This document shows positions 1 to 61,506 of a DNA stretch of 61,506 bases, in pieces. Position 1 is the stretch's first letter, and every line of letters begins with the position of its first letter. Position numbers and translations under genes: made by a program. Under the pieces are notes generated by a model. The model saw only the letters and a list, made by a program, of their open reading frames with translations. It made no database searches and had not been told where the DNA came from. Source of the stretch: Bacilli bacterium (GTDB taxonomy: Bacteria; Bacillota_I; Bacilli_A; RF39; UBA660); assembly GCA_045636225.1 (NCBI GenBank), contig JAZTXB010000029.1, forward strand, positions 1 to 61,506, in the 5' to 3' direction.

Positions 1-501
1 ACGGCCTCCAATATTTACCATAGGTTCTACTACTATATAATCTCCAGAGTTAGCTTTAGATTCAAATGAAGAATGTTCTATTAAAGCTTTCAAATTTTTA
101 TAATCATTTTCTGTTAAAATACTATAAAGATTTGGCATACTTTCATCAGTTTTTAACCAATCACTGGGTAGAAACGATGCCTTATAAGTTGTTATTTTAT
201 CCGTATCCTCTTTTGATAACCACTTTATATCAGTACTTTGATGATTCTTTGGATTATTATTAGCAGAAAAAACAGCACTACCTCTTCCTTTACTATTTAA
301 AAAGATTTCTCCATCCTCAACTTCGTTAGAACTATTTATGATACTAACTTTAATTCCAACATATGTGTCTGACCACTCACCACTTCCTGCTATTCCTGAA
401 GTCGTTGAACCTCCTGAGAAATCATAAATATCAGCATTAACTACTAAATTAAAACTAAACATAATAATACATAAAAAAACTACTTTAAATGTTTTTTTCA
501 T
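1..501 (-). CDS. secreted protein, N-terminal portion only (gene runs off the left window edge)
   Basis: Own minus-strand translation: ATG at 501, MKKTFKVVFLCIIMFSFNLVVNADIYDF... (signal-peptide-like). Frame stays open to nt 1. Absent from the ORF track because no stop lies in the window. Confidence 0.45.
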   Translation of the reverse strand, partial: MKKTFKVVFLCIIMFSFNLVVNADIYDFSGGSTTSGIAGSGEWSDTYVGIKVSIINSSNEVEDGEIFLNSKGRGSAVFSANNNPKNHQSTDIKWLSKEDTDKITTYKASFLPSDWLKTDESMPNLYSILTENDYKNLKALIEHSSFESKANSGDYIVVEPMVNIGGR

Positions 502-566
502 AATATCTCACGTACCTTTATCTATATTTTCATTATATAAAAAAATAAAGAAAAAAGCAACACAAT

Positions 567-596
567 AAAGAAAGTTATTAATTAATAACTTTCTTT
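567..596. terminator. palindromic hairpin overlapping the sigma-factor stop codon (bidirectional terminator candidate)
   Basis: AAAGAAAGTTATTA-AT-TAATAACTTTCTTT, 14-bp perfect stem flanked by A/T runs. Confidence 0.45.
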
Positions 597-1171
597 ATTT
601 TTGTTTTTAATCTCTGTATTGCATTATCAATAGATTTTTCATCTTTATCAAGTATTTCTGCTATTTCTTTATATTTAAATCCATTTATCATTAACATAAA
701 AACTTGTTCTTCTAAATCAGTTAATTTATCCTTTATTTTTGATAATAATTTTTCTTCTAATTCTTCACTTATTAAGACTTCTTCAGGGCTTGGTGCACTA
801 TCCTTAATAAATCTCATTATTAAATTTTCATCATCATCATAAGATATTGATTCATTTAATATCTTGTTTTTATTTCTATTTGAAGAAATAACAACACTTA
901 TTATTTTTCTTTCTATACATTTTACAGCATAAGTATAAAAAAGTGTATTTTCCATTTCTCTATACTTATCTATAGCATGATTAAGTCCAATCATACCTTC
1001 TTGAACTAAATCACTTAAATCAAGACCATTATTTTTACAGTAAGGAAGCATTTTTAAAGCTATTTTATTTATTAAAGGTTCATATTTTTTTATTATTATA
1101 TTATTAGCATCTTCATTACCTTGTGCTATATAATTTAATAATTCATAATCATTAAACTCTTTATATTCCAT
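578..1171 (-). CDS. sigH: sigma-70 family sigma factor, SigH-like
   Basis: Region-2-like DLVQEGMIGLNHAIDKY and C-terminal region-4 HTH (YKEIAEILDKDEKSIDNAIQRLK). Sits directly after rlmB as in the Firmicutes mrnC-rlmB-sigH neighbourhood. Confidence 0.7.
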   Translation of the reverse strand: MEYKEFNDYELLNYIAQGNEDANNIIIKKYEPLINKIALKMLPYCKNNGLDLSDLVQEGMIGLNHAIDKYREMENTLFYTYAVKCIERKIISVVISSNRNKNKILNESISYDDDENLIMRFIKDSAPSPEEVLISEELEEKLLSKIKDKLTDLEEQVFMLMINGFKYKEIAEILDKDEKSIDNAIQRLKTKIKKVIN

Positions 1172-1172
1172 A

Positions 1173-1868
1173 TTATCCTCTTTGTTTAACGGCTTCGAAA
1201 ACTATTATTGCAGTAGCTACTGATGCATTTAAACTATTTACTTCACCTTTCATAGGAATACTGGCTATAAAGTCACAGTTTTCCTTTGTAAGTTTAGACA
1301 TGCCAAAACCTTCATTACCACATACTATACATGTTTTTCCCTTATAATCTAATTTTGTATAATCAGTACCATCCATATCTGTACCAAAAATCCAATATCC
1401 TTTTTCCTTTAACAATTTAATAGTACTATTTAAATTTGTAACACGCGCTATTTTCATTTTTTCTGTAGTACCAACACTAGTTTTTATAACAGTTGCATTT
1501 ACCTCAACACTTCTATCACTAGGTATTATTATTCCATCTACACCTGCCGCCTCACAAGACCTTATAATTGCTCCAAAATTATGAGGGTCTTCTATATGAT
1601 CTAACATTACTATTAAACTATCCTCATTACTTATAACATCATATATATCTGCATATTTATAATCTTCAACACTTAAAATTATTCCTTGATGTAGACCACT
1701 TACTTTTTTATCCATATCAAATTTGTTTAAAGTTTGAACTTTTATATTTCTTCTTTTAATTTTATTTATAATATCAAATTCATCAAAATTATTTTGTATA
1801 AAAGCCTTTTCTATTTTCTTATTACCATCTAAATATTCTAAAACTACATTTTTTCCATATACAAGCAT
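1173..1868 (-). CDS. rlmB: TrmH/SpoU-family 23S rRNA 2'-O-ribose methyltransferase (RlmB-like)
   Basis: SpoU motifs (LDHIEDPHNFGAIIRS, CIVCGNEGFGMS, IPMKGEVNSLNASVA); conserved context. Confidence 0.85.
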   Translation of the reverse strand: MLVYGKNVVLEYLDGNKKIEKAFIQNNFDEFDIINKIKRRNIKVQTLNKFDMDKKVSGLHQGIILSVEDYKYADIYDVISNEDSLIVMLDHIEDPHNFGAIIRSCEAAGVDGIIIPSDRSVEVNATVIKTSVGTTEKMKIARVTNLNSTIKLLKEKGYWIFGTDMDGTDYTKLDYKGKTCIVCGNEGFGMSKLTKENCDFIASIPMKGEVNSLNASVATAIIVFEAVKQRG

Positions 1869-2006
1869 AATTACCTCCTATTTGATTTCCCTATTAAATT
1901 ATAACACCTATTTAGTTTTTTATAAAGAAATTAATGGTATTTTTTTAAATTTGACAAAATAAAAAAGGTGTGTTAAAGTATTTCCCATAAAAAGAGAGGG
2001 AAAATT

Positions 2007-2450
2007 ATGTCAAATTTAAAATTAAACAATTCATTATCAAATCGTTTAAATAAAAATAAAATAAAATTATATGCTTTAGCTATGGCTGGTGTTATGATGG
2101 TTTCTCTTACAGCTTGTAATTCTAATAAAACCACAAAAAATGAAACAAAGCCTTCTGCTACAATAGTTATGGATGATGAAAAATTATTACAACAAATCAA
2201 ATCTAGTGTAGAAACAAATTTTGATAAAATTGAGGTTACTAAAGATTCTGAAAATAATTGTTATATTATTATAGAAGATAATTATATGGAAATTCCACTT
2301 TATAATACAGATGATGAAGGTCAATTAGTTATATGTGGAAAACAAAATAAATTTCTGGGTACCGTAGAATATAACATATCTTTTAAAGATGCTTCTTCAT
2401 TAGGAATAACTGAATTATTAGAAGAAAAAATAAATATAAAAACAAAATAA
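2007..2450 (+). CDS. lipoprotein of unknown function
   Basis: Lipobox-type signal peptide (LAMAGVMMVSLTAC-NS), SD-like GAGAGGGAAAA before the ATG, terminator immediately downstream. Confidence 0.65.
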   Translation: MSNLKLNNSLSNRLNKNKIKLYALAMAGVMMVSLTACNSNKTTKNETKPSATIVMDDEKLLQQIKSSVETNFDKIEVTKDSENNCYIIIEDNYMEIPLYNTDDEGQLVICGKQNKFLGTVEYNISFKDASSLGITELLEEKINIKTK

Positions 2451-2480
2451 GAATTGATTTTATGTCAATTCTTTTTATTT
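2451..2480 (+). terminator. rho-independent terminator
   Basis: GAATTGA-ttttatg-TCAATTC followed by TTTTTATTT. Confidence 0.75.
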
Positions 2481-2836
2481 GTAATATAACTAATCAATTC
2501 TTCTACTCTACTTATTTTATTATCTAAATAAAGATATCCTATTAAAGCTTCAAATCCAGTAGACCAATTATATGTGATAATATCACAGTTTTTAGGTTTA
2601 TGATTACTTTTATGATTCCTAGCACACTTAACAATATTAATCTCACTTTCGCTTAATATATTGTTATCTATTAATTCTTTTAAATAACTAGCCTGACTTT
2701 TTGCGCTAACATATTTTATAGATTCACTTTGTAATTCTTTTACTTTAGAAAATCCTTTTTCAACTAAATATTTTCTAATATAAAATTCATAAATACTATC
2801 GCCTAAATAAGCAAGAACTAACATATTTTTATTCAT
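2465..2836 (-). CDS. mrnC: Mini-ribonuclease III
   Basis: N-terminal LAYLGDSIYEFYIRKYL signature, ~120 aa, conserved neighbourhood. Confidence 0.85.
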   Translation of the reverse strand: MNKNMLVLAYLGDSIYEFYIRKYLVEKGFSKVKELQSESIKYVSAKSQASYLKELIDNNILSESEINIVKCARNHKSNHKPKNCDIITYNWSTGFEALIGYLYLDNKISRVEELISYITNKKN

Positions 2837-3212
2837 CTATATACTCCTTCAAAACTTTAATATCATTACTATCTTTTTTTCTATTTAAACTCTTTTTTAA
2901 CTCTAATATTTTTTGTGGAGGTTGAATAGGAATATTTTCTATAATAGTTTTTTTATCTTCATAATAAGTAGTACAAAAATTAATTATATTATCTATTAAA
3001 TAACATTTTTTATTATATTCATTTACTCTTTCAAATACACAATCATAGTTTTTTAGTAAAAAATTATAATAAGTTTCTGTAACAGCTATATCTATATCAC
3101 TAGTACTTTCTTTAAGTCCTAAAATAACCATAGCAGCACTAGATATAACTAAATATTGTTTAGTGTCAAAATTATATTTTTGTAAACAATCTAATATCTC
3201 CTTTTTATTCAT
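2829..3212 (-). CDS. small nucleotidyltransferase-fold protein
   Basis: SSAAMVILGL..STSDIDIAV pattern typical of minimal NTase-fold proteins; overlaps both neighbours by 8 nt (operon). Confidence 0.45.
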   Translation of the reverse strand: MNKKEILDCLQKYNFDTKQYLVISSAAMVILGLKESTSDIDIAVTETYYNFLLKNYDCVFERVNEYNKKCYLIDNIINFCTTYYEDKKTIIENIPIQPPQKILELKKSLNRKKDSNDIKVLKEYIDE

Positions 3213-4089
3213 ACCTATCGAAAGTAATTCCTTTTATTACTCCATTTTTAATATCATTCATAACCACACTATAAACTTTATCATAATCAACTATTCCACC
3301 ACGTACTAAACAACCTCTTTTTCTTCCAATTGCTTCTAATGTAGTTTCAATATCTTCATTATCTACTTTATCTACGCCATATCTTTCTTTTAAAATATTA
3401 TTATAATATTTATCAAGGACATTTAATATGTGTATAACCACTCTATCAATAGGAAGAATCTCTTCTTTTATTGCTGTTAAACTAGCTAAGTTTAGAGCAA
3501 CATTTGCTTCATCAAGTTTAGGCCAAAGTATTCCAGGAGAATCAAGTAACTCTATATCATTATTTACTCTTATCCAACTTAAATTCTTAGTAACTCCAGG
3601 CATATTACCTACATTAGCTACTTTTTTACCAACTAATCTATTTATTAAAGTGCTTTTTCCTACATTTGGTATTCCAACAACAAGTACCCTTGTTTTTCTC
3701 TTAGACATACCTTTTTCTATTCTTTTATCATTTTCTTCTTTCATTACTTCATTAGTTAAATTAATTAAATTATTTAAATTAGTATTTTTTTCTAAATTAA
3801 CACATAATACTTTATATCCAAAATTTTCATAATGTTTAATCCATTTTTTTGTTTCTTCTATATCACATAAATCATACTTTGTCATAATAAGTATTCTTTT
3901 TTTATCTTTAATAAATTGTTCTATATCTTTTATCTTTGATGCATATGGCATTCTAGCATCTATTACTTCATATACTACATCAATTAAATTTAAATTCTCA
4001 CTTATCAATCTTTTAGTTTTTGCCATATGACCCGGATACCAGTTAATTCCGACTTTAGAAAAACTTTTTTCCTCATTTATTTTATCCAT
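3205..4089 (-). CDS. rbgA: ribosome biogenesis GTPase A (YlqF/RbgA, circularly permuted GTPase)
   Basis: INWYPGHMAKTKR start, permuted G motifs (MTKYDL ... GIPNVGKST ... LLDSPG). Confidence 0.9.
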   Translation of the reverse strand: MDKINEEKSFSKVGINWYPGHMAKTKRLISENLNLIDVVYEVIDARMPYASKIKDIEQFIKDKKRILIMTKYDLCDIEETKKWIKHYENFGYKVLCVNLEKNTNLNNLINLTNEVMKEENDKRIEKGMSKRKTRVLVVGIPNVGKSTLINRLVGKKVANVGNMPGVTKNLSWIRVNNDIELLDSPGILWPKLDEANVALNLASLTAIKEEILPIDRVVIHILNVLDKYYNNILKERYGVDKVDNEDIETTLEAIGRKRGCLVRGGIVDYDKVYSVVMNDIKNGVIKGITFDRYE

Positions 4090-4130
4090 AAAAAAACTTC
4101 CTTTCTGGTTTTAATTTGTTTTTTTCTTGC

Positions 4131-5750
4131 TTAAGTTGCGTTTTCACTTAATGGCATTATACCACATTTATTACGATTTATAAAGTCCAGTGCCTCAAAA
4201 TATTTATCTTCACATTTAAAAATAACTCTTATATTTTTTTCTTCATCTATTACAATATCCTCAATTAATTCATCTATAAGGATTTTATTTAATTCTTTAA
4301 TTTCATTAAGTTTTTTTATTTCTTCCATCCATTTTGTATTATTATTTGAATTATTGTTGTTTGTATTTAGTTTTTCTTCAAGTTTGTTTTTCTCTACTTT
4401 TAATTCATTAATGCTTTTACTATATTCTGATGAATATTCCCAGTAATCTTCTTCAGAAATAATATTTTCCTTTAAATCATCTTTTAAATTTCTTTTTAAC
4501 ATAATTAAATCGTTTATTCTTATATTTATATTATCTATTTTTGTTTTTATTATTTCTAAATCATAATCTATTTCTGTTTGGTTTAATATTTTAGAAATAT
4601 TTACATCCAAATCTTTTATAAGCAATCTAAAATTGTTCATTACATTTATAACGTTTTCTTCTAAATCCTTTTTTCTATATGAATGAGCAGAGCAATTTTT
4701 ATGTTTTAAATACGAACTGCAGTAATAATATTCATAACCTTTTGATTTCCTTATTACCAAATTATTTTCACATTCATTACACCTTAAATGCCCTGCAAAT
4801 ACATCATACTCATTATTTTTATTAACTCTAATACCTCTTTCATATAATATTTCTTGTACTTTTTCAAAATCTTGTTTCGAAATAATAGGTTTATGATGAT
4901 TAGGTACAATTACCCAATTATCTGATTGAACTCGCATTGCTTTATGAATTTTATGACTTATTTTCTTCCTTACACCTTGAACTAAATCACCAGTATAACT
5001 TCTATTCTTTAAAATATCATCTAATTTTTTTGTGTCCCATTTTTTTATAGACTCATTAACTTCACATTTAAAATTGGCTTTTTCTATCTTGTGAACTCTT
5101 GGTGTAGCTATATTTAATGAATTCAACTCATTAACTACATCTTTTTTACTTTTACCAGATAAAATCATATTAAATATTTTTTTTATAACTTTCTCTGCCT
5201 CTTTATCAACTATAAACTTATGTTTATCATTTGGATTTCTAATATACCCATAAGGAGCAAACGAACCTATAAATTGACCTTTTTCTTTCTTGTTGTCTAA
5301 TACGCTTCTTACTTTGTTTGATATATCTCTAGCATACTCATCATTCATTAAGTTTTTTACTGGAACAATAACATCACTAACTGACTTTGGGTCTTTATAG
5401 CTATCTATATTATCGTTTACAGCAATAAATCTTATATTATATAAAGGAAAGATTTGCTCTATATAATTTCCTACTTCTATATAATTTCTTCCAAGTCTTG
5501 ATAAATCCTTTACAATTATACAATTTACTTTTCCATTTTTTAAATCACATAACATTCTTTGAAAATCCGGTCTATCAAAATTCGTACCAGAATATCCGTC
5601 ATCAGTATAATAAAAAATATCTTTCATATCATTATTCTTCTTTATAAAATCTCTAATTAAACTCTTTTGATTAGCAATACTATTTGATTCTGCTTTATCG
5701 CCATCTTCTGAAGATAATCTTAAATATACTGCTACATTCCATTTTTTCAT
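4131..5750 (-). CDS. large serine recombinase
   Basis: Resolvase catalytic N-domain (VAVYLRLSSEDGD...SNSIANQK), recombinase domain, Cys-rich zinc-ribbon region (CNECENN...YYCSSY..KNC), coiled-coil tail. Confidence 0.9.
   Translation of the reverse strand: MKKWNVAVYLRLSSEDGDKAESNSIANQKSLIRDFIKKNNDMKDIFYYTDDGYSGTNFDRPDFQRMLCDLKNGKVNCIIVKDLSRLGRNYIEVGNYIEQIFPLYNIRFIAVNDNIDSYKDPKSVSDVIVPVKNLMNDEYARDISNKVRSVLDNKKEKGQFIGSFAPYGYIRNPNDKHKFIVDKEAEKVIKKIFNMILSGKSKKDVVNELNSLNIATPRVHKIEKANFKCEVNESIKKWDTKKLDDILKNRSYTGDLVQGVRKKISHKIHKAMRVQSDNWVIVPNHHKPIISKQDFEKVQEILYERGIRVNKNNEYDVFAGHLRCNECENNLVIRKSKGYEYYYCSSYLKHKNCSAHSYRKKDLEENVINVMNNFRLLIKDLDVNISKILNQTEIDYDLEIIKTKIDNINIRINDLIMLKRNLKDDLKENIISEEDYWEYSSEYSKSINELKVEKNKLEEKLNTNNNNSNNNTKWMEEIKKLNEIKELNKILIDELIEDIVIDEEKNIRVIFKCEDKYFEALDFINRNKCGIMPLSENAT
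5305..5507. repeat. ~203-bp patch nearly identical to 6921..7123 (direct repeat between the two recombinase genes)
   Basis: Aligned by eye without gaps; includes a perfectly identical run of about 86 nt (attatcgtttacagcaataaatctta...tttcttccaa). Confidence 0.85.
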
Positions 5751-7399
5751 ATTGCTACCTCCATTTCATTTTTTATACTACTCAACACTCTTTCATACTC
5801 ATCTTGATATTTAAATCTAATTGATAAATCTCCACCCTCATGAACATAAATACAGTCAATTAAATCTTCTATAATTTCTCTTGATAAATTTTTTACTTTT
5901 TTATTCCTTCTAAAGTGTTCTATCCAATATTCTTCTTCCTTAATATCTCTTAAACTACTTTCAAGTTTTTCCTTATATATAATTATTTCATTTTTTTTAT
6001 TTTCAATTGTTTTTTCATAATCTTGAGAATAATCTAAAAACTCATCTTTGGATATTCTTCCTAGTTTCCAATCTTCATAAGAAGATTTTTTTAATCTTTT
6101 TAATTTTTCTATATCATTATTTAAATTTAAAATGTTTTTCTCGTATAATGATTTATTACATAAATTTGAACTTTCTTTTATTTTCTTAATTGTTTTTTCT
6201 ATATTTAAAACTGATTTTATTTGCATAATTATACTGTCAATTACCATTTTATCTAAATCGCTAGTTTTAATTTTATGAGGGGTACATTTTCCTGATGTGG
6301 TTTTATAATTCCTACAATAGAAATTTGACGAATTTCTACCCTCTCTTGTATCTTCCATCTTACACATACTTCTTCCACAATCAGCACATTTAATTTTATA
6401 TTTATATATTGTTAATTTCTCTGGCTTTTTCTTTTTATGATTTCTGTTTTTAATTATTTCTTGTATTTTATTAAAATCTTCTTCTTTTATTATTCCTTGA
6501 TGAGTTCCTTTAACAATTACCCATTCACTTTTTGGTCTATATATTTGTCTATGATCCTTGTAACTTATAGAACCAGTTCTATTCCATACAAGATTTCCAA
6601 TATATATTTCACTTGTAACCATTTTACCGATTGTAGATGTACTCCAATGATAAACTATTTCATCATCTTCAGCATTTAAACTGATTTTATATTTTTTTCT
6701 GCGTTGAACTTCTTTCCTACACAAAATACCATTATCATTTAGAAATTTAGCGATTTTTATATGACCATCTCCATCAACTGCCATTTTGAATATTTTTCTA
6801 ACAACAGGTGCTTCTTCTTCATCTATTATAAGTTGATGTATGTTTTCTGGATTCTTTTTATATCCGTAAGGACAAGTACCACCTACCCATTCTCCATTTA
6901 AAGATTTTGTCATAAGTACACTTCTTACTTTCTTTGATATATCTCTAGCATACTCATCATTCATTAAGTTTTTAAATGGGACTATAACATTATTTACAGA
7001 CTTTGGGTCTTTATAGCTATCCACATTATCGTTTACAGCAATAAATCTTATATTATATAAAGGAAAGATTTGCTCTATATAATTTCCTACTTCTATATAA
7101 TTTCTTCCAAATCTTGATAAATCTTTTACTATTACAGTATTTATATCGCCATTTACAAGAGCGTTAAACATTCTTTTAAACTCTGGTCTATTGAAAGTAG
7201 TACCAGAATATCCATCATCAGCATAATAATCCACTATTTCAATATTTTCTTCTTTTTTTAAATAGTAATTTATTATTTCTTTTTGATTAGCAATACTATC
7301 AGATTCTGCATTATCGCCATCTTCTGAAGATAATCTACAATATATTGCTACTTTCCAAATATTTTTTTCAATATGAACTTTTTTCTTTTTTCGAGGCAT
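5747..7399 (-). CDS. large serine recombinase (second, tandem copy)
   Basis: Same architecture as 4131..5750 (VAIYCRLSSEDGD..SDSIANQK; CADCGRSM...FYCRNY..GKC); its stop overlaps the next gene's start by 4 nt. Confidence 0.9.
   Translation of the reverse strand: MPRKKKKVHIEKNIWKVAIYCRLSSEDGDNAESDSIANQKEIINYYLKKEENIEIVDYYADDGYSGTTFNRPEFKRMFNALVNGDINTVIVKDLSRFGRNYIEVGNYIEQIFPLYNIRFIAVNDNVDSYKDPKSVNNVIVPFKNLMNDEYARDISKKVRSVLMTKSLNGEWVGGTCPYGYKKNPENIHQLIIDEEEAPVVRKIFKMAVDGDGHIKIAKFLNDNGILCRKEVQRRKKYKISLNAEDDEIVYHWSTSTIGKMVTSEIYIGNLVWNRTGSISYKDHRQIYRPKSEWVIVKGTHQGIIKEEDFNKIQEIIKNRNHKKKKPEKLTIYKYKIKCADCGRSMCKMEDTREGRNSSNFYCRNYKTTSGKCTPHKIKTSDLDKMVIDSIIMQIKSVLNIEKTIKKIKESSNLCNKSLYEKNILNLNNDIEKLKRLKKSSYEDWKLGRISKDEFLDYSQDYEKTIENKKNEIIIYKEKLESSLRDIKEEEYWIEHFRRNKKVKNLSREIIEDLIDCIYVHEGGDLSIRFKYQDEYERVLSSIKNEMEVAI
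6921..7123. repeat. partner of the 5305..5507 repeat
   Basis: See 5305..5507. Confidence 0.85.
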
Positions 7400-7461
7400 T
7401 ATATAACACCTCCGTTTGCTGTACTTAAATATACAGTTGTTTTGTAGTTTTTAAATTTCAT
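7399..7461 (-). CDS. possible 20-codon leader ORF translationally coupled to the recombinase gene
   Basis: GGGAGATGATTTTT-ATG; MKFKNYKTTVYLSTANGGVI-stop; its TAA overlaps the recombinase ATG (TAATG). Confidence 0.25.
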   Translation of the reverse strand: MKFKNYKTTVYLSTANGGVI

Positions 7462-7551
7462 AAAAATCATCTCCCTTTCAAATTTCAATTAAATTTTATA
7501 AGGAAGATAACTTATTTGCATTGGTGCGATTTTCTCAATCGCACACTTGAC

Positions 7552-7818
7552 TTATTTATAAATTTTTTGAACTACATTAGTAAGACTTTCTTCTGCTTTT
7601 ATTTCTGTATTCGCATACTCAATTTTAATTTTTTTACCATTACATTTAAACATATATGGATTTTTAGAAGATTTAATGAAGTCAATTATTTTTTCTCTAC
7701 AATCTGTCTTTTTACTAAAATTAATATTACTTATTTCTTCCAAATCTTCTAAATCTACATCTTCAAAAGAAATGTCCCTACATCTAATTAACTTTTCTTT
7801 CAATAATTCATAACTCAT
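7552..7818 (-). CDS. small ICE protein of unknown function (88 aa)
   Basis: ORF-track 7552..7833. GGGGAG SD favours the ATG at 7818 (MSYELLKEK...), which overlaps the upstream stop as TAATG. Confidence 0.6.
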   Translation of the reverse strand: MSYELLKEKLIRCRDISFEDVDLEDLEEISNINFSKKTDCREKIIDFIKSSKNPYMFKCNGKKIKIEYANTEIKAEESLTNVVQKIYK

Positions 7819-8012
7819 TATTCTCCCCACCATCTCTTTCTTCTTGCTTTTAACTTAAAACCATCTTTAACATAAAAATAAAAGCAATCACACCCAACTA
7901 AAACATTATTAGTTATTTGCATTGCTTCTTTTTTGTTTATAGCTAAAACTTTTACTTTATCTTTGTGTTTCTTCGTTGTAATAGTTACTATATACTCTTT
8001 GTTTTTTCTCAT
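7818..8012 (-). CDS. small protein (64 aa), unknown
   Basis: Strong SD (GGGAGGAAATT-ATG); overlaps the 3' end of the PemK-like gene by 56 nt. Confidence 0.5.
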   Translation of the reverse strand: MRKNKEYIVTITTKKHKDKVKVLAINKKEAMQITNNVLVGCDCFYFYVKDGFKLKARRKRWWGE

Positions 8013-8400
8013 AATTTCCTCCCACTCCTAAATTTTTTAAATATAACAGAACATCTATATTTTCACTTTCAATTAATCCAGAATTAATTTTATTTAAAGT
8101 ATCGTCTGATACTTTACCTTTATAAGCTAATAATCTAGATTTATCTATTGTTCTTATTTGTTCCAACAAAATGATTGAATCATACTTTAAAAATCTGTTC
8201 TTATTTACTAAAACATGAGTAGGCAATGTTTCCTTTTTAATAATTTTAGTAAACGGTGCAATCAAAACTGTTGGATTATATTTATTAAGTAAATCATTAG
8301 AAAGAATTACCACCGGTCTTCTTCCATTTTGTTCACTTCCTATAGTAGGATTTAAATCTGCAATAAAAACACTTCCTTTTTTTATTCTATCTTCTTCCAT
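7957..8400 (-). CDS. PemK/MazF-family endoribonuclease toxin with a ~30-aa C-terminal extension
   Basis: KKGSVFIADLNPTIGSEQNGRRPVVILSNDLLN...LIAPFT is the classic PemK/MazF N-terminal signature. ATG at 8400 is preferred over the TTG at 8442 used by the track. Confidence 0.75.
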   Translation of the reverse strand: MEEDRIKKGSVFIADLNPTIGSEQNGRRPVVILSNDLLNKYNPTVLIAPFTKIIKKETLPTHVLVNKNRFLKYDSIILLEQIRTIDKSRLLAYKGKVSDDTLNKINSGLIESENIDVLLYLKNLGVGGNYEKKQRVYSNYYNEETQR

Positions 8401-8590
8401 TTTCAATAATTGCCTTACAAATAACTTGTGGTGGGTTTTCAAATACTTTCTTTAATTCTTCATCTTTATTTAAAATATCAGTATATACTCTAATAACATC
8501 TTCAGCTGCTTTTCTTGCACTTGTTTGTGAGTGAAGCATTGATGTTTCAAATTTAAATTTTATTGTTACTCTATAACTTTTTCTTTTCAT
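8387..8590 (-). CDS. small protein upstream of the toxin (candidate antitoxin, 67 aa)
   Basis: AAGGAGGAAATTT-ATG at 8590 (the track start at 8710 is implausible); overlaps the toxin start by 14 nt; no recognisable MazE/AbrB motif. Confidence 0.5.
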   Translation of the reverse strand: MKRKSYRVTIKFKFETSMLHSQTSARKAAEDVIRVYTDILNKDEELKKVFENPPQVICKAIIENGRR

Positions 8591-8599
8591 AAATTTCCT

Positions 8600-8900
8600 C
8601 CTTAAATATGTAGAAAACCAAAGCATAAAAATACTTTGGTTTATATATTTTTTATTTGATTTTGTTTGACTGATATTTTTCCTCGAACCCCTCAGCCTGG
8701 AAATCATCAAACGATTAATTTGCTAAATTAATCTCACGGAAATTTCATCCCCCTGAGGATCTCTCAGAACTGCACCCATTGCTTTAGTCTGTGGCTATGC
8801 AGGAGTATCTTTAATACTATTATTGGTCATTGCAAATTAGGTGCTACCTAATTTTATAGTCAAGCATTTATCGACAAGCGTACTTACTAACGTGCTTACA
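8600..8900 (-). ncRNA. GC-enriched structured leader / candidate cis-regulatory RNA upstream of the PemK operon
   Basis: Long-range helix CCTCAG(8690-8695)/CTGAGG(8753-8758) encloses a perfect 9-bp hairpin (8713-8733). A second hairpin lies at 8837-8851. Both have AGC triloops on the minus strand. A further helix is CTGCA/TGCAG (8770-8802). No credible ORF. Confidence 0.35.
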
Positions 8901-8960
8901 ATAATAGGAACGTATTTGATGAATGTATATCAAATTTTCAAAGAACACATCCCTTTTCCA

Positions 8961-9012
8961 AATAAAAAGGAAACGAGAGAAAGAATAATAATTACCCTTT
9001 CACTTGTTTCCT
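8961..9012 (-). terminator. terminator after the sigma-like gene
   Basis: Minus strand AGGAAACAAGTGAAAGG...CTTTCTCTCGTTTCCT long imperfect hairpin followed by TTTTTATTT. Confidence 0.55.
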
Positions 9013-9035
9013 AACTAAAACGCAATTTGTGTAGT

Positions 9036-9500
9036 CTAATTTTTCAATTTTTTAGAAATTTTTTCAATTGCAATATCTACACTAAATTTAACAGCTCTTT
9101 TTGTACAGTTTTCTTCTTGTGCTATTTCCTCGTAAGTTTTTGAATCAATAAAGTATTTTTTTAATCTTCTTTTTTGAATTTCTGGCAGTTCTTGTATAGC
9201 ATTTCGTAATGCCTCTTTTTCAAATTTATCTTGTACTTCTTCTTCTAAACTATATTGATTAATAGTTGCTCTTTTCCACATTGTATTTTCACTTAATTCA
9301 GAATGTTCAATATGATTGTCATACTCATTTAATTCTTTTAAATCATGTAGTTCAAATTTATCCAAAGAATTGTATATAGCTTCACTAACATCAACTTTTA
9401 TAAATCTACCTTGTCCATCTACAAATGATACTGTGAATTCATTATCTCCTAATGTATATGGATTATCTTTATGTTTTCTTCTTTTTGGACGTTGTCCCAT
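9036..9500 (-). CDS. sigma-70 region-4-type ICE regulator (Tn916 Orf7-like sigma-like protein)
   Basis: C-terminal HTH (YEEIAQEENCTKRAVKFSVDIAIEKI) and basic N-terminus. AGGAGG lies 7 nt before the ATG at 9500; the track start at 9518 contains the SD. Confidence 0.7.
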   Translation of the reverse strand: MGQRPKRRKHKDNPYTLGDNEFTVSFVDGQGRFIKVDVSEAIYNSLDKFELHDLKELNEYDNHIEHSELSENTMWKRATINQYSLEEEVQDKFEKEALRNAIQELPEIQKRRLKKYFIDSKTYEEIAQEENCTKRAVKFSVDIAIEKISKKLKN

Positions 9501-9528
9501 TTTAATTCCTCCTATCAATTTGAATTTT

Positions 9529-9747
9529 TTAAATCAAATTGATAAAAGGTGGCCCTCTACATTTGCATACTTTTGTCCATTCAGTGCAACAAAAAACGCC
9601 GAATGCAAAACTCAATAAATGAGAATTACACTCGGCGTCAATAAGTCCATAATCAACTACTTCATGAGAAGAGTCGAAAAAATATTGTCCTTTTTCAACA
9701 ATTATATATTCAAATAAAACAATCAAAACAATCAATTGTACACTCAT
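9529..9747 (-). CDS. possible leader ORF (72 codons) that reads through the leader terminator
   Basis: GGGGAG SD ~10 nt before the ATG at 9747; hydrophobic N-terminus, Cys-rich tail; no family resemblance; could be non-coding. Confidence 0.25.
   Translation of the reverse strand: MSVQLIVLIVLFEYIIVEKGQYFFDSSHEVVDYGLIDAECNSHLLSFAFGVFCCTEWTKVCKCRGPPFINLI
9590..9639 (-). terminator. intrinsic terminator/attenuator inside the sigma-gene leader
   Basis: Minus strand GACGCCGA...(inner CTCA-tttat-TGAG)...TCGGCGT followed by TTTTTTG. Confidence 0.5.
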
Positions 9748-10037
9748 ATAGACACAACTCCCCTGAGCGAATGCCGTACATAAGAGTTCATGTTGGGTGA
9801 TTGTTTTATCTTTTGTCTAACTCTTAAAAATTAGCCAGTAATATCCTGTGTTTTAGAAAAGTACTGCCTAATCATTTCTAAATTTTATTATTCTTTTATT
9901 TTATTTTTATACCCCTTTTCACAATATCACATTAGCCTTGTGGCATTGCTTTTTTTTAGTTGTTATCATACCACAGAATTATTGCAAAATATGTCGAAAT
10001 GTGTTGAAATGGTTAATTTTATGCCCTAAATTGTAAA

Positions 10038-10046
10038 ATTATACCA
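10038..10046 (-). promoter_or_regulatory. extended -10 promoter pointing toward the sigma-like gene
   Basis: Minus strand TGGTATAAT. Confidence 0.45.
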
Positions 10047-10131
10047 AAAGTAAACAAAAAAAGTGCGTTCATGTAATAAAACTGCACTTTTGTAAAACAA
10101 TTTTTTTGCTATAATTTTAAAACTTTTTATT

Positions 10132-10161
10132 TTGATAGTCTATTTCCCCTAGAAATATAAT
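10132..10161 (+). promoter_or_regulatory. sigma-A-type promoter of the tandem-HTH regulator
   Basis: TTGATA - 18 nt - TATAAT; the spacer contains the TCTATTTCCCC box. Confidence 0.5.
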
Positions 10162-10202
10162 ATTACCACAAGTTAATGGAATAATAATATCAGGTGATAT
10201 TA

Positions 10203-10640
10203 ATGATTGTTAAAAATTTAAGAGAAAGTAGAGAGATTTTAGATCTAAAGCAAAAAGATATTGCAGATTATTTTAAAGTAAATTTCACAACAGTATCAGG
10301 ATGGGAAACTGGTAAAGATACTATTCCATTAAAAAGACTTATTGAATATGCTAATAAATATAATTATAGTTTGGATTATTTATTTGGATTAACAAAACAT
10401 AATACTAGTTATCTACCTATTACAATAGATTTAGAATTAATCGCAAAGAATTTAAGATTATTAAGAAAAGCAAATAAAATGACTCAAGAAGAAGTAGCTA
10501 AAAAAATAAACACTACACAAGCTTCTTATGCACATTATGAAAATTGTGTTAATTTAATACCAACTGCATTTTTATATAATTTAACAAGAATATACAAACC
10601 TTTTTCAATAGATAATTTATTAGGTAGAAAAAAGCAATAA
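10203..10640 (+). CDS. XRE-family regulator with two tandem HTH domains
   Basis: Two Cro/C1-type HTH modules (KQKDIADYFKVNFTTVSGWETG; TQEEVAKKINTTQASYAHYENC). AGGTGA SD favours the ATG at 10203 over the GTG at 10194. Confidence 0.8.
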   Translation: MIVKNLRESREILDLKQKDIADYFKVNFTTVSGWETGKDTIPLKRLIEYANKYNYSLDYLFGLTKHNTSYLPITIDLELIAKNLRLLRKANKMTQEEVAKKINTTQASYAHYENCVNLIPTAFLYNLTRIYKPFSIDNLLGRKKQ

Positions 10641-10643
10641 ATT

Positions 10644-11363
10644 TTAGGATTTACTGCTTTTTTTTGTTTCTTCAATTTTTTCAAATTTTAAACCTTTAAT
10701 AACTCTAGGTAATACTTCTATAACTTGTTGTTGAGTTAATAACTTTGACATATATTCATCAAAGCCATAATCACCCATAAACAAATGCCTTTTTCCACTA
10801 GATACAGTTAATACTACTACTGGTGTGTTAAAATCTTTTAATTTTTTTAATTCTATTAATGTATCAGGTCCATCACAATGACCTGTTGTATATACATTAT
10901 TGGTAATTATTAAATCATATTGTTCACCATTAGAAATTCTTTTTATGATTTCTCTACCACTTCTTGCAGCTTTAGTTTCTATTCCCATACTTTTTAAAAT
11001 ATTAATTGAATTAGAAATAGACATTATGTCATAATCTCCTATTAAAACCTTAATTTTTTTATTAGGTTTATATTTTGGGAGTTTTTTTTCTATGATAAAT
11101 TCGTATTCACTAATTTCTTTGTCATACTTATCATCAAGCGATACCACATTATAATCATAATATTCTTCATCATGCATTGGATATCCCTCACATGCCATAC
11201 GATCATTCATTCTTTTATGATAATTTTTCATTAATATATATTTTTCCAAATCATTTTCTTCATTTTCCTCATCTTCGTCATTTTTCTTTGAATCAATAAA
11301 ACAAAAGATAACCATAAAAATTATAAATACAACTGCAACTACTATACTAACCCACTCTTCCAT
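10644..11363 (-). CDS. membrane-anchored receiver-like (pseudo-REC) protein
   Basis: N-terminal TM helix and acidic linker. The C-terminal CheY-like fold (KVLIGDYD...YDLIITNNVY...PVVVLTVSS...EYMSKLL) appears to have Asn where the phospho-acceptor Asp is expected. Confidence 0.5.
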   Translation of the reverse strand: MEEWVSIVVAVVFIIFMVIFCFIDSKKNDEDEENEENDLEKYILMKNYHKRMNDRMACEGYPMHDEEYYDYNVVSLDDKYDKEISEYEFIIEKKLPKYKPNKKIKVLIGDYDIMSISNSINILKSMGIETKAARSGREIIKRISNGEQYDLIITNNVYTTGHCDGPDTLIELKKLKDFNTPVVVLTVSSGKRHLFMGDYGFDEYMSKLLTQQQVIEVLPRVIKGLKFEKIEETKKSSKS

Positions 11364-11440
11364 TTAACTTCTCACTTCTTTCCTTTCATAATCAACTTTT
11401 TTTCAGCCAGTTATGTAATCTATTTCCCCAAGTAATTTTT

Positions 11441-11477
11441 GAAAAAAAATACAGTACACCTATTAAAAAATGTACTG
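11441..11477 (-). terminator. intrinsic terminator in the leader of the receiver-like gene
   Basis: Minus strand CAGTACA-(12 nt)-TGTACTG followed by TATTTTTTTTC, located between the promoter (11494-11522) and the start codon (11363). Confidence 0.55.
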
Positions 11478-11493
11478 CTTAATTGATATTACT

Positions 11494-11522
11494 ATTATAA
11501 CACCACTTTTTTTCAAAGTCAA
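11494..11522 (-). promoter_or_regulatory. near-consensus sigma-A promoter for the receiver-like gene
   Basis: Minus strand TTGACT - 17 nt - TATAAT. Confidence 0.6.
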
Positions 11523-11556
11523 CGGATATCCGTGAATAATTTTACCGGATTTCCGT
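11522..11556. promoter_or_regulatory. two palindromic operator-like sites between divergent genes
   Basis: ACGGATATCCGT (11522-11533, perfect palindrome) and CCGGATTTCCGT (11545-11556), centres ~23 bp apart, abutting the -35 of the minus-strand promoter. Confidence 0.45.
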
Positions 11557-11588
11557 TAAAATATTATGGTAGAAATGAGGTGTATATT

Positions 11589-11828
11589 TTGTTATTTAAA
11601 GAAGCGATTAGCAAGAGAATTTATGAAATATGTGATAAAAATAAAATCACACCAAATAAGTTGGCAGAACTTTCTGCAGTTGCTCCATCTACATTACAAG
11701 ATATGCTATCATTAAAGGTTTCTAACCCAAGTTCTTATGTAATACACCAAATATGCAAGACAGTAAAAATTACAGAAAAAGATTTTTTTGATAGTGATTT
11801 GTTTCTTGAAGAAAATATAGATGATTAA
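11589..11828 (+). CDS. XRE-family HTH regulator
   Basis: HTH (TPNKLAELSAVAPSTLQDMLS). GAGGTG SD 6 nt before the TTG at 11589. The track start (GTG 11532) lies inside the operator palindrome and lacks an SD. Confidence 0.65.
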   Translation: MLFKEAISKRIYEICDKNKITPNKLAELSAVAPSTLQDMLSLKVSNPSSYVIHQICKTVKITEKDFFDSDLFLEENIDD

Positions 11829-11860
11829 AGACTATTCAAATTGAATAGTCTTTTATATTT
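11827..11860. terminator. bidirectional rho-independent terminator
   Basis: AAAGACTATTCA-aat-TGAATAGTCTTT, 12-bp perfect stem, T-run after and A-run before. Confidence 0.8.
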
Positions 11861-13512
11861 TATCTTGTTTTTGGTTCATCACTATCGTCAAAAGGTGTTT
11901 TTATACTTTCTGTTGGTTGCCCCAACGTATCAAGTTTTTTTGCTATTTCTGTATAATATGTTTGAGCATTTACCATATTTATATAATTACCCTTTGTTGT
12001 ATCTGGTTCAAATTGTTTAAATATCATAGCACTTTGCAAAAATTCATGGACTTGTCTATGCCTTTCTGAACCTGCAAATCCAACAGTTTGCCTTGCATAC
12101 TTTCTAAATTGTGCCTCTATAAAAGAAACACGTTCAACATATTCTTCTGCTTTCTTATGAGCAGGAAGTTCAGATTCCATATATTTTTGTAATGCTATAT
12201 TAAATAATTGCTCTGTATGATATAAAAACATTTCTTCTTCAGATAATTCAGTTTCTTTTGGTTTTTCTTCTACTTTAACATCCATATCATCATAATACTT
12301 ACTAGATAAACAAACAGGTAAATTAGAATGTTCTAAATCCCCAAAATTAGATAATGAAGCCATCTTTGAAATAATATCATTTAATCCCTGAATATTTTCA
12401 TTACTTGTAATTTTAGAAAAATTACTTTGTAAATATTTCATAGTAGTCTTACTAGGCAATTCTATTGTTATAGTTCCATTGTTTTGTAATGGTGTTATTG
12501 AATGCTCTGTTATTTTACTCAATTTCATTACTTCTATTTTTTCATCTTCAGTTAAAGTTTGTAAAAACTCAGTATCATTTAAAATTAAATTAGCAACATA
12601 ACAATTTATTGCCTTTGAAGAAATTTTATTAAACCAATCGTTATAAGTAACATATTTAGTTCCACCATGACACACAGAATAATATCCACAATCTAAACCA
12701 GTAGGAATTGGACTTCCAAAAGTAGAAATCAACTCTGGTTTTTCCTGTTTTATTTCTTCTAAAATACTTAAAGTTTCGGTTAAATCATCTTCATAAACAT
12801 ATAGAATTGTTCTATCTAAATGCTTTTGTTCAATATCAGAATGTTCTTCACCTTTCATCTCAAAAGGGATTCCTTTTTCTATACATTTTTTTCTATACAA
12901 ATATAAAAATTCATATCTATTTTTACCATTAGGTGTATTTATATATATTCTGTGTTCTGTTACATCTCTATTATATTTTTCACCATTTTTATCAGTATCT
13001 TTACCATAAGGTAATTGATAAGTCTTACCAACTCTGTCACCTATTGCCTCTGATTCAGAAAGTATCTTATATGCAAATGAATTTTGTGGATAGACTTGCT
13101 TAAATAAAACACTTCCATTTGTTTCTCTAAATAATTCAAGAAGTCTGTCGTTTGAAATGTTTAAAAATTCCATTATTTCTAGTTCGCTAACACCACTATA
13201 ATATTGTGGCATTTCACTAATAAATTTAGCAATTCCTTTTTCATTAATTAAATCAACTATTTTTTTCTTTAATTCTATTCCTGTTAAACAAGAAAGTTTA
13301 ATTCTATCACTATCCAACATTTCTTCATCTATTGGTTTTTTTAAATCTGGCAATTTAATTTTTCTAGATGGATTATATTTTGTTATAAAAGAGTCATTAC
13401 ACATTTCTCTATAATATTTTAATAATTCAATTAATCCTTCTTCTTCCATTATTCTTATAGTGCCATTTTCTAATATTTGTCTTCTAACATTTTCGTTAGT
13501 CATATTTATCAC
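11860..13512 (-). CDS. hypothetical protein (550 aa), no family recognised
   Basis: Long uninterrupted ORF at the end of the cargo array. Central block RIYINTPNGKNRYEFLYLYRKKCIEKGIPFEMKG...DRTILYVYEDD is only vaguely reminiscent of HopA1-like effector-family proteins (unverified). Confidence 0.7.
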   Translation of the reverse strand: MINMTNENVRRQILENGTIRIMEEEGLIELLKYYREMCNDSFITKYNPSRKIKLPDLKKPIDEEMLDSDRIKLSCLTGIELKKKIVDLINEKGIAKFISEMPQYYSGVSELEIMEFLNISNDRLLELFRETNGSVLFKQVYPQNSFAYKILSESEAIGDRVGKTYQLPYGKDTDKNGEKYNRDVTEHRIYINTPNGKNRYEFLYLYRKKCIEKGIPFEMKGEEHSDIEQKHLDRTILYVYEDDLTETLSILEEIKQEKPELISTFGSPIPTGLDCGYYSVCHGGTKYVTYNDWFNKISSKAINCYVANLILNDTEFLQTLTEDEKIEVMKLSKITEHSITPLQNNGTITIELPSKTTMKYLQSNFSKITSNENIQGLNDIISKMASLSNFGDLEHSNLPVCLSSKYYDDMDVKVEEKPKETELSEEEMFLYHTEQLFNIALQKYMESELPAHKKAEEYVERVSFIEAQFRKYARQTVGFAGSERHRQVHEFLQSAMIFKQFEPDTTKGNYINMVNAQTYYTEIAKKLDTLGQPTESIKTPFDDSDEPKTR

Positions 13513-13565
13513 CTGTTACTCCATTACTTTTCTTTATACAAAATAATTTATATTAAATATTTATA

Positions 13566-14126
13566 TTATCTTGTAAATGAACCAGTACCATCTGTTAAAT
13601 CATTTTTATTAGGATCTACATTATCAAATTGTTGAGTCCCAGAAATCAAATTGTTTTTTAATTGAACTAATTGTTCATAATCTATTCTATTTTCTAATCT
13701 TCTATCAACAGTATCAATAACTACTCTTTTACCCTCTTTTTGTCTAATTATTTCACTCATAATTTTATCTAATTGTTCTTCAGAAACCATAATAGTTTTT
13801 ACAACTACTTCACCATTTCTAGTCATAACTCTACTAACAGTATTTGCTTTGTTTAAAGCTTCATCCCATTCTGCTTTACTGATAGAATCCATATCTGTTA
13901 TGAATTTTCCATCTGGTAGAACTCCTGTCATTTGTGCTTCTGCACCACTTGGTGTTCTATCGTAAAATCTTATACCTGGTTTATCTGGTGCAGTAAAAAC
14001 ATAAACTACATCAGCTAATTCTTTTTCCCTATCAATCTCTCTTCCAGTTGGTTCATTTTCTGGAACTATTTGTTTTTGACTCATCAATTGTCCATTTGCA
14101 ACTTCGTAATTAACTTCTCTCTCCAT
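13566..14126 (-). CDS. hypothetical protein (186 aa)
   Basis: ORF overlapping the HD gene by 17 nt; no recognisable motif. Confidence 0.65.
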   Translation of the reverse strand: MEREVNYEVANGQLMSQKQIVPENEPTGREIDREKELADVVYVFTAPDKPGIRFYDRTPSGAEAQMTGVLPDGKFITDMDSISKAEWDEALNKANTVSRVMTRNGEVVVKTIMVSEEQLDKIMSEIIRQKEGKRVVIDTVDRRLENRIDYEQLVQLKNNLISGTQQFDNVDPNKNDLTDGTGSFTR

Positions 14127-14538
14127 AATTTCCTCCTACTTTAGCAACAATAGCTTGTGAATTTAAATATTGTATTGAAGAACTACCATATCTATTTTCT
14201 ATATCAGCAAGTCTTTTTTCATATCCTACATCATTACCATATTTATCTATTTGCATATCTGCCATATTCAATATTTTTAAAAATAAAGACTCATATTCTG
14301 TATTTGGATTTCCATGATAATAAACTTCTTTCCAATATTCATATCCATTATCTTTTAACAAGTTTCCACCAATAATATTATGTTCTAATTTATCTTCTGA
14401 AAACTCATATCCTATATCATGATTATAACCTAAAATATATAATTTTTGCAAATCTGCTTCATTTAAGCTATATTCTTTCCCTATTTCTACCATTTTTCTT
14501 GCCACACCAATAGAATGTTTTAATCTATCAATATCCAT
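14110..14538 (-). CDS. small HD-domain phosphohydrolase
   Basis: H...HD metal-binding pattern (LKHSIGVA ... GYNHDIGY). Confidence 0.75.
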   Translation of the reverse strand: MDIDRLKHSIGVARKMVEIGKEYSLNEADLQKLYILGYNHDIGYEFSEDKLEHNIIGGNLLKDNGYEYWKEVYYHGNPNTEYESLFLKILNMADMQIDKYGNDVGYEKRLADIENRYGSSSIQYLNSQAIVAKVGGNYGERS

Positions 14539-14576
14539 GTTATACTTCTTTCTTTATATAAAATATAATCTATTTT

Positions 14577-15209
14577 TTATCTTTCCTTTTTATATCTCTC
14601 TAATGAAACATTTACACCCAATCTATTTAATCCTTGTTCTAATGCTTCAGCAGATTTGAAGTGTATAGTATTCATTCCTAATTGTTGAGCAGGAATTAAT
14701 AAATTATCTTTATCATCAATATAAACACACTCATCTGCATTATTTTCTGTTTTATCTAAAGCATATTGATACATCTTAATATCAGGTTTTCTTGTACCAA
14801 CTATATGTGAAAAAACACCATCTTTAAAATGTTCTAAAAAATCATATCTTTCTTTTAAATAATCTATTCTTTCTTGAACATTATCAGATAAGAACAATAA
14901 TTCATATCCTTGTTCTTCTAATTGCTTTACAATTTCTACTGTTCCTTCTATTGGAACATATCCACTTAACCATATTTCTGCTAAATCTTCATTTTTTGCA
15001 TCAATACCTAATGCACTTTTAGCTAAATTCCAAAATTCTTCATGAGATATTTCACTTTTTCTATATCTTGTTCCTATATCACCTTTAAATACATCAGCAA
15101 CAACTTCCTTATTTTTACCAAATCTTTCACTTATAATATCTATCGCTCTACTTGTTCCATCAGTAAAATATACTCCACCTAAATCAAAAATAACTGTTTT
15201 TATATTCAT
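14577..15209 (-). CDS. HAD-superfamily hydrolase (subfamily IA)
   Basis: Motif I VIFDLGGV, motif IV-like VYIDDKDNL. AGGAGG SD favours the ATG at 15209 (track start 15233). Confidence 0.85.
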   Translation of the reverse strand: MNIKTVIFDLGGVYFTDGTSRAIDIISERFGKNKEVVADVFKGDIGTRYRKSEISHEEFWNLAKSALGIDAKNEDLAEIWLSGYVPIEGTVEIVKQLEEQGYELLFLSDNVQERIDYLKERYDFLEHFKDGVFSHIVGTRKPDIKMYQYALDKTENNADECVYIDDKDNLLIPAQQLGMNTIHFKSAEALEQGLNRLGVNVSLERYKKER

Positions 15210-15223
15210 TTTAAATCCTCCTA

Positions 15224-15820
15224 TTAACACCATTTTTTAATAAATTCATCAATATTTTTTAAATCTGGCAATCTTTCTTTTAATTCTTCATGTGTCCAAT
15301 TCCACCATTCAGACTTTTCTATTTTTTCTATAATTTCATCACTAAAACGTTTCTTTATTGGTTTAGCAGGAACACCTACAACTACTGTATATGGTTCAAC
15401 ATCGTGTGTTACTACTGCACCACTTCCAACTACTGCTCCATTACCAATCTTTACTCCTGGCATAATTATTGCATTGTGTCCTATCCATACATCATTCCCA
15501 ATAACCACTTTATCTTTTCTTCGCCATTCAAATATACTTTCATCATCTTCATCTGCTAAATCAAATTGTTTAGAACGATAAGTAAAATGATGTTGTGCTA
15601 TTCTATCGTATGTAGGATGATTACTAGGATTAATTCTAGCACCCCAAGCAATAGATGCGAATTTTCCAATTTCTGCATACATAACTTGATTATAGCCATT
15701 GCAATAAGAATAATCACCGATTGTTGACTCTGTAATTATCGAATGATCACCTATTTCTGTATATTCTCCCAATATTGCTTTGTCTAATTTAACTTTTTCA
15801 CCTAATTTTGGATTTGTCAT
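15224..15820 (-). CDS. hexapeptide-repeat acyltransferase (XAT/CatB-Vat-like; resembles the phosphonate-cluster-associated subgroup)
   Basis: [16 protein letters not shown]...IGKFASIA...RINPSNHP...QHHFTYR...[15 protein letters not shown] and C-terminal WWNW; SD favours the ATG at 15820. Confidence 0.8.
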
Positions 15821-15839
15821 ATTCTTCACCCCCTATTAT

Positions 15840-16322
15840 TTATATAATACTACTTTTTCCAATACATCTAGTTAAGATATTTATTGCATTGTCATGCTTT
15901 TCTTTTCCATTTGTACAAGCACAATATTCTTTTAATACTTTAATATTATAATTTTTTTCAAACAGGTCTAATGCTGTTTTTAAAACACAACATTCAGTAT
16001 CAATTCCACAAATATGGATTTCTTCAATTCTATTTCTATTTATATATTCTATTAATTCATCATTAAGAGAAGAGTAAATCTTTTTTTCTATTACTAAATG
16101 CTTATAAGTGTTTATAGGTATATCTTGTCCCTCTTGGGTTAAACACCCTTTGTAATTTAATTTTTTATACCAATTACTTTCATAATTATTTATAAATTTA
16201 GTAAATATAATATTGTCATATTTTTTTGAATCAACAAGTTTTTTAATTTCATCAACAACATATCTACTATTATCATTTATAAAATCGTTTTGTAAGTCTA
16301 TAACTAATAATAATTTTTTCAA
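15840..16322 (-). CDS. isochorismatase-family cysteine hydrolase (nicotinamidase-like)
   Basis: LLVIDLQNDF start and catalytic-Cys block ICGIDTECCV. Confidence 0.8.
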   Translation of the reverse strand: MKKLLLVIDLQNDFINDNSRYVVDEIKKLVDSKKYDNIIFTKFINNYESNWYKKLNYKGCLTQEGQDIPINTYKHLVIEKKIYSSLNDELIEYINRNRIEEIHICGIDTECCVLKTALDLFEKNYNIKVLKEYCACTNGKEKHDNAINILTRCIGKSSII

Positions 16323-16345
16323 TTTAATATCCTCCCTATAACTTA

Positions 16346-16502
16346 CTATTTACTTAAATTAAATATTGAATATACCATTAAGCCAACACCAATGCCAAAT
16401 AATACACAACCATACCATTCAGTTAATTGATTAGAAAAGAATCCAATTATTCCTCCACCTAAAGCACATAATATTGCATATAATTATTTTTTATTTTTCA
16501 TA
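16346..16502 (-). pseudogene. decayed small membrane-protein gene
   Basis: GGAGG SD + ATG, in-frame TAA after 5 codons, then a TM-like reading (LYAILCALGGGIIGF) that needs a 1-nt frameshift to continue (SNQLTEWYGCVLFGIGVGLMVYSIF). Confidence 0.3.
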
Positions 16503-16538
16503 AATACCTCCACTATAAATTTTAATTTATTATTACAA

Positions 16539-16733
16539 TTAAATAACTCCAAAAACAATTAATAAAATGCCAATTATTATACAAATACTTCCCCATATTC
16601 TAATAACAATTTTCATTTTAGGATTTTTTAATAATTTTTCTGGTATTCTAGGGCTTTTAAGTTTCATAAAAAATTTTGGAAACAAAATCATTAAAATTGC
16701 AACTATTGTAATTAAAATTCCTACAACTAACAT
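16539..16733 (-). CDS. small two-TM membrane protein
   Basis: MLVVGILITIVAILMILFP...IWGSICIIIGILLIVFGVI. Confidence 0.5.
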   Translation of the reverse strand: MLVVGILITIVAILMILFPKFFMKLKSPRIPEKLLKNPKMKIVIRIWGSICIIIGILLIVFGVI

Positions 16734-16763
16734 ACGCTACCTCCTATATAAATTACTATTTGA

Positions 16764-17780
16764 TTAAATACTAACATCTATTCCTATGTTTTCTTTTTTA
16801 GCTTTTTCTATTAATTCCATAGATGTTGCTAAATCTTGTAAAAATAATCCGGTAGAATCAAATACAGTTATATCAGTATCTGACTTTCTACCTTTTTTCT
16901 TATTTAATATAACTTCCCCAATCTCACCATCTATTGAAGATATGATATTATTTTTGAAAGCAGTTTGCATTTCACCAGATTTAATGCATTGTTTTTCATC
17001 ATCTGCATATACTATCGCTCTTGAGAAAATCAAATCATCAATTTCTTGCTTTCCTTGCATACAAGCACCCATACAACTAAAGTGTGTTCCATCTTTAACC
17101 CATTCATTTTTTATCATTGCTTTTTCTGATGGTGTTGTAGTAATAATAATATCACTATTTCTTGTAGCCAATTCAATGTCTGTAATTCCCTCAAATTCTG
17201 CTTTTAATGAATAACCGGACTCTGCTAATAACTTAACAACTTTTTGATTTATTTCTTCTACTCTTTTTTCTAATGCAGTTGGATTATTGGGATTACATAT
17301 ATAAACTTTTTCTATATTAGGCATTGTAATCAATGTAGCCACTATTGAATATAATGCGATATTCCCACACCCTACAATTAGTAAATTCTTTGAATTTTCT
17401 CTAGCAAGGTATTTAGCACCAATTGCAGCTGCAGCTCCTGTTCTATATGAAGTTATTGGTGCAGCATTTAATAACGCAACAGGTTCTCCAGTAAGTGAAC
17501 TAAATACAAGTGATGTAGCATTTACTTTCGGTAAGTTTTTATTTACATTATTCTCATTATAAGAAATTAATTTTAATCCATAAGCATTACTATCAATTAA
17601 GTTACCTGATCTAATATCTAAATCAAAAACATTATGTTCATATTCATAGAAAACTAAAGGCCACACAGTAGCTTTATCGTTGTTTTTTTGTGAATAAGCA
17701 TTTTCAACTGCCTTTATGCTCATATACATTGTTATGATTTTTTTAATATCTTCTTCATTTAATATTTTTATTTGTGTCAT
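16764..17780 (-). CDS. ornithine cyclodeaminase/mu-crystallin family enzyme
   Basis: Size, Rossmann motif LLIVGCGNIA, family-typical SYRTGAAAAIG block. Confidence 0.85.
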   Translation of the reverse strand: MTQIKILNEEDIKKIITMYMSIKAVENAYSQKNNDKATVWPLVFYEYEHNVFDLDIRSGNLIDSNAYGLKLISYNENNVNKNLPKVNATSLVFSSLTGEPVALLNAAPITSYRTGAAAAIGAKYLARENSKNLLIVGCGNIALYSIVATLITMPNIEKVYICNPNNPTALEKRVEEINQKVVKLLAESGYSLKAEFEGITDIELATRNSDIIITTTPSEKAMIKNEWVKDGTHFSCMGACMQGKQEIDDLIFSRAIVYADDEKQCIKSGEMQTAFKNNIISSIDGEIGEVILNKKKGRKSDTDITVFDSTGLFLQDLATSMELIEKAKKENIGIDVSI

Positions 17781-17791
17781 TTTGCACTCCT

Positions 17792-18700
17792 TTATTCAAC
17801 TTGATTAGCAAATTTATAAATAGGTATTCCACCATTATCTAACCAGTCAACTTCAAATTCATCAAACTCTTTACATCTAAATTCATTTAGTTTTTCGTAA
17901 TCTTCCTTTTCCATTTTAAATTCTAAAGCTTCTAAATTTGATTTAACGTGTTCTAATTTATTTGCTTTAGTAATAGGAATTAATTTTTTCTCATTTATAT
18001 AATAATTTAATAAAATTTGATTTTGCGTTTTACCATATTTATTTGCTAATTCTACTAAAACTGGATAATTATGATTTGCAGTTCTATTTCTTCTAAAAGG
18101 TTGATAATTAACAAATAATATATCGTGAGAATGACAATAATCTATAATCCCCACATCTTCATTTTGTTTACATTCTAAATTATATAGTCCCTCAAAACTA
18201 AATAATTGAATATTTAATTCTTCAGTTATCATTTTCAATTCATCAATATTTAAGTTACTAGCACTAATATATCTGCTTTTACCTACACTCACTAATCTTT
18301 TTAGTTCATTATAACTTTCTGATAGTGGTATTTTACTCGCTCTAGGTGTATGTAATAAAATACTATCAGCATATTCTATACCTAATACATTTAAATATTT
18401 ATCTAATTGCTTTTCTATATCTGCGACTTCTTCAATATAATTTTCAATTTTCACAGTTATAAATAATTTATTTCTATCTACTCTTTTTAAAAATTCAGAA
18501 ATAAATCGCATAGTTTGTCCACCTGCATAAATATAACTTGTATCAATGTAATTCTGTCCCATATTATAAGAATACATCAAAGCATTCATTTCTTCTTCGT
18601 CTATAATTAATTCATCATTATTATCTGTCCAAGACTCACTTCTACTAGCACCTAATCCATAAGAACCAATAGCAAGTGGAAATATATTTTCTTTATTCAT
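17792..18700 (-). CDS. aldo/keto reductase
   Basis: YIDTSYIYAGGQ, LLHTP and SASNL blocks typical of the AKR fold. Confidence 0.85.
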   Translation of the reverse strand: MNKENIFPLAIGSYGLGASRSESWTDNNDELIIDEEEMNALMYSYNMGQNYIDTSYIYAGGQTMRFISEFLKRVDRNKLFITVKIENYIEEVADIEKQLDKYLNVLGIEYADSILLHTPRASKIPLSESYNELKRLVSVGKSRYISASNLNIDELKMITEELNIQLFSFEGLYNLECKQNEDVGIIDYCHSHDILFVNYQPFRRNRTANHNYPVLVELANKYGKTQNQILLNYYINEKKLIPITKANKLEHVKSNLEALEFKMEKEDYEKLNEFRCKEFDEFEVDWLDNGGIPIYKFANQVE

Positions 18701-18710
18701 TTTTTACCTC

Positions 18711-19373
18711 CTACTTGTTTTCAAAATAATATATTTTACCAAATTCATATATATTGGAATTTTCTATTATTAAAACACTTTCATCAGGTATTGCATATAT
18801 TTTTGTTTTATACTGACTACAAAAAGTTTTAATTTCCTTATTTCTGTCTTCATCAGTTTCTTTGTTATAATGAGGTTCAATACAAATATTTTCTCTATTT
18901 ATACCCAAATAACTACTTGGAATTTCAAAATCATCATCCGAAGTTATTATAGAATATTTAGATAAATTTATAGCACCTGCACAAAAACCAATAACTAAAT
19001 CTTGGTGTTCTCTAATTAATTCATTTAAGTCTAATTTATCAATAATTTCTTTTTGAGTAATTGGATTGCCACCCATTAAAAAGATTATGTATTTATCATT
19101 TTCTTTTAAGAATTTATTTACATCTTCTTTAGTTGTCTTTTCTTCTATATCAATAATATTTTTAAATATTATATCAATTTTCTTAAAACACTTAATTACA
19201 TTTAAAAGATAATTTTCTTCTCCTCCTAATCCTGGAGCTCCAATAAATAATAAACTATATGAATTATCAATATTTTTAACTAAATAATCTTCCATATATT
19301 CGTTAAAAGCAACATTATCTTCATTAGAACAAATATCGCCTTTTATATTTGAGAAAAATAAAGTTTTCTTCAT
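18711..19373 (-). CDS. peptidase S51 / type-1 glutamine-amidotransferase-like protein with Cys at the nucleophile position
   Basis: IFLMGGNP and VIGFCAGAI (S51 consensus is G-x-S-A-G). Confidence 0.55.
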   Translation of the reverse strand: MKKTLFFSNIKGDICSNEDNVAFNEYMEDYLVKNIDNSYSLLFIGAPGLGGEENYLLNVIKCFKKIDIIFKNIIDIEEKTTKEDVNKFLKENDKYIIFLMGGNPITQKEIIDKLDLNELIREHQDLVIGFCAGAINLSKYSIITSDDDFEIPSSYLGINRENICIEPHYNKETDEDRNKEIKTFCSQYKTKIYAIPDESVLIIENSNIYEFGKIYYFENK

Positions 19374-19376
19374 TGG

Positions 19377-20048
19377 CTATTTTCCTCCTTGTTCTTTTTT
19401 TAATTTTTTCCAATTATAAACACCATAACAGTCATTTATAAATAATAAGCACGGTGATATTAATACCGGAATAACGCTTAAATTACCTTGAATAACCGGT
19501 ACAACCCATAATGTCATAAGTATTAAATCATTCAATATAAAAAAGACAAATCCATTTTCACTTCTTCTAGCTGTACAATAAGTTGCTAAAACACTTGACA
19601 CTAAACTTAAAGAGCTTACTATTAAATTATTTGTATTAAATGCTTTTAATAAGAAATAATATCCAAACACTAATATACATTGTGAAAGAATTAAAATAGT
19701 TAATTCTTTTTTACTCATATCTTTAATTTTTACAGTATCTTTATTATATAAATTTTTAAGCCAATTAATAAAACCGTATATACATAATGGCAACGTCATT
19801 CCAAACGTTATTATTATTTCCCCATAATATCCATTTTTATATGAAATATACGCATAAAAGAATGTAGCAATAAATGTAATAATATAGTTTATTACTTTCC
19901 CCTTAGCAAGTAATATTGCCCCAGTAAAATATAACAATGTATATGTAAAATCTATCCAGGTTCCTTTAAATAAATATGTTGCAATACAGTTTGCTAAAAT
20001 TCCTAGAAATAGGAACCACTTTTCAAATCTTGTCCAGTCCTTAAACAT
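19377..20048 (-). CDS. pnuC: nicotinamide riboside transporter PnuC family
   Basis: ~220-aa polytopic membrane protein with a PnuC-like N-terminus (FKDWTRFEKWFL...) and WxxNxxxG-type blocks. Confidence 0.75.
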   Translation of the reverse strand: MFKDWTRFEKWFLFLGILANCIATYLFKGTWIDFTYTLLYFTGAILLAKGKVINYIITFIATFFYAYISYKNGYYGEIIITFGMTLPLCIYGFINWLKNLYNKDTVKIKDMSKKELTILILSQCILVFGYYFLLKAFNTNNLIVSSLSLVSSVLATYCTARRSENGFVFFILNDLILMTLWVVPVIQGNLSVIPVLISPCLLFINDCYGVYNWKKLKKEQGGK

Positions 20049-20074
20049 TTTTACTTCCTTTCATAAAATTCATT

Positions 20075-20479
20075 TTAAAATCTTTCAGTTATTAAAACTT
20101 CACCATCTTCATTATATATAGTTGATTCTGCATTAGCCATATATAACACTTGGAAGTCGGGATTATCTAATGTATAACCTGCTTCAATAGCCCAATCAAA
20201 CTCATTTATAACAGCTTGTTTTGCCTCCATATTATTACTATCATCTATTAATTCACAATTAATTCTTATCCAATTTGTATTATCATAAGCAACTATGCAC
20301 ACATTATTATTTTCTGCAATTTGCTTTGATACATTTTTTTGTTTATTTGTAATAACATATATTTTGTTGTCAAATAATATTGGATCACCAAATGGTCTAG
20401 AACTTGGTTTTCCATTATTAATAGTTGATACAAAGTTTACTTGTGTTTTTTCTTTTAAAAATTTATAAGTTTCGTTCAT
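20075..20479 (-). CDS. pyridoxamine-5'-phosphate-oxidase-like FMN-binding split-barrel protein
   Basis: FVSTINNGKPSSRPFGDPILFDNKIYVITNKQKNVSKQI pattern. Confidence 0.6.
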   Translation of the reverse strand: MNETYKFLKEKTQVNFVSTINNGKPSSRPFGDPILFDNKIYVITNKQKNVSKQIAENNNVCIVAYDNTNWIRINCELIDDSNNMEAKQAVINEFDWAIEAGYTLDNPDFQVLYMANAESTIYNEDGEVLITERF

Positions 20480-20501
20480 TTTAAATCCTCCTAAATTACA
20501 T

Positions 20502-21788
20502 TTATATTAACTTATTTAATAATTCATTTAACTCCGGTATTTTGTGTATGTTGTGGTATCCATCAAAATGATTATAATACTTTAAATACATACCAATAGA
20601 ATTAGTATCTTCTATAAATCTTGTGAACTTTTCTTTATTGTTATCATCTTCATCAGAATAAAGACAATATTTATCACATTCCATGTTTTTCACAAAATCT
20701 AATGCTTCTTTTTTTACACAAGCTTGTTTTTTTACTTCTACTATATAATCAGTTCTGTTAGTTGGATAATCATAGACTGCTCCTGGAGCTACTGCAACAT
20801 ATCCTTTTGGTTCAAATTTCTTTTCTTCGCAGTATCTAACAAAATATGCATTTCCAATAGAATGAGCAATTACAATACTATTGTTATTTAAAGTACCATT
20901 GTCATAATAAAAATCTAATATTTCTCTAAACTTTTCATATTTAGATTCTGCTCTAATTGGAAATTCCGGCATTATTACATCTATTTCTTTTTGTCCAAAT
21001 ACTTCTTTTACATCTACTCCCCACATTCTTAATGTGTCGCCATTTAATGAGTGTAAAATAAATATATTTGATAAATTTTGTTTCTTTGCTGTTTCCATTT
21101 CCAAAATATTTAGGAATTCATCATTCATAGCAGCTGCATGAAACCCATTAATACTCTTTATACTTGCTCCTGCCATTTTACAAATAAATAATCCAGGTTC
21201 ATAATCCCAAGCCTTATCACTTCTAAATACTGCTCCATGAATTCTACCACTTGCAACGAATGCCATTGATACACATACTCCTCCAAAATTTCTTCTATTA
21301 GATGAGTATTTTCTCATTCTTTGCATACAAGGTAAATTATTATTTCCATCAATAGCATATAAAGCATTCTTTATTGGAACTTCGTTAACATTTATCTTTT
21401 TATCATTTAAGTATGCACCTGTTTCATCTGCATAATAAAATTCATTTATTCTTGGTAAACTTATAACACTCGCTACTGTTTTTCCATCTTTAACACAAGC
21501 AACTTGAATTCCCCATAATGGTAAGTTGTTCGCAAAATTAATTGTTCCATCAATAGGATCAATTATAAAACAATTATCTGACATTTTATTATTAGTGTTG
21601 TATTCTTCACTAACAATATCAAAAGTTGGATATTCTTTTTTGATTTCATTAATCAAATAATTTTCTATTTCTAAATCTAAATTAGTTATTAAATCGTTTT
21701 CTGCACCTTTACTTTTTACTTCAAAAGCATTTTCAGAAATCTTATTAGCATTTAATACTATTCTTTTTAAAAACTCTATTTCTTTCAT
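20502..21788 (-). CDS. fusion protein: inositol-monophosphatase-family domain + YdeN/RBBP9-like alpha/beta hydrolase domain
   Basis: IMPase motifs IIDPIDGTINF and WDYEPG in the N-half; IAHSIGNAY nucleophile elbow in the C-half; SD favours the ATG at 21788. Confidence 0.7.
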   Translation of the reverse strand: MKEIEFLKRIVLNANKISENAFEVKSKGAENDLITNLDLEIENYLINEIKKEYPTFDIVSEEYNTNNKMSDNCFIIDPIDGTINFANNLPLWGIQVACVKDGKTVASVISLPRINEFYYADETGAYLNDKKINVNEVPIKNALYAIDGNNNLPCMQRMRKYSSNRRNFGGVCVSMAFVASGRIHGAVFRSDKAWDYEPGLFICKMAGASIKSINGFHAAAMNDEFLNILEMETAKKQNLSNIFILHSLNGDTLRMWGVDVKEVFGQKEIDVIMPEFPIRAESKYEKFREILDFYYDNGTLNNNSIVIAHSIGNAYFVRYCEEKKFEPKGYVAVAPGAVYDYPTNRTDYIVEVKKQACVKKEALDFVKNMECDKYCLYSDEDDNNKEKFTRFIEDTNSIGMYLKYYNHFDGYHNIHKIPELNELLNKLI

Positions 21789-21804
21789 AATTATTCCTCT
21801 CAAT

Positions 21805-22224
21805 TTATTTTGCCATATCTTCTTTTATCTTCATTAAAACATCATAATCAACATCTATTTTATTTAATTTTGTTCCTTTAGGATAATCTTCATCTATCCA
21901 TTTTTTATCATACATTTCTATTTCGTTTGCATATCTTGGAATCGCATGAAAATGAACAAACTCGTCTTTCATCATCATAGCACAATAATTCCATTTAATT
22001 GCTCCGTATAATTCCTTTGTTTTTTCTTCGAACCATTTACACACTTCTGAAAATTCTGCCATTTCTTCACTTGAAACATCTTTTAAAAATGGTTTTCCAC
22101 TTTTCAAAATTATTATGCAACTTCCTAAAGTAACAACATTTTCTCTTAAAATTATTACCCAATGTTTAAATTCTTTTAATAATAGTTCTGGTTTATTAAA
22201 TCTTCCTGCAAATTCTAAATTCAT
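21805..22224 (-). CDS. HIT-family nucleotide hydrolase/transferase
   Basis: Histidine-triad-like VHFHAIPRY. Confidence 0.6.
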   Translation of the reverse strand: MNLEFAGRFNKPELLLKEFKHWVIILRENVVTLGSCIIILKSGKPFLKDVSSEEMAEFSEVCKWFEEKTKELYGAIKWNYCAMMMKDEFVHFHAIPRYANEIEMYDKKWIDEDYPKGTKLNKIDVDYDVLMKIKEDMAK

Positions 22225-22247
22225 ATAGAATTCCTCCTATTCATAAT

Positions 22248-22982
22248 TTATTTTTTTCTTACAAGACAAGTCCATGTAATTTTCTTATTAGCTTCCTTTT
22301 TATCTACTTGTAATTGAACTGTTTTTATTCTTTCATCTTGTATTTCGCCTTCTTGCATAAAAATAAATTCCCATTTATCTTCATCAAAAAATCTTTTCAA
22401 TGTATTCTCGTCAAAAAATCTTTTTGTTGTTCCTCTAACTTCATAATAATTAGTTTCAAGCATTATTCCTTGCCCTGCACCAAAATTACTATCATTTGTA
22501 GAGTTTACTACAAAGGCAAATGTTCCATTTTGTTTAATTATTCTATATAATTCACTTATTAATTGCTTTGTCTCTTTTTCTGAAAAATAATGTATTGATT
22601 TGTTTGCTAAAACAAATTCAAACATTCCATCCCCAAATGGCAATTTTTCTTTCATATTAAACTGCAAAGTCTTAGCTTCAGGAATATTTTCTTTTATTTT
22701 AATTAAAGCTGTATTAGAAAAGTCACAAGCTATTACTTTATGTCCCAACTCCACCAAATGTAGAGTATCGATTCCAACTCCACATCCTAAGTCTAATATA
22801 GGGGTTTTAGTTTCACTTATAATAGTTGATAATCGTTCATCGCATTCTAACCAACCATCATATTGATTTCTAATATCTTCTCTATTTCCTGCTCTTAAAT
22901 GAATTGTATCCCATCTTTTTTCTTTTTCTTCTTCACTTATAGATAATCTTTCTTTATCATCACTAAATCTATCATCATTCAT
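22248..22982 (-). CDS. class I SAM-dependent methyltransferase
   Basis: Motif I ILDLGCGVGID, acidic motif II ACDFS. Confidence 0.8.
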   Translation of the reverse strand: MNDDRFSDDKERLSISEEEKEKRWDTIHLRAGNREDIRNQYDGWLECDERLSTIISETKTPILDLGCGVGIDTLHLVELGHKVIACDFSNTALIKIKENIPEAKTLQFNMKEKLPFGDGMFEFVLANKSIHYFSEKETKQLISELYRIIKQNGTFAFVVNSTNDSNFGAGQGIMLETNYYEVRGTTKRFFDENTLKRFFDEDKWEFIFMQEGEIQDERIKTVQLQVDKKEANKKITWTCLVRKK

Positions 22983-23004
22983 ATTAATAAATCCTCTTTA
23001 ATTT

Positions 23005-23535
23005 TTAATCTTCTAATTTAGCAGGTACTGGTTCTAATGTATTATCTGCAATAAGTTTTATTGCTTCATCTATTTCTTCTGTTATCCAATCAGTAAAACT
23101 GTTCCATATATCATCAAATTCGCCAGTTTCTACATTTAATAAATATACTTTTTTATCATTTTCTTCAGTATTAATACAAATTATATCGCCATAACTTCTA
23201 AATCCAATTATGCAATACTTATCGTCTAAATCATAACTTCTTTTATCTTTGTTATAATCTTCATAGCTATCAAATTCTAAATCTTTTTCTTTATCTATTG
23301 CTTGTTTTGATAACATAACAGTGTCAAATAATAACCCACCATCACAATATTTTAGCCATTTTTCAAATTCTTCGTTTTTTATATTATATTGTGTAGTAAT
23401 CTCTTTTTTTGTATTATCGTTTCCTACTAATAAATAATGATATTCTTCAAATTCTTGCAAATTATCAATACAATCTAACATCATTTGATTGTTCTTAAAT
23501 TCTTCTCTCATTTTTTCATAATCTAATTTCATCAT
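23005..23535 (-). CDS. SMI1/KNR4 (SUKH-1) family protein
   Basis: Size and pattern (FEKWLKYCDGGLLFD ... IIGFRSYGDIICI) typical of SUKH immunity-type proteins; GGAGGG SD favours the ATG at 23535. Confidence 0.55.
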   Translation of the reverse strand: MMKLDYEKMREEFKNNQMMLDCIDNLQEFEEYHYLLVGNDNTKKEITTQYNIKNEEFEKWLKYCDGGLLFDTVMLSKQAIDKEKDLEFDSYEDYNKDKRSYDLDDKYCIIGFRSYGDIICINTEENDKKVYLLNVETGEFDDIWNSFTDWITEEIDEAIKLIADNTLEPVPAKLED

Positions 23536-23549
23536 AAATATTCCCTCCA

Positions 23550-24104
23550 TTATAAATGACAAACTATATCTTCAAATGTATCAAAACCACTCTCAGCATT
23601 TATATGTCCTGCACCTTTTAAAACTATTTGTTCTGTTGCTATCGTATCAGCAAATTCTTTTTCTTTTTCATATTTAACATAAGGATCATTATCAGAATAA
23701 AAACAAATAATTTCACTAGCACATTCTTTAACATCACTTAAATTATCAAAATACATACTTTCATTAACATTGTCGTATTCTTCATTGATACCTAAATAAT
23801 TATTAAAACCACATACAAAAATAAGTTTTTTAACCTTAACCTTATTTTCTACCAAAAACTTTGATATAAATACTGGTGCAATACTATGTCCTATAATTGT
23901 TGTATTTTCGTTTATTAGTCCTAAATCCAAATAAACTTTTAATAATTTACTCCAATTATTATAGTTTTGATAACCTACACCTATGGGAAAATCTGGTACA
24001 TAAACTTGTTTATCATTAGATGATATAAAATCTTGCAACCAACTAAACCAATTTGAGTATGGATTACTAAATGAACCATGTATTATAAAATAGTTATCTT
24101 TCAT
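23550..24104 (-). CDS. YdeN/RBBP9-like alpha/beta serine hydrolase
   Basis: FIIHGSFSNPYSNWF and IGHSIAPVF nucleophile elbow; GGAGGG SD favours the ATG at 24104. Confidence 0.7.
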   Translation of the reverse strand: MKDNYFIIHGSFSNPYSNWFSWLQDFISSNDKQVYVPDFPIGVGYQNYNNWSKLLKVYLDLGLINENTTIIGHSIAPVFISKFLVENKVKVKKLIFVCGFNNYLGINEEYDNVNESMYFDNLSDVKECASEIICFYSDNDPYVKYEKEKEFADTIATEQIVLKGAGHINAESGFDTFEDIVCHL

Positions 24105-24114
24105 AAATTCCCTC

Positions 24115-24501
24115 CTATTTAATTTTTTGTTTTCTAACAAATTTATTCAACAATATATTCACATATAATTTATTTATAATAAATATAAAATATATTGTAT
24201 ATAGGACAACCGACATTGTACTAAAACTGTCATTTAATTTATCACCTTTATCAACTATCATAAATGCGAAAGAAAGCAAAAAATCTGTTAGTCCATAAGG
24301 TATAAATAATATTCCTATTACAACAGATATTATTAATAATATCCTCATAATTTTCACAATTCTAGTTTTATTTATTTCATCTTTTTGTTTTTTATATAAT
24401 TCTTTACAATTATATTTTTTTATTAAAATACAATTATAAATTTTAATAAGAATAAATAAAAATAATGTAATGTAAAACAATACTGCAAAAATAGTTGACA
24501 T
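24115..24501 (-). CDS. polytopic membrane protein, unknown
   Basis: Three to four hydrophobic helices; first gene of the tight array. Confidence 0.55.
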   Translation of the reverse strand: MSTIFAVLFYITLFLFILIKIYNCILIKKYNCKELYKKQKDEINKTRIVKIMRILLIISVVIGILFIPYGLTDFLLSFAFMIVDKGDKLNDSFSTMSVVLYTIYFIFIINKLYVNILLNKFVRKQKIK

Positions 24502-24692
24502 TATACACTCTCCTTTAAAAGATTTTTCCTATTTTGATAGTTCTAGTTTCTTAATAAATTAATCATATTTCCCAAGTATTATTATAACATATAAATTTAT
24601 AATTATCTTCATTCTGCTTAAAATTTACCATATTTTTTTATATTTTTTTATAAAAATATAATGGATTAATTAGGGAATAATAAAATTATCCC

Positions 24693-25310
24693 CTAATTTC
24701 CAAGTTTTTTTGTTCTTCTTTTAACTTCTTCTCTTTTGTAAGTAGATTCAAAAGCACCTTTTTCTAAAGTGTTATAATCGTTTTCTTCAGCATTATATGT
24801 AACTATATAACCACCTTTTAAGCAAACAGCTTTAGATCCCCAAGCAGTTTCAATAATAACATTCTCATCTACTTGAGATAGCAATCTCCATTCTGGTACT
24901 GGATAATATTCGTTTGGTGTTTCTGCTATATCATAAGTATTTAAAAATTTATCAAATCTTACAACATATTCTTCGTTGGAAGTACTTAAAATATTTGTAA
25001 CAACAACATCAGTCTTTTTAGCAACACCACCAGTTAATAATTCACAATCTCTTTCTTTTACTGTTGCTTCTTCTTCAGCAAGTATATACTCTTTTCCATC
25101 AATAGTAGTTTTTAAAACTGTTTTAATTAATTCTCCTTTTTGCCCTAATCTTACTCTTACTTTTGCATGTTTACTTGCATAAAATTTTCTTTCTTCTGGA
25201 ATTGTATCTAAATATGCACCTATTTCATTGTTTTGTATAACTCTACATTCAATTTCTAAGTCTGGATACAATTCTGGATTTGTACTTTTTAAAATAATTT
25301 TTTCTTTCAT
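24693..25310 (-). CDS. hypothetical protein (205 aa)
   Basis: Clean ORF behind a strong promoter and structured leader; no family recognised. Confidence 0.7.
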   Translation of the reverse strand: MKEKIILKSTNPELYPDLEIECRVIQNNEIGAYLDTIPEERKFYASKHAKVRVRLGQKGELIKTVLKTTIDGKEYILAEEEATVKERDCELLTGGVAKKTDVVVTNILSTSNEEYVVRFDKFLNTYDIAETPNEYYPVPEWRLLSQVDENVIIETAWGSKAVCLKGGYIVTYNAEENDYNTLEKGAFESTYKREEVKRRTKKLGN

Positions 25311-25374
25311 AATCTCACTCTCTTTCTATCTTTTGTCTTTTTTATTACTCCTTTCCTTTTAAAATTATTGAAAG

Positions 25375-25405
25375 AAAAAACTTCCACACAAAGTGCAGAA
25401 GTCTT
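25375..25405 (-). terminator. second leader terminator (T2)
   Basis: Minus strand ACTTCTGCAC-ttt-GTGTGGAAGT followed by TTTTTT. Confidence 0.55.
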
Positions 25406-25412
25406 AAAAGAC

Positions 25413-25449
25413 AAAAAAACAAGACTCATACACAATGTGTAAAAGTCTT
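25413..25449 (-). terminator. first leader terminator (T1)
   Basis: Minus strand AAGACTTTTACACA-ttg-TGTATGAGTCTT followed by G+TTTTTTT. Confidence 0.7.
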
Positions 25450-25545
25450 GTTCGATAGTTTTATTATCTTTTAACCCGGATATTAAATATCAAGATGACG
25501 AGTTAAAATCATTCACAGAATGAGAACTACTCCCTTTCAACGGGA
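25450..25545 (-). ncRNA. structured 5' leader (candidate riboswitch aptamer or sRNA body)
   Basis: Consecutive hairpins on the minus strand: CCC-gttgaaa-GGG; GAGT..TCATTC-tgt-GAATGA..ACTC; ATCTT[GATAT-tta-ATATC]cgggttaaAAGAT. Possible CCCG/CGGG tertiary pairing. Confidence 0.35.
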
Positions 25546-25548
25546 TAT

Positions 25549-25577
25549 AATATACCATATTTTTACATTTTTGTCAA
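25549..25577 (-). promoter_or_regulatory. near-consensus sigma-A promoter with extended -10
   Basis: Minus strand TTGACA - 17 nt - (TGG)TATATT. Confidence 0.7.
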
Positions 25578-25589
25578 ATTTGAGGTTTT

Positions 25590-26369
25590 CTACTTACCTC
25601 TTGAACTTGTAAAAGATACTTGTTCAGATAATTTTTCTTTTAATGAAGCTAAATATGCTTCTTGATTAACATAAGCAGAATTTATTTGCCCAATAAATTC
25701 GCCAAGATATACTGATAGTTGTTTGCTACCAAACCCACTAGATAAATCTTTAAAGTCTAATACTTCTCCTACTGGTTCTTTTATTTCAGCATCAGGCATA
25801 ACATTTTTTTCTTTTGCTTTTTCTGCAATAAGACTAGCTCTATTCTCTGTTTCTTTTTGTATATCAGTATAAGGTGAACCACCCCATTCTCCTCTACACA
25901 TTAAATCTAATGTTTCTTTTGAATAAAAACTAGTTGTAGCAACGAATTGTTTTTTTGATGGAACAATATCTTGTAATTCATATCTTTGAACAAACACACC
26001 TTCTGGCGTAAATATTGATATTGATGTTTCTGGTCTTATCGAAACTATTCCCCCGTTATAATTTGTTTTAGTTCCTGGTAGATTAAAATATATTTGACTT
26101 TTATAATCTCCAGAATTAAAAATAGCATCATGGTCTGTAACCCAAAGCATTGCATTTTCGCTTGGAACTACCACAGCTTGTTCTGTAAGACTTTTTTGCA
26201 TAGGTCTAACTATTTGAGAAAGTTGAATGTCTTTAATAAATGTTCCCAAATACGAAGCCATATCTCCATAACGTCTTACGCTTGAGTAATAACTCTCTTT
26301 TTCCTTTGGATATTGTTTATAAGTATCAACAATATGTTTGGCAAATCTAGCATTGTAATCTTCAGTCAT
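25590..26369 (-). CDS. hypothetical protein (259 aa)
   Basis: AGGAGG SD favours the ATG at 26369 (MTEDYNARF...). Own extended -10 promoter just upstream. No TM segment, no family recognised. Confidence 0.65.
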   Translation of the reverse strand: MTEDYNARFAKHIVDTYKQYPKEKESYYSSVRRYGDMASYLGTFIKDIQLSQIVRPMQKSLTEQAVVVPSENAMLWVTDHDAIFNSGDYKSQIYFNLPGTKTNYNGGIVSIRPETSISIFTPEGVFVQRYELQDIVPSKKQFVATTSFYSKETLDLMCRGEWGGSPYTDIQKETENRASLIAEKAKEKNVMPDAEIKEPVGEVLDFKDLSSGFGSKQLSVYLGEFIGQINSAYVNQEAYLASLKEKLSEQVSFTSSRGK

Positions 26370-26388
26370 TCTATTACCTCCTACCATA

Positions 26389-26397
26389 ATTATACCA
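26389..26397 (-). promoter_or_regulatory. extended -10 promoter
   Basis: Minus strand TGGTATAAT directly upstream of the SD of 25590..26369. Confidence 0.45.
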
Positions 26398-26478
26398 TGA
26401 AAACAATTAAATCAATCCATAAATATGTGTTTTGCACCTAAATTTCGTCATTTTTCGACATTTTTTATTATTTATATG

Positions 26479-26510
26479 TAAAAAAGGTCATTTCAAACAG
26501 AAATAACCTT
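26479..26510 (-). terminator. terminator after the T4SS operon
   Basis: Minus strand AAGGTTATTTC-tgttt-GAAATGACCTT followed by TTTTT. Confidence 0.6.
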
Positions 26511-26516
26511 ATAAAT

Positions 26517-28061
26517 TTAATAAGCAGGAGTTCCATATCCAAATATATATTTACTATTAATATCGTATTCTTTTTGTCTGCACATATCATCAGTAGAATT
26601 TCCCTCTACTGTATATACTTTTCCATTTTCCACTTTTTCTACAATACCAACGTGATTTACATTTCCATCAACTTCCCAGTCAAAGAATATTATATCGCCC
26701 TCTCTTGGAATATATCCTTTTTCTTTCCATTGTCCCATTGCTTTAAACCAATCAATACCATTTTGACATCCTGCAAATTTTGGAATTATATTTGACTCTA
26801 TATATCCTGCTTGATTTGCTACCCAAGATACAAAACAAGCACACCATTCAACACGAGAATTAAATCCATACCAACTCCAATAAGGTTGTCCTCCAACATT
26901 ACCAACTTGTGATAATGCTATTTGAACAATGTTTGGACTTCCTAATGGACTTCCATAAATAGCTGATGACCATAAATTTGCATATTCATCACTCATTAAT
27001 TCATCTAATTGATTTTTTTGTGCCGTATTAAAAGAATATTCTTTTTTCATTTCTTCAATACTTTTAGAAGATATTTTTATATGCAATATTTTCTTTTCTT
27101 CCTCTACACCATCTTCATTTTTTATCTTTTCTGTTTTTACCTCAGAAGAAATAGTATTCATATCCCAAAATACTTCTTTTAATACCGATATTTTGTTATC
27201 ATCAAGTGTTATAACATCAACTTCATTTGTTCCTTTTGAAATCTTAACTGTATATACTGCTAGAACTTCTTTCCATTCTGTACGATCAGAATTTATCGTA
27301 TAATCATCATAAGTATTACTATTTTGTATATTGGTAATCTTATTTGCCATTTCTTGATTTATTTCATTAACTACCGTATTCATTGTTTTAGTCCCACCAG
27401 TATCTTCACTAGAAAAGAAAATACCAAAAATTGAACTGCATAATAATCCAACTAAACAAATAATAATAATTGCAACAACAGCTACCCATCCTCCTGCAAT
27501 TAATGCTGAAATCAATGCTTTTGTTCCTGCTATTATTGCCTTAATTGATGTTATTGTTGCTTTTACTGCCACTTTAATTCCTTTAGCAGTTGCTATTGCA
27601 GTCTGTTTAGCATAATGCATTGCTCTTTGACTTGCCTTTACAGTTTGGTGAGCAACTTTCTTTGTATTGTCTGCTACGGCTTTACTGGTTTTAATTGTTG
27701 TTTTTGTATTCTTAACAACACCTTTTGTTTGTTTTATACCTTTTTTAGCAAGTTTCTTTTCCTTAATTGCTTTAATTTTAATTTTAGATTTTTTTACATT
27801 TTCTCTTGTTTGAACAAATGCCTTTTTTCCTTGTTTATTAAATTGGTATGCAGTTTCATCAGTTGCTCTGTTACTTATATAACCAATATTATTACTACCA
27901 TATTCATTAATATTTGTTTCTTCATTTGCTATATTATCTGTTTTTTCTTTTGTATGAACTATTGTATCTTTAAATCTCTCAATAGCAATAGCAGATTTAT
28001 CTATTGTTTTGACAGATTTTTTTGCTACATCTCTAACTTTAATATCTGCCACAAATAGCAC
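26517..28061 (-). CDS. T4SS-associated cell-wall hydrolase (membrane-anchored, C-terminal NlpC/P60-CHAP domain)
   Basis: Internal TM segment (GGWVAVVAIIIICLVGLL), catalytic Cys/His blocks (VEWCACFVSWVANQAGY; NHVGIVEKV). Exact start uncertain (GTG 28061 or 28052). Confidence 0.85.
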   Translation of the reverse strand: MLFVADIKVRDVAKKSVKTIDKSAIAIERFKDTIVHTKEKTDNIANEETNINEYGSNNIGYISNRATDETAYQFNKQGKKAFVQTRENVKKSKIKIKAIKEKKLAKKGIKQTKGVVKNTKTTIKTSKAVADNTKKVAHQTVKASQRAMHYAKQTAIATAKGIKVAVKATITSIKAIIAGTKALISALIAGGWVAVVAIIIICLVGLLCSSIFGIFFSSEDTGGTKTMNTVVNEINQEMANKITNIQNSNTYDDYTINSDRTEWKEVLAVYTVKISKGTNEVDVITLDDNKISVLKEVFWDMNTISSEVKTEKIKNEDGVEEEKKILHIKISSKSIEEMKKEYSFNTAQKNQLDELMSDEYANLWSSAIYGSPLGSPNIVQIALSQVGNVGGQPYWSWYGFNSRVEWCACFVSWVANQAGYIESNIIPKFAGCQNGIDWFKAMGQWKEKGYIPREGDIIFFDWEVDGNVNHVGIVEKVENGKVYTVEGNSTDDMCRQKEYDINSKYIFGYGTPAY

Positions 28062-28071
28062 CTCCTAGATT

Positions 28072-30405
28072 TTATTTGTTTTCACCAGGTTTTGTTGACA
28101 TCAATTTATAAAGATTTGTATTTTTAGGAAATTCATTAATAAATGGAACTAATGAACTACCAACTTTTAATAATCCCTGTCCTGCACCTACATTTGTTAT
28201 ATAACTCATTTGTAAATCAGAAATATTTAATAATTTAGCAAGTTCTAATCTATCTGTACTTGCTTGATTAAGCATTACAATAAACTCTGAATTTGCTAAC
28301 ATTGTTCTTGCTGTATGACTTTGTAATAAGTCATCAACATTTTGTGTTATACCAGTACAATATGCCCCATATTTACGAACTCTTTTCCATAATGTGAATA
28401 AAAAGTTTGCAGAGTATTCATGCTGAAATAACAAATATATTTCATCTATAAAAATATAAGTGTTTCTTCCTTTAGTTCTATTAGTTGTAATTCTATTTAA
28501 AATACTGTCTAATACTACTAACATTCCAATAGGAAGCAATTGTTTTCCTAAATCCAATATGTCATAGCAAATTAAGCGATTATTTGTATCTACATTTGTA
28601 TTTTTTGCAAAAGTATTCAATGAGCCATCTGTAAACAATTCAATTGCTAATGCTATTTCTTTTGCCTCTGGTTCACTTTGTCTTAATAATTCTTCTCTAA
28701 AGTCTTGTAATGTCGGTGGAGTACCTTGATAATTGCCTTGTTGGTAGTGTCTATAAACTTTTGCAGTACACCTATCTATAATAGATTTTTGTTTCGGTCC
28801 TAAATTATTTCCACCTATTAATTGCTCACAAAGAGAAAGAATAAACTCTGATTTTAAAATTACAGGATTTGCACCATCTCCATATTCACTATTCATATCC
28901 ATTGCATTTATATGATTTTTACTTGTAGCAGAAATATGAATAACTTCCCCTTTCATTGCATTAACAAGAGAAGAATATTCACGTTCTGGGTCTATAATAA
29001 TTACATCTGCATTCGGATCACGAAGAATAACTGAAACAATTTCATTTTTTCCTGTAAAAGATTTACCACTACCAGATACTCCTAATATAAAACTATTACC
29101 ATTTAATAATTGTCTTCTATCTGCAATTATCATATTTTTACTAATAACATTTTGTCCATAATATATTCCATTTTCGTGATTTATTTCTTGAACTCTAAAA
29201 GGAATAAAAACTGCAAGTGATTCTGTTGTTAATGTTCTTAAGGCATCTATTTTTCTAACTCCAAATGGCATAACTGTATTTAAGCCATCTAATTGTTGCC
29301 ATTTCAAAATTGCGAACTGACATAAATGCTTTCTAGCTGTTGTTAATAAACTTTCTGTATCATTATCTAATTGTTCTTTAGTTTCTGCAGTATGAACCAT
29401 TGTTAATACTGATAAGAACATTCTTTGGTCACGAATTGTTAAATCATCTAAAAATTCTTTTGACTCATTTCTTTGTTGTTCCATATCATAAGGTATAACA
29501 GCACTAAAATTATTATTAGAATTTTGTCTTCTCTGCCAATTAGTTATGTTGGTTTCTACTCCTAATCTTCTATTTTCCACTTCTCTAACTGCTTCATCCA
29601 TTGGTATAGGAACAACATCTATACTCATCATCATATTTCTATTTAAATCAGTTAATTCTGCTACCATATTATCTTTAATATAACTAGCATACTCTTTTAA
29701 AAATAATACTCTACCATAACGATTACCTAATTTAAAATAATCATTTTCAAATTCTACTGTATCTGGACTTATAAAGTCTTTAAAACTATGTCCTTTTCTC
29801 ATATTTTGTATAAAATCAAAAGTGAAAGAATTTTCTTCCCCTGCTCTATAAAAGTCATGAAATAAACGCAGTCTATCAACTGCGTCTAACTCTATACATT
29901 TTGAACCTAATTGAGTAAAATGATTTGACAAATCTGCACTTATTCTTGAAAAGTAATTCTTTGCTTCTTCTATACCTTTCTTATTCACTGATATTGTAAT
30001 AAATTTTTCTTGAGTAATTCCATTAGCTCCTGTTGCTTTATCTAAAAGCATTTTGTTATATTCTTTTCTATATTCATCTAAATCATTTTCTACTAATGGT
30101 AATAATATATTTCTTTCAAAATCCACTTTATTTAATCTTCTGTTTAGAATAGTAATTTTTGTTGTAGCACCTGTATCAAATGAATTTAATAATTCACTAT
30201 ATTCTAAAAACATTGCCTCTTTATCTGGTTTACTAGCTACAGCATAATTTATATCTGTAAATCTATAACACTTAGAAAATTTATTTTTTCCAACTTGACA
30301 TATTCCATCTTGCCAAATTTTATTTATAGGAATTATATCTTGAACTCCTTTAGGAACAACAAATACTTCCTTATCTTGTTTAAACAACATCTTTAATGTT
30401 TTCAT
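28072..30405 (-). CDS. VirB4-family T4SS ATPase
   Basis: Walker A GVSGSGKSFTGK, Walker B YIFIDEIYLLF, ~780 aa, follows a PrgI-like gene. Confidence 0.9.
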   Translation of the reverse strand: MKTLKMLFKQDKEVFVVPKGVQDIIPINKIWQDGICQVGKNKFSKCYRFTDINYAVASKPDKEAMFLEYSELLNSFDTGATTKITILNRRLNKVDFERNILLPLVENDLDEYRKEYNKMLLDKATGANGITQEKFITISVNKKGIEEAKNYFSRISADLSNHFTQLGSKCIELDAVDRLRLFHDFYRAGEENSFTFDFIQNMRKGHSFKDFISPDTVEFENDYFKLGNRYGRVLFLKEYASYIKDNMVAELTDLNRNMMMSIDVVPIPMDEAVREVENRRLGVETNITNWQRRQNSNNNFSAVIPYDMEQQRNESKEFLDDLTIRDQRMFLSVLTMVHTAETKEQLDNDTESLLTTARKHLCQFAILKWQQLDGLNTVMPFGVRKIDALRTLTTESLAVFIPFRVQEINHENGIYYGQNVISKNMIIADRRQLLNGNSFILGVSGSGKSFTGKNEIVSVILRDPNADVIIIDPEREYSSLVNAMKGEVIHISATSKNHINAMDMNSEYGDGANPVILKSEFILSLCEQLIGGNNLGPKQKSIIDRCTAKVYRHYQQGNYQGTPPTLQDFREELLRQSEPEAKEIALAIELFTDGSLNTFAKNTNVDTNNRLICYDILDLGKQLLPIGMLVVLDSILNRITTNRTKGRNTYIFIDEIYLLFQHEYSANFLFTLWKRVRKYGAYCTGITQNVDDLLQSHTARTMLANSEFIVMLNQASTDRLELAKLLNISDLQMSYITNVGAGQGLLKVGSSLVPFINEFPKNTNLYKLMSTKPGENK

Positions 30406-30751
30406 TTTTTAAGTCCTCCTTTTCTATTTTTTCTTTCAATAATTCATAATAAAAATTTGTTGGTTTAAATGTTAAATGCTTGGGTATCAAAAACTCTGAT
30501 TTAACCCAAGCATAAATGAATTTTTCTGCAGACATTCCATTGTAAGTTATAAATCCTATTGCAGCGAATGGTGAAGCACCTAAAATACACATCCAAGATA
30601 AAGTTTCTATTCCAAACTTATCTTTTAAAAGAAAATATAATAGAACAGCTACACCACAAGCCAATATAGAAAAAATGAACTGTCGTAATGACAGTCCAAA
30701 AAATATACTTTCGGTATAATCTCTTATTTCCCTATTTATTTTTACTTCCAT
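30380..30751 (-). CDS. PrgI/TcpE-like T4SS membrane protein
   Basis: MEVKINREIRDYTESIFFGLSLRQF plus two TM helices; AAAGGAG SD favours the ATG at 30751. Confidence 0.7.
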   Translation of the reverse strand: MEVKINREIRDYTESIFFGLSLRQFIFSILACGVAVLLYFLLKDKFGIETLSWMCILGASPFAAIGFITYNGMSAEKFIYAWVKSEFLIPKHLTFKPTNFYYELLKEKIEKEDLKNENIKDVV

Positions 30752-30752
30752 T

Positions 30753-30971
30753 TTACCTACTCCTTTCTTTATTTTTTTGTTTAAAATTAAAATTGAGTTC
30801 ACAACTCATAATGTTATTATTTATAGTTCCATCTGGAAACTTAACACTATATCTATCATTGTAAATATCCTTACCTTTTTTAAAATCAAGAATAGTAACA
30901 ATTTCACCATTGTGTTTCATATCAGCATCAATTTTTGTATTAAATAAAGCTTTCATCTTTTTTTCTTCCAA
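30753..30971 (-). CDS. small hypothetical protein
   Basis: ORF ending 1 nt before the PrgI-like start; no motif. Confidence 0.45.
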   Translation of the reverse strand: MEEKKMKALFNTKIDADMKHNGEIVTILDFKKGKDIYNDRYSVKFPDGTINNNIMSCELNFNFKQKNKERSR

Positions 30972-30979
30972 TTAAAGCA

Positions 30980-32386
30980 CTACCTTTCCATATTTTTATT
31001 TTTGGTTTTATTAAAATTCTTAACAATATTAACATTAACATTCCCATTTATAGGATAATCAGGTTCTCCCTCAAATTTATTATTGCAAGAAGTATATAAA
31101 GCCATATTCCCTTTTCCCAAATTTACATCTTTATATAGAACTCCTCTTTCGCTTCTAAATACAGGTCTATCCCAACTATCAATTCCAATAAATTGAATAT
31201 TTAATTCTTCAACTTTATTTTCGTTCTTTGTTTCAAATGTGTTTACTAAATTACCTCCAGAAATTACTGTATGATAATCTTTTAATGCTTTTTTTATATC
31301 ATTGTCATAATAATATCCATATCCCCAACTTAATTGATTATCTTTTATTTCATAATTAAAAGCTATAATATACTCTGGTTTTTCTTCTACTACTCTTTCT
31401 ACTAATGCAATTGGCTGTCCATTTCTATCGCCTTTATATATTAAAGTTTTATCATTATAATTTTCATATTCTTTACCAATAAAATCATTATACTCATATT
31501 GAATATAATCTTTATTATCATTTATCCATTGTTCTAGCATTTCATAAGTTGAATATCTTGGATTTCTATATTCTTCACTTTTCATAAATTTACCAGATAC
31601 ATAATCACAAAAATCATAACTTATATCACACTCTGGTTTATCAGATTTTTTTAACATATCTTGCAACAAATCGTATCCTAAAACAAAATTCAGATATGCC
31701 TTTTCGCTTGGCACATCTATATTTTTCATCATATATGTTTCATCTATATATTCTTTTATATTTTGCCTTAAACCTATTGTGTTTAACGATACTGTTTCAA
31801 TACTCTCTTTATTTTCAAAATCTTTTTTAGATTCATATATATTAACTAGATTTTCTTTATCATTATCAAAATTAACATCATCAGCTTCAATAATATATCC
31901 TTTGTATTCCATTGTTTCAAACATTGCTAGTCCCTCAAAATAATTCATAATATCTGGTGTATCTAACCCTGTATTGTTATCTAAAAATTCTTTTGTAATA
32001 CCATTATCTGCACAATATTGTAAATAATTTTGCACTCCATCTTTATAATCAATATCTTCTGGATATAACTCGTGTATTGAGTTCCATATACTATAATGAA
32101 CTTCTGGTGTCATATATCCAACTTTCCAGCCTTCTTCTAAAAGATTATAAATATAATAATCAAAATTATAGTCCCATTCTGGTACATTGAAATACCCCTC
32201 TGGACTATTTTTGGTATTCGGAGTAAACTCTATTGCCTCATCACTAGATGAATTACTAGCAAGAGTATTAGTTTCTTGTGTATCTGGTTTATACAAAATA
32301 TAATCTACTTTTTTATCTTGATGTTCCATACTATCTTTCAAGATTTCTTCTATTCTTAATTTTTCTTTTTCAACAAACTCTTTCAT
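30980..32386 (-). CDS. acidic, Tyr/Asn-rich soluble protein (468 aa), unknown
   Basis: No TM or signal peptide; embedded between VirB6-like and PrgI-like genes. Confidence 0.65.
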   Translation of the reverse strand: MKEFVEKEKLRIEEILKDSMEHQDKKVDYILYKPDTQETNTLASNSSSDEAIEFTPNTKNSPEGYFNVPEWDYNFDYYIYNLLEEGWKVGYMTPEVHYSIWNSIHELYPEDIDYKDGVQNYLQYCADNGITKEFLDNNTGLDTPDIMNYFEGLAMFETMEYKGYIIEADDVNFDNDKENLVNIYESKKDFENKESIETVSLNTIGLRQNIKEYIDETYMMKNIDVPSEKAYLNFVLGYDLLQDMLKKSDKPECDISYDFCDYVSGKFMKSEEYRNPRYSTYEMLEQWINDNKDYIQYEYNDFIGKEYENYNDKTLIYKGDRNGQPIALVERVVEEKPEYIIAFNYEIKDNQLSWGYGYYYDNDIKKALKDYHTVISGGNLVNTFETKNENKVEELNIQFIGIDSWDRPVFRSERGVLYKDVNLGKGNMALYTSCNNKFEGEPDYPINGNVNVNIVKNFNKTKNKNMER

Positions 32387-32402
32387 ATAATCATTTTCCT
32401 TT

Positions 32403-33248
32403 CTATAATCCCATCATCTCTCTTACAACACGATCTGATAGTTTAATTGTTCCTACTAGAACTAACATATTAAATATTAATTCGCCTATATATTTCCAAA
32501 CTTGTGTGACTGCTGCAGCACTCGTATCAACAACAGGTGGACTAGACGCAAATAATGAAAATATAATGCAAGATAAGACTATAATTGCCCCCTCTAAACA
32601 TACTGCACAATATGATTTTAAAAAGCTTTTACCAACTTGTTGTGTTGGTTCTCCTGCAAACGTTGATAAAGGAACAGGTGCTATAGCAGTATATAAATAT
32701 AATTTAAAGAATCTACCATATACAGTCATAATCATTATGAAGGATAAAACTGTTATAAATAAACCACCTATTAATGTTACTGCCCATAATGGTATTGACT
32801 CAAAAAATCCACAACTCTCTACTGCTGTTATAATCTCTTGTGGCAATACTGTTTGTGTTGCACTACCAAATCCAGAAGCTTGAATTATCGTTGCAATAAC
32901 ACCTTGAATTATTTTAAATAATGCTAACATTAAATCCAATCCGTAAGTCACTACTATTTTTGCTATCGCAAATCTAATAAATAATTTTAATGCGTGTTCT
33001 GGTTTTTTTACTTCTGCAAAAGAACCACACGTTTTCATTACACCTACTACGAAGAATAAAACAAGCAAAGCAAGTCCAATAGCTTGTATTGCTCCGTGAA
33101 TGTTTAAAATAACATTCCAAATTGTTCCACCCTTAAATGTTTCTGGTGTTTGTGTTATTAAAGTCCATATTTCACTTAATTTAGAGTTCCAAGTTTCTAG
33201 TGCGTTTTGTAAGTTTTGCACTACCCAATTATCACTCAATATTAACAC
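32403..33248 (-). CDS. polytopic T4SS membrane protein (VirB6/TrbL-like)
   Basis: ~6 TM helices; position next to the Maff2-like and T4CP genes as in clostridial ICEs. Confidence 0.65.
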   Translation of the reverse strand: MLILSDNWVVQNLQNALETWNSKLSEIWTLITQTPETFKGGTIWNVILNIHGAIQAIGLALLVLFFVVGVMKTCGSFAEVKKPEHALKLFIRFAIAKIVVTYGLDLMLALFKIIQGVIATIIQASGFGSATQTVLPQEIITAVESCGFFESIPLWAVTLIGGLFITVLSFIMIMTVYGRFFKLYLYTAIAPVPLSTFAGEPTQQVGKSFLKSYCAVCLEGAIIVLSCIIFSLFASSPPVVDTSAAAVTQVWKYIGELIFNMLVLVGTIKLSDRVVREMMGL

Positions 33249-33302
33249 CTCCTCATAAAAAGATTAAAAGGCAAGAAATTAAATCTTGCCTTTTGATAAT
33301 CA

Positions 33303-33635
33303 TTAACCTGTTATCATATTAAGAATTTCTTTCGCAAAAGTTATAATAACTCCTCCTGCTAGTGTTAAAAAGCCATTAGCTCTTTGTGATGGATCATGAC
33401 TTTTTAATGATAATCCTATTTGAACTATACCAAATCCTAGCAATATCATTCCTACTGCTCTAATAAGTCCAAATATAAAATCCGATAAATTATTAACTAC
33501 TGTCATTGGGTCATCTGCTGCTAAAACTTGTACACTTGTTCCGATTGTTAAAACAAATAGCAACACTCCTATTACATATAGTTTAAATATTTTTTTACCT
33601 TTACTACTTAAATTTAATTTATTGTTCTTTTTCAT
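33303..33635 (-). CDS. Maff2-like small membrane protein (pilin-like)
   Basis: Signal/TM segment then GMILLGFGIVQIGLSLKSHDPSQRANGFLTLAGGVII, resembling Maff2-family proteins; AAGGAG SD favours the ATG at 33635. Confidence 0.6.
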   Translation of the reverse strand: MKKNNKLNLSSKGKKIFKLYVIGVLLFVLTIGTSVQVLAADDPMTVVNNLSDFIFGLIRAVGMILLGFGIVQIGLSLKSHDPSQRANGFLTLAGGVIITFAKEILNMITG

Positions 33636-35442
33636 TTTTAAATTCTCCTTTTCCATTTAAATAATCTTCTATTTCTTCTGAAGAAATAATTTCATAATCT
33701 CCTACAATTGCTTCTATATTTGTATATTTATAATCTTCTATATTTTCATCAAATATAATTGAAGCAATCGCATTTTCTGTACCACCATGCAAATAAGGTT
33801 TACCACTTCCATCTGTTGTTTTATTTACATTTGGATGTTTTAAAATTTCATATTTAAAATCCATTATTGGTCTTTCACCTCTAATGAATAAAAGTGCATA
33901 TTTATTATCAAGTAATCTAACTTCATCCGGTGTCATTAATTCTCTACCACTTATCTGATAATTAGTAGAGTAATTCCCACTATGTCCTGTACTTTTTCCA
34001 TAAGTATTAGTATCTATTGTTTCTTTTCCTAAAAGTTCACTTACATACTTATGTGTTGATTGTTCGTTTCCACCAAGATATAAAAACTCATCACAATTAC
34101 CTACAATACTTTCCCATTGTTTTTCAAATAATGCTTTTAATTGTGCTAGATTTTGTAAAATTATACTTACTGATACTTCTCTTGACCTCATAACAGATAA
34201 AATCTTATCAAAATCGTCTGGTAAACTTACATTTGCAAATTCATCCATAACAAAATGAACATGGACTGGTAAACTTCCTCCATACTTATGATCAGCTAAA
34301 AAAAACAACTGCTGAAACAGTTGTGTATATAAAATACTTACTAAAAAATTAAAACTTGTATCATTATCTGGAATTAAAGCAAATAAAGCTACTTTCTTTT
34401 CTCCCAGTGATGGCAAGTCTAATTCATCAGTTGCAGTTAATGAAGCAAGACTCTGAAGATTAAATTTTTCTAATCTTGAAGCTAATGTTATTTGAATAGA
34501 TTTTAAAGTTTTTGCAGAACCACTATGATAATCTCTATAATACTTAACTGCTATATGCTCTGGTTCTTTATCTTCTAATCTATTAAATAATACATCTAAT
34601 GGACTTATATAATTATCATCATCTTCATGAACTTCACCTGCTCTCAATAATTCCATAACCATTGGGAAATTTTGTTCATCTTCAGGTGCTTCATATTTTA
34701 AATAAAAAATCAATGCCAATAATAACATAGAAGCTGCAGTATCCCAAAAAGGATCATTGCTTGATGAACCTTTTGGTGTTGTTGCTTTAAATAAATTAGT
34801 TACTAGTTTTTGAACATCATTATCACTTTTTAAATAAACAAACGGATTATAGCAATGACTTTTTTCCATATTTATTAAGTCTAACACTTTAACTTCATAT
34901 CCTTGTTCTTTTAAAAGATAACCTAACGACCTTACAATCTCACCTTTTGGGTCTAATACAACAAAAGAAGTATTACATTGCATTATATTAGGTTTACAAT
35001 AGAACCTCGTCTTTCCGGCTCCACTTCCACCACATACCAATACATTAATATTTCTTCTATGTTGTTTTCCATTTAATCCAATAACTACATTTTGAGTTAA
35101 TACTTTATTATTTGAAATGGGTTTTTGTAAATATTTTTTGTTTATAACACTTGCAACGCCCCATTTTGCACTTCCGTGTTCTTCTCTCCTACGATAATTT
35201 TTTTTGGTAGCAAAATATATGCTTATGCCCATAAAATAACAGACACAAAATAATATAATTACTTTAATACTATCATTGCACCAAGATAAATTAAAAGGAC
35301 TCTCTATCAATTTAGGAAAGTCCTTTATTATCTGTGGTAATCCACCATCAACTGATGGTGCAATTAAAATTGCTATCCATATTATCGGTATTAATCCAAC
35401 AACATAAACCCATTTTGGAATTTCATTTGAATCGTTTGTCAT
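33619..35442 (-). CDS. type IV coupling protein (VirD4/TraG family)
   Basis: N-terminal TM helices, Walker A CGGSGAGKT, Walker B HFVMDEFANV. Confidence 0.9.
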   Translation of the reverse strand: MTNDSNEIPKWVYVVGLIPIIWIAILIAPSVDGGLPQIIKDFPKLIESPFNLSWCNDSIKVIILFCVCYFMGISIYFATKKNYRRREEHGSAKWGVASVINKKYLQKPISNNKVLTQNVVIGLNGKQHRRNINVLVCGGSGAGKTRFYCKPNIMQCNTSFVVLDPKGEIVRSLGYLLKEQGYEVKVLDLINMEKSHCYNPFVYLKSDNDVQKLVTNLFKATTPKGSSSNDPFWDTAASMLLLALIFYLKYEAPEDEQNFPMVMELLRAGEVHEDDDNYISPLDVLFNRLEDKEPEHIAVKYYRDYHSGSAKTLKSIQITLASRLEKFNLQSLASLTATDELDLPSLGEKKVALFALIPDNDTSFNFLVSILYTQLFQQLFFLADHKYGGSLPVHVHFVMDEFANVSLPDDFDKILSVMRSREVSVSIILQNLAQLKALFEKQWESIVGNCDEFLYLGGNEQSTHKYVSELLGKETIDTNTYGKSTGHSGNYSTNYQISGRELMTPDEVRLLDNKYALLFIRGERPIMDFKYEILKHPNVNKTTDGSGKPYLHGGTENAIASIIFDENIEDYKYTNIEAIVGDYEIISSEEIEDYLNGKGEFKNEKEQ

Positions 35443-35629
35443 CTTTCCTCAAGCATTTTACGAGAGGTCTTTTTTTTTCCGGAGCATCTATCGCTTTTAA
35501 TAAAATTTCATCAACCGGCTCTGTCGTTCTATTTTGTTTTAAAAGTTGATTTCTAAATTCATTTAAAGCATTTATTAAAATACCTATCTCATATTTATCT
35601 AACTCTAACACTTTAATAGTTTCGTTCAT
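35423..35629 (-). CDS. small protein (68 aa), paralog of 58346..58492
   Basis: LELDKYEIGILINALNEFRNQLLKQNRTTEPVDEILLK aligns with the unlisted ORF at 58346..58492. Confidence 0.6.
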   Translation of the reverse strand: MNETIKVLELDKYEIGILINALNEFRNQLLKQNRTTEPVDEILLKAIDAPEKKRPLVKCLRKDDKRFK

Positions 35630-35641
35630 TTTATACCTCCA

Positions 35642-36520
35642 TTATCTTTCGTAATCTTTATTTTTCTGATTCTTTGAAATACTCTCAAAATGCTGATTCA
35701 TTCTTGCATTTATATCACTCATAGCAGTTCTCATTGAACTTAATTCGTTTCTTATTTCACTCGCACTCATATTTTTAAATTGTTCTGGAATATAATTAAT
35801 ATCAAAATTAGATGTGTCTATATCATATTTTTTACACAACATATATGCCGTACATTTACATTTGAAATTATCTAATTCTGTATTTCCACTTTCTTCTAAA
35901 CTAACTCTTGCTAATTCAGTAGATATTTCTTTAAACGTTCTTTGTATGTCATCTGTTCTTTGAACATATAGCACATTATCATCTTTATTCCATTCAGCAA
36001 CATTATTGCTATTAGGAATTATATCTACTGCTTTTATATCAACAGGACATTCTTTTAGTAATGCTGTTAATTTAGTCCTATCATCATATAAACTTGCTAG
36101 TACGGATTGTTTTGCTGTTGTTTGTGTTATATCAAACATTTTCTTTGGATTATATGAAGTTGCAAAACTTCCATCACTCCTTGTATATTGATCTCCTGGT
36201 TCTAAAATAATTATTCCATTTTCATTTTTCTTTATAAATGCTCCTTGTTCTTTCCAATCATCAAATTCCTTTAATCTTGTTGCATTTGGCATTTGATTTG
36301 TTATTAATAAAGCATTGCCAACTGAATATTTATCAAATCTACCTTGTATATCTAAATAAGTTTTAAATTTGCTTATATCTTGTATAATTTCTTCAGCTGT
36401 TTTGTCCATAGTATCATAAGCAAACTTTCTTTGTTCTTGTTTTTGTTTTATCCAGGCATCCCTATCAAAACTTTTTTTATTAGTTTCTTTTGTCCCTACT
36501 ATTGAATCTATTTCATTCAT
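35642..36520 (-). CDS. ArdC-N-like (DUF1738-type) ssDNA-binding domain protein
   Basis: YSVGNALLITNQMPNATRLKEFDDWKEQGAFIKKNENGIIIL resembles the ArdC N-terminal domain pattern. Confidence 0.5.
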   Translation of the reverse strand: MNEIDSIVGTKETNKKSFDRDAWIKQKQEQRKFAYDTMDKTAEEIIQDISKFKTYLDIQGRFDKYSVGNALLITNQMPNATRLKEFDDWKEQGAFIKKNENGIIILEPGDQYTRSDGSFATSYNPKKMFDITQTTAKQSVLASLYDDRTKLTALLKECPVDIKAVDIIPNSNNVAEWNKDDNVLYVQRTDDIQRTFKEISTELARVSLEESGNTELDNFKCKCTAYMLCKKYDIDTSNFDINYIPEQFKNMSASEIRNELSSMRTAMSDINARMNQHFESISKNQKNKDYER

Positions 36521-36522
36521 AA

Positions 36523-37332
36523 TTAATTACCTCTTTCCTTTGATTTTTTCTTTTTATTTTTTGGTTGTTTATGTTTTTGTGTATCTTTTTGTTGTTTCTT
36601 TTCTTTTGATTTATCAGACTTTTCTAACTCTGCTTGTGCCTTTTGTTCTTCTTTAATATTTTTTATTTCTTCTCTAACTGAAGGCTTTTCAGTTTTAGTA
36701 CCCTTGTCTGCTTTGTTTTTGTTGTCTAAGGTAGGCTCTGACAGAGGGCTTTTTTCCATCTTTGCCACATTCGGGTTTGATACTTCATTTTCCTCCTTTG
36801 CAATAGGTTTAGATAAAATATCATCCACTAATCTTTCCTCAATACTTTTAACAATTATTCCTTTATCTGCTTCTGCTTTTCCATCTTTTGATTTTTGAAT
36901 TTCACTCTTAATCAATGCAGTATCAACAGTAGCAAGATTAAACCTTTCAACTATACGATTGATTTTACTAGCATCTTCTGCTCTAACCATAATATCTACC
37001 ATTCCATCCATACTTTTTGATTTCTTATCAACTAAAGCACTAAATAAAACACCATATCTCTTTGCTTCTTCTGTAAACTTTTTTAAATCTTCTTTCTTAA
37101 CAGAAAATACTTTTAATTCTTTACCAGATTTAAGCATATTAACAAGTTTGGTTTTACCTTTTATTTGTTGATTGTCTTTCATAATAGTATAAATAAGTGC
37201 AGCTACATTTTTTGCTCCACTACCAGATATTCTTGCGGCTACTTCTATACCTTGTAAACTCATTCTTACAATTGACTCAGCTGCGTCACCTGATGAATTC
37301 ATTTTTTTCCACTTCCTTTCCACTTTCTTCAT
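36523..37332 (-). CDS. PcfB/DUF3801-family conjugation protein with K/E-rich tail
   Basis: AAESIVRMSLQGIEVAARISGSGAKNVAALIY...KVFSVKKEDLKKFTEEAKRYGVLF; the start may be the internal ATG at 37302. Confidence 0.7.
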   Translation of the reverse strand: MKKVERKWKKMNSSGDAAESIVRMSLQGIEVAARISGSGAKNVAALIYTIMKDNQQIKGKTKLVNMLKSGKELKVFSVKKEDLKKFTEEAKRYGVLFSALVDKKSKSMDGMVDIMVRAEDASKINRIVERFNLATVDTALIKSEIQKSKDGKAEADKGIIVKSIEERLVDDILSKPIAKEENEVSNPNVAKMEKSPLSEPTLDNKNKADKGTKTEKPSVREEIKNIKEEQKAQAELEKSDKSKEKKQQKDTQKHKQPKNKKKKSKERGN

Positions 37333-38641
37333 TTAATTCTTTTAAATTTTCTTCCAATTTTGGACTTCTTTCTAATATTCCATTACATAGCACCACCTCC
37401 TTTCGTAATGGATTAATTTCATTATTGATTAAATCAATTTGTTTTTTTATTTCCTTTTGTTCTTCTTTACTTTTAGATTTTTTATATCTGTACCACAACT
37501 TGCTACGTTCATCCATAAGTTTGTCTAGTTGCTTTTCTTTTTCTGTTTTAAACAAAAAAAACTGCTCGTTAGTTTTTAAATTATTTCTAACGAGCAGTCT
37601 TGCTTCATTTGATATTTCTTCCATTTTTCTTACATCAGCACGAATTGTTGGGGTTAATCTTTGATACGGATATTTTTTTGGAAATACTTTTAACAAATAA
37701 CAATAATGTAAATACAATCCATAAAAACCATTTTTTCTTGGTTTTTGATAATTAAATATCTTATTATTTTTCTTATTCCCATATTCTTCAATAAAAGGTA
37801 TTCTAGTAGCTTGTGTATTGATAATTCTTTCTTTAATATTCTCAATACTATATTCATCACCAAAATATCTTTCTATACGAATATTCTTCTTGTATGGATT
37901 TCTTCTAATACTTATTTTATTTGCTCTATAATAGATTTCATAATCCATTGCTTTCATAAGTTTTTCAAAATCACTATAAGAATACGCTTGTGCTATTGCA
38001 CGATCTAAATCTTGTTTTGCTAGAGTATAATAATTATCTCTTTGTGTATATACTTTTTGATAATTAGTAAAATCAATTTTGCTACGCCTACATGGTTTTT
38101 CTTTCACAACACTTAATCCGTATTCTTCACAAAGACAATCTGATAATCTTCTTAATTCTGCATAAGTTTCTCTCTTATCATAATATCTTTTACCATCTAC
38201 AAATGATACAGAATTAATAACAAAATGATTATGATAATGGTTTGTATTTAAATGAGTAGATACAACAACTTCAAATCTATCTCCCCACATTTCTTCTGCC
38301 AATTTAACTCCAATAGCATGAGCTCTTTCTGGTGTTACTTCCCCCTCTTTAAAAGATTGAAAAGCATGAAAACCTAAAATTCCACCTGTCTTATTAAATT
38401 GTTGTTTTGTAATTATCATTTCTTCATAAGCAGTTTCTGGCGAACAATTTAAACCGGATACATAGAATTGCTTTTCAGTTTTGTATTCTGCCTCAACATA
38501 ATCTATAACATTATGCAAATTGTAATAACTTTCATTTGCATATTCTTTGTTTTTTGTTTTCTCTATATCACTTGTATATTCAACTACATAATTTAAATCT
38601 TTACTAATTTTCCATATACCTGTTACTGCAATTTCAATCAC
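37286..38641 (-). CDS. relaxase/mobilisation nuclease
   Basis: HAFQSF...; His cluster STHLNTNHYHNHFVINSV typical of relaxase/mobilisation-nuclease-domain relaxases. Confidence 0.9.
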   Translation of the reverse strand: MIEIAVTGIWKISKDLNYVVEYTSDIEKTKNKEYANESYYNLHNVIDYVEAEYKTEKQFYVSGLNCSPETAYEEMIITKQQFNKTGGILGFHAFQSFKEGEVTPERAHAIGVKLAEEMWGDRFEVVVSTHLNTNHYHNHFVINSVSFVDGKRYYDKRETYAELRRLSDCLCEEYGLSVVKEKPCRRSKIDFTNYQKVYTQRDNYYTLAKQDLDRAIAQAYSYSDFEKLMKAMDYEIYYRANKISIRRNPYKKNIRIERYFGDEYSIENIKERIINTQATRIPFIEEYGNKKNNKIFNYQKPRKNGFYGLYLHYCYLLKVFPKKYPYQRLTPTIRADVRKMEEISNEARLLVRNNLKTNEQFFLFKTEKEKQLDKLMDERSKLWYRYKKSKSKEEQKEIKKQIDLINNEINPLRKEVVLCNGILERSPKLEENLKELNEESGKEVEKNEFIR

Positions 38642-38690
38642 TTCCTTTCAAAAAAAGAATAGATATTTCTATCTACCCTCTATAAATAAT

Positions 38691-39227
38691 TTAATTATTA
38701 TGTTCTTTATCTGATTGTTCTTTTAGTCCTAATATTTTGTTATCCCATTTTTCTAGTGGTTCTTCATTTAAACTTTTAGAATAAATATATATTCTTGCGT
38801 CTATATAATTGTCTTTATCATCTGGATTATCATATTCTTCTTTTATTAATCCTCTTGACTCGTATAATTTATGAGCATCAGTAGCGAACTCATCCGTATA
38901 TAATCTAAATCTCGTATATTGTTTTTCTTTTGCTAATTCTATTGTTTTATCCAATGCCATTTTACCATAACCATTATGTCTGTATTTTTCTAATATACCA
39001 AACCAACCTAGCCATGCACTTTCTGGATATTCGTGATAAGAATATATACCAGTTACTCCAACAGGTGTATCATTTACATATACGATATAATAATCTTGTT
39101 CTTTACGATATGGATCTTTATTTATTTGCTCTATAAAATTTTGTCTGCCATCTTCTTCTGGGAAAATTTCATTTTGTATTTTACAAGCTAACTCTAAATT
39201 ATCTATATCAATTCTCTCAAATTTCAT
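38691..39227 (-). CDS. GNAT-family N-acetyltransferase
   Basis: WFGILEKYRHNGYGKMALDKTIELA (acetyl-CoA-binding motif A). Confidence 0.85.
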   Translation of the reverse strand: MKFERIDIDNLELACKIQNEIFPEEDGRQNFIEQINKDPYRKEQDYYIVYVNDTPVGVTGIYSYHEYPESAWLGWFGILEKYRHNGYGKMALDKTIELAKEKQYTRFRLYTDEFATDAHKLYESRGLIKEEYDNPDDKDNYIDARIYIYSKSLNEEPLEKWDNKILGLKEQSDKEHNN

Positions 39228-39245
39228 TTTAATATCACCAATTCC

Positions 39246-39485
39246 TTAATAAATATTTAAAATTCTTTCTTCATTATCTTCAATATTTTCGCCATAAATA
39301 TAGTGTTGTTTTAATAATAAATCTACATCATCATATTTTTCTTTTTTACTATCATATAGGTCAGCAAAAATAACTACACCATCATCCACTTTTTGAATAG
39401 TGTATTCCAAACCATACAATTTAAATTTTACCATACCTTTTTCTTCAAATACTGATTTCAGTTTTTTTATATTCACAAACACCAC
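39246..39485 (-). CDS. hypothetical small protein (79 aa)
   Basis: ORF only. Confidence 0.5.
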   Translation of the reverse strand: MVFVNIKKLKSVFEEKGMVKFKLYGLEYTIQKVDDGVVIFADLYDSKKEKYDDVDLLLKQHYIYGENIEDNEERILNIY

Positions 39486-39542
39486 CTGCTTTTTACAAAT
39501 ATATTATAACTTATTTTTTTAATTTTTACTACTGTATGCATT

Positions 39543-39875
39543 TTAATTTTCTACTTTCTTTGGAGTTAAAAACTCTCTTTTCAAATCAACAATTAAACGA
39601 TTCATTTCATCTATTTCTTTTTTTAGATTTATACCATTCACAAATCCTTGTTTATTAGCATACTTTGCAATTTGATTAAGGTTCTTTCCAATAGCTCTTA
39701 ATTCTTTTATTGCTTCATAAAATTGTTGAGATGGTTTTTCTCTTAATTGATATCCAACTATTAAATTTCTAATAAAATCAGAAGCAGTTATTCCTGCAGA
39801 TTCAGATTTTAATTTCAATAAGTAATCTTCTTCTCTATTTAACCATATTTGTTTTTTTATTCCACGATTTCGCAT
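39543..39875 (-). CDS. mobC: MobC-family relaxosome accessory protein
   Basis: WLNREEDYLLKLKSESAGITASDFIRNLI ... GKNLNQIAKYAN pattern. Confidence 0.75.
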   Translation of the reverse strand: MRNRGIKKQIWLNREEDYLLKLKSESAGITASDFIRNLIVGYQLREKPSQQFYEAIKELRAIGKNLNQIAKYANKQGFVNGINLKKEIDEMNRLIVDLKREFLTPKKVEN

Positions 39876-40033
39876 TTGACCACCTCTGGATTATCTTCTT
39901 CTATTTCTTTATCTTTTAGAACTAATAGTCTTTCTAATTCATTAACTCTATTTATTTGTAGGCAACACATTAAGGTGGTCATTATTAAACCACCTATGAT
40001 TGTTCCTAACACAAAAAATAATAATTCACTCAT
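39857..40033 (-). CDS. small TM + coiled-coil protein (58 aa; DUF3789-like), not in ORF track
   Basis: Own translation: MSELLFFVLGTIIGGLIMTTLMCCLQINRVNELERLLVLKDKEIEEDNPEVVKCEIVE; overlaps the mobC start by 19 nt. Confidence 0.5.
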   Translation of the reverse strand: MSELLFFVLGTIIGGLIMTTLMCCLQINRVNELERLLVLKDKEIEEDNPEVVKCEIVE

Positions 40034-40140
40034 AATCTTTTATTCCTTTCTATTTTTATTTTCTATTTAAGGGGATTGGGGATTTCCCCACATACGAATT
40101 TATATGGGAGTATAAATTCAGTGCTGGCTCCAGAAACATA
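40034..40140. other. oriT candidate region
   Basis: Only non-coding gap in the mob module, upstream of the DUF3789-like/mobC/relaxase genes; contains GGGGATTGGGGATTTCCCC (GGGGA-tt-TCCCC inverted repeat) at 40071-40089. Confidence 0.35.
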
Positions 40141-40770
40141 TTACTCCCCGTAAGTACATTCGTTACAAACAGGACAATAATGTTCGCATGAAGAACAATC
40201 CATAATTTCCTCATCTTCGTCAATTTCTTCATCATTTTTTTCTTCATATTCTTCGTCAGCTTCTTCACAAAATTGTTCAAAATTTTTATCTAAATCTAAA
40301 TATTTTTCTGCAATTTCTTCTTCAGTTTTTGTTTCAAAATCTGTTAATGCTTTATTTAATAATGCCTTATCTTCAGTAACAAAAATTGAAATATTTTTAA
40401 TGTTTTTATCTAAATCTATTAACTCATTTTCTGTTAATAAATCTATTATAGTCATACAAGCTTTGCCTTCATTTTGAGCATGAATTTTAAATATATCTGT
40501 ATTTTTATTTTTAACTAATACATAAAATAATTTATCTTCTTCTCTTTCATAAAATCCTGTATCTTCTAAAGTATTTAAAAAATCTAAACCTAATATTTTA
40601 CATAGATTTATTATAGTAAGCAAGTTGGGAACTTGTCTTTCACCATCTTCTATTCTCTTTAATTCAGTATCACTTATATCTACAATTGCAGCTGTTTTTC
40701 TTCTTGAATACCCTTTCTTTTCTCTCATTGTTTTAAATATTTTTCCTAATTTCATATAATCTTGTTTCAT
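40141..40770 (-). CDS. XRE-family HTH protein with acidic linker and C-terminal Cys-rich tail
   Basis: HTH (RRKTAAIVDISDTELKRIEDGER); tail CSSCEHYCPVCNEC. Confidence 0.75.
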   Translation of the reverse strand: MKQDYMKLGKIFKTMREKKGYSRRKTAAIVDISDTELKRIEDGERQVPNLLTIINLCKILGLDFLNTLEDTGFYEREEDKLFYVLVKNKNTDIFKIHAQNEGKACMTIIDLLTENELIDLDKNIKNISIFVTEDKALLNKALTDFETKTEEEIAEKYLDLDKNFEQFCEEADEEYEEKNDEEIDEDEEIMDCSSCEHYCPVCNECTYGE

Positions 40771-40775
40771 AATTT

Positions 40776-41735
40776 TTATCTTTCCTTTCCATATCTATTT
40801 TTATAATTTATTCCTAGTTTGGAACATAAAAAATCATTGAAGTCCTTTCCTACTTTTGGTGGATCATCAATGATTTCATATTGTTTTGGCAAAACTGTTT
40901 TTAATGCCATTGTTGCTAATCTTCCTGCACTATCATTATCTAAATGCAATATAATCTTTTTTATATGTTGATTTTGATTTAAGTAATAATTTAATGCTAG
41001 TGGTATTTTACTTTCATCTATTTTTTTTGCCGGTTGATATACACCTGCTAATGAAAGTAAATTTTCTTTATACCATTCTTTATTATCTAATTTCATAATC
41101 GTAGCATAAGATAAAAGGTCGATAGCACTTTCAAATAAATGCACTGTATTATTTGGTTCTATCGCATCTATTTTAAAAGAAAACGCCTTATGACTTCCAT
41201 AGGCATCTTGCATAAATCTACTTGAGTTACAAGCTCTTAATCCTGCATATCTTGCAGTTTTATTTTTATCATATCCTACAAAGACTACATTATGATTTGG
41301 ATATTGTTCATAAATCAAATCATTATCTATACACTCTAATATAATATCTTTGTCTATACCTCTACCAGTTAAATAACTGATTACATGATTATTATTTTCT
41401 GCTTTTTTTGGTAATAATAATCTAATATTTTTTATCTTTTCAGTTTGTTTATATTGTATTGGTGGACTTATTTTAGAATGTCCTAATATTGTTTCTACTG
41501 CCTGAATAAAAGAATAATCTCTAACTTTAATTAAATATTCTAATGCTGTTTTTCCACCCACACCTTGTGAAAACCAATACCACATTCCATTTGATATTTT
41601 TAAACTATCATGCGTTCTTGTCATATAAGTATTTCTATTAAATGGTACTAACTCATCAGGTTCATAATTTTTTAAATAAGTGTATAAATCAATTTGTTTT
41701 ACTTTTTCTATCACTTCTGGTGGATAATATGCCAT
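40776..41735 (-). CDS. DUF3991/Toprim-domain primase-like protein
   Basis: WYWFSQGVGGKTALEYL block and C-terminal Toprim acidic motifs (FESAIDLLS ... LHLDNDSAGR). Confidence 0.75.
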   Translation of the reverse strand: MAYYPPEVIEKVKQIDLYTYLKNYEPDELVPFNRNTYMTRTHDSLKISNGMWYWFSQGVGGKTALEYLIKVRDYSFIQAVETILGHSKISPPIQYKQTEKIKNIRLLLPKKAENNNHVISYLTGRGIDKDIILECIDNDLIYEQYPNHNVVFVGYDKNKTARYAGLRACNSSRFMQDAYGSHKAFSFKIDAIEPNNTVHLFESAIDLLSYATIMKLDNKEWYKENLLSLAGVYQPAKKIDESKIPLALNYYLNQNQHIKKIILHLDNDSAGRLATMALKTVLPKQYEIIDDPPKVGKDFNDFLCSKLGINYKNRYGKER

Positions 41736-41744
41736 TTATATTAC

Positions 41745-41957
41745 CTACCTTTCATATTCTTTATTCTTCTTTTTATCTTTTTCTACAACGTCTTCATATT
41801 CTCTATAATTAGTTTCTTTCCAAGCCTCATAATCTAAAACAATTTCTTCATTTCTATACATTTCTTCTGCCTTATCTATTGCTTCTTCTAATGAATTTGC
41901 TTCAATTTCATAAACATTTTGCAGTATTTCTTCTACTTCAATTTTATAAACTTTCAT
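41745..41957 (-). CDS. DpnD/PcfM-like small protein
   Basis: MKVYKIEVEEILQNVYEIEANSLEEAIDKAEEMY pattern. Confidence 0.5.
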   Translation of the reverse strand: MKVYKIEVEEILQNVYEIEANSLEEAIDKAEEMYRNEEIVLDYEAWKETNYREYEDVVEKDKKKNKEYER

Positions 41958-42017
41958 TTTATACCTCCTTATAAATAAAATAAAGCGATTCTAGTTGGTT
42001 CTAAAATCGCTTTCAAT

Positions 42018-42347
42018 TTAATCTTTTATTATTCCCATTTTTTTAAAATAATAATAAGCTTCTCCTCCACCTTTAAAGAATAATTCTTTTTCTTCAATTA
42101 TTCTTTTGTCATCTAAAAGTGAAAGATATTTAGCTAATGCCATAACTTCTTCTTTTGATAAATCATAACTTTTGTTATCTTCTATTATTTCTCTTATTCT
42201 TGGAAAATTATTAAGTGTTTTACTTATTTCCCTTTGAATATTTTGATATATAGAATTTGTTTTATTAAGATTAACAAATAAATCTGATACATATTCAGAA
42301 AAACATTCATCATATTTATCAAAAAAACCTTTAATAGTATTAGTCAT
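42018..42347 (-). CDS. hypothetical protein (109 aa)
   Basis: ORF only. Confidence 0.55.
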   Translation of the reverse strand: MTNTIKGFFDKYDECFSEYVSDLFVNLNKTNSIYQNIQREISKTLNNFPRIREIIEDNKSYDLSKEEVMALAKYLSLLDDKRIIEEKELFFKGGGEAYYYFKKMGIIKD

Positions 42348-42405
42348 TGAGTTCCACCTCCAATTATAATTTTATATATTAAAATTAATAATTCAAATGT
42401 GCGAT

Positions 42406-45400
42406 TTACCTTTCATAATCTCTTTTGGAAACTTGACTATCTACTATATCATTTTCTTTATCATCTATTATCTCTTTATCTTTTTCATTAAGATTAAGAG
42501 CTATATTTAATTCATCTAATCTTTTTGATTTTGTCTTTAATTCTTCCTCTTGTGGAAATGGTCTTGTTATTTCTTGTTTTGCATTTTCAAATTGTTTTTT
42601 GGTATCTTCTAAATTATTAATAGCATACTCTATTTTACTTTCTATACCATTTAAAACATTATCAATACGAGTAATATTACCATGCACATCAGCACCAAGT
42701 TCTACATCATAAGACAAATTATTTTTCATTCCTAAATGAAATTTACGATCAAAGCTATCAAAAGATAATATCATTTTAAATCCTTTATACTCACCAATTT
42801 CTATCGGCTCAGTATTAGTCATTGATTTACAAATATCAATTATTAACTGTCCTGCTTCAGCTTTTTCAGAATATTCATTACCACGAATAATCATTCCTTG
42901 AAAACCATCAATTTGCTTTGTATTTTGATTTAAATGTTCTACATCCTTTTTTATATTTTCAAGTCTATTTTCTAATCTTTTTATTTCAGTAGGATAAAAT
43001 TTTATAACTTTATCTTCCAATGCATAAATTTCACTCAAATGAGTTTGTTTTAATAATTTTAATTTAGCAACTTGTGTATCAAGTTCTGTCTTTTCAATTA
43101 TTAAAGGATTACCTGCAGCTAACGCTTTTATTTCTGCATAACTTAATGCAGTTTCATCTATATCTTCTGCAAATCTAACTGGTGTTTTTGAGGTCATTAT
43201 TTGTGAAATAAATCTTTGTTTATTTTCAACTAACTGATATAAATATGCATCAAAAGTTCCCTCTGTAACATATCTAAAAATATCAACTTCTTCGTTTTTA
43301 TTTCCCTGTCTTATTATTCTTCCACTTCTTTGAATTAAATCACTAGGTCGCCACGGACAGTCTAAATCGTGCAATGCAATTAGTCTATCTTGACAGTTTG
43401 TTCCTGCACCCATTTTTTGAGTAGAACCCATTAATACCCTTACTTGTCCTTTTCTAACCTTACTAAATAATTCTTGTTTTCTTATATCTGTATTAACATC
43501 ATGAATAAAAACTATTTCTTCTTCTGGTATTCCTTTATTTATTAGTTTATTTTTTATATCATCATAAACATTAAACTTACCATCATTATGTGGTGTAGAT
43601 AAATCGCAAAATAACAATTGAGCAGACTTATCATCTTCAGTTTTTTTCCAGATATCATAAATATTATTAGCACAAGTAGCTACTTTACTGTTTTCAAAAT
43701 CTTCTAACATCTCATTAGTTAATCTCTGGTCTAATGCTAATTTTCTTCCGTCATTTGTTATCTTTAACATATTATCTTCAGTAGAATTAACCATTTTATT
43801 TCTTACACGTTCAGCTCTATCAGCTAACTCTTTTACCATCTCTTTTTGAATTTCACTAGGTTGTATTACTATATTGTGATAATTAGCTTTCGGTACTGGT
43901 AAATTTAACATTTCTGCAGTTTGTATATCAGCAACTTCTTTAAACATTGCCATAAGTTCTGGTAAATTATAGAACTTTGCAAATCTAGTTTTTGCTCTAT
44001 AACCAGTTCCTTCCGGACTCAATTCTATCGCTGTTGTTGTTTCACCAAAAGTAGAAGCCCATGCGTCAAAATGTTGCAAATTTCTTTTTTCTAATTCACT
44101 ATATTGTAAATATCTTTGCATTGTATATAATTCAACCATTGAATTACTAATTGGTGTTCCAGTCGCAAAAATTATCCCTTTACCACCTGTAATTTCATCA
44201 AGATAACGACATTTCATATATAAATCTGAACTTTTTTGTGCTTCTGTTTGTGCTATACCACCAACATTTCTCATCTTTGTATATAAAAACAAATTCTTAT
44301 AATAATGAGCCTCATCTACAAATATTCTATCTACACCTAATTCTTCAAAAGTGATAACATCATCTTTTCTACTGGTATCATTAAGTTTAGCTAATTTTGC
44401 CTCTAAACTTTTCTTTGTCTTTTCTAATTGTTTAATAGAAAATCTTTCGCCATTACTATTTTTTAAATCTTGAATACCAAAAGTTATCTCATCTATTTCT
44501 TTTTGAAGAATTGCTTTTTGTCTTTCTGCAGACATTGGTATTTTTTCAAATTGAGAATGACTTATTATAACTGCATCATAATCACCTGTTGCAATTCTTG
44601 AACAAAACTTTTTACGATTAGCAGTTTCAAAATCCTTTTTAGTTGTTACTAAAATATTTGCACTCGGATATAATTGCAAAAATTCTTGACCAAATTGTTC
44701 TACTATATGATTTGGTACAACAAATAATGATTTGTTACATAACCCTAATCTTTTTGACTCCATTGCAGCTGCAACCATTTCAAAAGTTTTTCCTGCACCA
44801 ACTTCATGAGCTAATAAGGTATTTCCACCATATAGAATTCTTGCAATTGCATTAACTTGATGTGGTCTTAATTTTATTTCTGGATTTATTCCATCAAAAA
44901 CTATATGTGAACCATCATATTCTCTCGGTCTAATAGAATTAAATTTTTCATTATAAATTCTTGTTAATCTTTCACGTCTTTCTGGATCTTTCCATACCCA
45001 TTCTTCAAAAGCTAATTTAATTTGTTCTTGTTTAGCTTGTGCTATTGCAGTCTCTTTTTTATTTAATTCCGCAACTCTTTTACCATTCTCATCTTCATAA
45101 TAATCGTAAATTCTTACATCTTTTAAATTAAGTGTATCTTCGATTATTTTATAAGCATTTGCTCTACCTGTACCATAAGTGTTATATGATTTTACATTAT
45201 ATTTATCATAGTTTTTTCCCTCTATATTCCATTGAGAAGTACTTTCCATATAATGAACTTTTATATTTCTACTTGTATGCCAAGATGGATTTAATAAGTA
45301 ATCAATAAATACTTTTATATCTTCTGGTGGTATCCAAGTAGTTCCTAATCTAACACTAATTTCACTTGCACTTAAATCTTTAGGTTGAACATCTTTAAGG

Positions 45401-48400
45401 TATTTAACATTAACCAAAAACCTATCATCTGTTTCTGCAAATTTTTCTGCTATTTTTAATTTTTCTCTAACATTTCCTGATAAATACTCATCAGCAGTAA
45501 CCCAATTATTACACTCACCATATTCAGGGACATTAAATATCTCACCCTCTAATTCTTTTAACATTTTATCCATATCCATTCCACATAGACTTTGCATAAA
45601 TGTTATATCTACTCTTGCTTTTTCAGAAAGTGAAACTACAAGTGCTTCATTTGCACTATCTACTTGTAATATCTTTGTTTTTGGTCTTATAGTTCTTTTG
45701 GTAAACATATCTGCTTTTCTTGCAAGATTTCCGTTTTCATCTAATATTTCTAATGAGCATAATAAATAATAGCTTGAATCATTAGAAAAAGCAGAGTTGT
45801 TTCCTCTGCTATTAATTAACCCATATTTCTTGCTAAAAGCATCATATAAGCGATTTAATTTATCTTGTTGATATTTTATATCTTCTTCTGGATAATCCTC
45901 TGTTTGATACTCTATAAGCGTTCTGACGCAATCTCTAATTTCAATTAGCCCTTTAACTCTATTTTCAGTAGTCATAGCTAATTCTTGTGGATACATTCTA
46001 CTATTTTCTCTGAAATAAATTTTATCATCAACAATTGTATATGAAAAATTCTTAACATTATAATCTGCAGGAATAGATAAATCTTCTTCCTCGCCTATAT
46101 CATCAATTTCATATTCTTTTACTTCAGCGTGTATGTTTGTGATTGCTTCATTTAGCATACTTTCTAAATCTTGACTATCATTTGCTATACAAGCAGAATC
46201 ATAACCAAATCTTGTAGAAATCATTTCCATATTTCCCATTATCATTTCTGGATTATCTACAAAATACTTATTCATTTTGATACCATCTTCATTAGTATCA
46301 AGATATACCCAATCTGGTTCAATATCGGTTATTGAATCTCTTTTTTGCAGGAAGATAATATCTGATGTTACTTCTGTTCCTGCATTAGCTTTGAAAGTAT
46401 TATTAGGTAATCTAATAGCTCCTAATAAATCTGCTCTTTGTGCAATATATCTTCTAACACTAGGATTTTCTTTATCTAATGTCCCTTTAGAAGTTATAAA
46501 CGCAACAACTCCACCTGGTCTTACTTTATCAAGTGTTTTTGCAAAAAAGTAATCGTGTATTAAAAATTTATGTTTGTCATATTTTTTATCTAAAACTTTA
46601 AAATCCCCAAATGGAACATTACCTACTGCAACATCAAAAAAACTATTAGGTAAATTAGTATCTTCAAAGCCTTGAACAGCAATAGACGATTTTTGATATA
46701 ATTGTCTAGCTATTCTTCCACTGATTGAATCAATTTCTACTCCATATATTTTACATTCTGCTAATGAGTCTGGTAACATACCAATAAAATTACCTGTACC
46801 ACAACTTGGTTCTAATATATTCCCAGTTTTTAAGCCCATATTTTCAAGAGCTTTATACATTGATTTAATAACTATTGGTGGAGTGTAAAAAGCTGTTAAA
46901 GTAGAACTTCTTGCTTCTGAATATTCTTTTTCATCTAATATTTCTTTTAAGATAAAATATTCTCTACTCCATGAATTGTCTTTATCATCAAATGCTTGTG
47001 GTAATCCACCCCAACCTACATATTGAGATAGTATTTCTTGTTCTTCTAGCGTTGCAAATCTATTTTCTTCTTCACATTTTTTTAATACTTTAATTGCCTC
47101 TAAATTTCGAGCAAATTTTTCTCGTGGTGTTCCATAACCTAAATTGTTATTTTCTATTCTAAATTGGCTACGATCAGAATTTTTAATTTCTGGGTGTATA
47201 TCAAAAGTATTTACTTTATTTTTAATTTTCTTTTCAAAACTAGGTACAAATTCTTTTTCTTCTTTTTCAGCTAGTATTGATTTAATTTTATCTAACTTTT
47301 CAACTCTAAAAATTGGAAAACCCACTGAATTATTAAAAGTTATATCTTTTAAATTTACTTCATCATTAGTGATATTTTCAATTTTGTATTTTCTATTTTC
47401 TAAATCTAATTCTTTTCCAATAAATTCTTTTTCTTCTGTATTCTTATCAGATTTTTCTTCTAAAATACTTTCATATTTTTTTGAATATTCTTTTATTTTT
47501 TCTAATTCATTATCAGTAATTAATTCAACTTGTCCATTTTCGTTATATACAAAAATATCATTGAAAATAAAATCATAAAATTCCTTTCCTATCCAAGAAT
47601 TATCTTTATCAGTAGCAATAAGATTTTCATTTTCATCATATTTTAATTCTATATCATTTATTTTATGTTTATTTAAAATATGATATATCAATCCAATTTC
47701 GCCATCTTCTTTATCATAAAATTCAACAATTGTTTCTTCTTTAATTAAATGGTCATTACATGGATTTTCTCGCACTTTTCTATCAAATTCTTCTCTGTCC
47801 ATTTCTTTATTAAATAATGGCCATTGATAGTCATATAATCTAACAACTTCATCATCAAAAGCTAATATTTCATACTCATCAGCACCTATATAGACTTTAT
47901 CGCCCAAGTGATATTCATATTCTATAATTTTTTCTGGTTCTTCTTCAGAAACATCATTATCTATTTGTAATGACAGTTCTTTTTCCTTTTCTACAAGCTC
48001 TCTTTTTTGTTCTTCTTTTTCTAACCAATTAGGATATTCATTTAACTCTTTTGAATTTAAAAATCTTTCTTCTTTTATTAAATAAGTAATTCTATCAGCT
48101 AAATAATTCCATTTCAAAAGTTTTTCTGCTCTATTTTCAAAATACCCTCTGTATAATAAAAGTCCTTTTGAACTACTTTCATATCCTATACCAGAACCTT
48201 TTACCGTATATGTCGCTCCACCAAGCCCATATAAATTTTTTAAATATTCTGCATTATCTTTACTTGATAAACTTTTTTGGAATTGCTCATATATCCTATA
48301 CTTTGTTTCAGTATGTTTTTCCTGTAAATATTTATCAATAAACTCTTGTGAAAATACCAAATCAACACTTTGTTCACTGTTTTCATTTTCATCAATTAAA

Positions 48401-49992
48401 GTTAATTGTTGGCTTACTGATGGTAATGTTTTAGTTTTTGTATTAAGTTGATGAAGTAATATCATTGAATCATAATGATATGTTAAATCTTCCCAACTAA
48501 TAAAAGTTTCTGTATCTCGTGATAAAAAATTACCTTTCCAAAATAAAAGTCCATTATCAAATGCCTTATAACCATACATATTATCGTTAATGATAATTCC
48601 AGTATAATCAGAATTAAAAGCATTCTTAATGAACTTTGCTCTTTTACTAATATCTTTTTCAATTTCAAAATAATTTATAATATCTTTATTTGATACCTTT
48701 AAATGTGGTGTTGTACTTAATATTTGATTAACCTTTTCATCAACTACCACATAAGGATGTTTGTTGCTATTTTTATCATAAAAATTTAAGCGTAAATCAA
48801 TTCGTTCGTTACTATCTCCTCTGCTGTCATCTGCAAGTTGTTCATCAACCCTACCCATTTCATTTGGTCTGTTGCTTTCAATTCCTCTGTGATGTTCTCC
48901 TTGATTTTCATTTGAGATACTATCTCTTTCACTCGCATCTCTGCTTGTTGTTGTATCTCTATCAAATGCTCTGTCAATAGGTCTTTCATCAATAATGTTG
49001 TGTATAAAGGTTTCTTCTCTTTCTTCAAATAATTTAACCTCATTATTGCGTATTTCCCTTTCACTTGAAGTTGCTTGTCTTGACTCGGCAACATTAGGTC
49101 TGGAAGTTCGTAGTCCCCCTGTCTTGTGTAAGTTATCTTCATAATTACCACTCCTTTCTGCAATATTCTTGCTTTCATCTATATCATATTCTTTTTGTTT
49201 TTCTCTTTCAAATGTGCGAATTTTATTTATTTCATTAATTCGTAAATTTTTAATAGTTGTATAGATTTCTCTTAATCCCATTTCACTTATCTCACTTGTA
49301 GCTAGTCCTAATCTTGTGATAGTATCATAACTATTAAAATTTAATATGCTTTTAAAATCCTCACTTTCAAAGTAATTATTTGGATTAATTCCACATCTTT
49401 TCATAATAACAAAAGCAATACTATTAGATATTGTTTCTTTCAATAATAATTCTACATTGAGTTCATCTAATTCTTCTAATAAACTATTATCTCTATAAAA
49501 CATTAAATCTGATAAATAATCTTGTAAATTATCTTCAGCAAGTATCTTAGATACGGATATTATCGCTGATGGCAAAGTTTCTTTTGCTTCTAACTCCCCA
49601 TATCTGTTCTCAAGTGATTCTATAATATCCTGCTCATAAGGTTTAGTGACTGACCATAATCTAAAACTTTTACCAAACTTACTATTTGTATCAGCAATAT
49701 CAAATACGTGTTTTAAAATTGTTTCGCCATTTTCATCTGAAATAAGTGCAATTCCTTTAGAACCTTTATTAACCCATCTACCAACATTTTTATTCCAAGT
49801 TTCTATTTCTGCACATGCTACTGCAGTAGGTCTTTGAGCATATATTAAAACTTGGTCATTAAACGGATATTTATAGTTCATAGCTGCACACTCTAAAAAC
49901 GACATCCACTCATTTGGATCTCTACTAATATCTGTTAAAGTTTGACCATATAAATCAGTTATAAGTCTTAATTTCCCTGCCACTTTTTTCAC
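42406..49992 (-). CDS. polyvalent conjugative-element protein: ArdC-N-like domain + N6-adenine DNA methyltransferase + SNF2/DEAH helicase (2,528 aa)
   Basis: ArdC-N-like block (aa ~40-95). MTase motif [11 protein letters not shown] (aa ~1060) and motif IV GNVPFG (aa ~1124). Helicase motif [10 protein letters not shown] (aa ~1728), motif [12 protein letters not shown] (aa ~1891), motif [13 protein letters not shown]. Confidence 0.9.
48786..49142 (-). CDS. tnpV: TnpV-family protein encoded in the +1 frame inside the polyvalent-protein gene
   Basis: Nested same-strand ORF from the track. From the internal ATG: [71 protein letters not shown]. Own SD AAAGGAGTG ~8 nt upstream. Confidence 0.7.
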
Positions 49993-50004
49993 CTCCTAAC
50001 AATT

Positions 50005-50337
50005 TCAATTAGTATTATCTTTTTTTAATGACTCTCTAACTTTAACTAAAACTTCATAATAATTTGTTTCAACTTCAAATTCATCAATACTATTAAACAA
50101 TATATATACTAAATCTTCTGCTTCATTTTGGAATAATCGTATATATACTAACTCTTCTTTTTGTTCAGTTTCATAAGGAATACTATATCTTAATAATTTA
50201 GTTTTTAACTTATCTGCTTTTTCTTTTAATAATTCATCTTCTCGTTCTATATATATACTTAAGATTTCTAGCAAAAAATTAAAACTTCTTATATTAAATT
50301 TCAAATGAAACGGTGGTCTTCTTCTTTTATGTGCCAT
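50005..50337 (-). CDS. hypothetical protein (110 aa)
   Basis: ORF only. Confidence 0.55.
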   Translation of the reverse strand: MAHKRRRPPFHLKFNIRSFNFLLEILSIYIEREDELLKEKADKLKTKLLRYSIPYETEQKEELVYIRLFQNEAEDLVYILFNSIDEFEVETNYYEVLVKVRESLKKDNTN

Positions 50338-50348
50338 TTTCTTTCCTC

Positions 50349-50543
50349 CTATCTTTCTAAACTTTTTTCTTGTTTTATTTGCATCTTCATTTGTAGTGTA
50401 GCTTGATATTGTTCTAACGCTTCTTTTACTGAAAGGTCTTCAAGTAATTCATCTACTTTTCTTTGTGCTTCTTCTTTGTTTTTAGCTTCAACTTCAAATG
50501 TTATTTTTCCATTTAAATTTACATCTACATCATAATTTTTCAT
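50349..50543 (-). CDS. DpnD/PcfM-like small protein
   Basis: MKNYDVDVNLNGKITFEVEAKNKEEAQRKVDELLE, same pattern as 41745..41957. Confidence 0.45.
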   Translation of the reverse strand: MKNYDVDVNLNGKITFEVEAKNKEEAQRKVDELLEDLSVKEALEQYQATLQMKMQIKQEKSLER

Positions 50544-50773
50544 TTCTTCTCTGCTCCTTTCTCTATTCCTTTACTACCACTTAAATAAGCAGTTACATCT
50601 TTATTCTTTACTGCCTCACGATAGTCAATTATTATTAAAGATTCATCACCTACTAGATTAGGTATTTTTCTTAAATCTTCAATCTTCATAGATATTATTT
50701 TTTTATCAGTATTAAAACCTGCATTAAAAAGTTTTTCTAATGCTCTTGCAATTTGATTTAAGTTTTTATCCAT
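50540..50773 (-). CDS. hypothetical protein (77 aa)
   Basis: ORF only; 4-nt overlap with the downstream gene. Confidence 0.5.
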   Translation of the reverse strand: MDKNLNQIARALEKLFNAGFNTDKKIISMKIEDLRKIPNLVGDESLIIIDYREAVKNKDVTAYLSGSKGIEKGAEKK

Positions 50774-50775
50774 AT

Positions 50776-51129
50776 TTAACCTCTTTTCTCATTTTTTAAA
50801 GTTTTATATTCTTCTTTCTTATGTTTTAGATATTCCAACACAAGTTTTGCAGTATTATTTGAATATTCTTTTTCTAATATTTCTCTTTTTAATAAATCTT
50901 CAAATTTACTTGTATTATAAAAATCTGTACACCTTTTATTTTCCTTAATTTTTTGTCTTAAAAAATTGGCATATATGTTATTATCTTTGATACTACTTCT
51001 TATATTTTTTATTGCCTCATCATAAAATTCAGGTTCTAAATTATCATAATAATCTTTAATAAACGGATTTAAACCACAATTAATTTCTTCTTTTTTAAAG
51101 ATTTGTTTTAACTTTACAATACACCTCAT
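50776..51129 (-). CDS. hypothetical protein (117 aa)
   Basis: ORF only. Confidence 0.5.
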   Translation of the reverse strand: MRCIVKLKQIFKKEEINCGLNPFIKDYYDNLEPEFYDEAIKNIRSSIKDNNIYANFLRQKIKENKRCTDFYNTSKFEDLLKREILEKEYSNNTAKLVLEYLKHKKEEYKTLKNEKRG

Positions 51130-51138
51130 GAATTCCTC

Positions 51139-51804
51139 CTATTTAACTTCAATTTGCTCACATATAACTACAATTTGTTTATTTGTATTATGCTTACAAG
51201 TTATTAATGTCAACGTGCTTTTCTCTGCATTTCTTACTATATGTGCATATCCATTTTTTTCTATTTCATAAGAATTAACCATTTTGTATTTGTACTCTTT
51301 ACCATTATAAGTAATAGTTACAATATCATCATTTTGTAATTTATTTAATTTTCTAAAATAAGATATACTGCTATTGCCACTATGTCCTGCTAATATAACA
51401 TTACCTTTTTCAACATCCGGCATATCTGATTCAGATAATATTTCAATGTTTCTATTAACATTGTTCCAATAACTACCTTTACTTGCTAATCCTTTTTCTA
51501 AACCAATTTTAGGTATTTTAATAACTGCAATATAGTTTATAGTTGGAGTAGTTATTTCTTTCTTTTCCTCTTGCTCTGCAACTTCTTCCTTTACTAATTC
51601 TTCTTCCATTACAGGAACATCTACAACATATTCTTCTTGTTGTTCATAAAAATCATTTATTAAATCCTGTTCTTGCTTTTTATCTAAATAGTTATTCACT
51701 ATCTTTCCACCTAAAATTCCTATACCTACAATTATTAGAAAAGAGCCAACTATAAAAAGTTGACTCTTTCTTTGATTATTGTTTTTTGTTTTTCTTTTTA
51801 GCAT
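51139..51804 (-). CDS. sortase (membrane-anchored transpeptidase)
   Basis: N-terminal TM anchor, ILAGHSG His block, TLTLITC catalytic Cys block; overlaps the adhesin 3' end. Confidence 0.85.
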   Translation of the reverse strand: MLKRKTKNNNQRKSQLFIVGSFLIIVGIGILGGKIVNNYLDKKQEQDLINDFYEQQEEYVVDVPVMEEELVKEEVAEQEEKKEITTPTINYIAVIKIPKIGLEKGLASKGSYWNNVNRNIEILSESDMPDVEKGNVILAGHSGNSSISYFRKLNKLQNDDIVTITYNGKEYKYKMVNSYEIEKNGYAHIVRNAEKSTLTLITCKHNTNKQIVVICEQIEVK

Positions 51805-54800
51805 AAATAATCACTCCTATTCCACTAATCATTAACAATCCAGATATTATTTCTAATACAAAATAATCATTTAATCCTGTATTAGGAACTTCAATTACTA
51901 CTTTCTCATTAACCATATTTGCTTTTACTATTTCGCCATCTTCTAATATTTCAAAAGCCATTTTTTCTTCTGTTAAGATATAACCCTCTGGTGCTTCCTT
52001 TTCTAAAATATAGTATTTTCCATATCTTAATTCTTCAATAATTACTTGTCCATTTTCATCAGTTTTACCAGAGAAAACAAGTTCATCATTTTCTGTATAT
52101 ATTTCTATAACAGTATTTGGAAGAGGCTCACTTGTAGAAATATCAGTTTTAGTAAATTCTAGTGTTCCATAAATAGGTCTGTTTTTCATTTCTGCTTTTA
52201 CTATTTTTCCATTCTCTAATATTTCAAAATATACTTTCTCATCTGTAATAACAAAACCTGTTGCAGCTTCTTTTTCAATGATATAGTATTTTCCATATCT
52301 TAATTCTTCAATTACTACTTTTCCGTTTTCATCAGTTTTACCAGAGAAAACAAGTTCATCTTTTGAATTATAAATTTCAATTAGAGTATTTGGAATAACT
52401 TCACCATTTACTAAATCAGTTTTAGTAAATTCTAGCGTTCCTGTTCTAAATTTATTTGTTATAGTTTTTTCAATTACTGCACCTTCTTCAACTACATCAA
52501 AATAAATTTTCTCATCACTTAAAACATAAGAGTCTAGTGTAGATATTTCTTTGAAATAGTATTTACCATATTCTAAAACAACTTCAAAATATCCATTTTC
52601 ATCTGTTGTGTGTTCACTTATTAGTTTATCTTCTAAATTATAAACTCCAAACTTAACACCAGATAATAATGATCCATCTTCATCATCTTTTGTAATTTTT
52701 AATGTTGAAGATATCTTTTTGTTATTCATCTCGGCTTTTACTATTTCGCCATTCTCTTTTATTTCAAATAACACCTTTTCATCAGAAGATACATAACCCT
52801 CAATAGGATTTACTTCAACTATATAGTATTTTCCAACGGCTAATTCTTTAACTACAATTTTTCCGTTTTCATCAGTTTTACCAGAATAAATTAACTCATC
52901 TTTTTCAGTAAAGATATTGAATTCTACATTTGGTATTGGCTCACTTGTAGAATAATCAGTTTTAGTAAATTCTAGTGTACCTTTTTTCAAATAATTAAAT
53001 GCTTTGTAAGTATCATATACAATAGCAGTTTTATTATCTTTTTCAGTTAGTTCAAAATGATATTCTTTTGTATCTAAAACAAAATTATCTTTTGTTTCTA
53101 CTTCTACTAAATAATATTTTCCTAGTGGAAGTTTCTTACTCTTAATATAACCATCTTCATTAGTAGTAAGTGTTTCTACTAAATCCCCTTTGTTGTAATA
53201 TAAATAATTACCATCAGCTGATTTAATATCTTCATCTGCATATAAATTGAACTTAATACCATTTAATTTAATATCTTGATATTTAAAAGTTCCATCTTCT
53301 GCCACAAAAATTTCACCAGTTTTAAATATCTCAACTTGTCCTTTTATTGGAGTATTTTTAAATTCTACAACTACAATAGCACCATAAGTTGTGTAATTAT
53401 ATTCTGTATCTTCCCCAATAGTAAATTTTAATCCATCTTTTGAAATTAAATAACCTGTTGGACTTTCAATTTCAACTAATTTATAATTCCCTGCCTCTAA
53501 TTTTAAATATGTTGTAAAAGTTCCATTTTCATCAGTTAGAAAATTGTCATATACTTTTCCACCTACATATTGGCTAACATATTGATTAGTGTCAGTATTT
53601 AATATTTTGAATTTTGTATTTGCTATTGCTATTGTTTTACCTGTTTCACTATCTTTCTTAAATACTTGAAGATAAGCAGATATTTTATTATTTAAAATAT
53701 TATAATATTGTTCTTTCTCACTATTCTCATCTACTGTGATATAGAAGTCATAGATTTTTTCAAATCCTGTGTTGCTATTTACTTGATGGAATTTCCATAC
53801 TCCGTAAGGAATTTCAATAGTAGCATAACCATTTTTATCAGTTTTAATTTCGCCATATTTTGTTCCATCTGGATAGAATATTTCAAAAGTAATATTTGCC
53901 TCTGCATTTAAGAATGTTGTATTTCCATTAACATAGTCATATTGTTTTAAAATACTTATAAAATTCTTAATTACATCATTTTCTACTGTTACTGAATAAT
54001 CTTTCTTTTCAGAAATAAATTGTTCTTTAACTTCTGTTGTTAAATAGTATCCCTTTGGTGCAGATACTTCTTTGATAGTATATTTTCCATAAGGTAAATA
54101 TTTTGTTGTTGCTGTGCAATCATCACCAGTAGTTATTGTATCAACAACATTATTGTTATGGTCTATAACATTGAATTTTGCACCTTTTAAAGTTGCTTGT
54201 CCTAATGCTTTGCAAGAATTAGTTTCACTATCGTGTTTAACAACTTTAATTCTTCCTTTTATTACTTCATCTTTTGAAATTACTGATACAATATCACTAT
54301 TTTTGATATCTACTGTATAAGTATTTGAATCTAAATAATAACCTGTTGGTGCAGATACTTCTTTGATAGTATATTTTCCATAAGGAAGATATTTACTTGT
54401 AGCACTACAATCATCACCAGTAGTTATTGTATCAACAACATTGTTATTTTTATCTCTAATTTCATATTTTGCACCTTTTAAAGTTGCTTGTCCTAATGCT
54501 TTGCAAGAATTAGTTTCACTATCATATTTAACAACTTTGATTTTTCCTTTAATAACATTATCTTTAACAGTTACATTAACTGTATCGCTTGAATTAACTG
54601 TTATAGTATAAGTTGTTTTATCTAATTCATAACCTGTTGGTGCAGATACTTCTTTTATTGTATAAGTTCCTAGTGGCAAGTTATTTGTTATAGCTGTCAT
54701 ATCTTCGCCAATAGTCAAAGTAGATACAACACTACCACTTGAATTTATAACATTATATTTAGCACCTACTAATGTCGCAGAGCCTTGTGGTGTTGTGCTA

Positions 54801-55654
54801 TTTGTTTCTGCATCTACTTTCTTTATTTGAATTTTGCCACCTAAAACATTAAACTTTGCAGTTGCAACAACAGGATCTGAAAATCTAAAATATCCCATTT
54901 TTTGTGAAGCACCATCATTTCCGTGATAAACAATAGTTGTATAATTATCATAGTGTTTTCTAACTACATTTAAAGATAAATTGCCTGTTGCTAAAGGTGT
55001 AACATATATATCGTTACCCTCTATTCTTACATTAAGGTTATCAGCAGAATATAATTGATATTCTCCCATCAACCCATTTGTATCAGTAATTTTATATTCT
55101 TTACCAATTATAACTTCCATTGAACTACCATTGAAGCTAGGTTTGTTATAATGAGCATTTACTAATCTCATTATTTCATTTTTTTCTGCATTTACATTTA
55201 TATAATCACCATAACCATATTGTTCAGTCCAAAACTCTATAATTTGTCCACCTGTTGTTTCCCATATAAGAGCTTGTGTTGCCATTCTATATCTTAGTGT
55301 TTGATGTCCTGGATAATCATATCCATAATGACCAATCAATTCTATTTTTTTATTTGTAGCCTCATCATAAGGAGAAGCTTGTAATCCATCATATCCTAAA
55401 TATGCACTTGTTGTTATATCAACACCTGGTTCTATACAATAAACAACTTTTCCGTTCATTGTATATTGTTCATATTGTGCTGATAAGTAAGGTTTACCAC
55501 CACCACGTCTTGTATAATAAACATTTGGTGTTTTAGGATGTGATAATGTTTCATTGTATGTTGCTGCTTTTACTTGAGATGGATTTAAAAAGTTAAAAAC
55601 ACCAAATAAAGTAAAAACTAGCAAGAACATTGATATTATTTTCTTCCTATTCAT
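51776..55654 (-). CDS. cell-wall-anchored adhesin: signal peptide, thioester domain, multiple CnaB/SpaA-type repeats, VPNTG sorting signal
   Basis: Thioester-domain hallmarks VVYCIEPG (Cys ~72) and MATQALIWE (Gln ~127); repeated GTYTIKEVSAPTGY / GTLEFTKTD...GKYY modules; C-terminal VPNTG + hydrophobic helix + KKKNKKQ. Confidence 0.9.
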   Translation of the reverse strand: MNRKKIISMFLLVFTLFGVFNFLNPSQVKAATYNETLSHPKTPNVYYTRRGGGKPYLSAQYEQYTMNGKVVYCIEPGVDITTSAYLGYDGLQASPYDEATNKKIELIGHYGYDYPGHQTLRYRMATQALIWETTGGQIIEFWTEQYGYGDYINVNAEKNEIMRLVNAHYNKPSFNGSSMEVIIGKEYKITDTNGLMGEYQLYSADNLNVRIEGNDIYVTPLATGNLSLNVVRKHYDNYTTIVYHGNDGASQKMGYFRFSDPVVATAKFNVLGGKIQIKKVDAETNSTTPQGSATLVGAKYNVINSSGSVVSTLTIGEDMTAITNNLPLGTYTIKEVSAPTGYELDKTTYTITVNSSDTVNVTVKDNVIKGKIKVVKYDSETNSCKALGQATLKGAKYEIRDKNNNVVDTITTGDDCSATSKYLPYGKYTIKEVSAPTGYYLDSNTYTVDIKNSDIVSVISKDEVIKGRIKVVKHDSETNSCKALGQATLKGAKFNVIDHNNNVVDTITTGDDCTATTKYLPYGKYTIKEVSAPKGYYLTTEVKEQFISEKKDYSVTVENDVIKNFISILKQYDYVNGNTTFLNAEANITFEIFYPDGTKYGEIKTDKNGYATIEIPYGVWKFHQVNSNTGFEKIYDFYITVDENSEKEQYYNILNNKISAYLQVFKKDSETGKTIAIANTKFKILNTDTNQYVSQYVGGKVYDNFLTDENGTFTTYLKLEAGNYKLVEIESPTGYLISKDGLKFTIGEDTEYNYTTYGAIVVVEFKNTPIKGQVEIFKTGEIFVAEDGTFKYQDIKLNGIKFNLYADEDIKSADGNYLYYNKGDLVETLTTNEDGYIKSKKLPLGKYYLVEVETKDNFVLDTKEYHFELTEKDNKTAIVYDTYKAFNYLKKGTLEFTKTDYSTSEPIPNVEFNIFTEKDELIYSGKTDENGKIVVKELAVGKYYIVEVNPIEGYVSSDEKVLFEIKENGEIVKAEMNNKKISSTLKITKDDEDGSLLSGVKFGVYNLEDKLISEHTTDENGYFEVVLEYGKYYFKEISTLDSYVLSDEKIYFDVVEEGAVIEKTITNKFRTGTLEFTKTDLVNGEVIPNTLIEIYNSKDELVFSGKTDENGKVVIEELRYGKYYIIEKEAATGFVITDEKVYFEILENGKIVKAEMKNRPIYGTLEFTKTDISTSEPLPNTVIEIYTENDELVFSGKTDENGQVIIEELRYGKYYILEKEAPEGYILTEEKMAFEILEDGEIVKANMVNEKVVIEVPNTGLNDYFVLEIISGLLMISGIGVIIYAKKKNKKQ
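51905..52981 (-). repeat. four tandem ~90-codon CnaB-type coding repeats
   Basis: Units starting GTLEFTKTD (aa ~892, 1072, 1163) and STLKITKDD (aa ~983). Confidence 0.8.
53975..54838 (-). repeat. three tandem ~97-codon coding repeats, the last two nearly identical
   Basis: KGKIKVVKYDSETNSCKALGQATLKGAKYEI... vs KGRIKVVKHDSETNSCKALGQATLKGAKFNV... Confidence 0.8.
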
Positions 55655-55675
55655 AATTTTTATCTTTCCTTTCCA

Positions 55676-55702
55676 AAATAAAAAGCAATCTTCATTGATT
55701 GC
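55676..55702 (-). terminator. rho-independent terminator
   Basis: Minus strand GCAATC-aatgaa-GATTGC followed by TTTTTATTTT. Confidence 0.6.
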
Positions 55703-55719
55703 CTTTGCTTATAAAATAT

Positions 55720-56340
55720 TTAATTTTCCATTGGATTTGTATAATGAATTTTCAATCTATAACCTAATATTTGTCCTTTATAAATTACTTCAATAGGATC
55801 AAAACCCAAAATATTTACAGTATCTGAAAAAGCAATATCAAATCCTGCTTTCATACATTCATCATAAGTAGTATATTCTACTTGTGCCATAAGTCTTTCA
55901 TATTCTTCATCTACTTGTTTTATTTCTTCTTGGATAACTTCCTTTTCTTCTGGTTCTTCTTGTTTAACTTCAATGTCTTTAAAATTATCTTTTTTTTCTT
56001 CAGTTTTACTATATTCAAGTTCAGAATCATTAGACTTATTTTCCTTTTGTTCTTCTTTCTGTGGAGAATTAACTACTTCTGATTTTTGTTCTTCTTTTTG
56101 TGAAATAACAGATTTGGTTTCTGTTGTTGTTTTTTTTGATTCTTCTTGTTGTTCTTGTTTTTCTGGTTCTTCTTGTTTAACTTCAATTTCTGAAATATTT
56201 CCAACATCTTCTGTAATAACCTCCATTTCATTTGAATTTTTGTTAATATTCTCAATTTGCTTATTTTTGTTTTCAAATTTGAATATCACAAAAAAACTTA
56301 GTGCTAATAAACTAGCAACTATAAAAACATATTTTTTCAT
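55720..56340 (-). CDS. membrane-anchored E/K/Q-rich protein (206 aa)
   Basis: N-terminal TM/signal anchor, long low-complexity EEQK region, ~60-aa structured C-terminus. Confidence 0.6.
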   Translation of the reverse strand: MKKYVFIVASLLALSFFVIFKFENKNKQIENINKNSNEMEVITEDVGNISEIEVKQEEPEKQEQQEESKKTTTETKSVISQKEEQKSEVVNSPQKEEQKENKSNDSELEYSKTEEKKDNFKDIEVKQEEPEEKEVIQEEIKQVDEEYERLMAQVEYTTYDECMKAGFDIAFSDTVNILGFDPIEVIYKGQILGYRLKIHYTNPMEN

Positions 56341-56507
56341 TCAAATCACACACCTTTCCTCAACAACATTATATTTTCATAATTTTTTTTAGTCATTACT
56401 GCAATTATCTCTATACTCTTATATATTTTTTTTCAGTTAGTAAATAATAGCTAGTAATAAATACTAGGGAGGATTGTAAGGAGGGATTTGTGGAATAAAT
56501 ACTCCCA

Positions 56508-57443
56508 TTATCTTGCTCCCATATCTCGTTGTTTTAAATATTTGCTATAATGCTCAATCGCCTTAACAACAAAATCTTCAATTTTTGGTTCGTCAATATT
56601 TTTTGGGAGTACACTTCTAATTCTACTTTCGTTAAATTTCATTTTTGGAACTTGATTTGGTTTTTCCTGACTCATAATATCATCTATCAAATCTTCTGTA
56701 AGTGTTCCCTCTTGACTCATCTTTTTCATTTTTATTGTTTGTGCATGAGATGGTGTTGCAACATTACATTCAATGCAATCTAAAAGGTAGTATTGTTCAT
56801 CTTCAGTTAAGTAAGATATTTCTGTCGCTGGAAGTAAAGCAATTTCTTTTTTATCTACCATATCTAATAACTCTGGTATTAATTCAGTAAGTCTTATATA
56901 CCTATAAACATTATCTCTACTATCACCATGTTCTTTACCAATCATTGTTGCAGTATCTAACCTTGTCGCAACTTGCGACGAAGTTAAATCTGTTCTTTTT
57001 CCTTTGCGATTTAATGCTTCCATTTTCATTTTATAAGCAAATGCTTTTTCACTTGGTAATATTTCTTCTCTTTGCATATTACTATCTACCATTATTATAG
57101 TCGCTTCATCATTAGTAAGATTTCTAACAATAGATGGTATAGTATCTTTTCCTGCTAATTCACTTGCTCTTTTTCTTCTGTGTCCAGAAATCATTTCATA
57201 CTTACCATTTTCTTTTTGTCTTACAATAACAGGTAATAATACTCCTCTTTCAATAATGCTTTCTTTCATCTTTTCCATTTCTTCATTATCAATTACTTTA
57301 AATGGGTGATTTGGAAAATCATCAATATCTTTTATTGAAATATCTATTACTTTTTCTAAATTCGCTTCATCTCTTTCGTGTTGTGTGGTAAATAACTCAT
57401 CTAGAGATGTCGTTGATAATGGCATTCTTCTGTCTTTTTCCAT
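56508..57443 (-). CDS. parB: ParB/Spo0J-like partition protein (ParB N-terminal nuclease-like domain)
   Basis: ISGHRRKRASELAG box, HTH region, overlaps parA. Confidence 0.85.
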   Translation of the reverse strand: MEKDRRMPLSTTSLDELFTTQHERDEANLEKVIDISIKDIDDFPNHPFKVIDNEEMEKMKESIIERGVLLPVIVRQKENGKYEMISGHRRKRASELAGKDTIPSIVRNLTNDEATIIMVDSNMQREEILPSEKAFAYKMKMEALNRKGKRTDLTSSQVATRLDTATMIGKEHGDSRDNVYRYIRLTELIPELLDMVDKKEIALLPATEISYLTEDEQYYLLDCIECNVATPSHAQTIKMKKMSQEGTLTEDLIDDIMSQEKPNQVPKMKFNESRIRSVLPKNIDEPKIEDFVVKAIEHYSKYLKQRDMGAR

Positions 57444-58224
57444 TATCTAGCACCTCCTTTGCAATAGAGCAATAAGCTTCTGCCACTTTATTATTTTTAT
57501 CATAAGATAAAATACTTTCTCCATACGAAGCAGATTCTGCTACTTTAATTGCAATAGGTATTTTCGTATCATATACTGTAATATACTTTCCAAAATCTTG
57601 TTTTAATTGTGTTAATGCTTCTTTTGAAAGATTGGTTCTATTATCTACCAACGTTAATAATAAACCATCAATTTTTAATTGAGGATTAATTTGTCTTTTT
57701 ATCTTTGTTATAGTAGATAATAAATCTGTCATTCCTTTAGCTGCTAAATAATGTGGTTGTACTGGTATAATAACTTTATCAGCACAAGCTAATGAATTTA
57801 TAGTTATCATTCCTAAACTAGGCATACAATCAATTAAAATATAATCATATTTTTCTTTCTGCTTTTCCAAACAATTTTTCAAAGCATACTCTCTACTCAT
57901 TGTACTCCCTAAATCATTTTCTGTTTTTGATAACTGAATACTTGATGGAATTAAATCTATATTTTCTTTGTGATGTAATATACACTCATCACTATTTATA
58001 GTCTTATCTTCCATATAGCGTCTTATCAAAGTTGATAACGTTATCGGTAATTCATCTTGATTTCGCCATCCCATCCAAGTAGTTAAACTTGCTTGTGGAT
58101 CAGCATCAACTAATAGAACTTTCTTTCCTAATTTAGCAAGTGCCACACCAAGACTCAATGTTGTTGTTGTTTTACCAACTCCACCTTTTTGATTTGCAAT
58201 AGCAATCACTTCACATTTAGACAT
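57397..58224 (-). CDS. parA: ParA/Soj-family ATPase
   Basis: Deviant Walker A IAIANQKGGVGKTTT; DCMPSLG block. Confidence 0.9.
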   Translation of the reverse strand: MSKCEVIAIANQKGGVGKTTTTLSLGVALAKLGKKVLLVDADPQASLTTWMGWRNQDELPITLSTLIRRYMEDKTINSDECILHHKENIDLIPSSIQLSKTENDLGSTMSREYALKNCLEKQKEKYDYILIDCMPSLGMITINSLACADKVIIPVQPHYLAAKGMTDLLSTITKIKRQINPQLKIDGLLLTLVDNRTNLSKEALTQLKQDFGKYITVYDTKIPIAIKVAESASYGESILSYDKNNKVAEAYCSIAKEVLDNGKRQKNAIINDISR

Positions 58225-58302
58225 TACTTTCGCCCTCCTTTCTAATAAATTTAGCTACCTTAAATTAATAAGATAGCTATGTAGTTATGCTCTTATAGGC
58301 AT

Positions 58303-58331
58303 AAAAAAAGAACTGACATCAAAATCAGTTC
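58303..58331 (-). terminator. rho-independent terminator between the small ORF and parA
   Basis: Minus strand GAACTGA-ttttgatg-TCAGTTC followed by TTTTTTT. Confidence 0.75.
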
Positions 58332-58345
58332 ATGTATATTAATAT

Positions 58346-58492
58346 TTATTTTTCTAATATAGTTATATATTTTAAAAGAAGTTCATCTATTAAATCAGTA
58401 TCTTTTTTTTGATTTAATAATTTTGTTCTCATTTCATTTAATGAATTTATAATTACTTTTAATTCAAAATTATCTAATTTTATTTTTTTCAT
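58346..58492 (-). CDS. small protein (48 aa), paralog of 35423..35629; not in ORF track
   Basis: Own translation: MKKIKLDNFELKVIINSLNEMRTKLLNQKKDTDLIDELLLKYITILEK; GGAGTGATAAT-ATG; own promoter and terminator. Confidence 0.6.
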   Translation of the reverse strand: MKKIKLDNFELKVIINSLNEMRTKLLNQKKDTDLIDELLLKYITILEK

Positions 58493-58531
58493 ATTATCAC
58501 TCCAATTAACTAGACTTACTTGATTAATTAC

Positions 58532-58560
58532 ATTATAATATAAATAAATTTAAAAGTTAA
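58532..58560 (-). promoter_or_regulatory. consensus-like sigma-A promoter
   Basis: Minus strand TTAACT - 17 nt - TATAAT. Confidence 0.55.
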
Positions 58561-58591
58561 TTGTGCGAGTTTTTCTTAAGTCGTGATTACC
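58561..58591. repeat. direct repeat copy 1 (att-like or centromere/operator-like)
   Basis: TTGTGCGAGTTTTTCTTAAGTCGTGATTACC; matches copy 2 except for 2 substitutions and two single-T indels. Confidence 0.7.
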
Positions 58592-58645
58592 TATTTTTTT
58601 AATGTTTTTTTAGAAAAAATACCTTAAAAAATGTAATTAATTTTA

Positions 58646-58674
58646 TTAAAAAAACCTTGATTTTATAAGGGTTT
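58646..58674 (-). terminator. terminator downstream of the Sir2 gene
   Basis: Minus strand AAACCCTT-ataaaatc-AAGGTTT followed by TTTTTAAT. Confidence 0.55.
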
Positions 58675-58705
58675 GTATGAGTTTTTTCTTAAGTCGTGAT
58701 TTACC
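58673..58705. repeat. direct repeat copy 2
   Basis: TTGTATGAGTTTTTTCTTAAGTCGTGATTTACC. Confidence 0.7.
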
Positions 58706-58725
58706 AGTTGATATTTATTTTATTT

Positions 58726-59475
58726 TCATTCATTTTTATCACGTCTTTCATTATATCTTTTTATTTTTTTAAATACATTTTCTAAATTATCACAATATAT
58801 TGTAGCATATTTATCATAAATTGTTTCATTATGATTTACAATAATTATTTTATTAGAATTGAAATTTACTTTATTAATTTTTATATATTCATCCAATAAA
58901 TTATTTATTGTAGAAACTGTAAGACTACTGCCTAAAACTAATATCATATCTGACTCAATCATTTTTTTCAAAGCAAGTAATTTATTCTTTTGGTTGATAT
59001 GTTCTCCATATAAAATAATATCCGGCCTTATTATACCATTACATTTATCACAAAAATATCCATTATTTATATATTTGTTCACATTATATTGTTGAGCACA
59101 TTTACGACAATAAAAAGTTTCTCCATTTCCATGTAATTCAATAACTTTATGGCTACCTGCTTTTTGATGCAATCCATCAATGTTTTGAGTAATAATACAA
59201 TCTATATAACCTTCTTTTTCAAGTTTAGCTAAAGTATCATGAATAATATTCGGCTTTATATTAGAAGGTATTAGATTATTCTTATAAAACTCATAAAATT
59301 CCTCTGGTTCTTCTTGAAGACATTCTAAAGATAATTTCCAAGAAGCATTATTATATTTTTTATATAATCCATTTTTACCCCTAAAGTCTGATAAACCACT
59401 TAAAGTTGATATTCCTGCACCAGTTATTACAACAATTTTTTTATTACTAAAAATTTGTTTAATTAGATTATCCAT
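58726..59475 (-). CDS. cobB: NAD-dependent protein deacylase (Sir2/CobB family)
   Basis: GAGISTLSGLSDFRG, TQNIDGLH, catalytic HG, CxxC...CxxC zinc ribbon. Confidence 0.9.
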   Translation of the reverse strand: MDNLIKQIFSNKKIVVITGAGISTLSGLSDFRGKNGLYKKYNNASWKLSLECLQEEPEEFYEFYKNNLIPSNIKPNIIHDTLAKLEKEGYIDCIITQNIDGLHQKAGSHKVIELHGNGETFYCRKCAQQYNVNKYINNGYFCDKCNGIIRPDIILYGEHINQKNKLLALKKMIESDMILVLGSSLTVSTINNLLDEYIKINKVNFNSNKIIIVNHNETIYDKYATIYCDNLENVFKKIKRYNERRDKNE

Positions 59476-59643
59476 AAATAACCTCCCCCTGAAGTATTTA
59501 ATACTATTACTTGCTAAAGCTTGTATTAATAAATCAAATATTATAGAATTTTCATCAATACTATATATTATTTTCTATTATAGATTTTTGCAAAGAAAAT
59601 CTATAACATTGCTCTCATCTTCTTTAATTTGTTTTTTATCTTC

Positions 59644-60177
59644 TTATGTTATATCAGTAAAATACTTATTTAATTTTTTATTTATAGATATTGTATTTAA
59701 AGGATAACCTGGATTAACTTTATCAGAAGGTTTATCTACTATATAAAAATCTTCTTTACTCCAAGTAAATGTAGATTCTACCCCATTATTTATAACCGCA
59801 ATCCCATAAACCCATCTACAAGTTAACCTACCTTTCTCTCCATAAGTATGAGCCAAAGAAGAATAATACTCTATCATTTCTTCATCTGATAATCTTTTTC
59901 CATTAACTCTTCTCACATACATTCCAGGTTGCTTATCTTCAGGTATGCTCTCAATATATAAATTATCATCCATAGCAAATACAGGTATATTTAATATATT
60001 TGAGTATGCTCTTGCTTTTATTAATGCATTCTCTATTGCATTTGTTCCATTTTCTTCTACATCAATTTTTCTTTCAATATCATTTATTGTTATTATCTCA
60101 ATATTATTTTTTATAAGTTTATTTTTAAATCTTTCAGCCTTGCTTTCGTTTTCAGTTGCAAATAATACTTTTTTCAT
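59644..60177 (-). CDS. Ham1/RdgB-like non-canonical NTP pyrophosphatase-fold protein
   Basis: FATENESKAERF ... ENGTNAIENALIKA ... MDDNLYIE pattern; divergent. Confidence 0.5.
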   Translation of the reverse strand: MKKVLFATENESKAERFKNKLIKNNIEIITINDIERKIDVEENGTNAIENALIKARAYSNILNIPVFAMDDNLYIESIPEDKQPGMYVRRVNGKRLSDEEMIEYYSSLAHTYGEKGRLTCRWVYGIAVINNGVESTFTWSKEDFYIVDKPSDKVNPGYPLNTISINKKLNKYFTDIT

Positions 60178-60287
60178 ATTCTCACTTCCTTTTTTTTATT
60201 TGTTTAATTTTATAAATTAACCAACTTTCTTAATATATTATATCATATTTTTTAAGATTATTAAAAACGCTTTACAAATTAGAATAT

Positions 60288-60318
60288 TATAAAAGAATGC
60301 ATTCTTATAATGCATTCT
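60288..60318 (-). terminator. rho-independent terminator
   Basis: Minus strand AGAATGCA-(9 nt)-TGCATTCT followed by TTTTAT. Confidence 0.6.
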
Positions 60319-60329
60319 TATTGTTTAAA

Positions 60330-61433
60330 TTATTTTATTGTTGTTTTTTCATTATTATTATTTTTATAAAGTGTATATTCATCTATTACTTTTTCTATAC
60401 AACTACAAATTTTTAATAGTTGGCTTTTTGCACTATAATTGCCATTATTTTTATTAAGAGTAACAACAATATAATCATCAGAGGCAAATACGATTCCACT
60501 ATCATTTACCACATTTGGTGTCCAACCTGATTTATGAGCTGAATCATAATGCTCCATACCTTCTTTAATATAATTATAATCAGCATTCGTAAGTAGCTCA
60601 AATAAAATTTTTCCATTTTCTGTTTGATCTTTATATTTATAAATTTCTTGCCAAACAAGAGCCATACTTCTCGCATCAATGCGTCCCCATTTAGCTCCAT
60701 AATTTAAATATAATTCTGTACAACCTAGTTCTTTCAAAAATTCATTATAACCTTCATTATAAAATCTATCATGTATCATATAATAAGCAACATTATCACT
60801 CAAATGCAATGTATAATAAAACAAATCATTTAATGAATACGAAGTTCCAGATTCTTTATTTTTTAAAATACCTGAACCATCTCTTCTAAATCTTTCTTCA
60901 TATACTTTCAATTCATCTAATGATCCATTACCTTTGTCCATTTCTTTAAACGCGTAAAGAGAAACAGCAACTTTAATAGTACTTGCAGTTTGAAATGATT
61001 CATCAATATTATATCCAAAAGACATACCATCTTTTAAATTAATAGCAATAAATGCACAATCCGATCCAAAACCATCAATATAACCATTTATTTTAGATTG
61101 TAATTCCGAGCTTATTTCAAAATCAGTATTATAAGTAGAAACATACTTATCACTTAATGAAATATTAGAAATATCTACTTCTTTTCCAAAAATATCCTCT
61201 TCCTTCAATGATTCACTAGCTTCTACTAAAGATTCTACTTCAAGTATATCAGGTTCTTCAAAAAATTCAGTTGAAGAAATTTCATTTGTATAATTATCTT
61301 TTTGTGGTTGTTTATGAATAGCTGAACATGATGTAAGAAGACATAATGCAGCACCTAAAAAGGCCAATTTAGTTCTTTTGAATTTATTTTTGTTTTTATT
61401 TATATAATTAATTTTAATTTGTTTCATTTCCAC
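60330..61433 (-). CDS. class-A beta-lactamase-fold serine hydrolase lipoprotein
   Basis: Lipobox LLTSC; SxxK (ASTIKV), SDN (LSDNVAY), KSG (HKSGWT) motifs. Confidence 0.75.
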   Translation of the reverse strand: MEMKQIKINYINKNKNKFKRTKLAFLGAALCLLTSCSAIHKQPQKDNYTNEISSTEFFEEPDILEVESLVEASESLKEEDIFGKEVDISNISLSDKYVSTYNTDFEISSELQSKINGYIDGFGSDCAFIAINLKDGMSFGYNIDESFQTASTIKVAVSLYAFKEMDKGNGSLDELKVYEERFRRDGSGILKNKESGTSYSLNDLFYYTLHLSDNVAYYMIHDRFYNEGYNEFLKELGCTELYLNYGAKWGRIDARSMALVWQEIYKYKDQTENGKILFELLTNADYNYIKEGMEHYDSAHKSGWTPNVVNDSGIVFASDDYIVVTLNKNNGNYSAKSQLLKICSCIEKVIDEYTLYKNNNNEKTTIK

Positions 61434-61506
61434 ACCTCTAATATTTAAATTAATAATTCATGAAATATTTTTATTTATCTCTATCAAATATATTATATCA
61501 CAATAT

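Follow-up and report, generated by a model that had tools for sequence, protein, structure and literature searches.

Resistance and stress functions have been described as common cargo of ICEs in gut bacteria (PMC6907783, PMC12084326), and Pnu transporters as importing various B-type vitamins by facilitated diffusion coupled to metabolic trapping (PMC5749112). We analyzed an array of small genes on an ICE of a gut bacterium with a small genome. The array lies on the minus strand of a 61,506-nt stretch of DNA (the window), from 24501 down to 14577. We consider it fairly probable that the array is mosaic ICE cargo made of stand-alone accessory genes, probably read as one transcript, and not one pathway. 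The window belongs to a metagenome-assembled genome (MAG) with 5.4% contamination, so binning and composition are the basis for assigning it to its host; the tetranucleotide r of the array is 0.989, compared with 0.991 ± 0.007 for random 12.6-kb chunks, which agrees with the host.

The array sits between the CHAP and VirB4 genes of the element and its regulator and recombinase end. Pfam matches define a conjugation module (26517..41735, minus strand) encoding CHAP, VirB4, PrgI, pilin-like, T4CP, ArdC-like, DUF3801, relaxase, MobC and Toprim proteins, and a regulation and integration end (4131..11828) with two large serine recombinases, DUF6870, MazF, a sigma-like protein, HTH proteins and a receiver-domain protein. 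The left ICE junction adjoins host rbgA, and in 23 of 26 congeneric genomes the host synteny formed by rbgA and its neighbors ends at ~4047-4086. The right end was not located: the contig stops at 61506, and relatives show no synteny with the right flank. No junction repeats were found. A search of 398 other genomes of the class at E ≤ 1e-100 detected VirB4 relatives in 17, and none of the seven regions examined downstream of such relatives holds an array homologue. The three readable regions of the seven carry unrelated cargo in the slot, namely ABC transporters; BlaI/BlaR with a two-component system and ABC genes; and DNA methylases, SNF2 and AAA_13. These observations support the original prediction that the array is cargo of a conjugative element, here in the variable slot of an ICE with integration by serine recombinase.

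The same ICE with its array recurs at ≥90% protein identity on ~15-24 public contigs. That array and backbone share these foreign contigs is read from equal contig sizes and accession spacing. The longest contigs carrying array proteins have the same lengths (57558, 61230 and 55360) as those carrying CHAP, T4CP, the recombinase and the receiver protein, and accessions in an NCBI MAG are spaced at +0 (recombinase), +16 (ornithine cyclodeaminase, OCD), +18 (S51), +19 (PnuC) and +20 (PNPOx), which equals the gene count in the window provided that the annotation of that MAG includes the small gene at 16501-16346. At 90% clustering, VirB4 has 1668 members versus 1-16 for the array proteins from the 128-aa membrane protein to the HAD phosphatase; the flanking host rbgA forms a cluster of 1. 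Fourteen studies of animal gut or faeces include, in total, 20 runs that contain part of the array.

ORF calls bear out the original description of the row and resolve it into 15 intact genes plus a small one interrupted by an early stop codon. GGAGG-like sites precede the chosen starts, at which the nominal overlaps vanish (24104 versus nominal 24140, 23535 versus 23562, 21788 versus 21803, 15820 versus 15829 and 15209 versus 15233). With these starts, the intergenic gaps from 24501 to 14577 are 10, 14, 22, 23, 16, 22, 26, 3, 10, 11, 30, 216, 19 and 14 nt; the range is 3-38 nt apart from the 216-nt gap, and the 38 nt separate the HAD gene from an HD gene beyond it. The limits proposed for the array are right in part: the genes between them are real, but the row carries on for three more genes, encoding the HD protein, a 186-aa unknown (unk186) and a 547-aa unknown (unk547), before a strong hairpin at 11853-11827. 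The whole run has ~19 genes, of which 18 are intact. Twelve of the 15 intact ORFs reach the curated Pfam cut-off for the family originally named, and Pfam or a fold search backs every family named.

The first gene encodes a 128-aa membrane protein (24115..24501, minus strand like all genes of the run; ORF with a AAAGGAGAG site) that is the single member of its 90% cluster. Neither this protein nor the 64-aa membrane protein further downstream (16539..16733; ORF with a TAGGAGG site) has a Pfam family above cut-off; cluster members of the latter occur on 56 and 30 contigs, a spread unlike that of its neighbors. The YdeN-like serine hydrolase (23550..24104; PF06821, 66.9 bits versus a cut-off of 22) is followed by a SUKH/SMI1-KNR4 protein (23005..23535; 34.3 bits versus 25.4), an orphan non-enzyme from a family of immunity-type proteins, found with identical sequence on 23 contigs. 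The class I SAM methyltransferase (22248..22982; Methyltransf_11/25, ~64 bits) has generic NCBIfam and PADLOC matches only. The next protein (21805..22224) lies under the Pfam HIT cut-off (17.0 versus 21.5 bits), and its predicted fold is Fhit- or Ap4A-phosphorylase-like. In the alignment with its homologues, of which 71 were found, the stretch VHFHAIPRY contains an invariant H91, and H93 is present in the window protein and in the consensus. The model (pLDDT 91.6) has Ap4A phosphorylase and Fhit as its best PDB matches (TM 0.6-0.7), and this predicted fold confirms the HIT call. In the protein after it (20502..21788; PF00459, 119 bits), an inositol-monophosphatase (IMPase)-family domain is fused to a YdeN-like alpha/beta hydrolase domain; the C-terminal half of this fusion and the stand-alone hydrolase are homologues with 25% identity (E 2e-10). 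The fusion is present in 18 species-level genomes with varying neighbors; 17 of the 18 matches span nearly its whole length at 59-81% identity, and one (L038) covers the IMPase half only, at 49%.

The PNPOx-like protein of FMN-binding fold (20075..20479; PF01243, 30.6 bits versus 28.1) has homologues at 75-80% identity in G013 and L039 with different neighbors. It precedes a divergent Pnu-family (PnuC-like) transporter (19377..20048; TIGR01528, 77.3 bits versus 42.45), a peptidase S51-like protein (18711..19373; PF03575, 60.9 bits versus 23.9) and an aldo/keto reductase (17792..18700; PF00248, 114.6 bits) whose homologues at 77-82% identity lie beside a Pnu gene, beside rbgA or amid recombinase remnants. 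The ornithine cyclodeaminase/mu-crystallin family protein, of the imine-reductase type (16764..17780; PF02423, 193 bits), is under the cut-off of every NCBIfam equivalog. The 216-nt gap holds, as predicted, a decayed gene: a 51-codon membrane-protein gene (16346..16501) with an in-frame TAA at codon 6. A frameshift was rejected as the cause of decay, the lesion being a nonsense codon. Copies at 84-88% nucleotide identity occur in G010, G025, G343 and on contig C89 of the same genome, the last an intact paralogue.

The remaining genes encode a short isochorismatase-family cysteine hydrolase (15840..16322; PF00857, 87.3 bits) whose catalytic Cys region aligns with PDB isochorismatases, a hexapeptide-repeat acyltransferase of the xenobiotic-acetyltransferase class (15224..15820; TIGR03308, 259.8 bits versus 201.65) and a HAD-IA phosphatase (14577..15209; PF13419 and PF00702, ~50 bits). 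The cysteine hydrolase fails the nicotinamidase equivalog (34.5 versus 174 bits), and the acyltransferase is under the cut-offs for CatB (124 versus 350) and Vat (115 versus 300). We judge it distinctly improbable that the array forms an island for detoxification or resistance, directed at xenobiotics, plant toxins or antibiotics of animal guts and acting by acetylation, methylation, reduction and hydrolysis, with the orphan SUKH protein giving immunity to contact-dependent toxins. The acyltransferase is related to CatB and Vat (E 4.6e-36 and 4.2e-33), the methyltransferase has TehB-like matches, the reductase, PNPOx-like protein, alpha/beta hydrolases and cysteine hydrolase belong to families often acting on foreign compounds, and the gut ICE cargo described above points the same way. 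However, no curated resistance model reaches its cut-off and TIGR03308 fits best, the array has no efflux pump or regulator, and the IMPase, HAD, HD, HIT and Pnu proteins suggest nucleotide or cofactor chemistry instead.

That chemistry also bears on a highly improbable reading, in which the genes would serve the ICE itself in anti-defence or establishment, for instance by refilling the recipient's NAD+ or nucleotide pools. The Pnu importer, the nicotinamidase-family fold, HIT, HD and the phosphatases do touch nucleotide or NAD chemistry, but the array lacks an NAD+-rebuilding enzyme (Nampt, Nmnat or similar), the cysteine hydrolase falls short as a nicotinamidase, and the host already has its own PncB-NadE and PnuC-NadR genes. 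PADLOC, run on 21 proteins, returned one generic methyltransferase match and nothing specific, and homologues of the array genes are chromosomal in relatives.

As predicted, Pfam and NCBIfam searches of the array found neither a regulator domain nor a scaffold enzyme for any biosynthetic pathway. The absence of an internal terminator also held: the only minus-strand terminator-like site is a 5-bp stem at 17672-17660, and credible hairpins occur at the borders only. A candidate extended -10 element (TGnTATAAT, 24581..24589, minus strand), a consensus match read from the sequence, precedes the first array gene by ~80 nt, and a 12-bp hairpin (11827..11853; -13 kcal/mol, z -5.2) separates the end of the run from a convergent HTH gene. 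The run is probably one transcript from the candidate promoter at ~24585 to this hairpin, which would be ordinary packing in a compact, strand-biased genome. The array had been singled out as tidy and co-directional. It is co-directional, but both properties belong to the genome as a whole and are not special: 56 of the 58 ORFs of ≥100 aa on the contig are on the minus strand, genome-wide, both members lie on one strand in 84% of 1011 neighboring ORF pairs, and runs of ≥15 genes make up 9 of the 255 same-strand runs.

Past near-identical copies, the synteny search found the genes scattered and independent, which largely contradicts conserved linkage. The array is absent from all 459 related genomes, and blastn of 13.4 kb against 60 relatives returned single-gene pieces only (longest 920 nt, 81%). 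Among 399 scored genomes of the class, 8, including the window's own, have any match at E ≤ 1e-40, and all such matches except the self-match are ≤421 nt. Gene order is kept at none of the 18 loci anchored on the IMPase fusion, of which nine show no second array family in the examined flanks, and at none of the 10 anchored on the aldo/keto reductase. The fusion, the reductase and the OCD each occur in one of 60 relatives, in three different genomes. An unrecognized pathway kept by selection, one of the original suggestions, is thus not supported, as linkage is lost beyond near-identical element copies.

Beyond copies at ≥90% identity only loose sub-blocks recur. A goat-gut MAG (L033) has seven array families inside 8 kb (methyltransferase 27%, isochorismatase 53%, HD 73%, IMPase fusion 73%, Pnu 44%, OCD 69% and reductase 81% identity), forming two blocks that match sub-blocks of the window in changed order. 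The Pnu gene is directly upstream of the reductase in three (G016, L045 and L033) of the five close homologues with sufficient upstream sequence, as a raw count, and not in L044 and L046. By raw counts too, YdeN-like hydrolases adjoin the IMPase fusion in L028, L030 and L036, and HD is close to the isochorismatase in L033 and G168. Some linkage of array families may therefore exceed chance. It could be taken to mean that part of the array is one unrecognized uptake-and-processing route, a reading we regard as rather unlikely. The divergent Pnu importer would bring in a vitamin-like or nucleoside-like compound that its neighbors convert or trap: the IMPase-hydrolase fusion, the PNPOx-like protein, S51, the reductase and the OCD-type imine reductase, perhaps with the cysteine hydrolase and HD. 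The seven families common to the window and L033, the adjacency of Pnu genes to the reductase and, in G003 and G023, to YdeN-like hydrolases (53-66% identity), and the vitamin transport cited above fit such a route. The host also has a canonical PnuC beside a NadR-type kinase domain on contig C112, so the ICE copy, with 31% identity to it and a weaker family score, may carry another substrate. However, 17 of the 18 IMPase-fusion loci lack the reductase and OCD in the flanks examined and 16 lack a Pnu gene, order differs even in L033, where identities of 27-81% fit independent histories, and the array has no kinase or other trapping enzyme and no committed-step enzyme.

The genes that bound the array have histories of their own. 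Directly upstream lies a 205-aa unknown (unk205; 24693..25310, minus strand) with a PGDYG-like lead (Atlas score 0.96), a 14-bp 3' hairpin (24668-24698) and a second copy on contig C67 of the same genome (67% aa). Its conserved structured leader with terminator (25405..25548, minus strand) resembles the yybP-ykoY (Mn2+) riboswitch; it scores 21.4 bits with RF00080, under the gathering threshold of 45. The gene is chromosomal in G012, G015, G022 and G023; in relatives it stands after U32 peptidase/CinA genes or after gatCAB-asnS and is followed by miscellaneous small enzymes (SDR, CutA1, ComB-like, methyltransferases, APH). At the other end, the HD protein (14110..14538; PF01966, 34.7 bits) has a 90% cluster of 38 members on up to 149 contigs, some ~320 kb, and is thus spread far wider than the upstream enzyme genes. 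It overlaps unk186 (13566..14126) by 17 nt; the unk186 cluster also has 38 members, one of them on 242 contigs, and the two accessions are consecutive in a Bacilli MAG. The adjacent HAD, hexapeptide and isochorismatase clusters have 1-4 members. Homologues of unk186 (36-38%) adjoin unk205 in G012 and G015. The last gene, unk547 (11860..13503), has no Pfam or NCBIfam family, 18 homologues, none with a name, and a weak Atlas lead to HopA1 (0.87); homologues at 33-36% lie between HD and isochorismatase genes in G168 and downstream of unk205 in G022, and some variants have a 371-aa protein matching merely a quarter of it.

These bookends raise the reading, quite unlikely in our view, that the array is a passively captured chromosomal slice of a related bacterium, unselected as cargo, from a flexible locus with unk205 and unk547 at its borders. 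The bookend genes and leader are chromosomal in relatives, the array's composition is indistinguishable from that of the host lineage, and one gene already has a nonsense codon. Yet the block is kept at ≥90% identity across the contigs and 14 studies given above, 18 of 19 genes are intact, and few genomes of the genus have the interior genes; therefore no known chromosome supplies the whole block.

Our preferred reading remains mosaic cargo. An ICE integrating by large serine recombinases beside host rbgA would carry, in its variable slot, individually distributed small genes that accumulated head to tail between two bookend sets, chromosomal and mutually linked in related bacteria: the riboswitch-like leader with unk205 upstream and HD-unk186-unk547 downstream. 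Each product (phosphatases, hydrolases, transferases, reductases, the divergent Pnu-family importer, the orphan SUKH protein and small membrane proteins) most likely works independently in small-molecule salvage, house-cleaning or modification, and together they would supply a genome-reduced host with activities otherwise missing. When the array genes were searched against the host at E ≤ 1e-8, the only paralogues were those of PnuC (31%) and unk205 (67%). Judged from the gene families, the predicted detoxification or metabolite-repair toolbox is compatible with the data. G003 and L033 carry comparable mixed arrays on the chromosome, and a patchwork of separately acquired accessory genes such as this one looks ordinary for mobile elements.

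The window is one complete contig (C29, 61,506 bp). Its source assembly comprises 1.49 Mb in 169 contigs (26% GC, 93.8% complete, 5.4% contamination) and comes from an uncultured host. Nearly all genes of the window are on the minus strand. Between positions 24501 and 14577 we found 15 intact open reading frames (ORFs). When starts backed by GGAGG-like motifs were chosen, the nominal overlaps vanished and the gaps in the array proper were 3–30 nt, apart from one of 216 nt. That gap is filled by a broken gene of 51 codons for a small membrane protein (16501–16346, minus strand), whose sixth codon is an in-frame TAA. A paralogue on another contig of the genome (C89, about 22525–22687) is intact. 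Copies at 84–88% nucleotide identity occur in three other genomes (G010, G025 and G343), and this small gene is better conserved than the genes around it.

Twelve of the 15 intact ORFs reached the Pfam curated cut-off for the families named in the original prediction: YdeN-like serine hydrolase, SUKH, SAM methyltransferase, inositol monophosphatase (IMPase) family, PNPOx-like, Pnu transporter, peptidase S51, aldo/keto reductase, ornithine cyclodeaminase/mu-crystallin (OCD), isochorismatase, hexapeptide transferase and HAD. The HIT protein (21805–22224) fell below its Pfam cut-off. Its structural model, built from 33 homologues (pLDDT 91.6), matched Ap4A phosphorylase, Fhit and other HIT structures. 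There were 44 PDB matches at E ≤ 0.001; those listed are nearly all HIT-family chains, and the top ones have TM scores of 0.6–0.7. By its predicted structure, this protein has the HIT fold. Set against the histidine-triad pattern, its stretch VHFHAIPRY has an invariant H91, an H93 that is found in both the window protein and the consensus, and Phe at the first position. Searches of PDB sequences returned no match for the HIT-like protein or for the HD protein, and generic matches only for the IMPase, reductase and isochorismatase-type proteins. In its C-terminal half, the IMPase protein carries another YdeN-like domain, with the nucleophile elbow retained. This IMPase-YdeN fusion is a conserved architecture: 17 of 18 species-level matches (L022–L039), in metagenome-assembled genomes (MAGs) labelled Bacilli, Clostridia, Erysipelotrichales and others, extend over nearly all of it. 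Its neighbors differ from locus to locus, often with a further YdeN-like gene close by. The original prediction therefore described the row correctly in every particular that could be checked, including its ORFs, the gaps at Shine-Dalgarno-backed starts, the broken gene and the families as identified by Pfam or fold.

Its end at 14577 has to be moved, because three more co-directional genes continue the row to a hairpin at 11853–11827. These are an HD gene (14110–14538) and two uncharacterized genes encoding 186-aa (unk186, 13566–14126) and 547-aa (unk547, 11860–13503) proteins. The junctions before these three genes are, in order, a 38-nt gap, an overlap of 17 nt and a gap of 62 nt. The strong hairpin (z −5.2) ends the run and is common to the convergent HTH gene. 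At the other border, the 191-nt spacer upstream of the first array gene contains a 14-bp hairpin that closes the uncharacterized upstream gene unk205 (24693–25310), and a TGnTATAAT extended −10 element at 24589–24581. An internal terminator had been reported absent, and our scan of the minus strand from 24501 to 11860 agrees, finding nothing credible and only a 5-bp stem. The genes have the arrangement expected of an operon: they are co-directional, with gaps of 3–38 nt, the single 17-nt overlap and the 62-nt gap before the last gene. Because of the border hairpins, the extended −10 element and the lack of a credible internal terminator, we predict a likely single transcription unit from about 24.58 kb to 11.83 kb with 18 intact genes and one broken gene. 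In one metatranscriptome run the share of sampled array words is 0.12, a small value that is no evidence on expression either way. An Rfam scan of 10000–27000 at E ≤ 1 gave chance-level matches only. Atlas leads for unk547 (HopA1, 0.87, below the 0.9 level) and unk205 (PGDYG, 0.96) yield no function.

The tidiness of the array is nothing special in this genome. On this contig, 56 of 58 ORFs of at least 100 aa are on one strand. Genome-wide, 84% of 1011 neighboring gene pairs are on the same strand, the median gap between same-strand genes is 40 nt, and 9 of 255 same-strand runs have at least 15 genes. In such a compact, strand-biased genome, the look of a tidy operon is weak evidence for a pathway.

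We assessed the element that carries the array. Its high-coordinate side encodes CHAP, VirB4, PrgI, pilin-like, T4CP, ArdC-like, DUF3801, relaxase, MobC, Toprim, a 2528-aa SNF2 protein, sortase, a TED/SpaA adhesin and ParB/ParA. The low-coordinate side encodes HTH proteins, a receiver-domain protein, a sigma-like protein, MazF, DUF6870 and two large serine recombinases (4131–7399, by Pfam). Pfam matches to conjugation markers include PF03432 (139 bits), PF02534 (210 bits), TraG P-loop/AAA_10 and PrgI. Of 26 genomes in the genus, 23 share host synteny (rbgA, mini-RNase III and SpoU methylase), which ends at 4047–4086, beside the recombinases. The right flank (58225–61506) has matches in 4 of the 26 genomes, never next to rbgA, and the continuation of the relatives falls on other contigs. 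Judged by this gene content, with a relaxase, a coupling protein, a VirB4-type ATPase and recombinases at the end beside a conserved host gene, the element is an ICE with one end placed.

Several other features of the element were recorded. A MazF/PemK-type toxin gene overlapped by a small upstream ORF lies in the regulation and integration end (7957–8710), and the two probably form an addiction module. The stretch 42406–55654 bears the 2528-aa SNF2/helicase protein, the sortase and a 1292-aa surface protein with thioester domain and SpaA repeats. A GNAT acetyltransferase gene (38691–39227) is located between the relaxase and MobC genes and has a 37% homologue in a mixed enzyme array of a metagenome locus (L028). 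The 5′ side of rbgA (window 4047–4130) looks like a recurrent landing site. At that site, G014 has a serine-recombinase-like stretch (L041, on G014:C2). In G287 (L063, on G287:C2), rbgA is flanked by a DUF6870 remnant and by an HD gene, and on a metagenome contig (L043) a reductase gene (82% identity) directly adjoins rbgA.

Of the 398 other genomes in the class, 17 have relatives of the VirB4 protein (E ≤ 1e-100). None of the seven regions fetched downstream of these relatives contained array homologues. Three slots were long enough to read. They hold, respectively, an ABC-ATPase pair with HTH; TnpV/TetR, ABC, a two-component system and BlaI-BlaR; and DNA methylases, HNH, SNF2 and AAA_13. As related ICEs hold unrelated genes at the same place, the array, on this comparison of gene content, sits in a variable cargo slot. 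The 90%-identity cluster of VirB4 has 1668 members, versus 1–16 for the proteins from the first array gene (memb128, a membrane protein) to HAD, so the backbone is widespread, and a small sub-lineage of it has the array as cargo.

The original prediction had considered a toolbox, a set of nucleotide- or cofactor-modifying functions or an unrecognized pathway, and had named scattered genes without conserved linkage in relatives as evidence against a unit. Linkage holds among close copies. At ≥ 90% protein identity, cluster members of 13 array proteins, from the YdeN-like hydrolase to HAD and leaving out the small membrane proteins, are on 11–24 contigs, as are those of CHAP, T4CP, one recombinase and the receiver protein. 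For array and backbone proteins, the longest contigs have equal lengths (57558, 61230 and 55360), and for parts of the array lengths of 15961 and 8092 recur as well. In one NCBI MAG, accession numbers are offset from that of the recombinase (+0) by +16 for OCD, +18 for S51, +19 for PnuC and +20 for PNPOx. These offsets equal the gene count in the window, assuming that the small gene at 16501–16346 is annotated there. From the equal contig sizes and the accession spacing, we infer that array and backbone travel together at ≥ 90% identity. The flanking host rbgA is in a 90% cluster of one. Set beside the recurrence of backbone and cargo on 15–24 contigs, this is an indirect sign that the element may be excised and transferred by conjugation. 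Part of 14600–24590 was found in 20 sequencing runs, which belong to 14 studies on gut or faecal samples of animals, bovine and goat included, and six of these runs contain at least half of its sampled words.

Beyond copies at ≥ 90% identity, this linkage is lost. Comparison of 11860–25310 with 60 relatives by blastn gave single-gene pieces only, the best being 920 nt at 81% over the reductase gene in G016. Among the 399 scored genomes of the class, eight (including the source genome) had a match at E ≤ 1e-40, and none was longer than 421 nt except the self-match. Using the IMPase fusion as an anchor, we retrieved 18 species-level loci with 10-kb flanks, several of which end at contig edges. 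Seventeen of them match nearly the whole fusion at 59–81% identity, and one (L038) matches the IMPase half only (49%). The window order was kept in none of the 18. Nine of these loci have no other array family in the fetched DNA, and only one (L033) has more than three. With the reductase as an anchor, 10 metagenome loci were retrieved, four of them at 77–82%, and again none kept the window order. The four close loci have as neighbors rbgA (L043), recombinase fragments (L044), a Pnu gene (L045) and nothing recognizable (L046). Across the 60 relatives, the IMPase fusion, the reductase and OCD were each detected once, in G012 (29%, IMPase part only), G016 (80%) and G060 (41%), respectively. A conserved unit is thus not upheld, since beyond the close copies the synteny searches found the order in 0 of 18 and 0 of 10 anchored loci and in none of the 60 and 399 genomes.

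We consider it probable, on balance, that the array is a mosaic of stand-alone accessory genes in the variable slot of the ICE rather than one pathway. Its parts differ in their distribution. The HD and 186-aa proteins are in 38-member clusters with members on up to 149 and 242 contigs, some of about 320 kb, whereas the three genes just upstream of HD (HAD, hexapeptide transferase and isochorismatase) are in clusters of 1–4 members, which places a break in distribution exactly at 14577, where the row had originally been ended. The HD/unk186 pair (13566–14538) is thus present at ≥ 90% identity on 149–242 public contigs, far more widely than the rest of the array, and a Bacilli MAG has the two genes side by side. 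The spread of the 64-aa membrane protein (56 and 30 contigs) is different again. For the last gene, unk547, seven variants of 371–374 aa share about a quarter of the protein at 79–96% identity, which points to an exchange of domains in this last part of the cargo.

The uncharacterized genes that bracket the enzymes occur elsewhere. In four genomes of the genus, unk205 is a chromosomal gene, preceded by either U32 peptidase/CinA or gatCAB-asnS, and other mixed small enzymes come after it (SDR, CutA1, ComB-like phosphatase, methyltransferases and APH). It adjoins an unk186-like gene in two genomes and lies upstream of an unk547-like gene in one; a 524-aa protein downstream of unk205 in G023 is no relative of unk547. 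The host has a second unk205 copy, 67% identical, on contig C67. Because unk205, unk186 and unk547 are linked elsewhere without the enzyme genes, the block of enzyme genes looks as if it had accreted between them. Chromosomes carry similar mixed runs, for example in G003 (AraC/GyrI, nitroreductase, HAD, GNAT, MBL, NUDIX, alpha/beta hydrolase, Pnu, YdeN-like, GNAT and two SDRs), as well as in G016 and L033. An island of foreign composition was ruled out, as the array is host-like in both GC content (0.260 vs 0.258) and tetranucleotide correlation (r 0.989 vs 0.991 ± 0.007 for random chunks). Searches for junction repeats between array genes found AT-rich chance repeats only. An anti-phage defence island was also rejected: PADLOC matched one of 21 proteins, and this through a generic methyltransferase domain only.

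Some sub-blocks do recur. The locus with the most array families, L033, is from a goat-gut MAG and contains seven of them inside 8 kb beside nrdDG and def. Its order is methyltransferase (27%), isochorismatase (53%), HD (73%), IMPase fusion (73%), an uncharacterized gene, YgjV, two Pnu genes (29% and 44%), OCD (69%), reductase (81%), a second uncharacterized gene and a serine recombinase, and amounts to two sub-blocks of the window in changed order. A Pnu gene is just upstream of the reductase gene in three of the five close homologues with enough upstream sequence. YdeN-like genes are beside the IMPase fusion in three loci (L028, L030 and L036) and beside Pnu genes in two genomes (G003 and G023), and HD is close to isochorismatase in L033 and G168. 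These recurrences are raw counts. They could reflect a loosely conserved, mobile import and processing route for one vitamin- or nucleoside-like compound, comprising the IMPase-YdeN fusion, the divergent Pnu importer, the reductase, the OCD-type imine reductase, the cysteine hydrolase and HD, moved by serine-recombinase elements among genome-reduced gut bacteria and maybe linked to metal through read-through of a leader upstream of unk205. If so, conjugation would share a missing piece of cofactor or nucleotide economy. Four loci (L033, L044, L032 and L063) touch recombinases or a DUF6870 remnant beside rbgA, and this contact is as compatible with a shared mobile gene pool as with a pathway. 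We consider such a route improbable. A conserved pathway or biosynthetic cluster in general is not supported, because gene order is lost in the distant genomes searched and Pfam and NCBIfam found no core enzyme. The claim that the row has no scaffold enzyme is borne out, as Pfam and NCBIfam matches include no PKS, NRPS, terpene, RiPP or sugar-pathway core and no other enzyme of a committed step.

Under the preferred reading, a mosaic of accessory genes, the products would act alone in the salvage, house-cleaning or modification of small molecules and would be delivered as a bundle; each of these biochemical roles is our inference. The Pnu protein passes TIGR01528 (77.3 bits vs a cut-off of 42.45). 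In the host chromosome, a canonical PnuC (158.8 bits) adjoins a NadR-type (AAA_28) kinase domain (C112, 186–725 and 1213–1707), and PncB adjoins NadE (C160, 606–2962), so salvage of nicotinamide riboside and nicotinate is independent of the ICE. The Pnu protein of the ICE (103.8 bits) is 31% identical to the canonical PnuC, and Pfam and NCBIfam matches include no partner kinase in the array. Given these host systems, the low identity and the lack of an adjacent kinase, a role in NAD metabolism is not the obvious one, and a NAD salvage module was rejected. Members of the Pnu family transport differing B-type vitamins, according to PMC5749112. The 160-aa cysteine hydrolase, with PDB matches mainly over residues 78–155, falls short of the equivalog model for the nicotinamidase PncA (34.5 bits vs 174). 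The acyltransferase passes TIGR03308 (259.8 bits vs 201.65) and is below the NCBIfam cut-offs for the resistance acetyltransferases CatB (124.1 vs 350) and Vat (114.6 vs 300). For OCD, the reductase and the IMPase domain, only family-level models matched.

At E ≤ 1e-8, the rest of the assembly contains paralogues of the Pnu gene and unk205, and of none of the other array genes. Array genes would thus add to the host repertoire, and the element may widen the small-molecule chemistry of its host in one step, since the host has no other copy of nearly any of them. Should the mosaic reading hold, the array is a clear, though ordinary, case of conjugative elements moving single-gene metabolic accessories among gut bacteria with very small genomes. 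Three parts may be worth study on their own: the IMPase-YdeN fusion, the recurrent pairing of divergent Pnu genes with a reductase or hydrolase gene, and the Mn-riboswitch-like leader before non-transporter genes.

This leader is a conserved, structured stretch of 144 nt upstream of unk205 (25548–25405, minus strand), with a near-consensus promoter and an intrinsic terminator. Copies were located at L015:9844–9983, L016:4557–4698, L017:5167–5309, L018:5284–5425, L019:1248–1392, L074:1510–1648, L075:1512–1650 and L076:1463–1605. Mean column identity over six loci is 77%, versus 57–67% amino acid identity for the unk205 protein. Three more genera of the family have the leader as well, in one case ahead of unk205 and in two ahead of other genes. 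Overall, the downstream gene is unk205, for a PGDYG-like soluble protein, in seven loci, NfeD-SPFH in L074 and a membrane protein gene in L076. Four helices lie within a closing helix (P1), with an invariant GGGAGUAG in the 5′ part and an AGA that precedes the 3′ strand of the closing helix. That strand overlaps the intrinsic terminator, which gives the layout of an ON switch. In the hand-drawn structure for nine related sequences, 91.5% of 246 cells pair, versus 25–49% when the partner is slid, and 11 of 28 pairs change on both sides, a level reached by none of 500 shuffles.

The best cis-regulatory match in Rfam is the Mn2+-sensing yybP-ykoY family, at 21.4 bits for the window and 17.4 for L017 versus a gathering score of 45. 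None of eight loci reached the gathering score, and a whole-genome search at E ≤ 1 returned no match. As described for yybP-ykoY, that family has a conserved 5′ L1 and an invariable AGA (PMC6649816), a four-way junction (10.1101/553354) and, in these descriptions jointly with PMC9190785, ON-switch behavior. The leader shares the four helices within a closing helix, the conserved 5′ stretch, the AGA and the ON-switch layout, but it scores below the Rfam threshold and its downstream genes are not known Mn exporters. We conclude that it is probably a divergent member of the yybP-ykoY family before atypical genes.

We compared the array and its element to known systems. The array resembles chromosomal flexible regions of the same bacterial family (G003, G016, G022, G023 and L033), in which GNAT, methyltransferase, HAD, NUDIX, SDR, alpha/beta hydrolase, Pnu and HD genes are co-directional with short gaps; the genes in common are 53–81% identical. 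Those regions, in contrast, are chromosomal or beside a lone recombinase, and gene set and order differ in each. Integron cassette arrays are likewise tidy co-directional rows, in which one promoter serves unrelated small genes that mostly lack their own. Here, however, gaps of 3–38 nt leave no room for attC sites, and the absence of junction repeats and of an integron or tyrosine integrase in the window rejects this explanation. The conjugation gene set (CHAP, VirB4, PrgI, T4CP, relaxase, DUF3801, sortase and adhesin) and the position of the cargo between transfer and integration modules resemble those of Tn1549/CTn-type elements, the conjugative transposons of Clostridia and enterococci. The Tn1549 integrase is of the tyrosine type, whereas this element has two serine recombinases.

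The element also resembles the serine-recombinase ICEs of gut Firmicutes, with relaxase, T4CP, VirB4, recombinases at one end and a variable slot of many genes (PMC6907783, PMC12084326). Within the survey of PMC6907783, serine-integrase ICEs were found in Firmicutes only and gut ICEs carry a median of 40 cargo genes, and Faecalibacterium elements are described as having very diverse cargo and exchanged modules (PMC12084326). The ICE reported here was identified by its gene content, in an uncultured host of about 1.5 Mb and 26% GC. Its cargo consists of single-gene functions, unlike the usual cargo modules for resistance, for transporters with a catabolic operon or for defence. The element thus fits the known kind of gut ICE, and its unusual trait is a cargo of single-gene functions with no recognizable modules.

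Follow-up and report, generated by a model that had tools for sequence, protein, structure and literature searches.

A complete tnpV gene is enclosed, on the same strand and in a different reading frame, within a giant polyvalent-protein gene, and the same layout recurs in about 125 independent assemblies. The reading we favour, with a probability of roughly 0.8, is that of a living tnpV cassette which is read through by the giant ORF and used there as a linker. Comparison of related sequences points to tnpV as a functional small gene enclosed in the giant one, and we infer from it the expression of either product. We refer to the whole stretch of DNA that was analysed (61,506 nucleotides) as the window, and to the frame of the giant gene as the host frame.

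Arrangement of the two reading frames

The giant gene spans positions 42406..49992 on the reverse strand and encodes 2528 aa from a GTG start, a predicted protein of about 290 kDa. Inside it, the ORF listing contains a smaller ORF on the same strand and in a different frame (48786..49178, reverse strand, 130 aa, ATG), as the first-pass annotation of this DNA had reported. The tnpV coding sequence itself comprises 118 codons and a TAA stop (48786..49142, reverse strand) in the +1 frame relative to the host. Its internal ATG lies at 49142-49140; as 49992 − 49142 = 850 and 850 mod 3 = 1, the A of this ATG is the second base of host codon 284 (TAT), which is the phase that had been claimed. Upstream, the tnpV frame is closed by a TAG at 49181-49179, just 5′ of 49178, again as described earlier. 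The overlap amounts to 354–357 nt on the same strand, with tnpV wholly enclosed by the giant gene, and host codons 284–403 (48784..49143, reverse strand) are the shifted reading of tnpV and part of a predicted disordered linker. The 118-aa product quoted in the first-pass annotation agrees with the translation from the ATG at 49142, and the 18-residue host stretch quoted alongside it is the shifted reading of the corresponding 17-residue TnpV stretch.

The nested TnpV and its giant host

The nested product is a full-length TnpV, matching Pfam family PF14198 over profile positions 1–111 of 111 (E = 1.1e-36, 125.6 bits with a cut-off of 27). The first-pass annotation had already assigned the gene to this family and proposed a Pfam profile search as the check, and this search bears it out. 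The database search yielded 763 homologues, with PF14198 present in those listed. With 118 aa the protein has the size of its family, which consists of small mobile-element proteins of about 110–125 aa; it departs from the free-standing arrangement known from Tn4451, a matter of gene organisation only and no bar to family membership. The AF2 model of TnpV (pLDDT 82) predicts a beta-hairpin followed by five helices. An NCBIfam scan gave no family match, a PDB sequence search gave no match, and a Foldseek search of the model against the PDB gave no meaningful match and hence no structural clue to function. TnpV has been postulated to be Xis-like (PMC3158075) and to take part in the transfer of MOBQ2 IMEs (PMC12084326).

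From its N-terminus on, the giant protein has an ArdC-like header, then a disordered linker and a conserved middle domain; a methyltransferase region and a helicase of the SNF2 type follow. Pfam matches above the cut-offs were obtained for SNF2-rel_dom (aa 1724–1900, E = 5e-10), ResIII, and Helicase_C, and a weak one for Methyltransf_25 (aa 1059–1124, 20 bits vs. a cut-off of 27). A homologue in one related locus (L089) carries LPD11, N6_Mtase (PF02384), SNF2, and Helicase_C. The DNA adenine methylase and SWI2/SNF2 dyad of polyvalent proteins is thus present, its methylase part being recognised via the N6_Mtase and LPD11 domains of homologues.

The header (host aa 1–257; 49222..49992, reverse strand) is modelled by AF2 at a pLDDT of about 85–96 and has a dN/dS of 0.05–0.26. 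It has no Pfam match at E < 0.01; the top Foldseek match of its model in the PDB is ArdC of plasmid R388 (6SNA; probability 0.96–0.99, E = 0.025–0.054, TM 0.36–0.44), and its secondary structure, helices and then four strands, agrees with what has been published on ArdC-N (PMC5512222). Residues 258–401 have a pLDDT of about 25–29 and lie between well-folded domains, and the host segment over tnpV is accordingly predicted to be a disordered inter-domain linker rich in E, R, D, N, and S. A further folded domain (host aa about 404–520; 48433..48783, reverse strand) begins right after the tnpV stop, with a pLDDT of 74–90 over aa 420–520.

The giant gene is located on an integrative conjugative element, the setting in which polyvalent proteins are found. 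The window encodes a relaxase, VirD4 (the T4SS coupling protein), a VirB4-like ATPase, and ParA/ParB, along with a CHAP hydrolase, a sortase, and a SpaA adhesin, and two large serine recombinases are situated at 4131–7399.

Conservation of the nested arrangement

A genome scan returned at least 586 related loci, the best 80 of which were examined. All 80 giant genes, 33–88% identical and from diverse Bacillota, have a full-length TnpV at this position, in the +1 frame. Cultured hosts of such ICEs include Anaerofustis butyriciformans HA2171 (L007), Dorea amylophila H5_25 (L031), and Acetivibrio mesophilus N2K1 (L076). Eight more embedded copies came from plasmids and metagenomes, and 36 of the 80 genes in a TnpV-centred sample from IMG/VR are embedded (about 45%), the other 44 being free-standing. 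The window and these three sets make up about 125 embedded copies, in all of which the TnpV frame is full-length, at a divergence down to 34–38% identity. The first-pass annotation had named a sequencing indel, splitting the giant ORF, as a possible refutation; since the layout occurs in about 125 independent assemblies, this does not hold.

The host frame is equally open. Over the overlap it has zero stops in 81 of 81 sequences (the window and the 80 loci) and likewise in the 8 and 36 further embedded copies, so that the earlier proposal to check homologues for an open +1 frame finds both frames open throughout. The third same-strand frame over the same span of the 81 sequences has 7–28 stops (mean 17.3). 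Free-standing genes served as controls: five plasmid tnpV copies have 3–14 stops in the host-equivalent frame, and the 44 from IMG/VR have a median of 4, with only two lacking stops altogether. A Cohnella plasmid copy with 0 stops (L087) was rejected as a free-standing control and counted as embedded, since the host-frame ORF around its tnpV exceeds 1,400 codons.

When TnpV codons of the window's gene were permuted synonymously, the host frame was stop-free in only 2.8% of trials. Together with the third-frame mean, this upholds the claim that two open frames are more than a chance pattern here. The avoidance can be read from codon choice: T-ending TnpV codons never precede AA, AG, or GA codons (0/3004), whereas elsewhere 905 of 6213 do.

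Selection on the two frames

Selection estimates were made with our own implementations. For 31 independent pairs, dNN/dSN in the TnpV frame is 0.21 (CI 0.17–0.26), and the NG86 dN/dS of TnpV is 0.215. The host frame in the overlap has a dNN/dNS of 1.03 (CI 0.87–1.27; 31 independent pairs), which gives no sign of selection at the amino-acid level. Nucleotide diversity tracks the TnpV codon phase, with values of 0.41, 0.32, and 0.54 at positions 1, 2, and 3.

For the windowed analysis of host dS, pairs were chosen on the N-terminal domain alone. Host dS is 0.40–0.56 over aa 1–240, 0.07–0.115 over aa 281–400, and 0.62–0.80 from aa 401 on; this about 5-fold drop, from ~0.5 to ~0.09, is bounded exactly by the tnpV start and stop and is the dip in synonymous divergence that had been proposed as a check on the nested gene. 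Directly 3′ of the tnpV stop, from aa 401 onward, host dN/dS is back to 0.2–0.35. With NG86, TnpV dS is 0.48 compared to 0.75–0.98 in the flanks, an effect of uncertain size because these pairs were picked by overlap distance, which biases overlap distances downward; pairs taken from the N-terminal domain alone lead to the same conclusion.

By these estimates, tnpV is subject to purifying selection of an ordinary kind, and the host frame across it is neutral at the amino-acid level yet strictly stop-free. As only the avoidance of stops is detectable in the host frame, the pair is asymmetric, a constrained protein sharing its DNA with a linker that is merely kept open.

Start signals of tnpV

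A Shine-Dalgarno sequence, AAAGGAG (49151..49157, reverse strand), precedes the tnpV ATG by 8 nt and is made of the host codons E-R-S. The first-pass annotation had assigned tnpV a Shine-Dalgarno of its own, and the 80 relatives agree with it: AAAGGAG is present in 55 of them, 8–12 nt upstream of the ATG, with near-variants in most others. The conserved “ER” of the host-protein alignment is a shadow of this sequence. The ATG itself is kept in 79 of the 80 loci, the exception (L010) having ATT/ATA instead.

Further upstream, and still inside the host ORF, a consensus scan identified a putative sigma-70-like promoter motif (49183..49211, reverse strand) with 10 of 12 consensus matches, made up of a −35 element TTGAAA (49211-49206), a 17-nt spacer, and a −10 element TATGAT (49188-49183). 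In related loci, the motif keeps its position 25–46 nt upstream of tnpV, and in 76 of the 80, AATCGCACATTTG anchors it in one and the same codon phase. Of these 76 anchored loci, 72 have TTGnnn, and the hexamer exactly 17 nt later has A2 and T6 in 76/76 each. This conservation extends across genomes of 26–59% GC. Scores of at least 10 of 12 are reached by 45% of loci and by 2.2% of background windows, and host-frame dS is already down to 0.22 over aa 261–280, the region of the motif.

The motif (TTGnnn, 17 nt, TAnnnT) would be the tnpV promoter. Lying conserved 5′ of the Shine-Dalgarno, it suggests that TnpV may have a transcript of its own and not be tied solely to the giant mRNA. Part of its conservation could stem from the protein level, as conserved residues of the host (RTF...Y-D/N) are encoded by the same bases; that the third-position T is invariant speaks against such a cause, without proving the point. 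In the window, T6 of the −10 element is the last base of an Asp codon (GAT). A terminator scan around the overlap found none.

Proposed mechanism and origin

Taken together, the comparisons favour a tnpV cassette that serves two reading frames at once. Ribosomes from the giant-gene start would pass through tnpV in the host frame, and this reading would supply the disordered E/R/D/N/S linker between the ArdC-like header and the remaining protein. TnpV would be made separately by initiation at its own Shine-Dalgarno and ATG; the template would be the giant mRNA, a shorter transcript from the putative sigma-70-like promoter about 40 nt upstream, or both. The first-pass annotation had offered two alternatives, internal expression of TnpV or use of a former tnpV as a read-through linker. 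Comparison supports both together, except for the word “former”, which is wrong as tnpV is still maintained.

In the most likely history, tnpV is the older gene and was free-standing until a read-through fusion of an ArdC-like gene with a methylase-helicase gene enclosed it, which would make the host linker the younger frame, produced by overprinting. The unconstrained newcomer appears to be the frame that encloses and not the one that is enclosed, and this suggests tunnelling through a neighbouring gene as a way of building multidomain polyvalent proteins.

Alternative explanations

The opposite history has TnpV arising de novo by overprinting in the linker of an already fused giant, with free-standing tnpV genes as later escapes. 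We regard this as unlikely, although several observations are compatible with it: embedded copies are plentiful (about 45% of the TnpV-centred sample), a few free-standing lineages nest among embedded ones, and a disordered linker is a permissive site for a new frame. Disorder usually marks the younger frame of known overprinting pairs; here, TnpV is the well-folded and constrained partner (pLDDT 82, omega 0.21), and disorder and lack of constraint are features of the host frame. The nested gene also keeps a whole cassette of promoter-like motif, Shine-Dalgarno, and ATG, as a captured gene would. A neighbour-joining tree of TnpV (a 115-aa protein, no support values) that includes 47 free-standing sequences, an earlier tree with only five having been uninformative, shows clustering of embedded and free-standing sequences, with 7 state changes vs. 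33 with shuffled labels. Of the 38 dereplicated free-standing sequences, 30 fall into a single large group apart from the rest; the midpoint root of the tree is ambiguous, which leaves room for the opposite direction.

That the long ORF is an artefact of three separate genes (ArdC-like, tnpV, and a methylase-helicase starting downstream) is improbable in our assessment. It is how several RefSeq and ENA records present these loci: a “TnpV protein” is called together with a truncated giant gene starting 75–190 nt or more downstream, and the N-terminal domain is left uncalled. In those same records, however, the host frame runs unbroken for 1,400–3,227 codons, and the annotated starts vary between near-identical loci. 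No stop codon closes the ArdC-like ORF itself, and zero host-frame stops in about 125 embedded copies stand against a median of 3–4 in free-standing ones. We looked for a conserved restart codon with a Shine-Dalgarno near the tnpV stop among the 80 loci and found none: a start codon with a Shine-Dalgarno occurs there in only 14, at scattered, non-homologous positions, and a separate downstream gene start was rejected for lack of such conservation. Purifying selection on the host frame is moreover back at aa 401, directly after the tnpV stop.

Programmed +1 ribosomal frameshifting, which would produce a fusion of the header with TnpV as its C-terminal domain, is more doubtful still. Three database proteins of 393–399 aa (P0074, P0081, and P0084) do join the header to PF14198 and end at the tnpV stop, and the window's tnpV has a G5 run (CAGGGGGAC) early in the gene. 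The three fusions have three different junctions, however, one before the Shine-Dalgarno, one at “SSGGQ|MRLRYLK”, and one late in tnpV, a scatter expected from random indels or assembly errors; programmed frameshifting was rejected on these grounds. No conserved slippery site was seen in the course of this comparison, and the strict conservation of Shine-Dalgarno and ATG is predicted by independent initiation and needless for frameshifting.

That the tnpV frame is the decaying relic of an overrun gene, open only through recency, has in its favour just that long overlaps on one strand are a priori rare in bacteria. It can practically be dismissed, given full-length frames in about 125 copies with identities down to 34–38%, an omega of 0.21, and the conserved ATG, Shine-Dalgarno, and promoter-like motif.

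Comparison with known overlapping genes

To our knowledge, long same-strand overlaps of two protein-coding genes are, phages aside, regarded as next to nonexistent in bacteria. A bacterial parallel to the tnpV cassette is comS of Bacillus subtilis, a small same-strand gene in a different frame and with its own start inside the very large srfA-B. ComS has 46 aa, is taxonomically narrow, and lies in a folded NRPS domain, whereas TnpV has 118 aa, belongs to a widespread family with free-standing members as well, and lies in a disordered linker. Phages contain same-strand nested genes with their own ribosome-binding sites in which both products are functional, such as Rz1 in Rz of lambda, and B in A and E in D of phiX174. 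These belong to genomes under a strong constraint on size, and as a rule their nested gene is taken to be the younger, unlike here, where it appears to be the older and constrained frame and the host frame a by-product that is only kept open. Alternative-frame coding is supported by tests of purifying selection for GndA in gnd (PMC11230408) and for antisense overlapping genes of Pseudomonas (PMC8850804); these overlaps are mostly short or antisense and lineage-restricted, in contrast to the 354-nt same-strand overlap found here across many genera. Co-directional prokaryotic overlaps of more than 60 bp are called essentially nonexistent, some instances aside, in the abstract of a preprint (bioRxiv 10.1101/724807).

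With the TnpV of Tn4451 and Tn4453 and the PF14198 proteins of IMEs, the nested gene shares its family and its location on a mobile element with large serine recombinases. The genes described there are free-standing; here, a 7.6-kb ORF encloses tnpV, whose codon usage is constrained so that no host-frame stop ever arises. The giant protein resembles the polyvalent proteins of Iyer et al. (2017; PMC5512222) in its giant multidomain build, putative ArdC-N-type header, methylase/SWI2-SNF2 dyad, and location on a conjugative element, and differs in that its post-header linker is another gene read in a shifted frame. The terms TnpV, “frameshift”, “overlapping”, and “Tn4451” have 0 occurrences in that paper (Iyer, Burroughs, Anand, de Souza, and Aravind), and we found no published description of tnpV nesting in the mostly open-access literature searched.

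The overlap is of a rare kind in bacteria, being 354 nt long, deeply conserved, and statistically clean, with a recognised Pfam family as the nested partner. A recognised family and about 125 natural replicates make it an unusually tractable system for frame sharing. Nesting also ties TnpV physically to the anti-restriction and establishment machinery, which offers a concrete handle on its role.

As a generalisation, we propose tentatively, at slightly short of even odds, that giant polyvalent genes can be assembled by read-through of an intervening living gene in another frame, with tnpV keeping its promoter, ribosome-binding site, and protein. One 357-nt stretch would then be a promoter-driven gene, mRNA, and linker at once, and TnpV dosage would either be mechanically coupled to the synthesis of the anti-restriction giant by ribosomes or compete with it. 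Almost half of all TnpV genes would be in a hidden nested state, mis-split by annotation pipelines. Such pipelines either drop tnpV or keep it and truncate the giant gene, losing the ArdC-like header, so that database domain architectures and TnpV contexts are systematically wrong for this widespread gut-Firmicute ICE family.

A complete tnpV gene within the giant gene

The minus strand carries a 2,528-codon ORF with a GTG start (42406..49992), the giant gene, and the ORF listing places a 130-codon ORF of the same strand (48786..49178) inside it. The first-pass annotation had read the smaller ORF as a complete tnpV gene written in the +1 frame of its host, and the sequence and its translations bear this out: the internal ATG at 49142 begins on the second base of host codon 284, AAAGGAG lies 8 nt 5′ of it (49157–49151), the small frame is shut upstream by a TAG at 49181–49179, and host codons 284–403 yield residues that are simply the small gene read in the shifted frame. 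Its identity as TnpV, which the first-pass annotation had proposed, was confirmed by a match of the 118-residue product (48786..49142) to the whole profile of Pfam PF14198 (E = 1.1e-36; 125.6 bits against a cut-off of 27).

AlphaFold2 (28 homologues) models TnpV as an N-terminal beta-hairpin followed by five helices with a pLDDT of 82, and neither sequence search nor fold search found a relative in the PDB. TnpV of Tn4451 has been conjectured to be Xis-like (PMC3158075), and TnpV in MOBQ2 IMEs of Faecalibacterium has been conjectured to be a protein that “may be involved in transfer” (PMC12084326). Free-standing tnpV genes occur on a Salmonella IncHI2 plasmid (L082, CP123681.1), on pCOS502 of Campylobacter coli (L083) and on pSGG1 of S. 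gallolyticus (L084), where their neighbors are resistance genes that originated in Gram-positive bacteria (aac(6′)-Ie/aph(2″)-Ia, aph(3′)-VIIa, tet(O/W/32/O)); plasmids with this arrangement include those of Enterobacteriaceae. On pCOS502, the last 4 nt of a large serine recombinase gene overlap tnpV.

Early in the nested tnpV, the overlap contains a G5 homopolymer (CAGGGGGAC, 49119–49125, minus strand) at which a 1-nt slip would join the N-terminal part of the giant protein to TnpV and truncate the giant protein. The run is a possible hotspot for frameshifted database variants, or for phase variation.

The host protein

The giant protein combines a SNF2/ResIII/Helicase_C module with a weak methyltransferase match in Pfam, and a close architectural relative possesses LPD11, N6_Mtase and SNF2 domains, which is why we assign it to the “polyvalent proteins” that Iyer et al. 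(2017, PMC5512222) described from conjugative elements. These typically start with an ArdC-N header (Iyer et al., 2017). An AlphaFold2 model of host residues 1–560, built with 16 homologues, has a confident N-terminal domain (residues 1–257, pLDDT about 85–96), a stretch of very low confidence (residues 258–401, pLDDT about 26) and a second folded domain at about residues 420–520. The closest PDB fold is ArdC of plasmid R388, at a probability of 0.96–0.99 with a weak E-value.

Conservation of the nesting

Homologues of host residues 1–700 align across the overlap in the host frame at identities down to 36%. A scan of one genome per species gave at least 586 loci encoding relatives of the giant gene, and the best 80 (33–88% identity) were fetched and examined; they come from Clostridia, Bacilli and “Tenericutes” MAGs, Lachnospiraceae, Ruminococcus, Paenibacillus, Dehalobacter and Desulfosporosinus. 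All 80 encode a full-length TnpV, 38–93% identical to that of the window, about 840 nt into the giant gene and in the +1 frame every time. The nested frame is therefore kept open among homologues, a check that the first-pass annotation had proposed, and over the same span the host frame is free of stops in 81 of 81 sequences; the third frame of that strand has 7–28. The ATG is present at the homologous site in 79 of 80 loci and AAAGGAG in 55, with near-variants in most of the rest. The sole exception to the ATG (L010, 1325–1345) reads ATT/ATA instead (AATAATTATTATAACT) with the Shine–Dalgarno sequence and the rest of the TnpV frame intact. Either this locus uses a non-canonical start, which would be rare, or the loss is a recent one.

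The architecture of the giant gene varies among loci L017, L018, L029, L033, L036, L037, L039–L041, L048, L050, L063 and L067 and database proteins P0083, P0106, P0116, P0118 and P0120. Some of these host ORFs stop after 530–1,280 codons, where the methylase–helicase part is presumably a separate gene, and some proteins lack the domain at residues 415–530; variants without that domain retain the linker that shadows TnpV, and read-through of tnpV is retained in the entire set. One IMG/VR locus (L122, 3808–8262) has a 1,484-codon host-frame ORF that starts only about 65 codons 5′ of tnpV and lacks the ArdC-like domain. It keeps tnpV, the Shine–Dalgarno sequence (GAAGGGAG) and a promoter-like motif, and looks like a rearrangement breakpoint just 5′ of the cassette.

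Selection on the two frames

Nucleotide diversity over the overlap tracks the codon phase of TnpV (0.41, 0.32 and 0.54 at positions 1, 2 and 3); in host phase, position 3 varies least and position 1 most. Amino-acid diversity is 0.70 in the host frame, 0.67 in the non-coding third frame and 0.52 in the TnpV frame. OLGenie-style separation of site classes (custom scripts; 31 phylogenetically independent pairs) gave an omega of 0.21 for TnpV (dNN/dSN, CI 0.17–0.26) and 1.03 for the host (dNN/dNS, CI 0.87–1.27). As these pairs had been picked on the overlap itself, a windowed Nei–Gojobori analysis (custom scripts) was run on 26 pairs picked on the N-terminal domain only. Host-frame dS was 0.40–0.56 over residues 1–240 (host dN/dS 0.05–0.26), 0.22 over 261–280 (0.60), 0.07–0.115 over 281–400 (0.9–1.8) and 0.62–0.80 from residue 401 onward, with 0.53 in 521–540 (0.2–0.4). 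The drop in synonymous divergence for which the first-pass annotation had proposed a Synplot-type test is found, and its edges coincide with the start (codon 284) and stop (codon 403) of tnpV. TnpV is a folded, constrained protein, and a decaying relic is excluded by these selection tests.

Stop avoidance and predicted read-through

A TnpV codon that ends in T creates a host-frame stop if the next codon begins with AA, AG or GA, and codons with these beginnings (K, N, S/R, D, E) are very frequent in TnpV. Embedded genes have T before them in 0 of 3,004 cases, against 905 of 6,213 elsewhere; free-standing genes have it in 29 of 212. When synonymous codons were permuted within each embedded gene, 2.9 host-frame stops arose on average and the probability of a stop-free frame averaged 0.059, a conservative estimate since these genes are already depleted in T-ending codons. 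In the equivalent frame, free-standing plasmid tnpV genes contain 14, 4, 3, 4 and 4 stops. An IMG/VR sample centred on TnpV comprised 36 embedded and 44 free-standing loci: all 36 embedded loci have zero stops and a host-frame ORF of 490 to >1,700 codons, with the ArdC-like domain directly 5′ of tnpV in 33, and the free-standing genes have 0–10 stops (median 4; zero in only two). These codon patterns indicate that selection keeps the host frame open over tnpV.

No conserved start codon was found for the downstream part of the giant gene, candidates occurring in only 14 of 80 loci at scattered positions, and purifying selection on the host frame returns directly 3′ of the tnpV stop. The simplest reading is that ribosomes would translate the host frame straight across tnpV.

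A candidate internal promoter

A consensus scan identified TTGAAA-17-TATGAT at 49211–49183, about 40 nt 5′ of the tnpV ATG. Such sites are rarer in the region than in shuffled sequence, and for this reason the match alone means little. A shared anchor, AATCGCACATTTG, is however common to 76 of the 80 loci, with its position and codon phase conserved. Of these 76, 72 have TTGnnn; exactly 17 nt on lies a hexamer like TATGAT, TACAAT, TATAAT or CACAAT, in which position 2 is always A and position 6 always T; the spacer holds almost no information, and the pattern is maintained in genomes of 26% to 59% GC. The invariant T6 falls on the third position of a host Asp or Asn codon, and TTG stays in place even where Ile replaces Phe in the host protein; both observations point to selection at the nucleotide level. 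Best-motif scores of at least 10/12 were reached by 45% of upstream segments versus 2.2% of windows taken from the same genes as background. The element is probably a tnpV promoter embedded in host coding sequence.

The 13-nt AATCGCACATTTG block (49209–49224, minus strand) overlaps the −35-like TTG and extends 5′ of it. Its nucleotides, host third-codon positions among them, are conserved across genomes of 26–59% GC beyond the needs of a −35 box alone, and it could therefore be an operator or UP-like element.

Origin and alternative readings

A neighbor-joining tree built from 129 dereplicated TnpV sequences requires only 7 changes between the embedded and the free state, versus 33 with shuffled labels, and places 30 of 38 free-standing sequences in one large group. 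This makes embedding look old and infrequent, with a few possible escapes; since its branches lack support values and its root is ambiguous, the tree cannot prove the direction of origin. We favor a read-through fusion that captured a pre-existing tnpV (probability about 0.6–0.7), because TnpV is folded and constrained, the host reading is disordered and unconstrained, and a complete expression cassette has been retained. De novo birth of TnpV inside the linker, to which the same features are less suited, is improbable.

Programmed frameshifting that yields a header–TnpV fusion could be argued from three database proteins of this kind (P0074, P0081, P0084; 393–399 residues) that end at the tnpV stop, but they switch frame at three different points, which makes it unlikely; most likely they reflect a giant gene broken by indels or by errors of assembly.

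Several annotations imply three separate genes. RefSeq and ENA gene calls at embedded loci give a “TnpV protein” and a giant gene that lacks its 5′ part, with the header either missing from the calls or replaced with antisense ORFs that are spurious; calls mis-split into “TnpV protein” and a 5′-truncated “SNF2-related” gene are found in L081 (NZ_OY725736.1), L087 (NZ_CP051681.1) and the ENA metagenome scaffolds L089–L092. The three-gene reading is contradicted by the ORFs in those very records, where the host frame is continuous for 1,400–3,200 codons, by the avoidance of stops in that frame and by the lack of a restart for the downstream part. In other pipelines the giant ORF is called but tnpV is omitted, and annotated giant-gene starts disagree among near-identical loci. 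The nesting is consequently present in many public records but invisible there.

Same-strand nested genes are a known kind, as in comS within srfA, lambda Rz1 within Rz and the genes of phiX174. A description of TnpV nesting was found neither in a literature search of partial coverage nor in Iyer et al. (2017, PMC5512222). New here are a long, deeply conserved overlap on a bacterial conjugative element, a nested partner from a recognized family also found free-standing, an enclosing frame apparently kept open merely as a linker, and a promoter-like motif and Shine–Dalgarno sequence both written in host codons. Initiation of tnpV at 49142, transcription from the internal motif and the full-length giant protein are all predicted from comparative sequence analysis.

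The surrounding element

The window, whose genes all lie on the minus strand, is an integrative conjugative element of Firmicute type. It encodes ParA/ParB, an SpaA/thioester adhesin with sortase, the giant gene, DUF6664, a Toprim protein, a MobA/VirD2 relaxase, a VirD4 coupling protein, a VirB4-like ATPase, a CHAP hydrolase and two large serine recombinases. Minus-strand ORFs at 11860–13512, 30980–32386, 50005–50337, 50776–51129 and 55720–56340, including those of 550 and 468 residues, have no Pfam match at the thresholds used. Two minus-strand genes are apparent cargo or flanking genes: a 433-residue inositol-monophosphatase-family protein inside the element (20502–21803) and a 367-residue Beta-lactamase2-family protein near the window end, past parA/parB (60330–61433).
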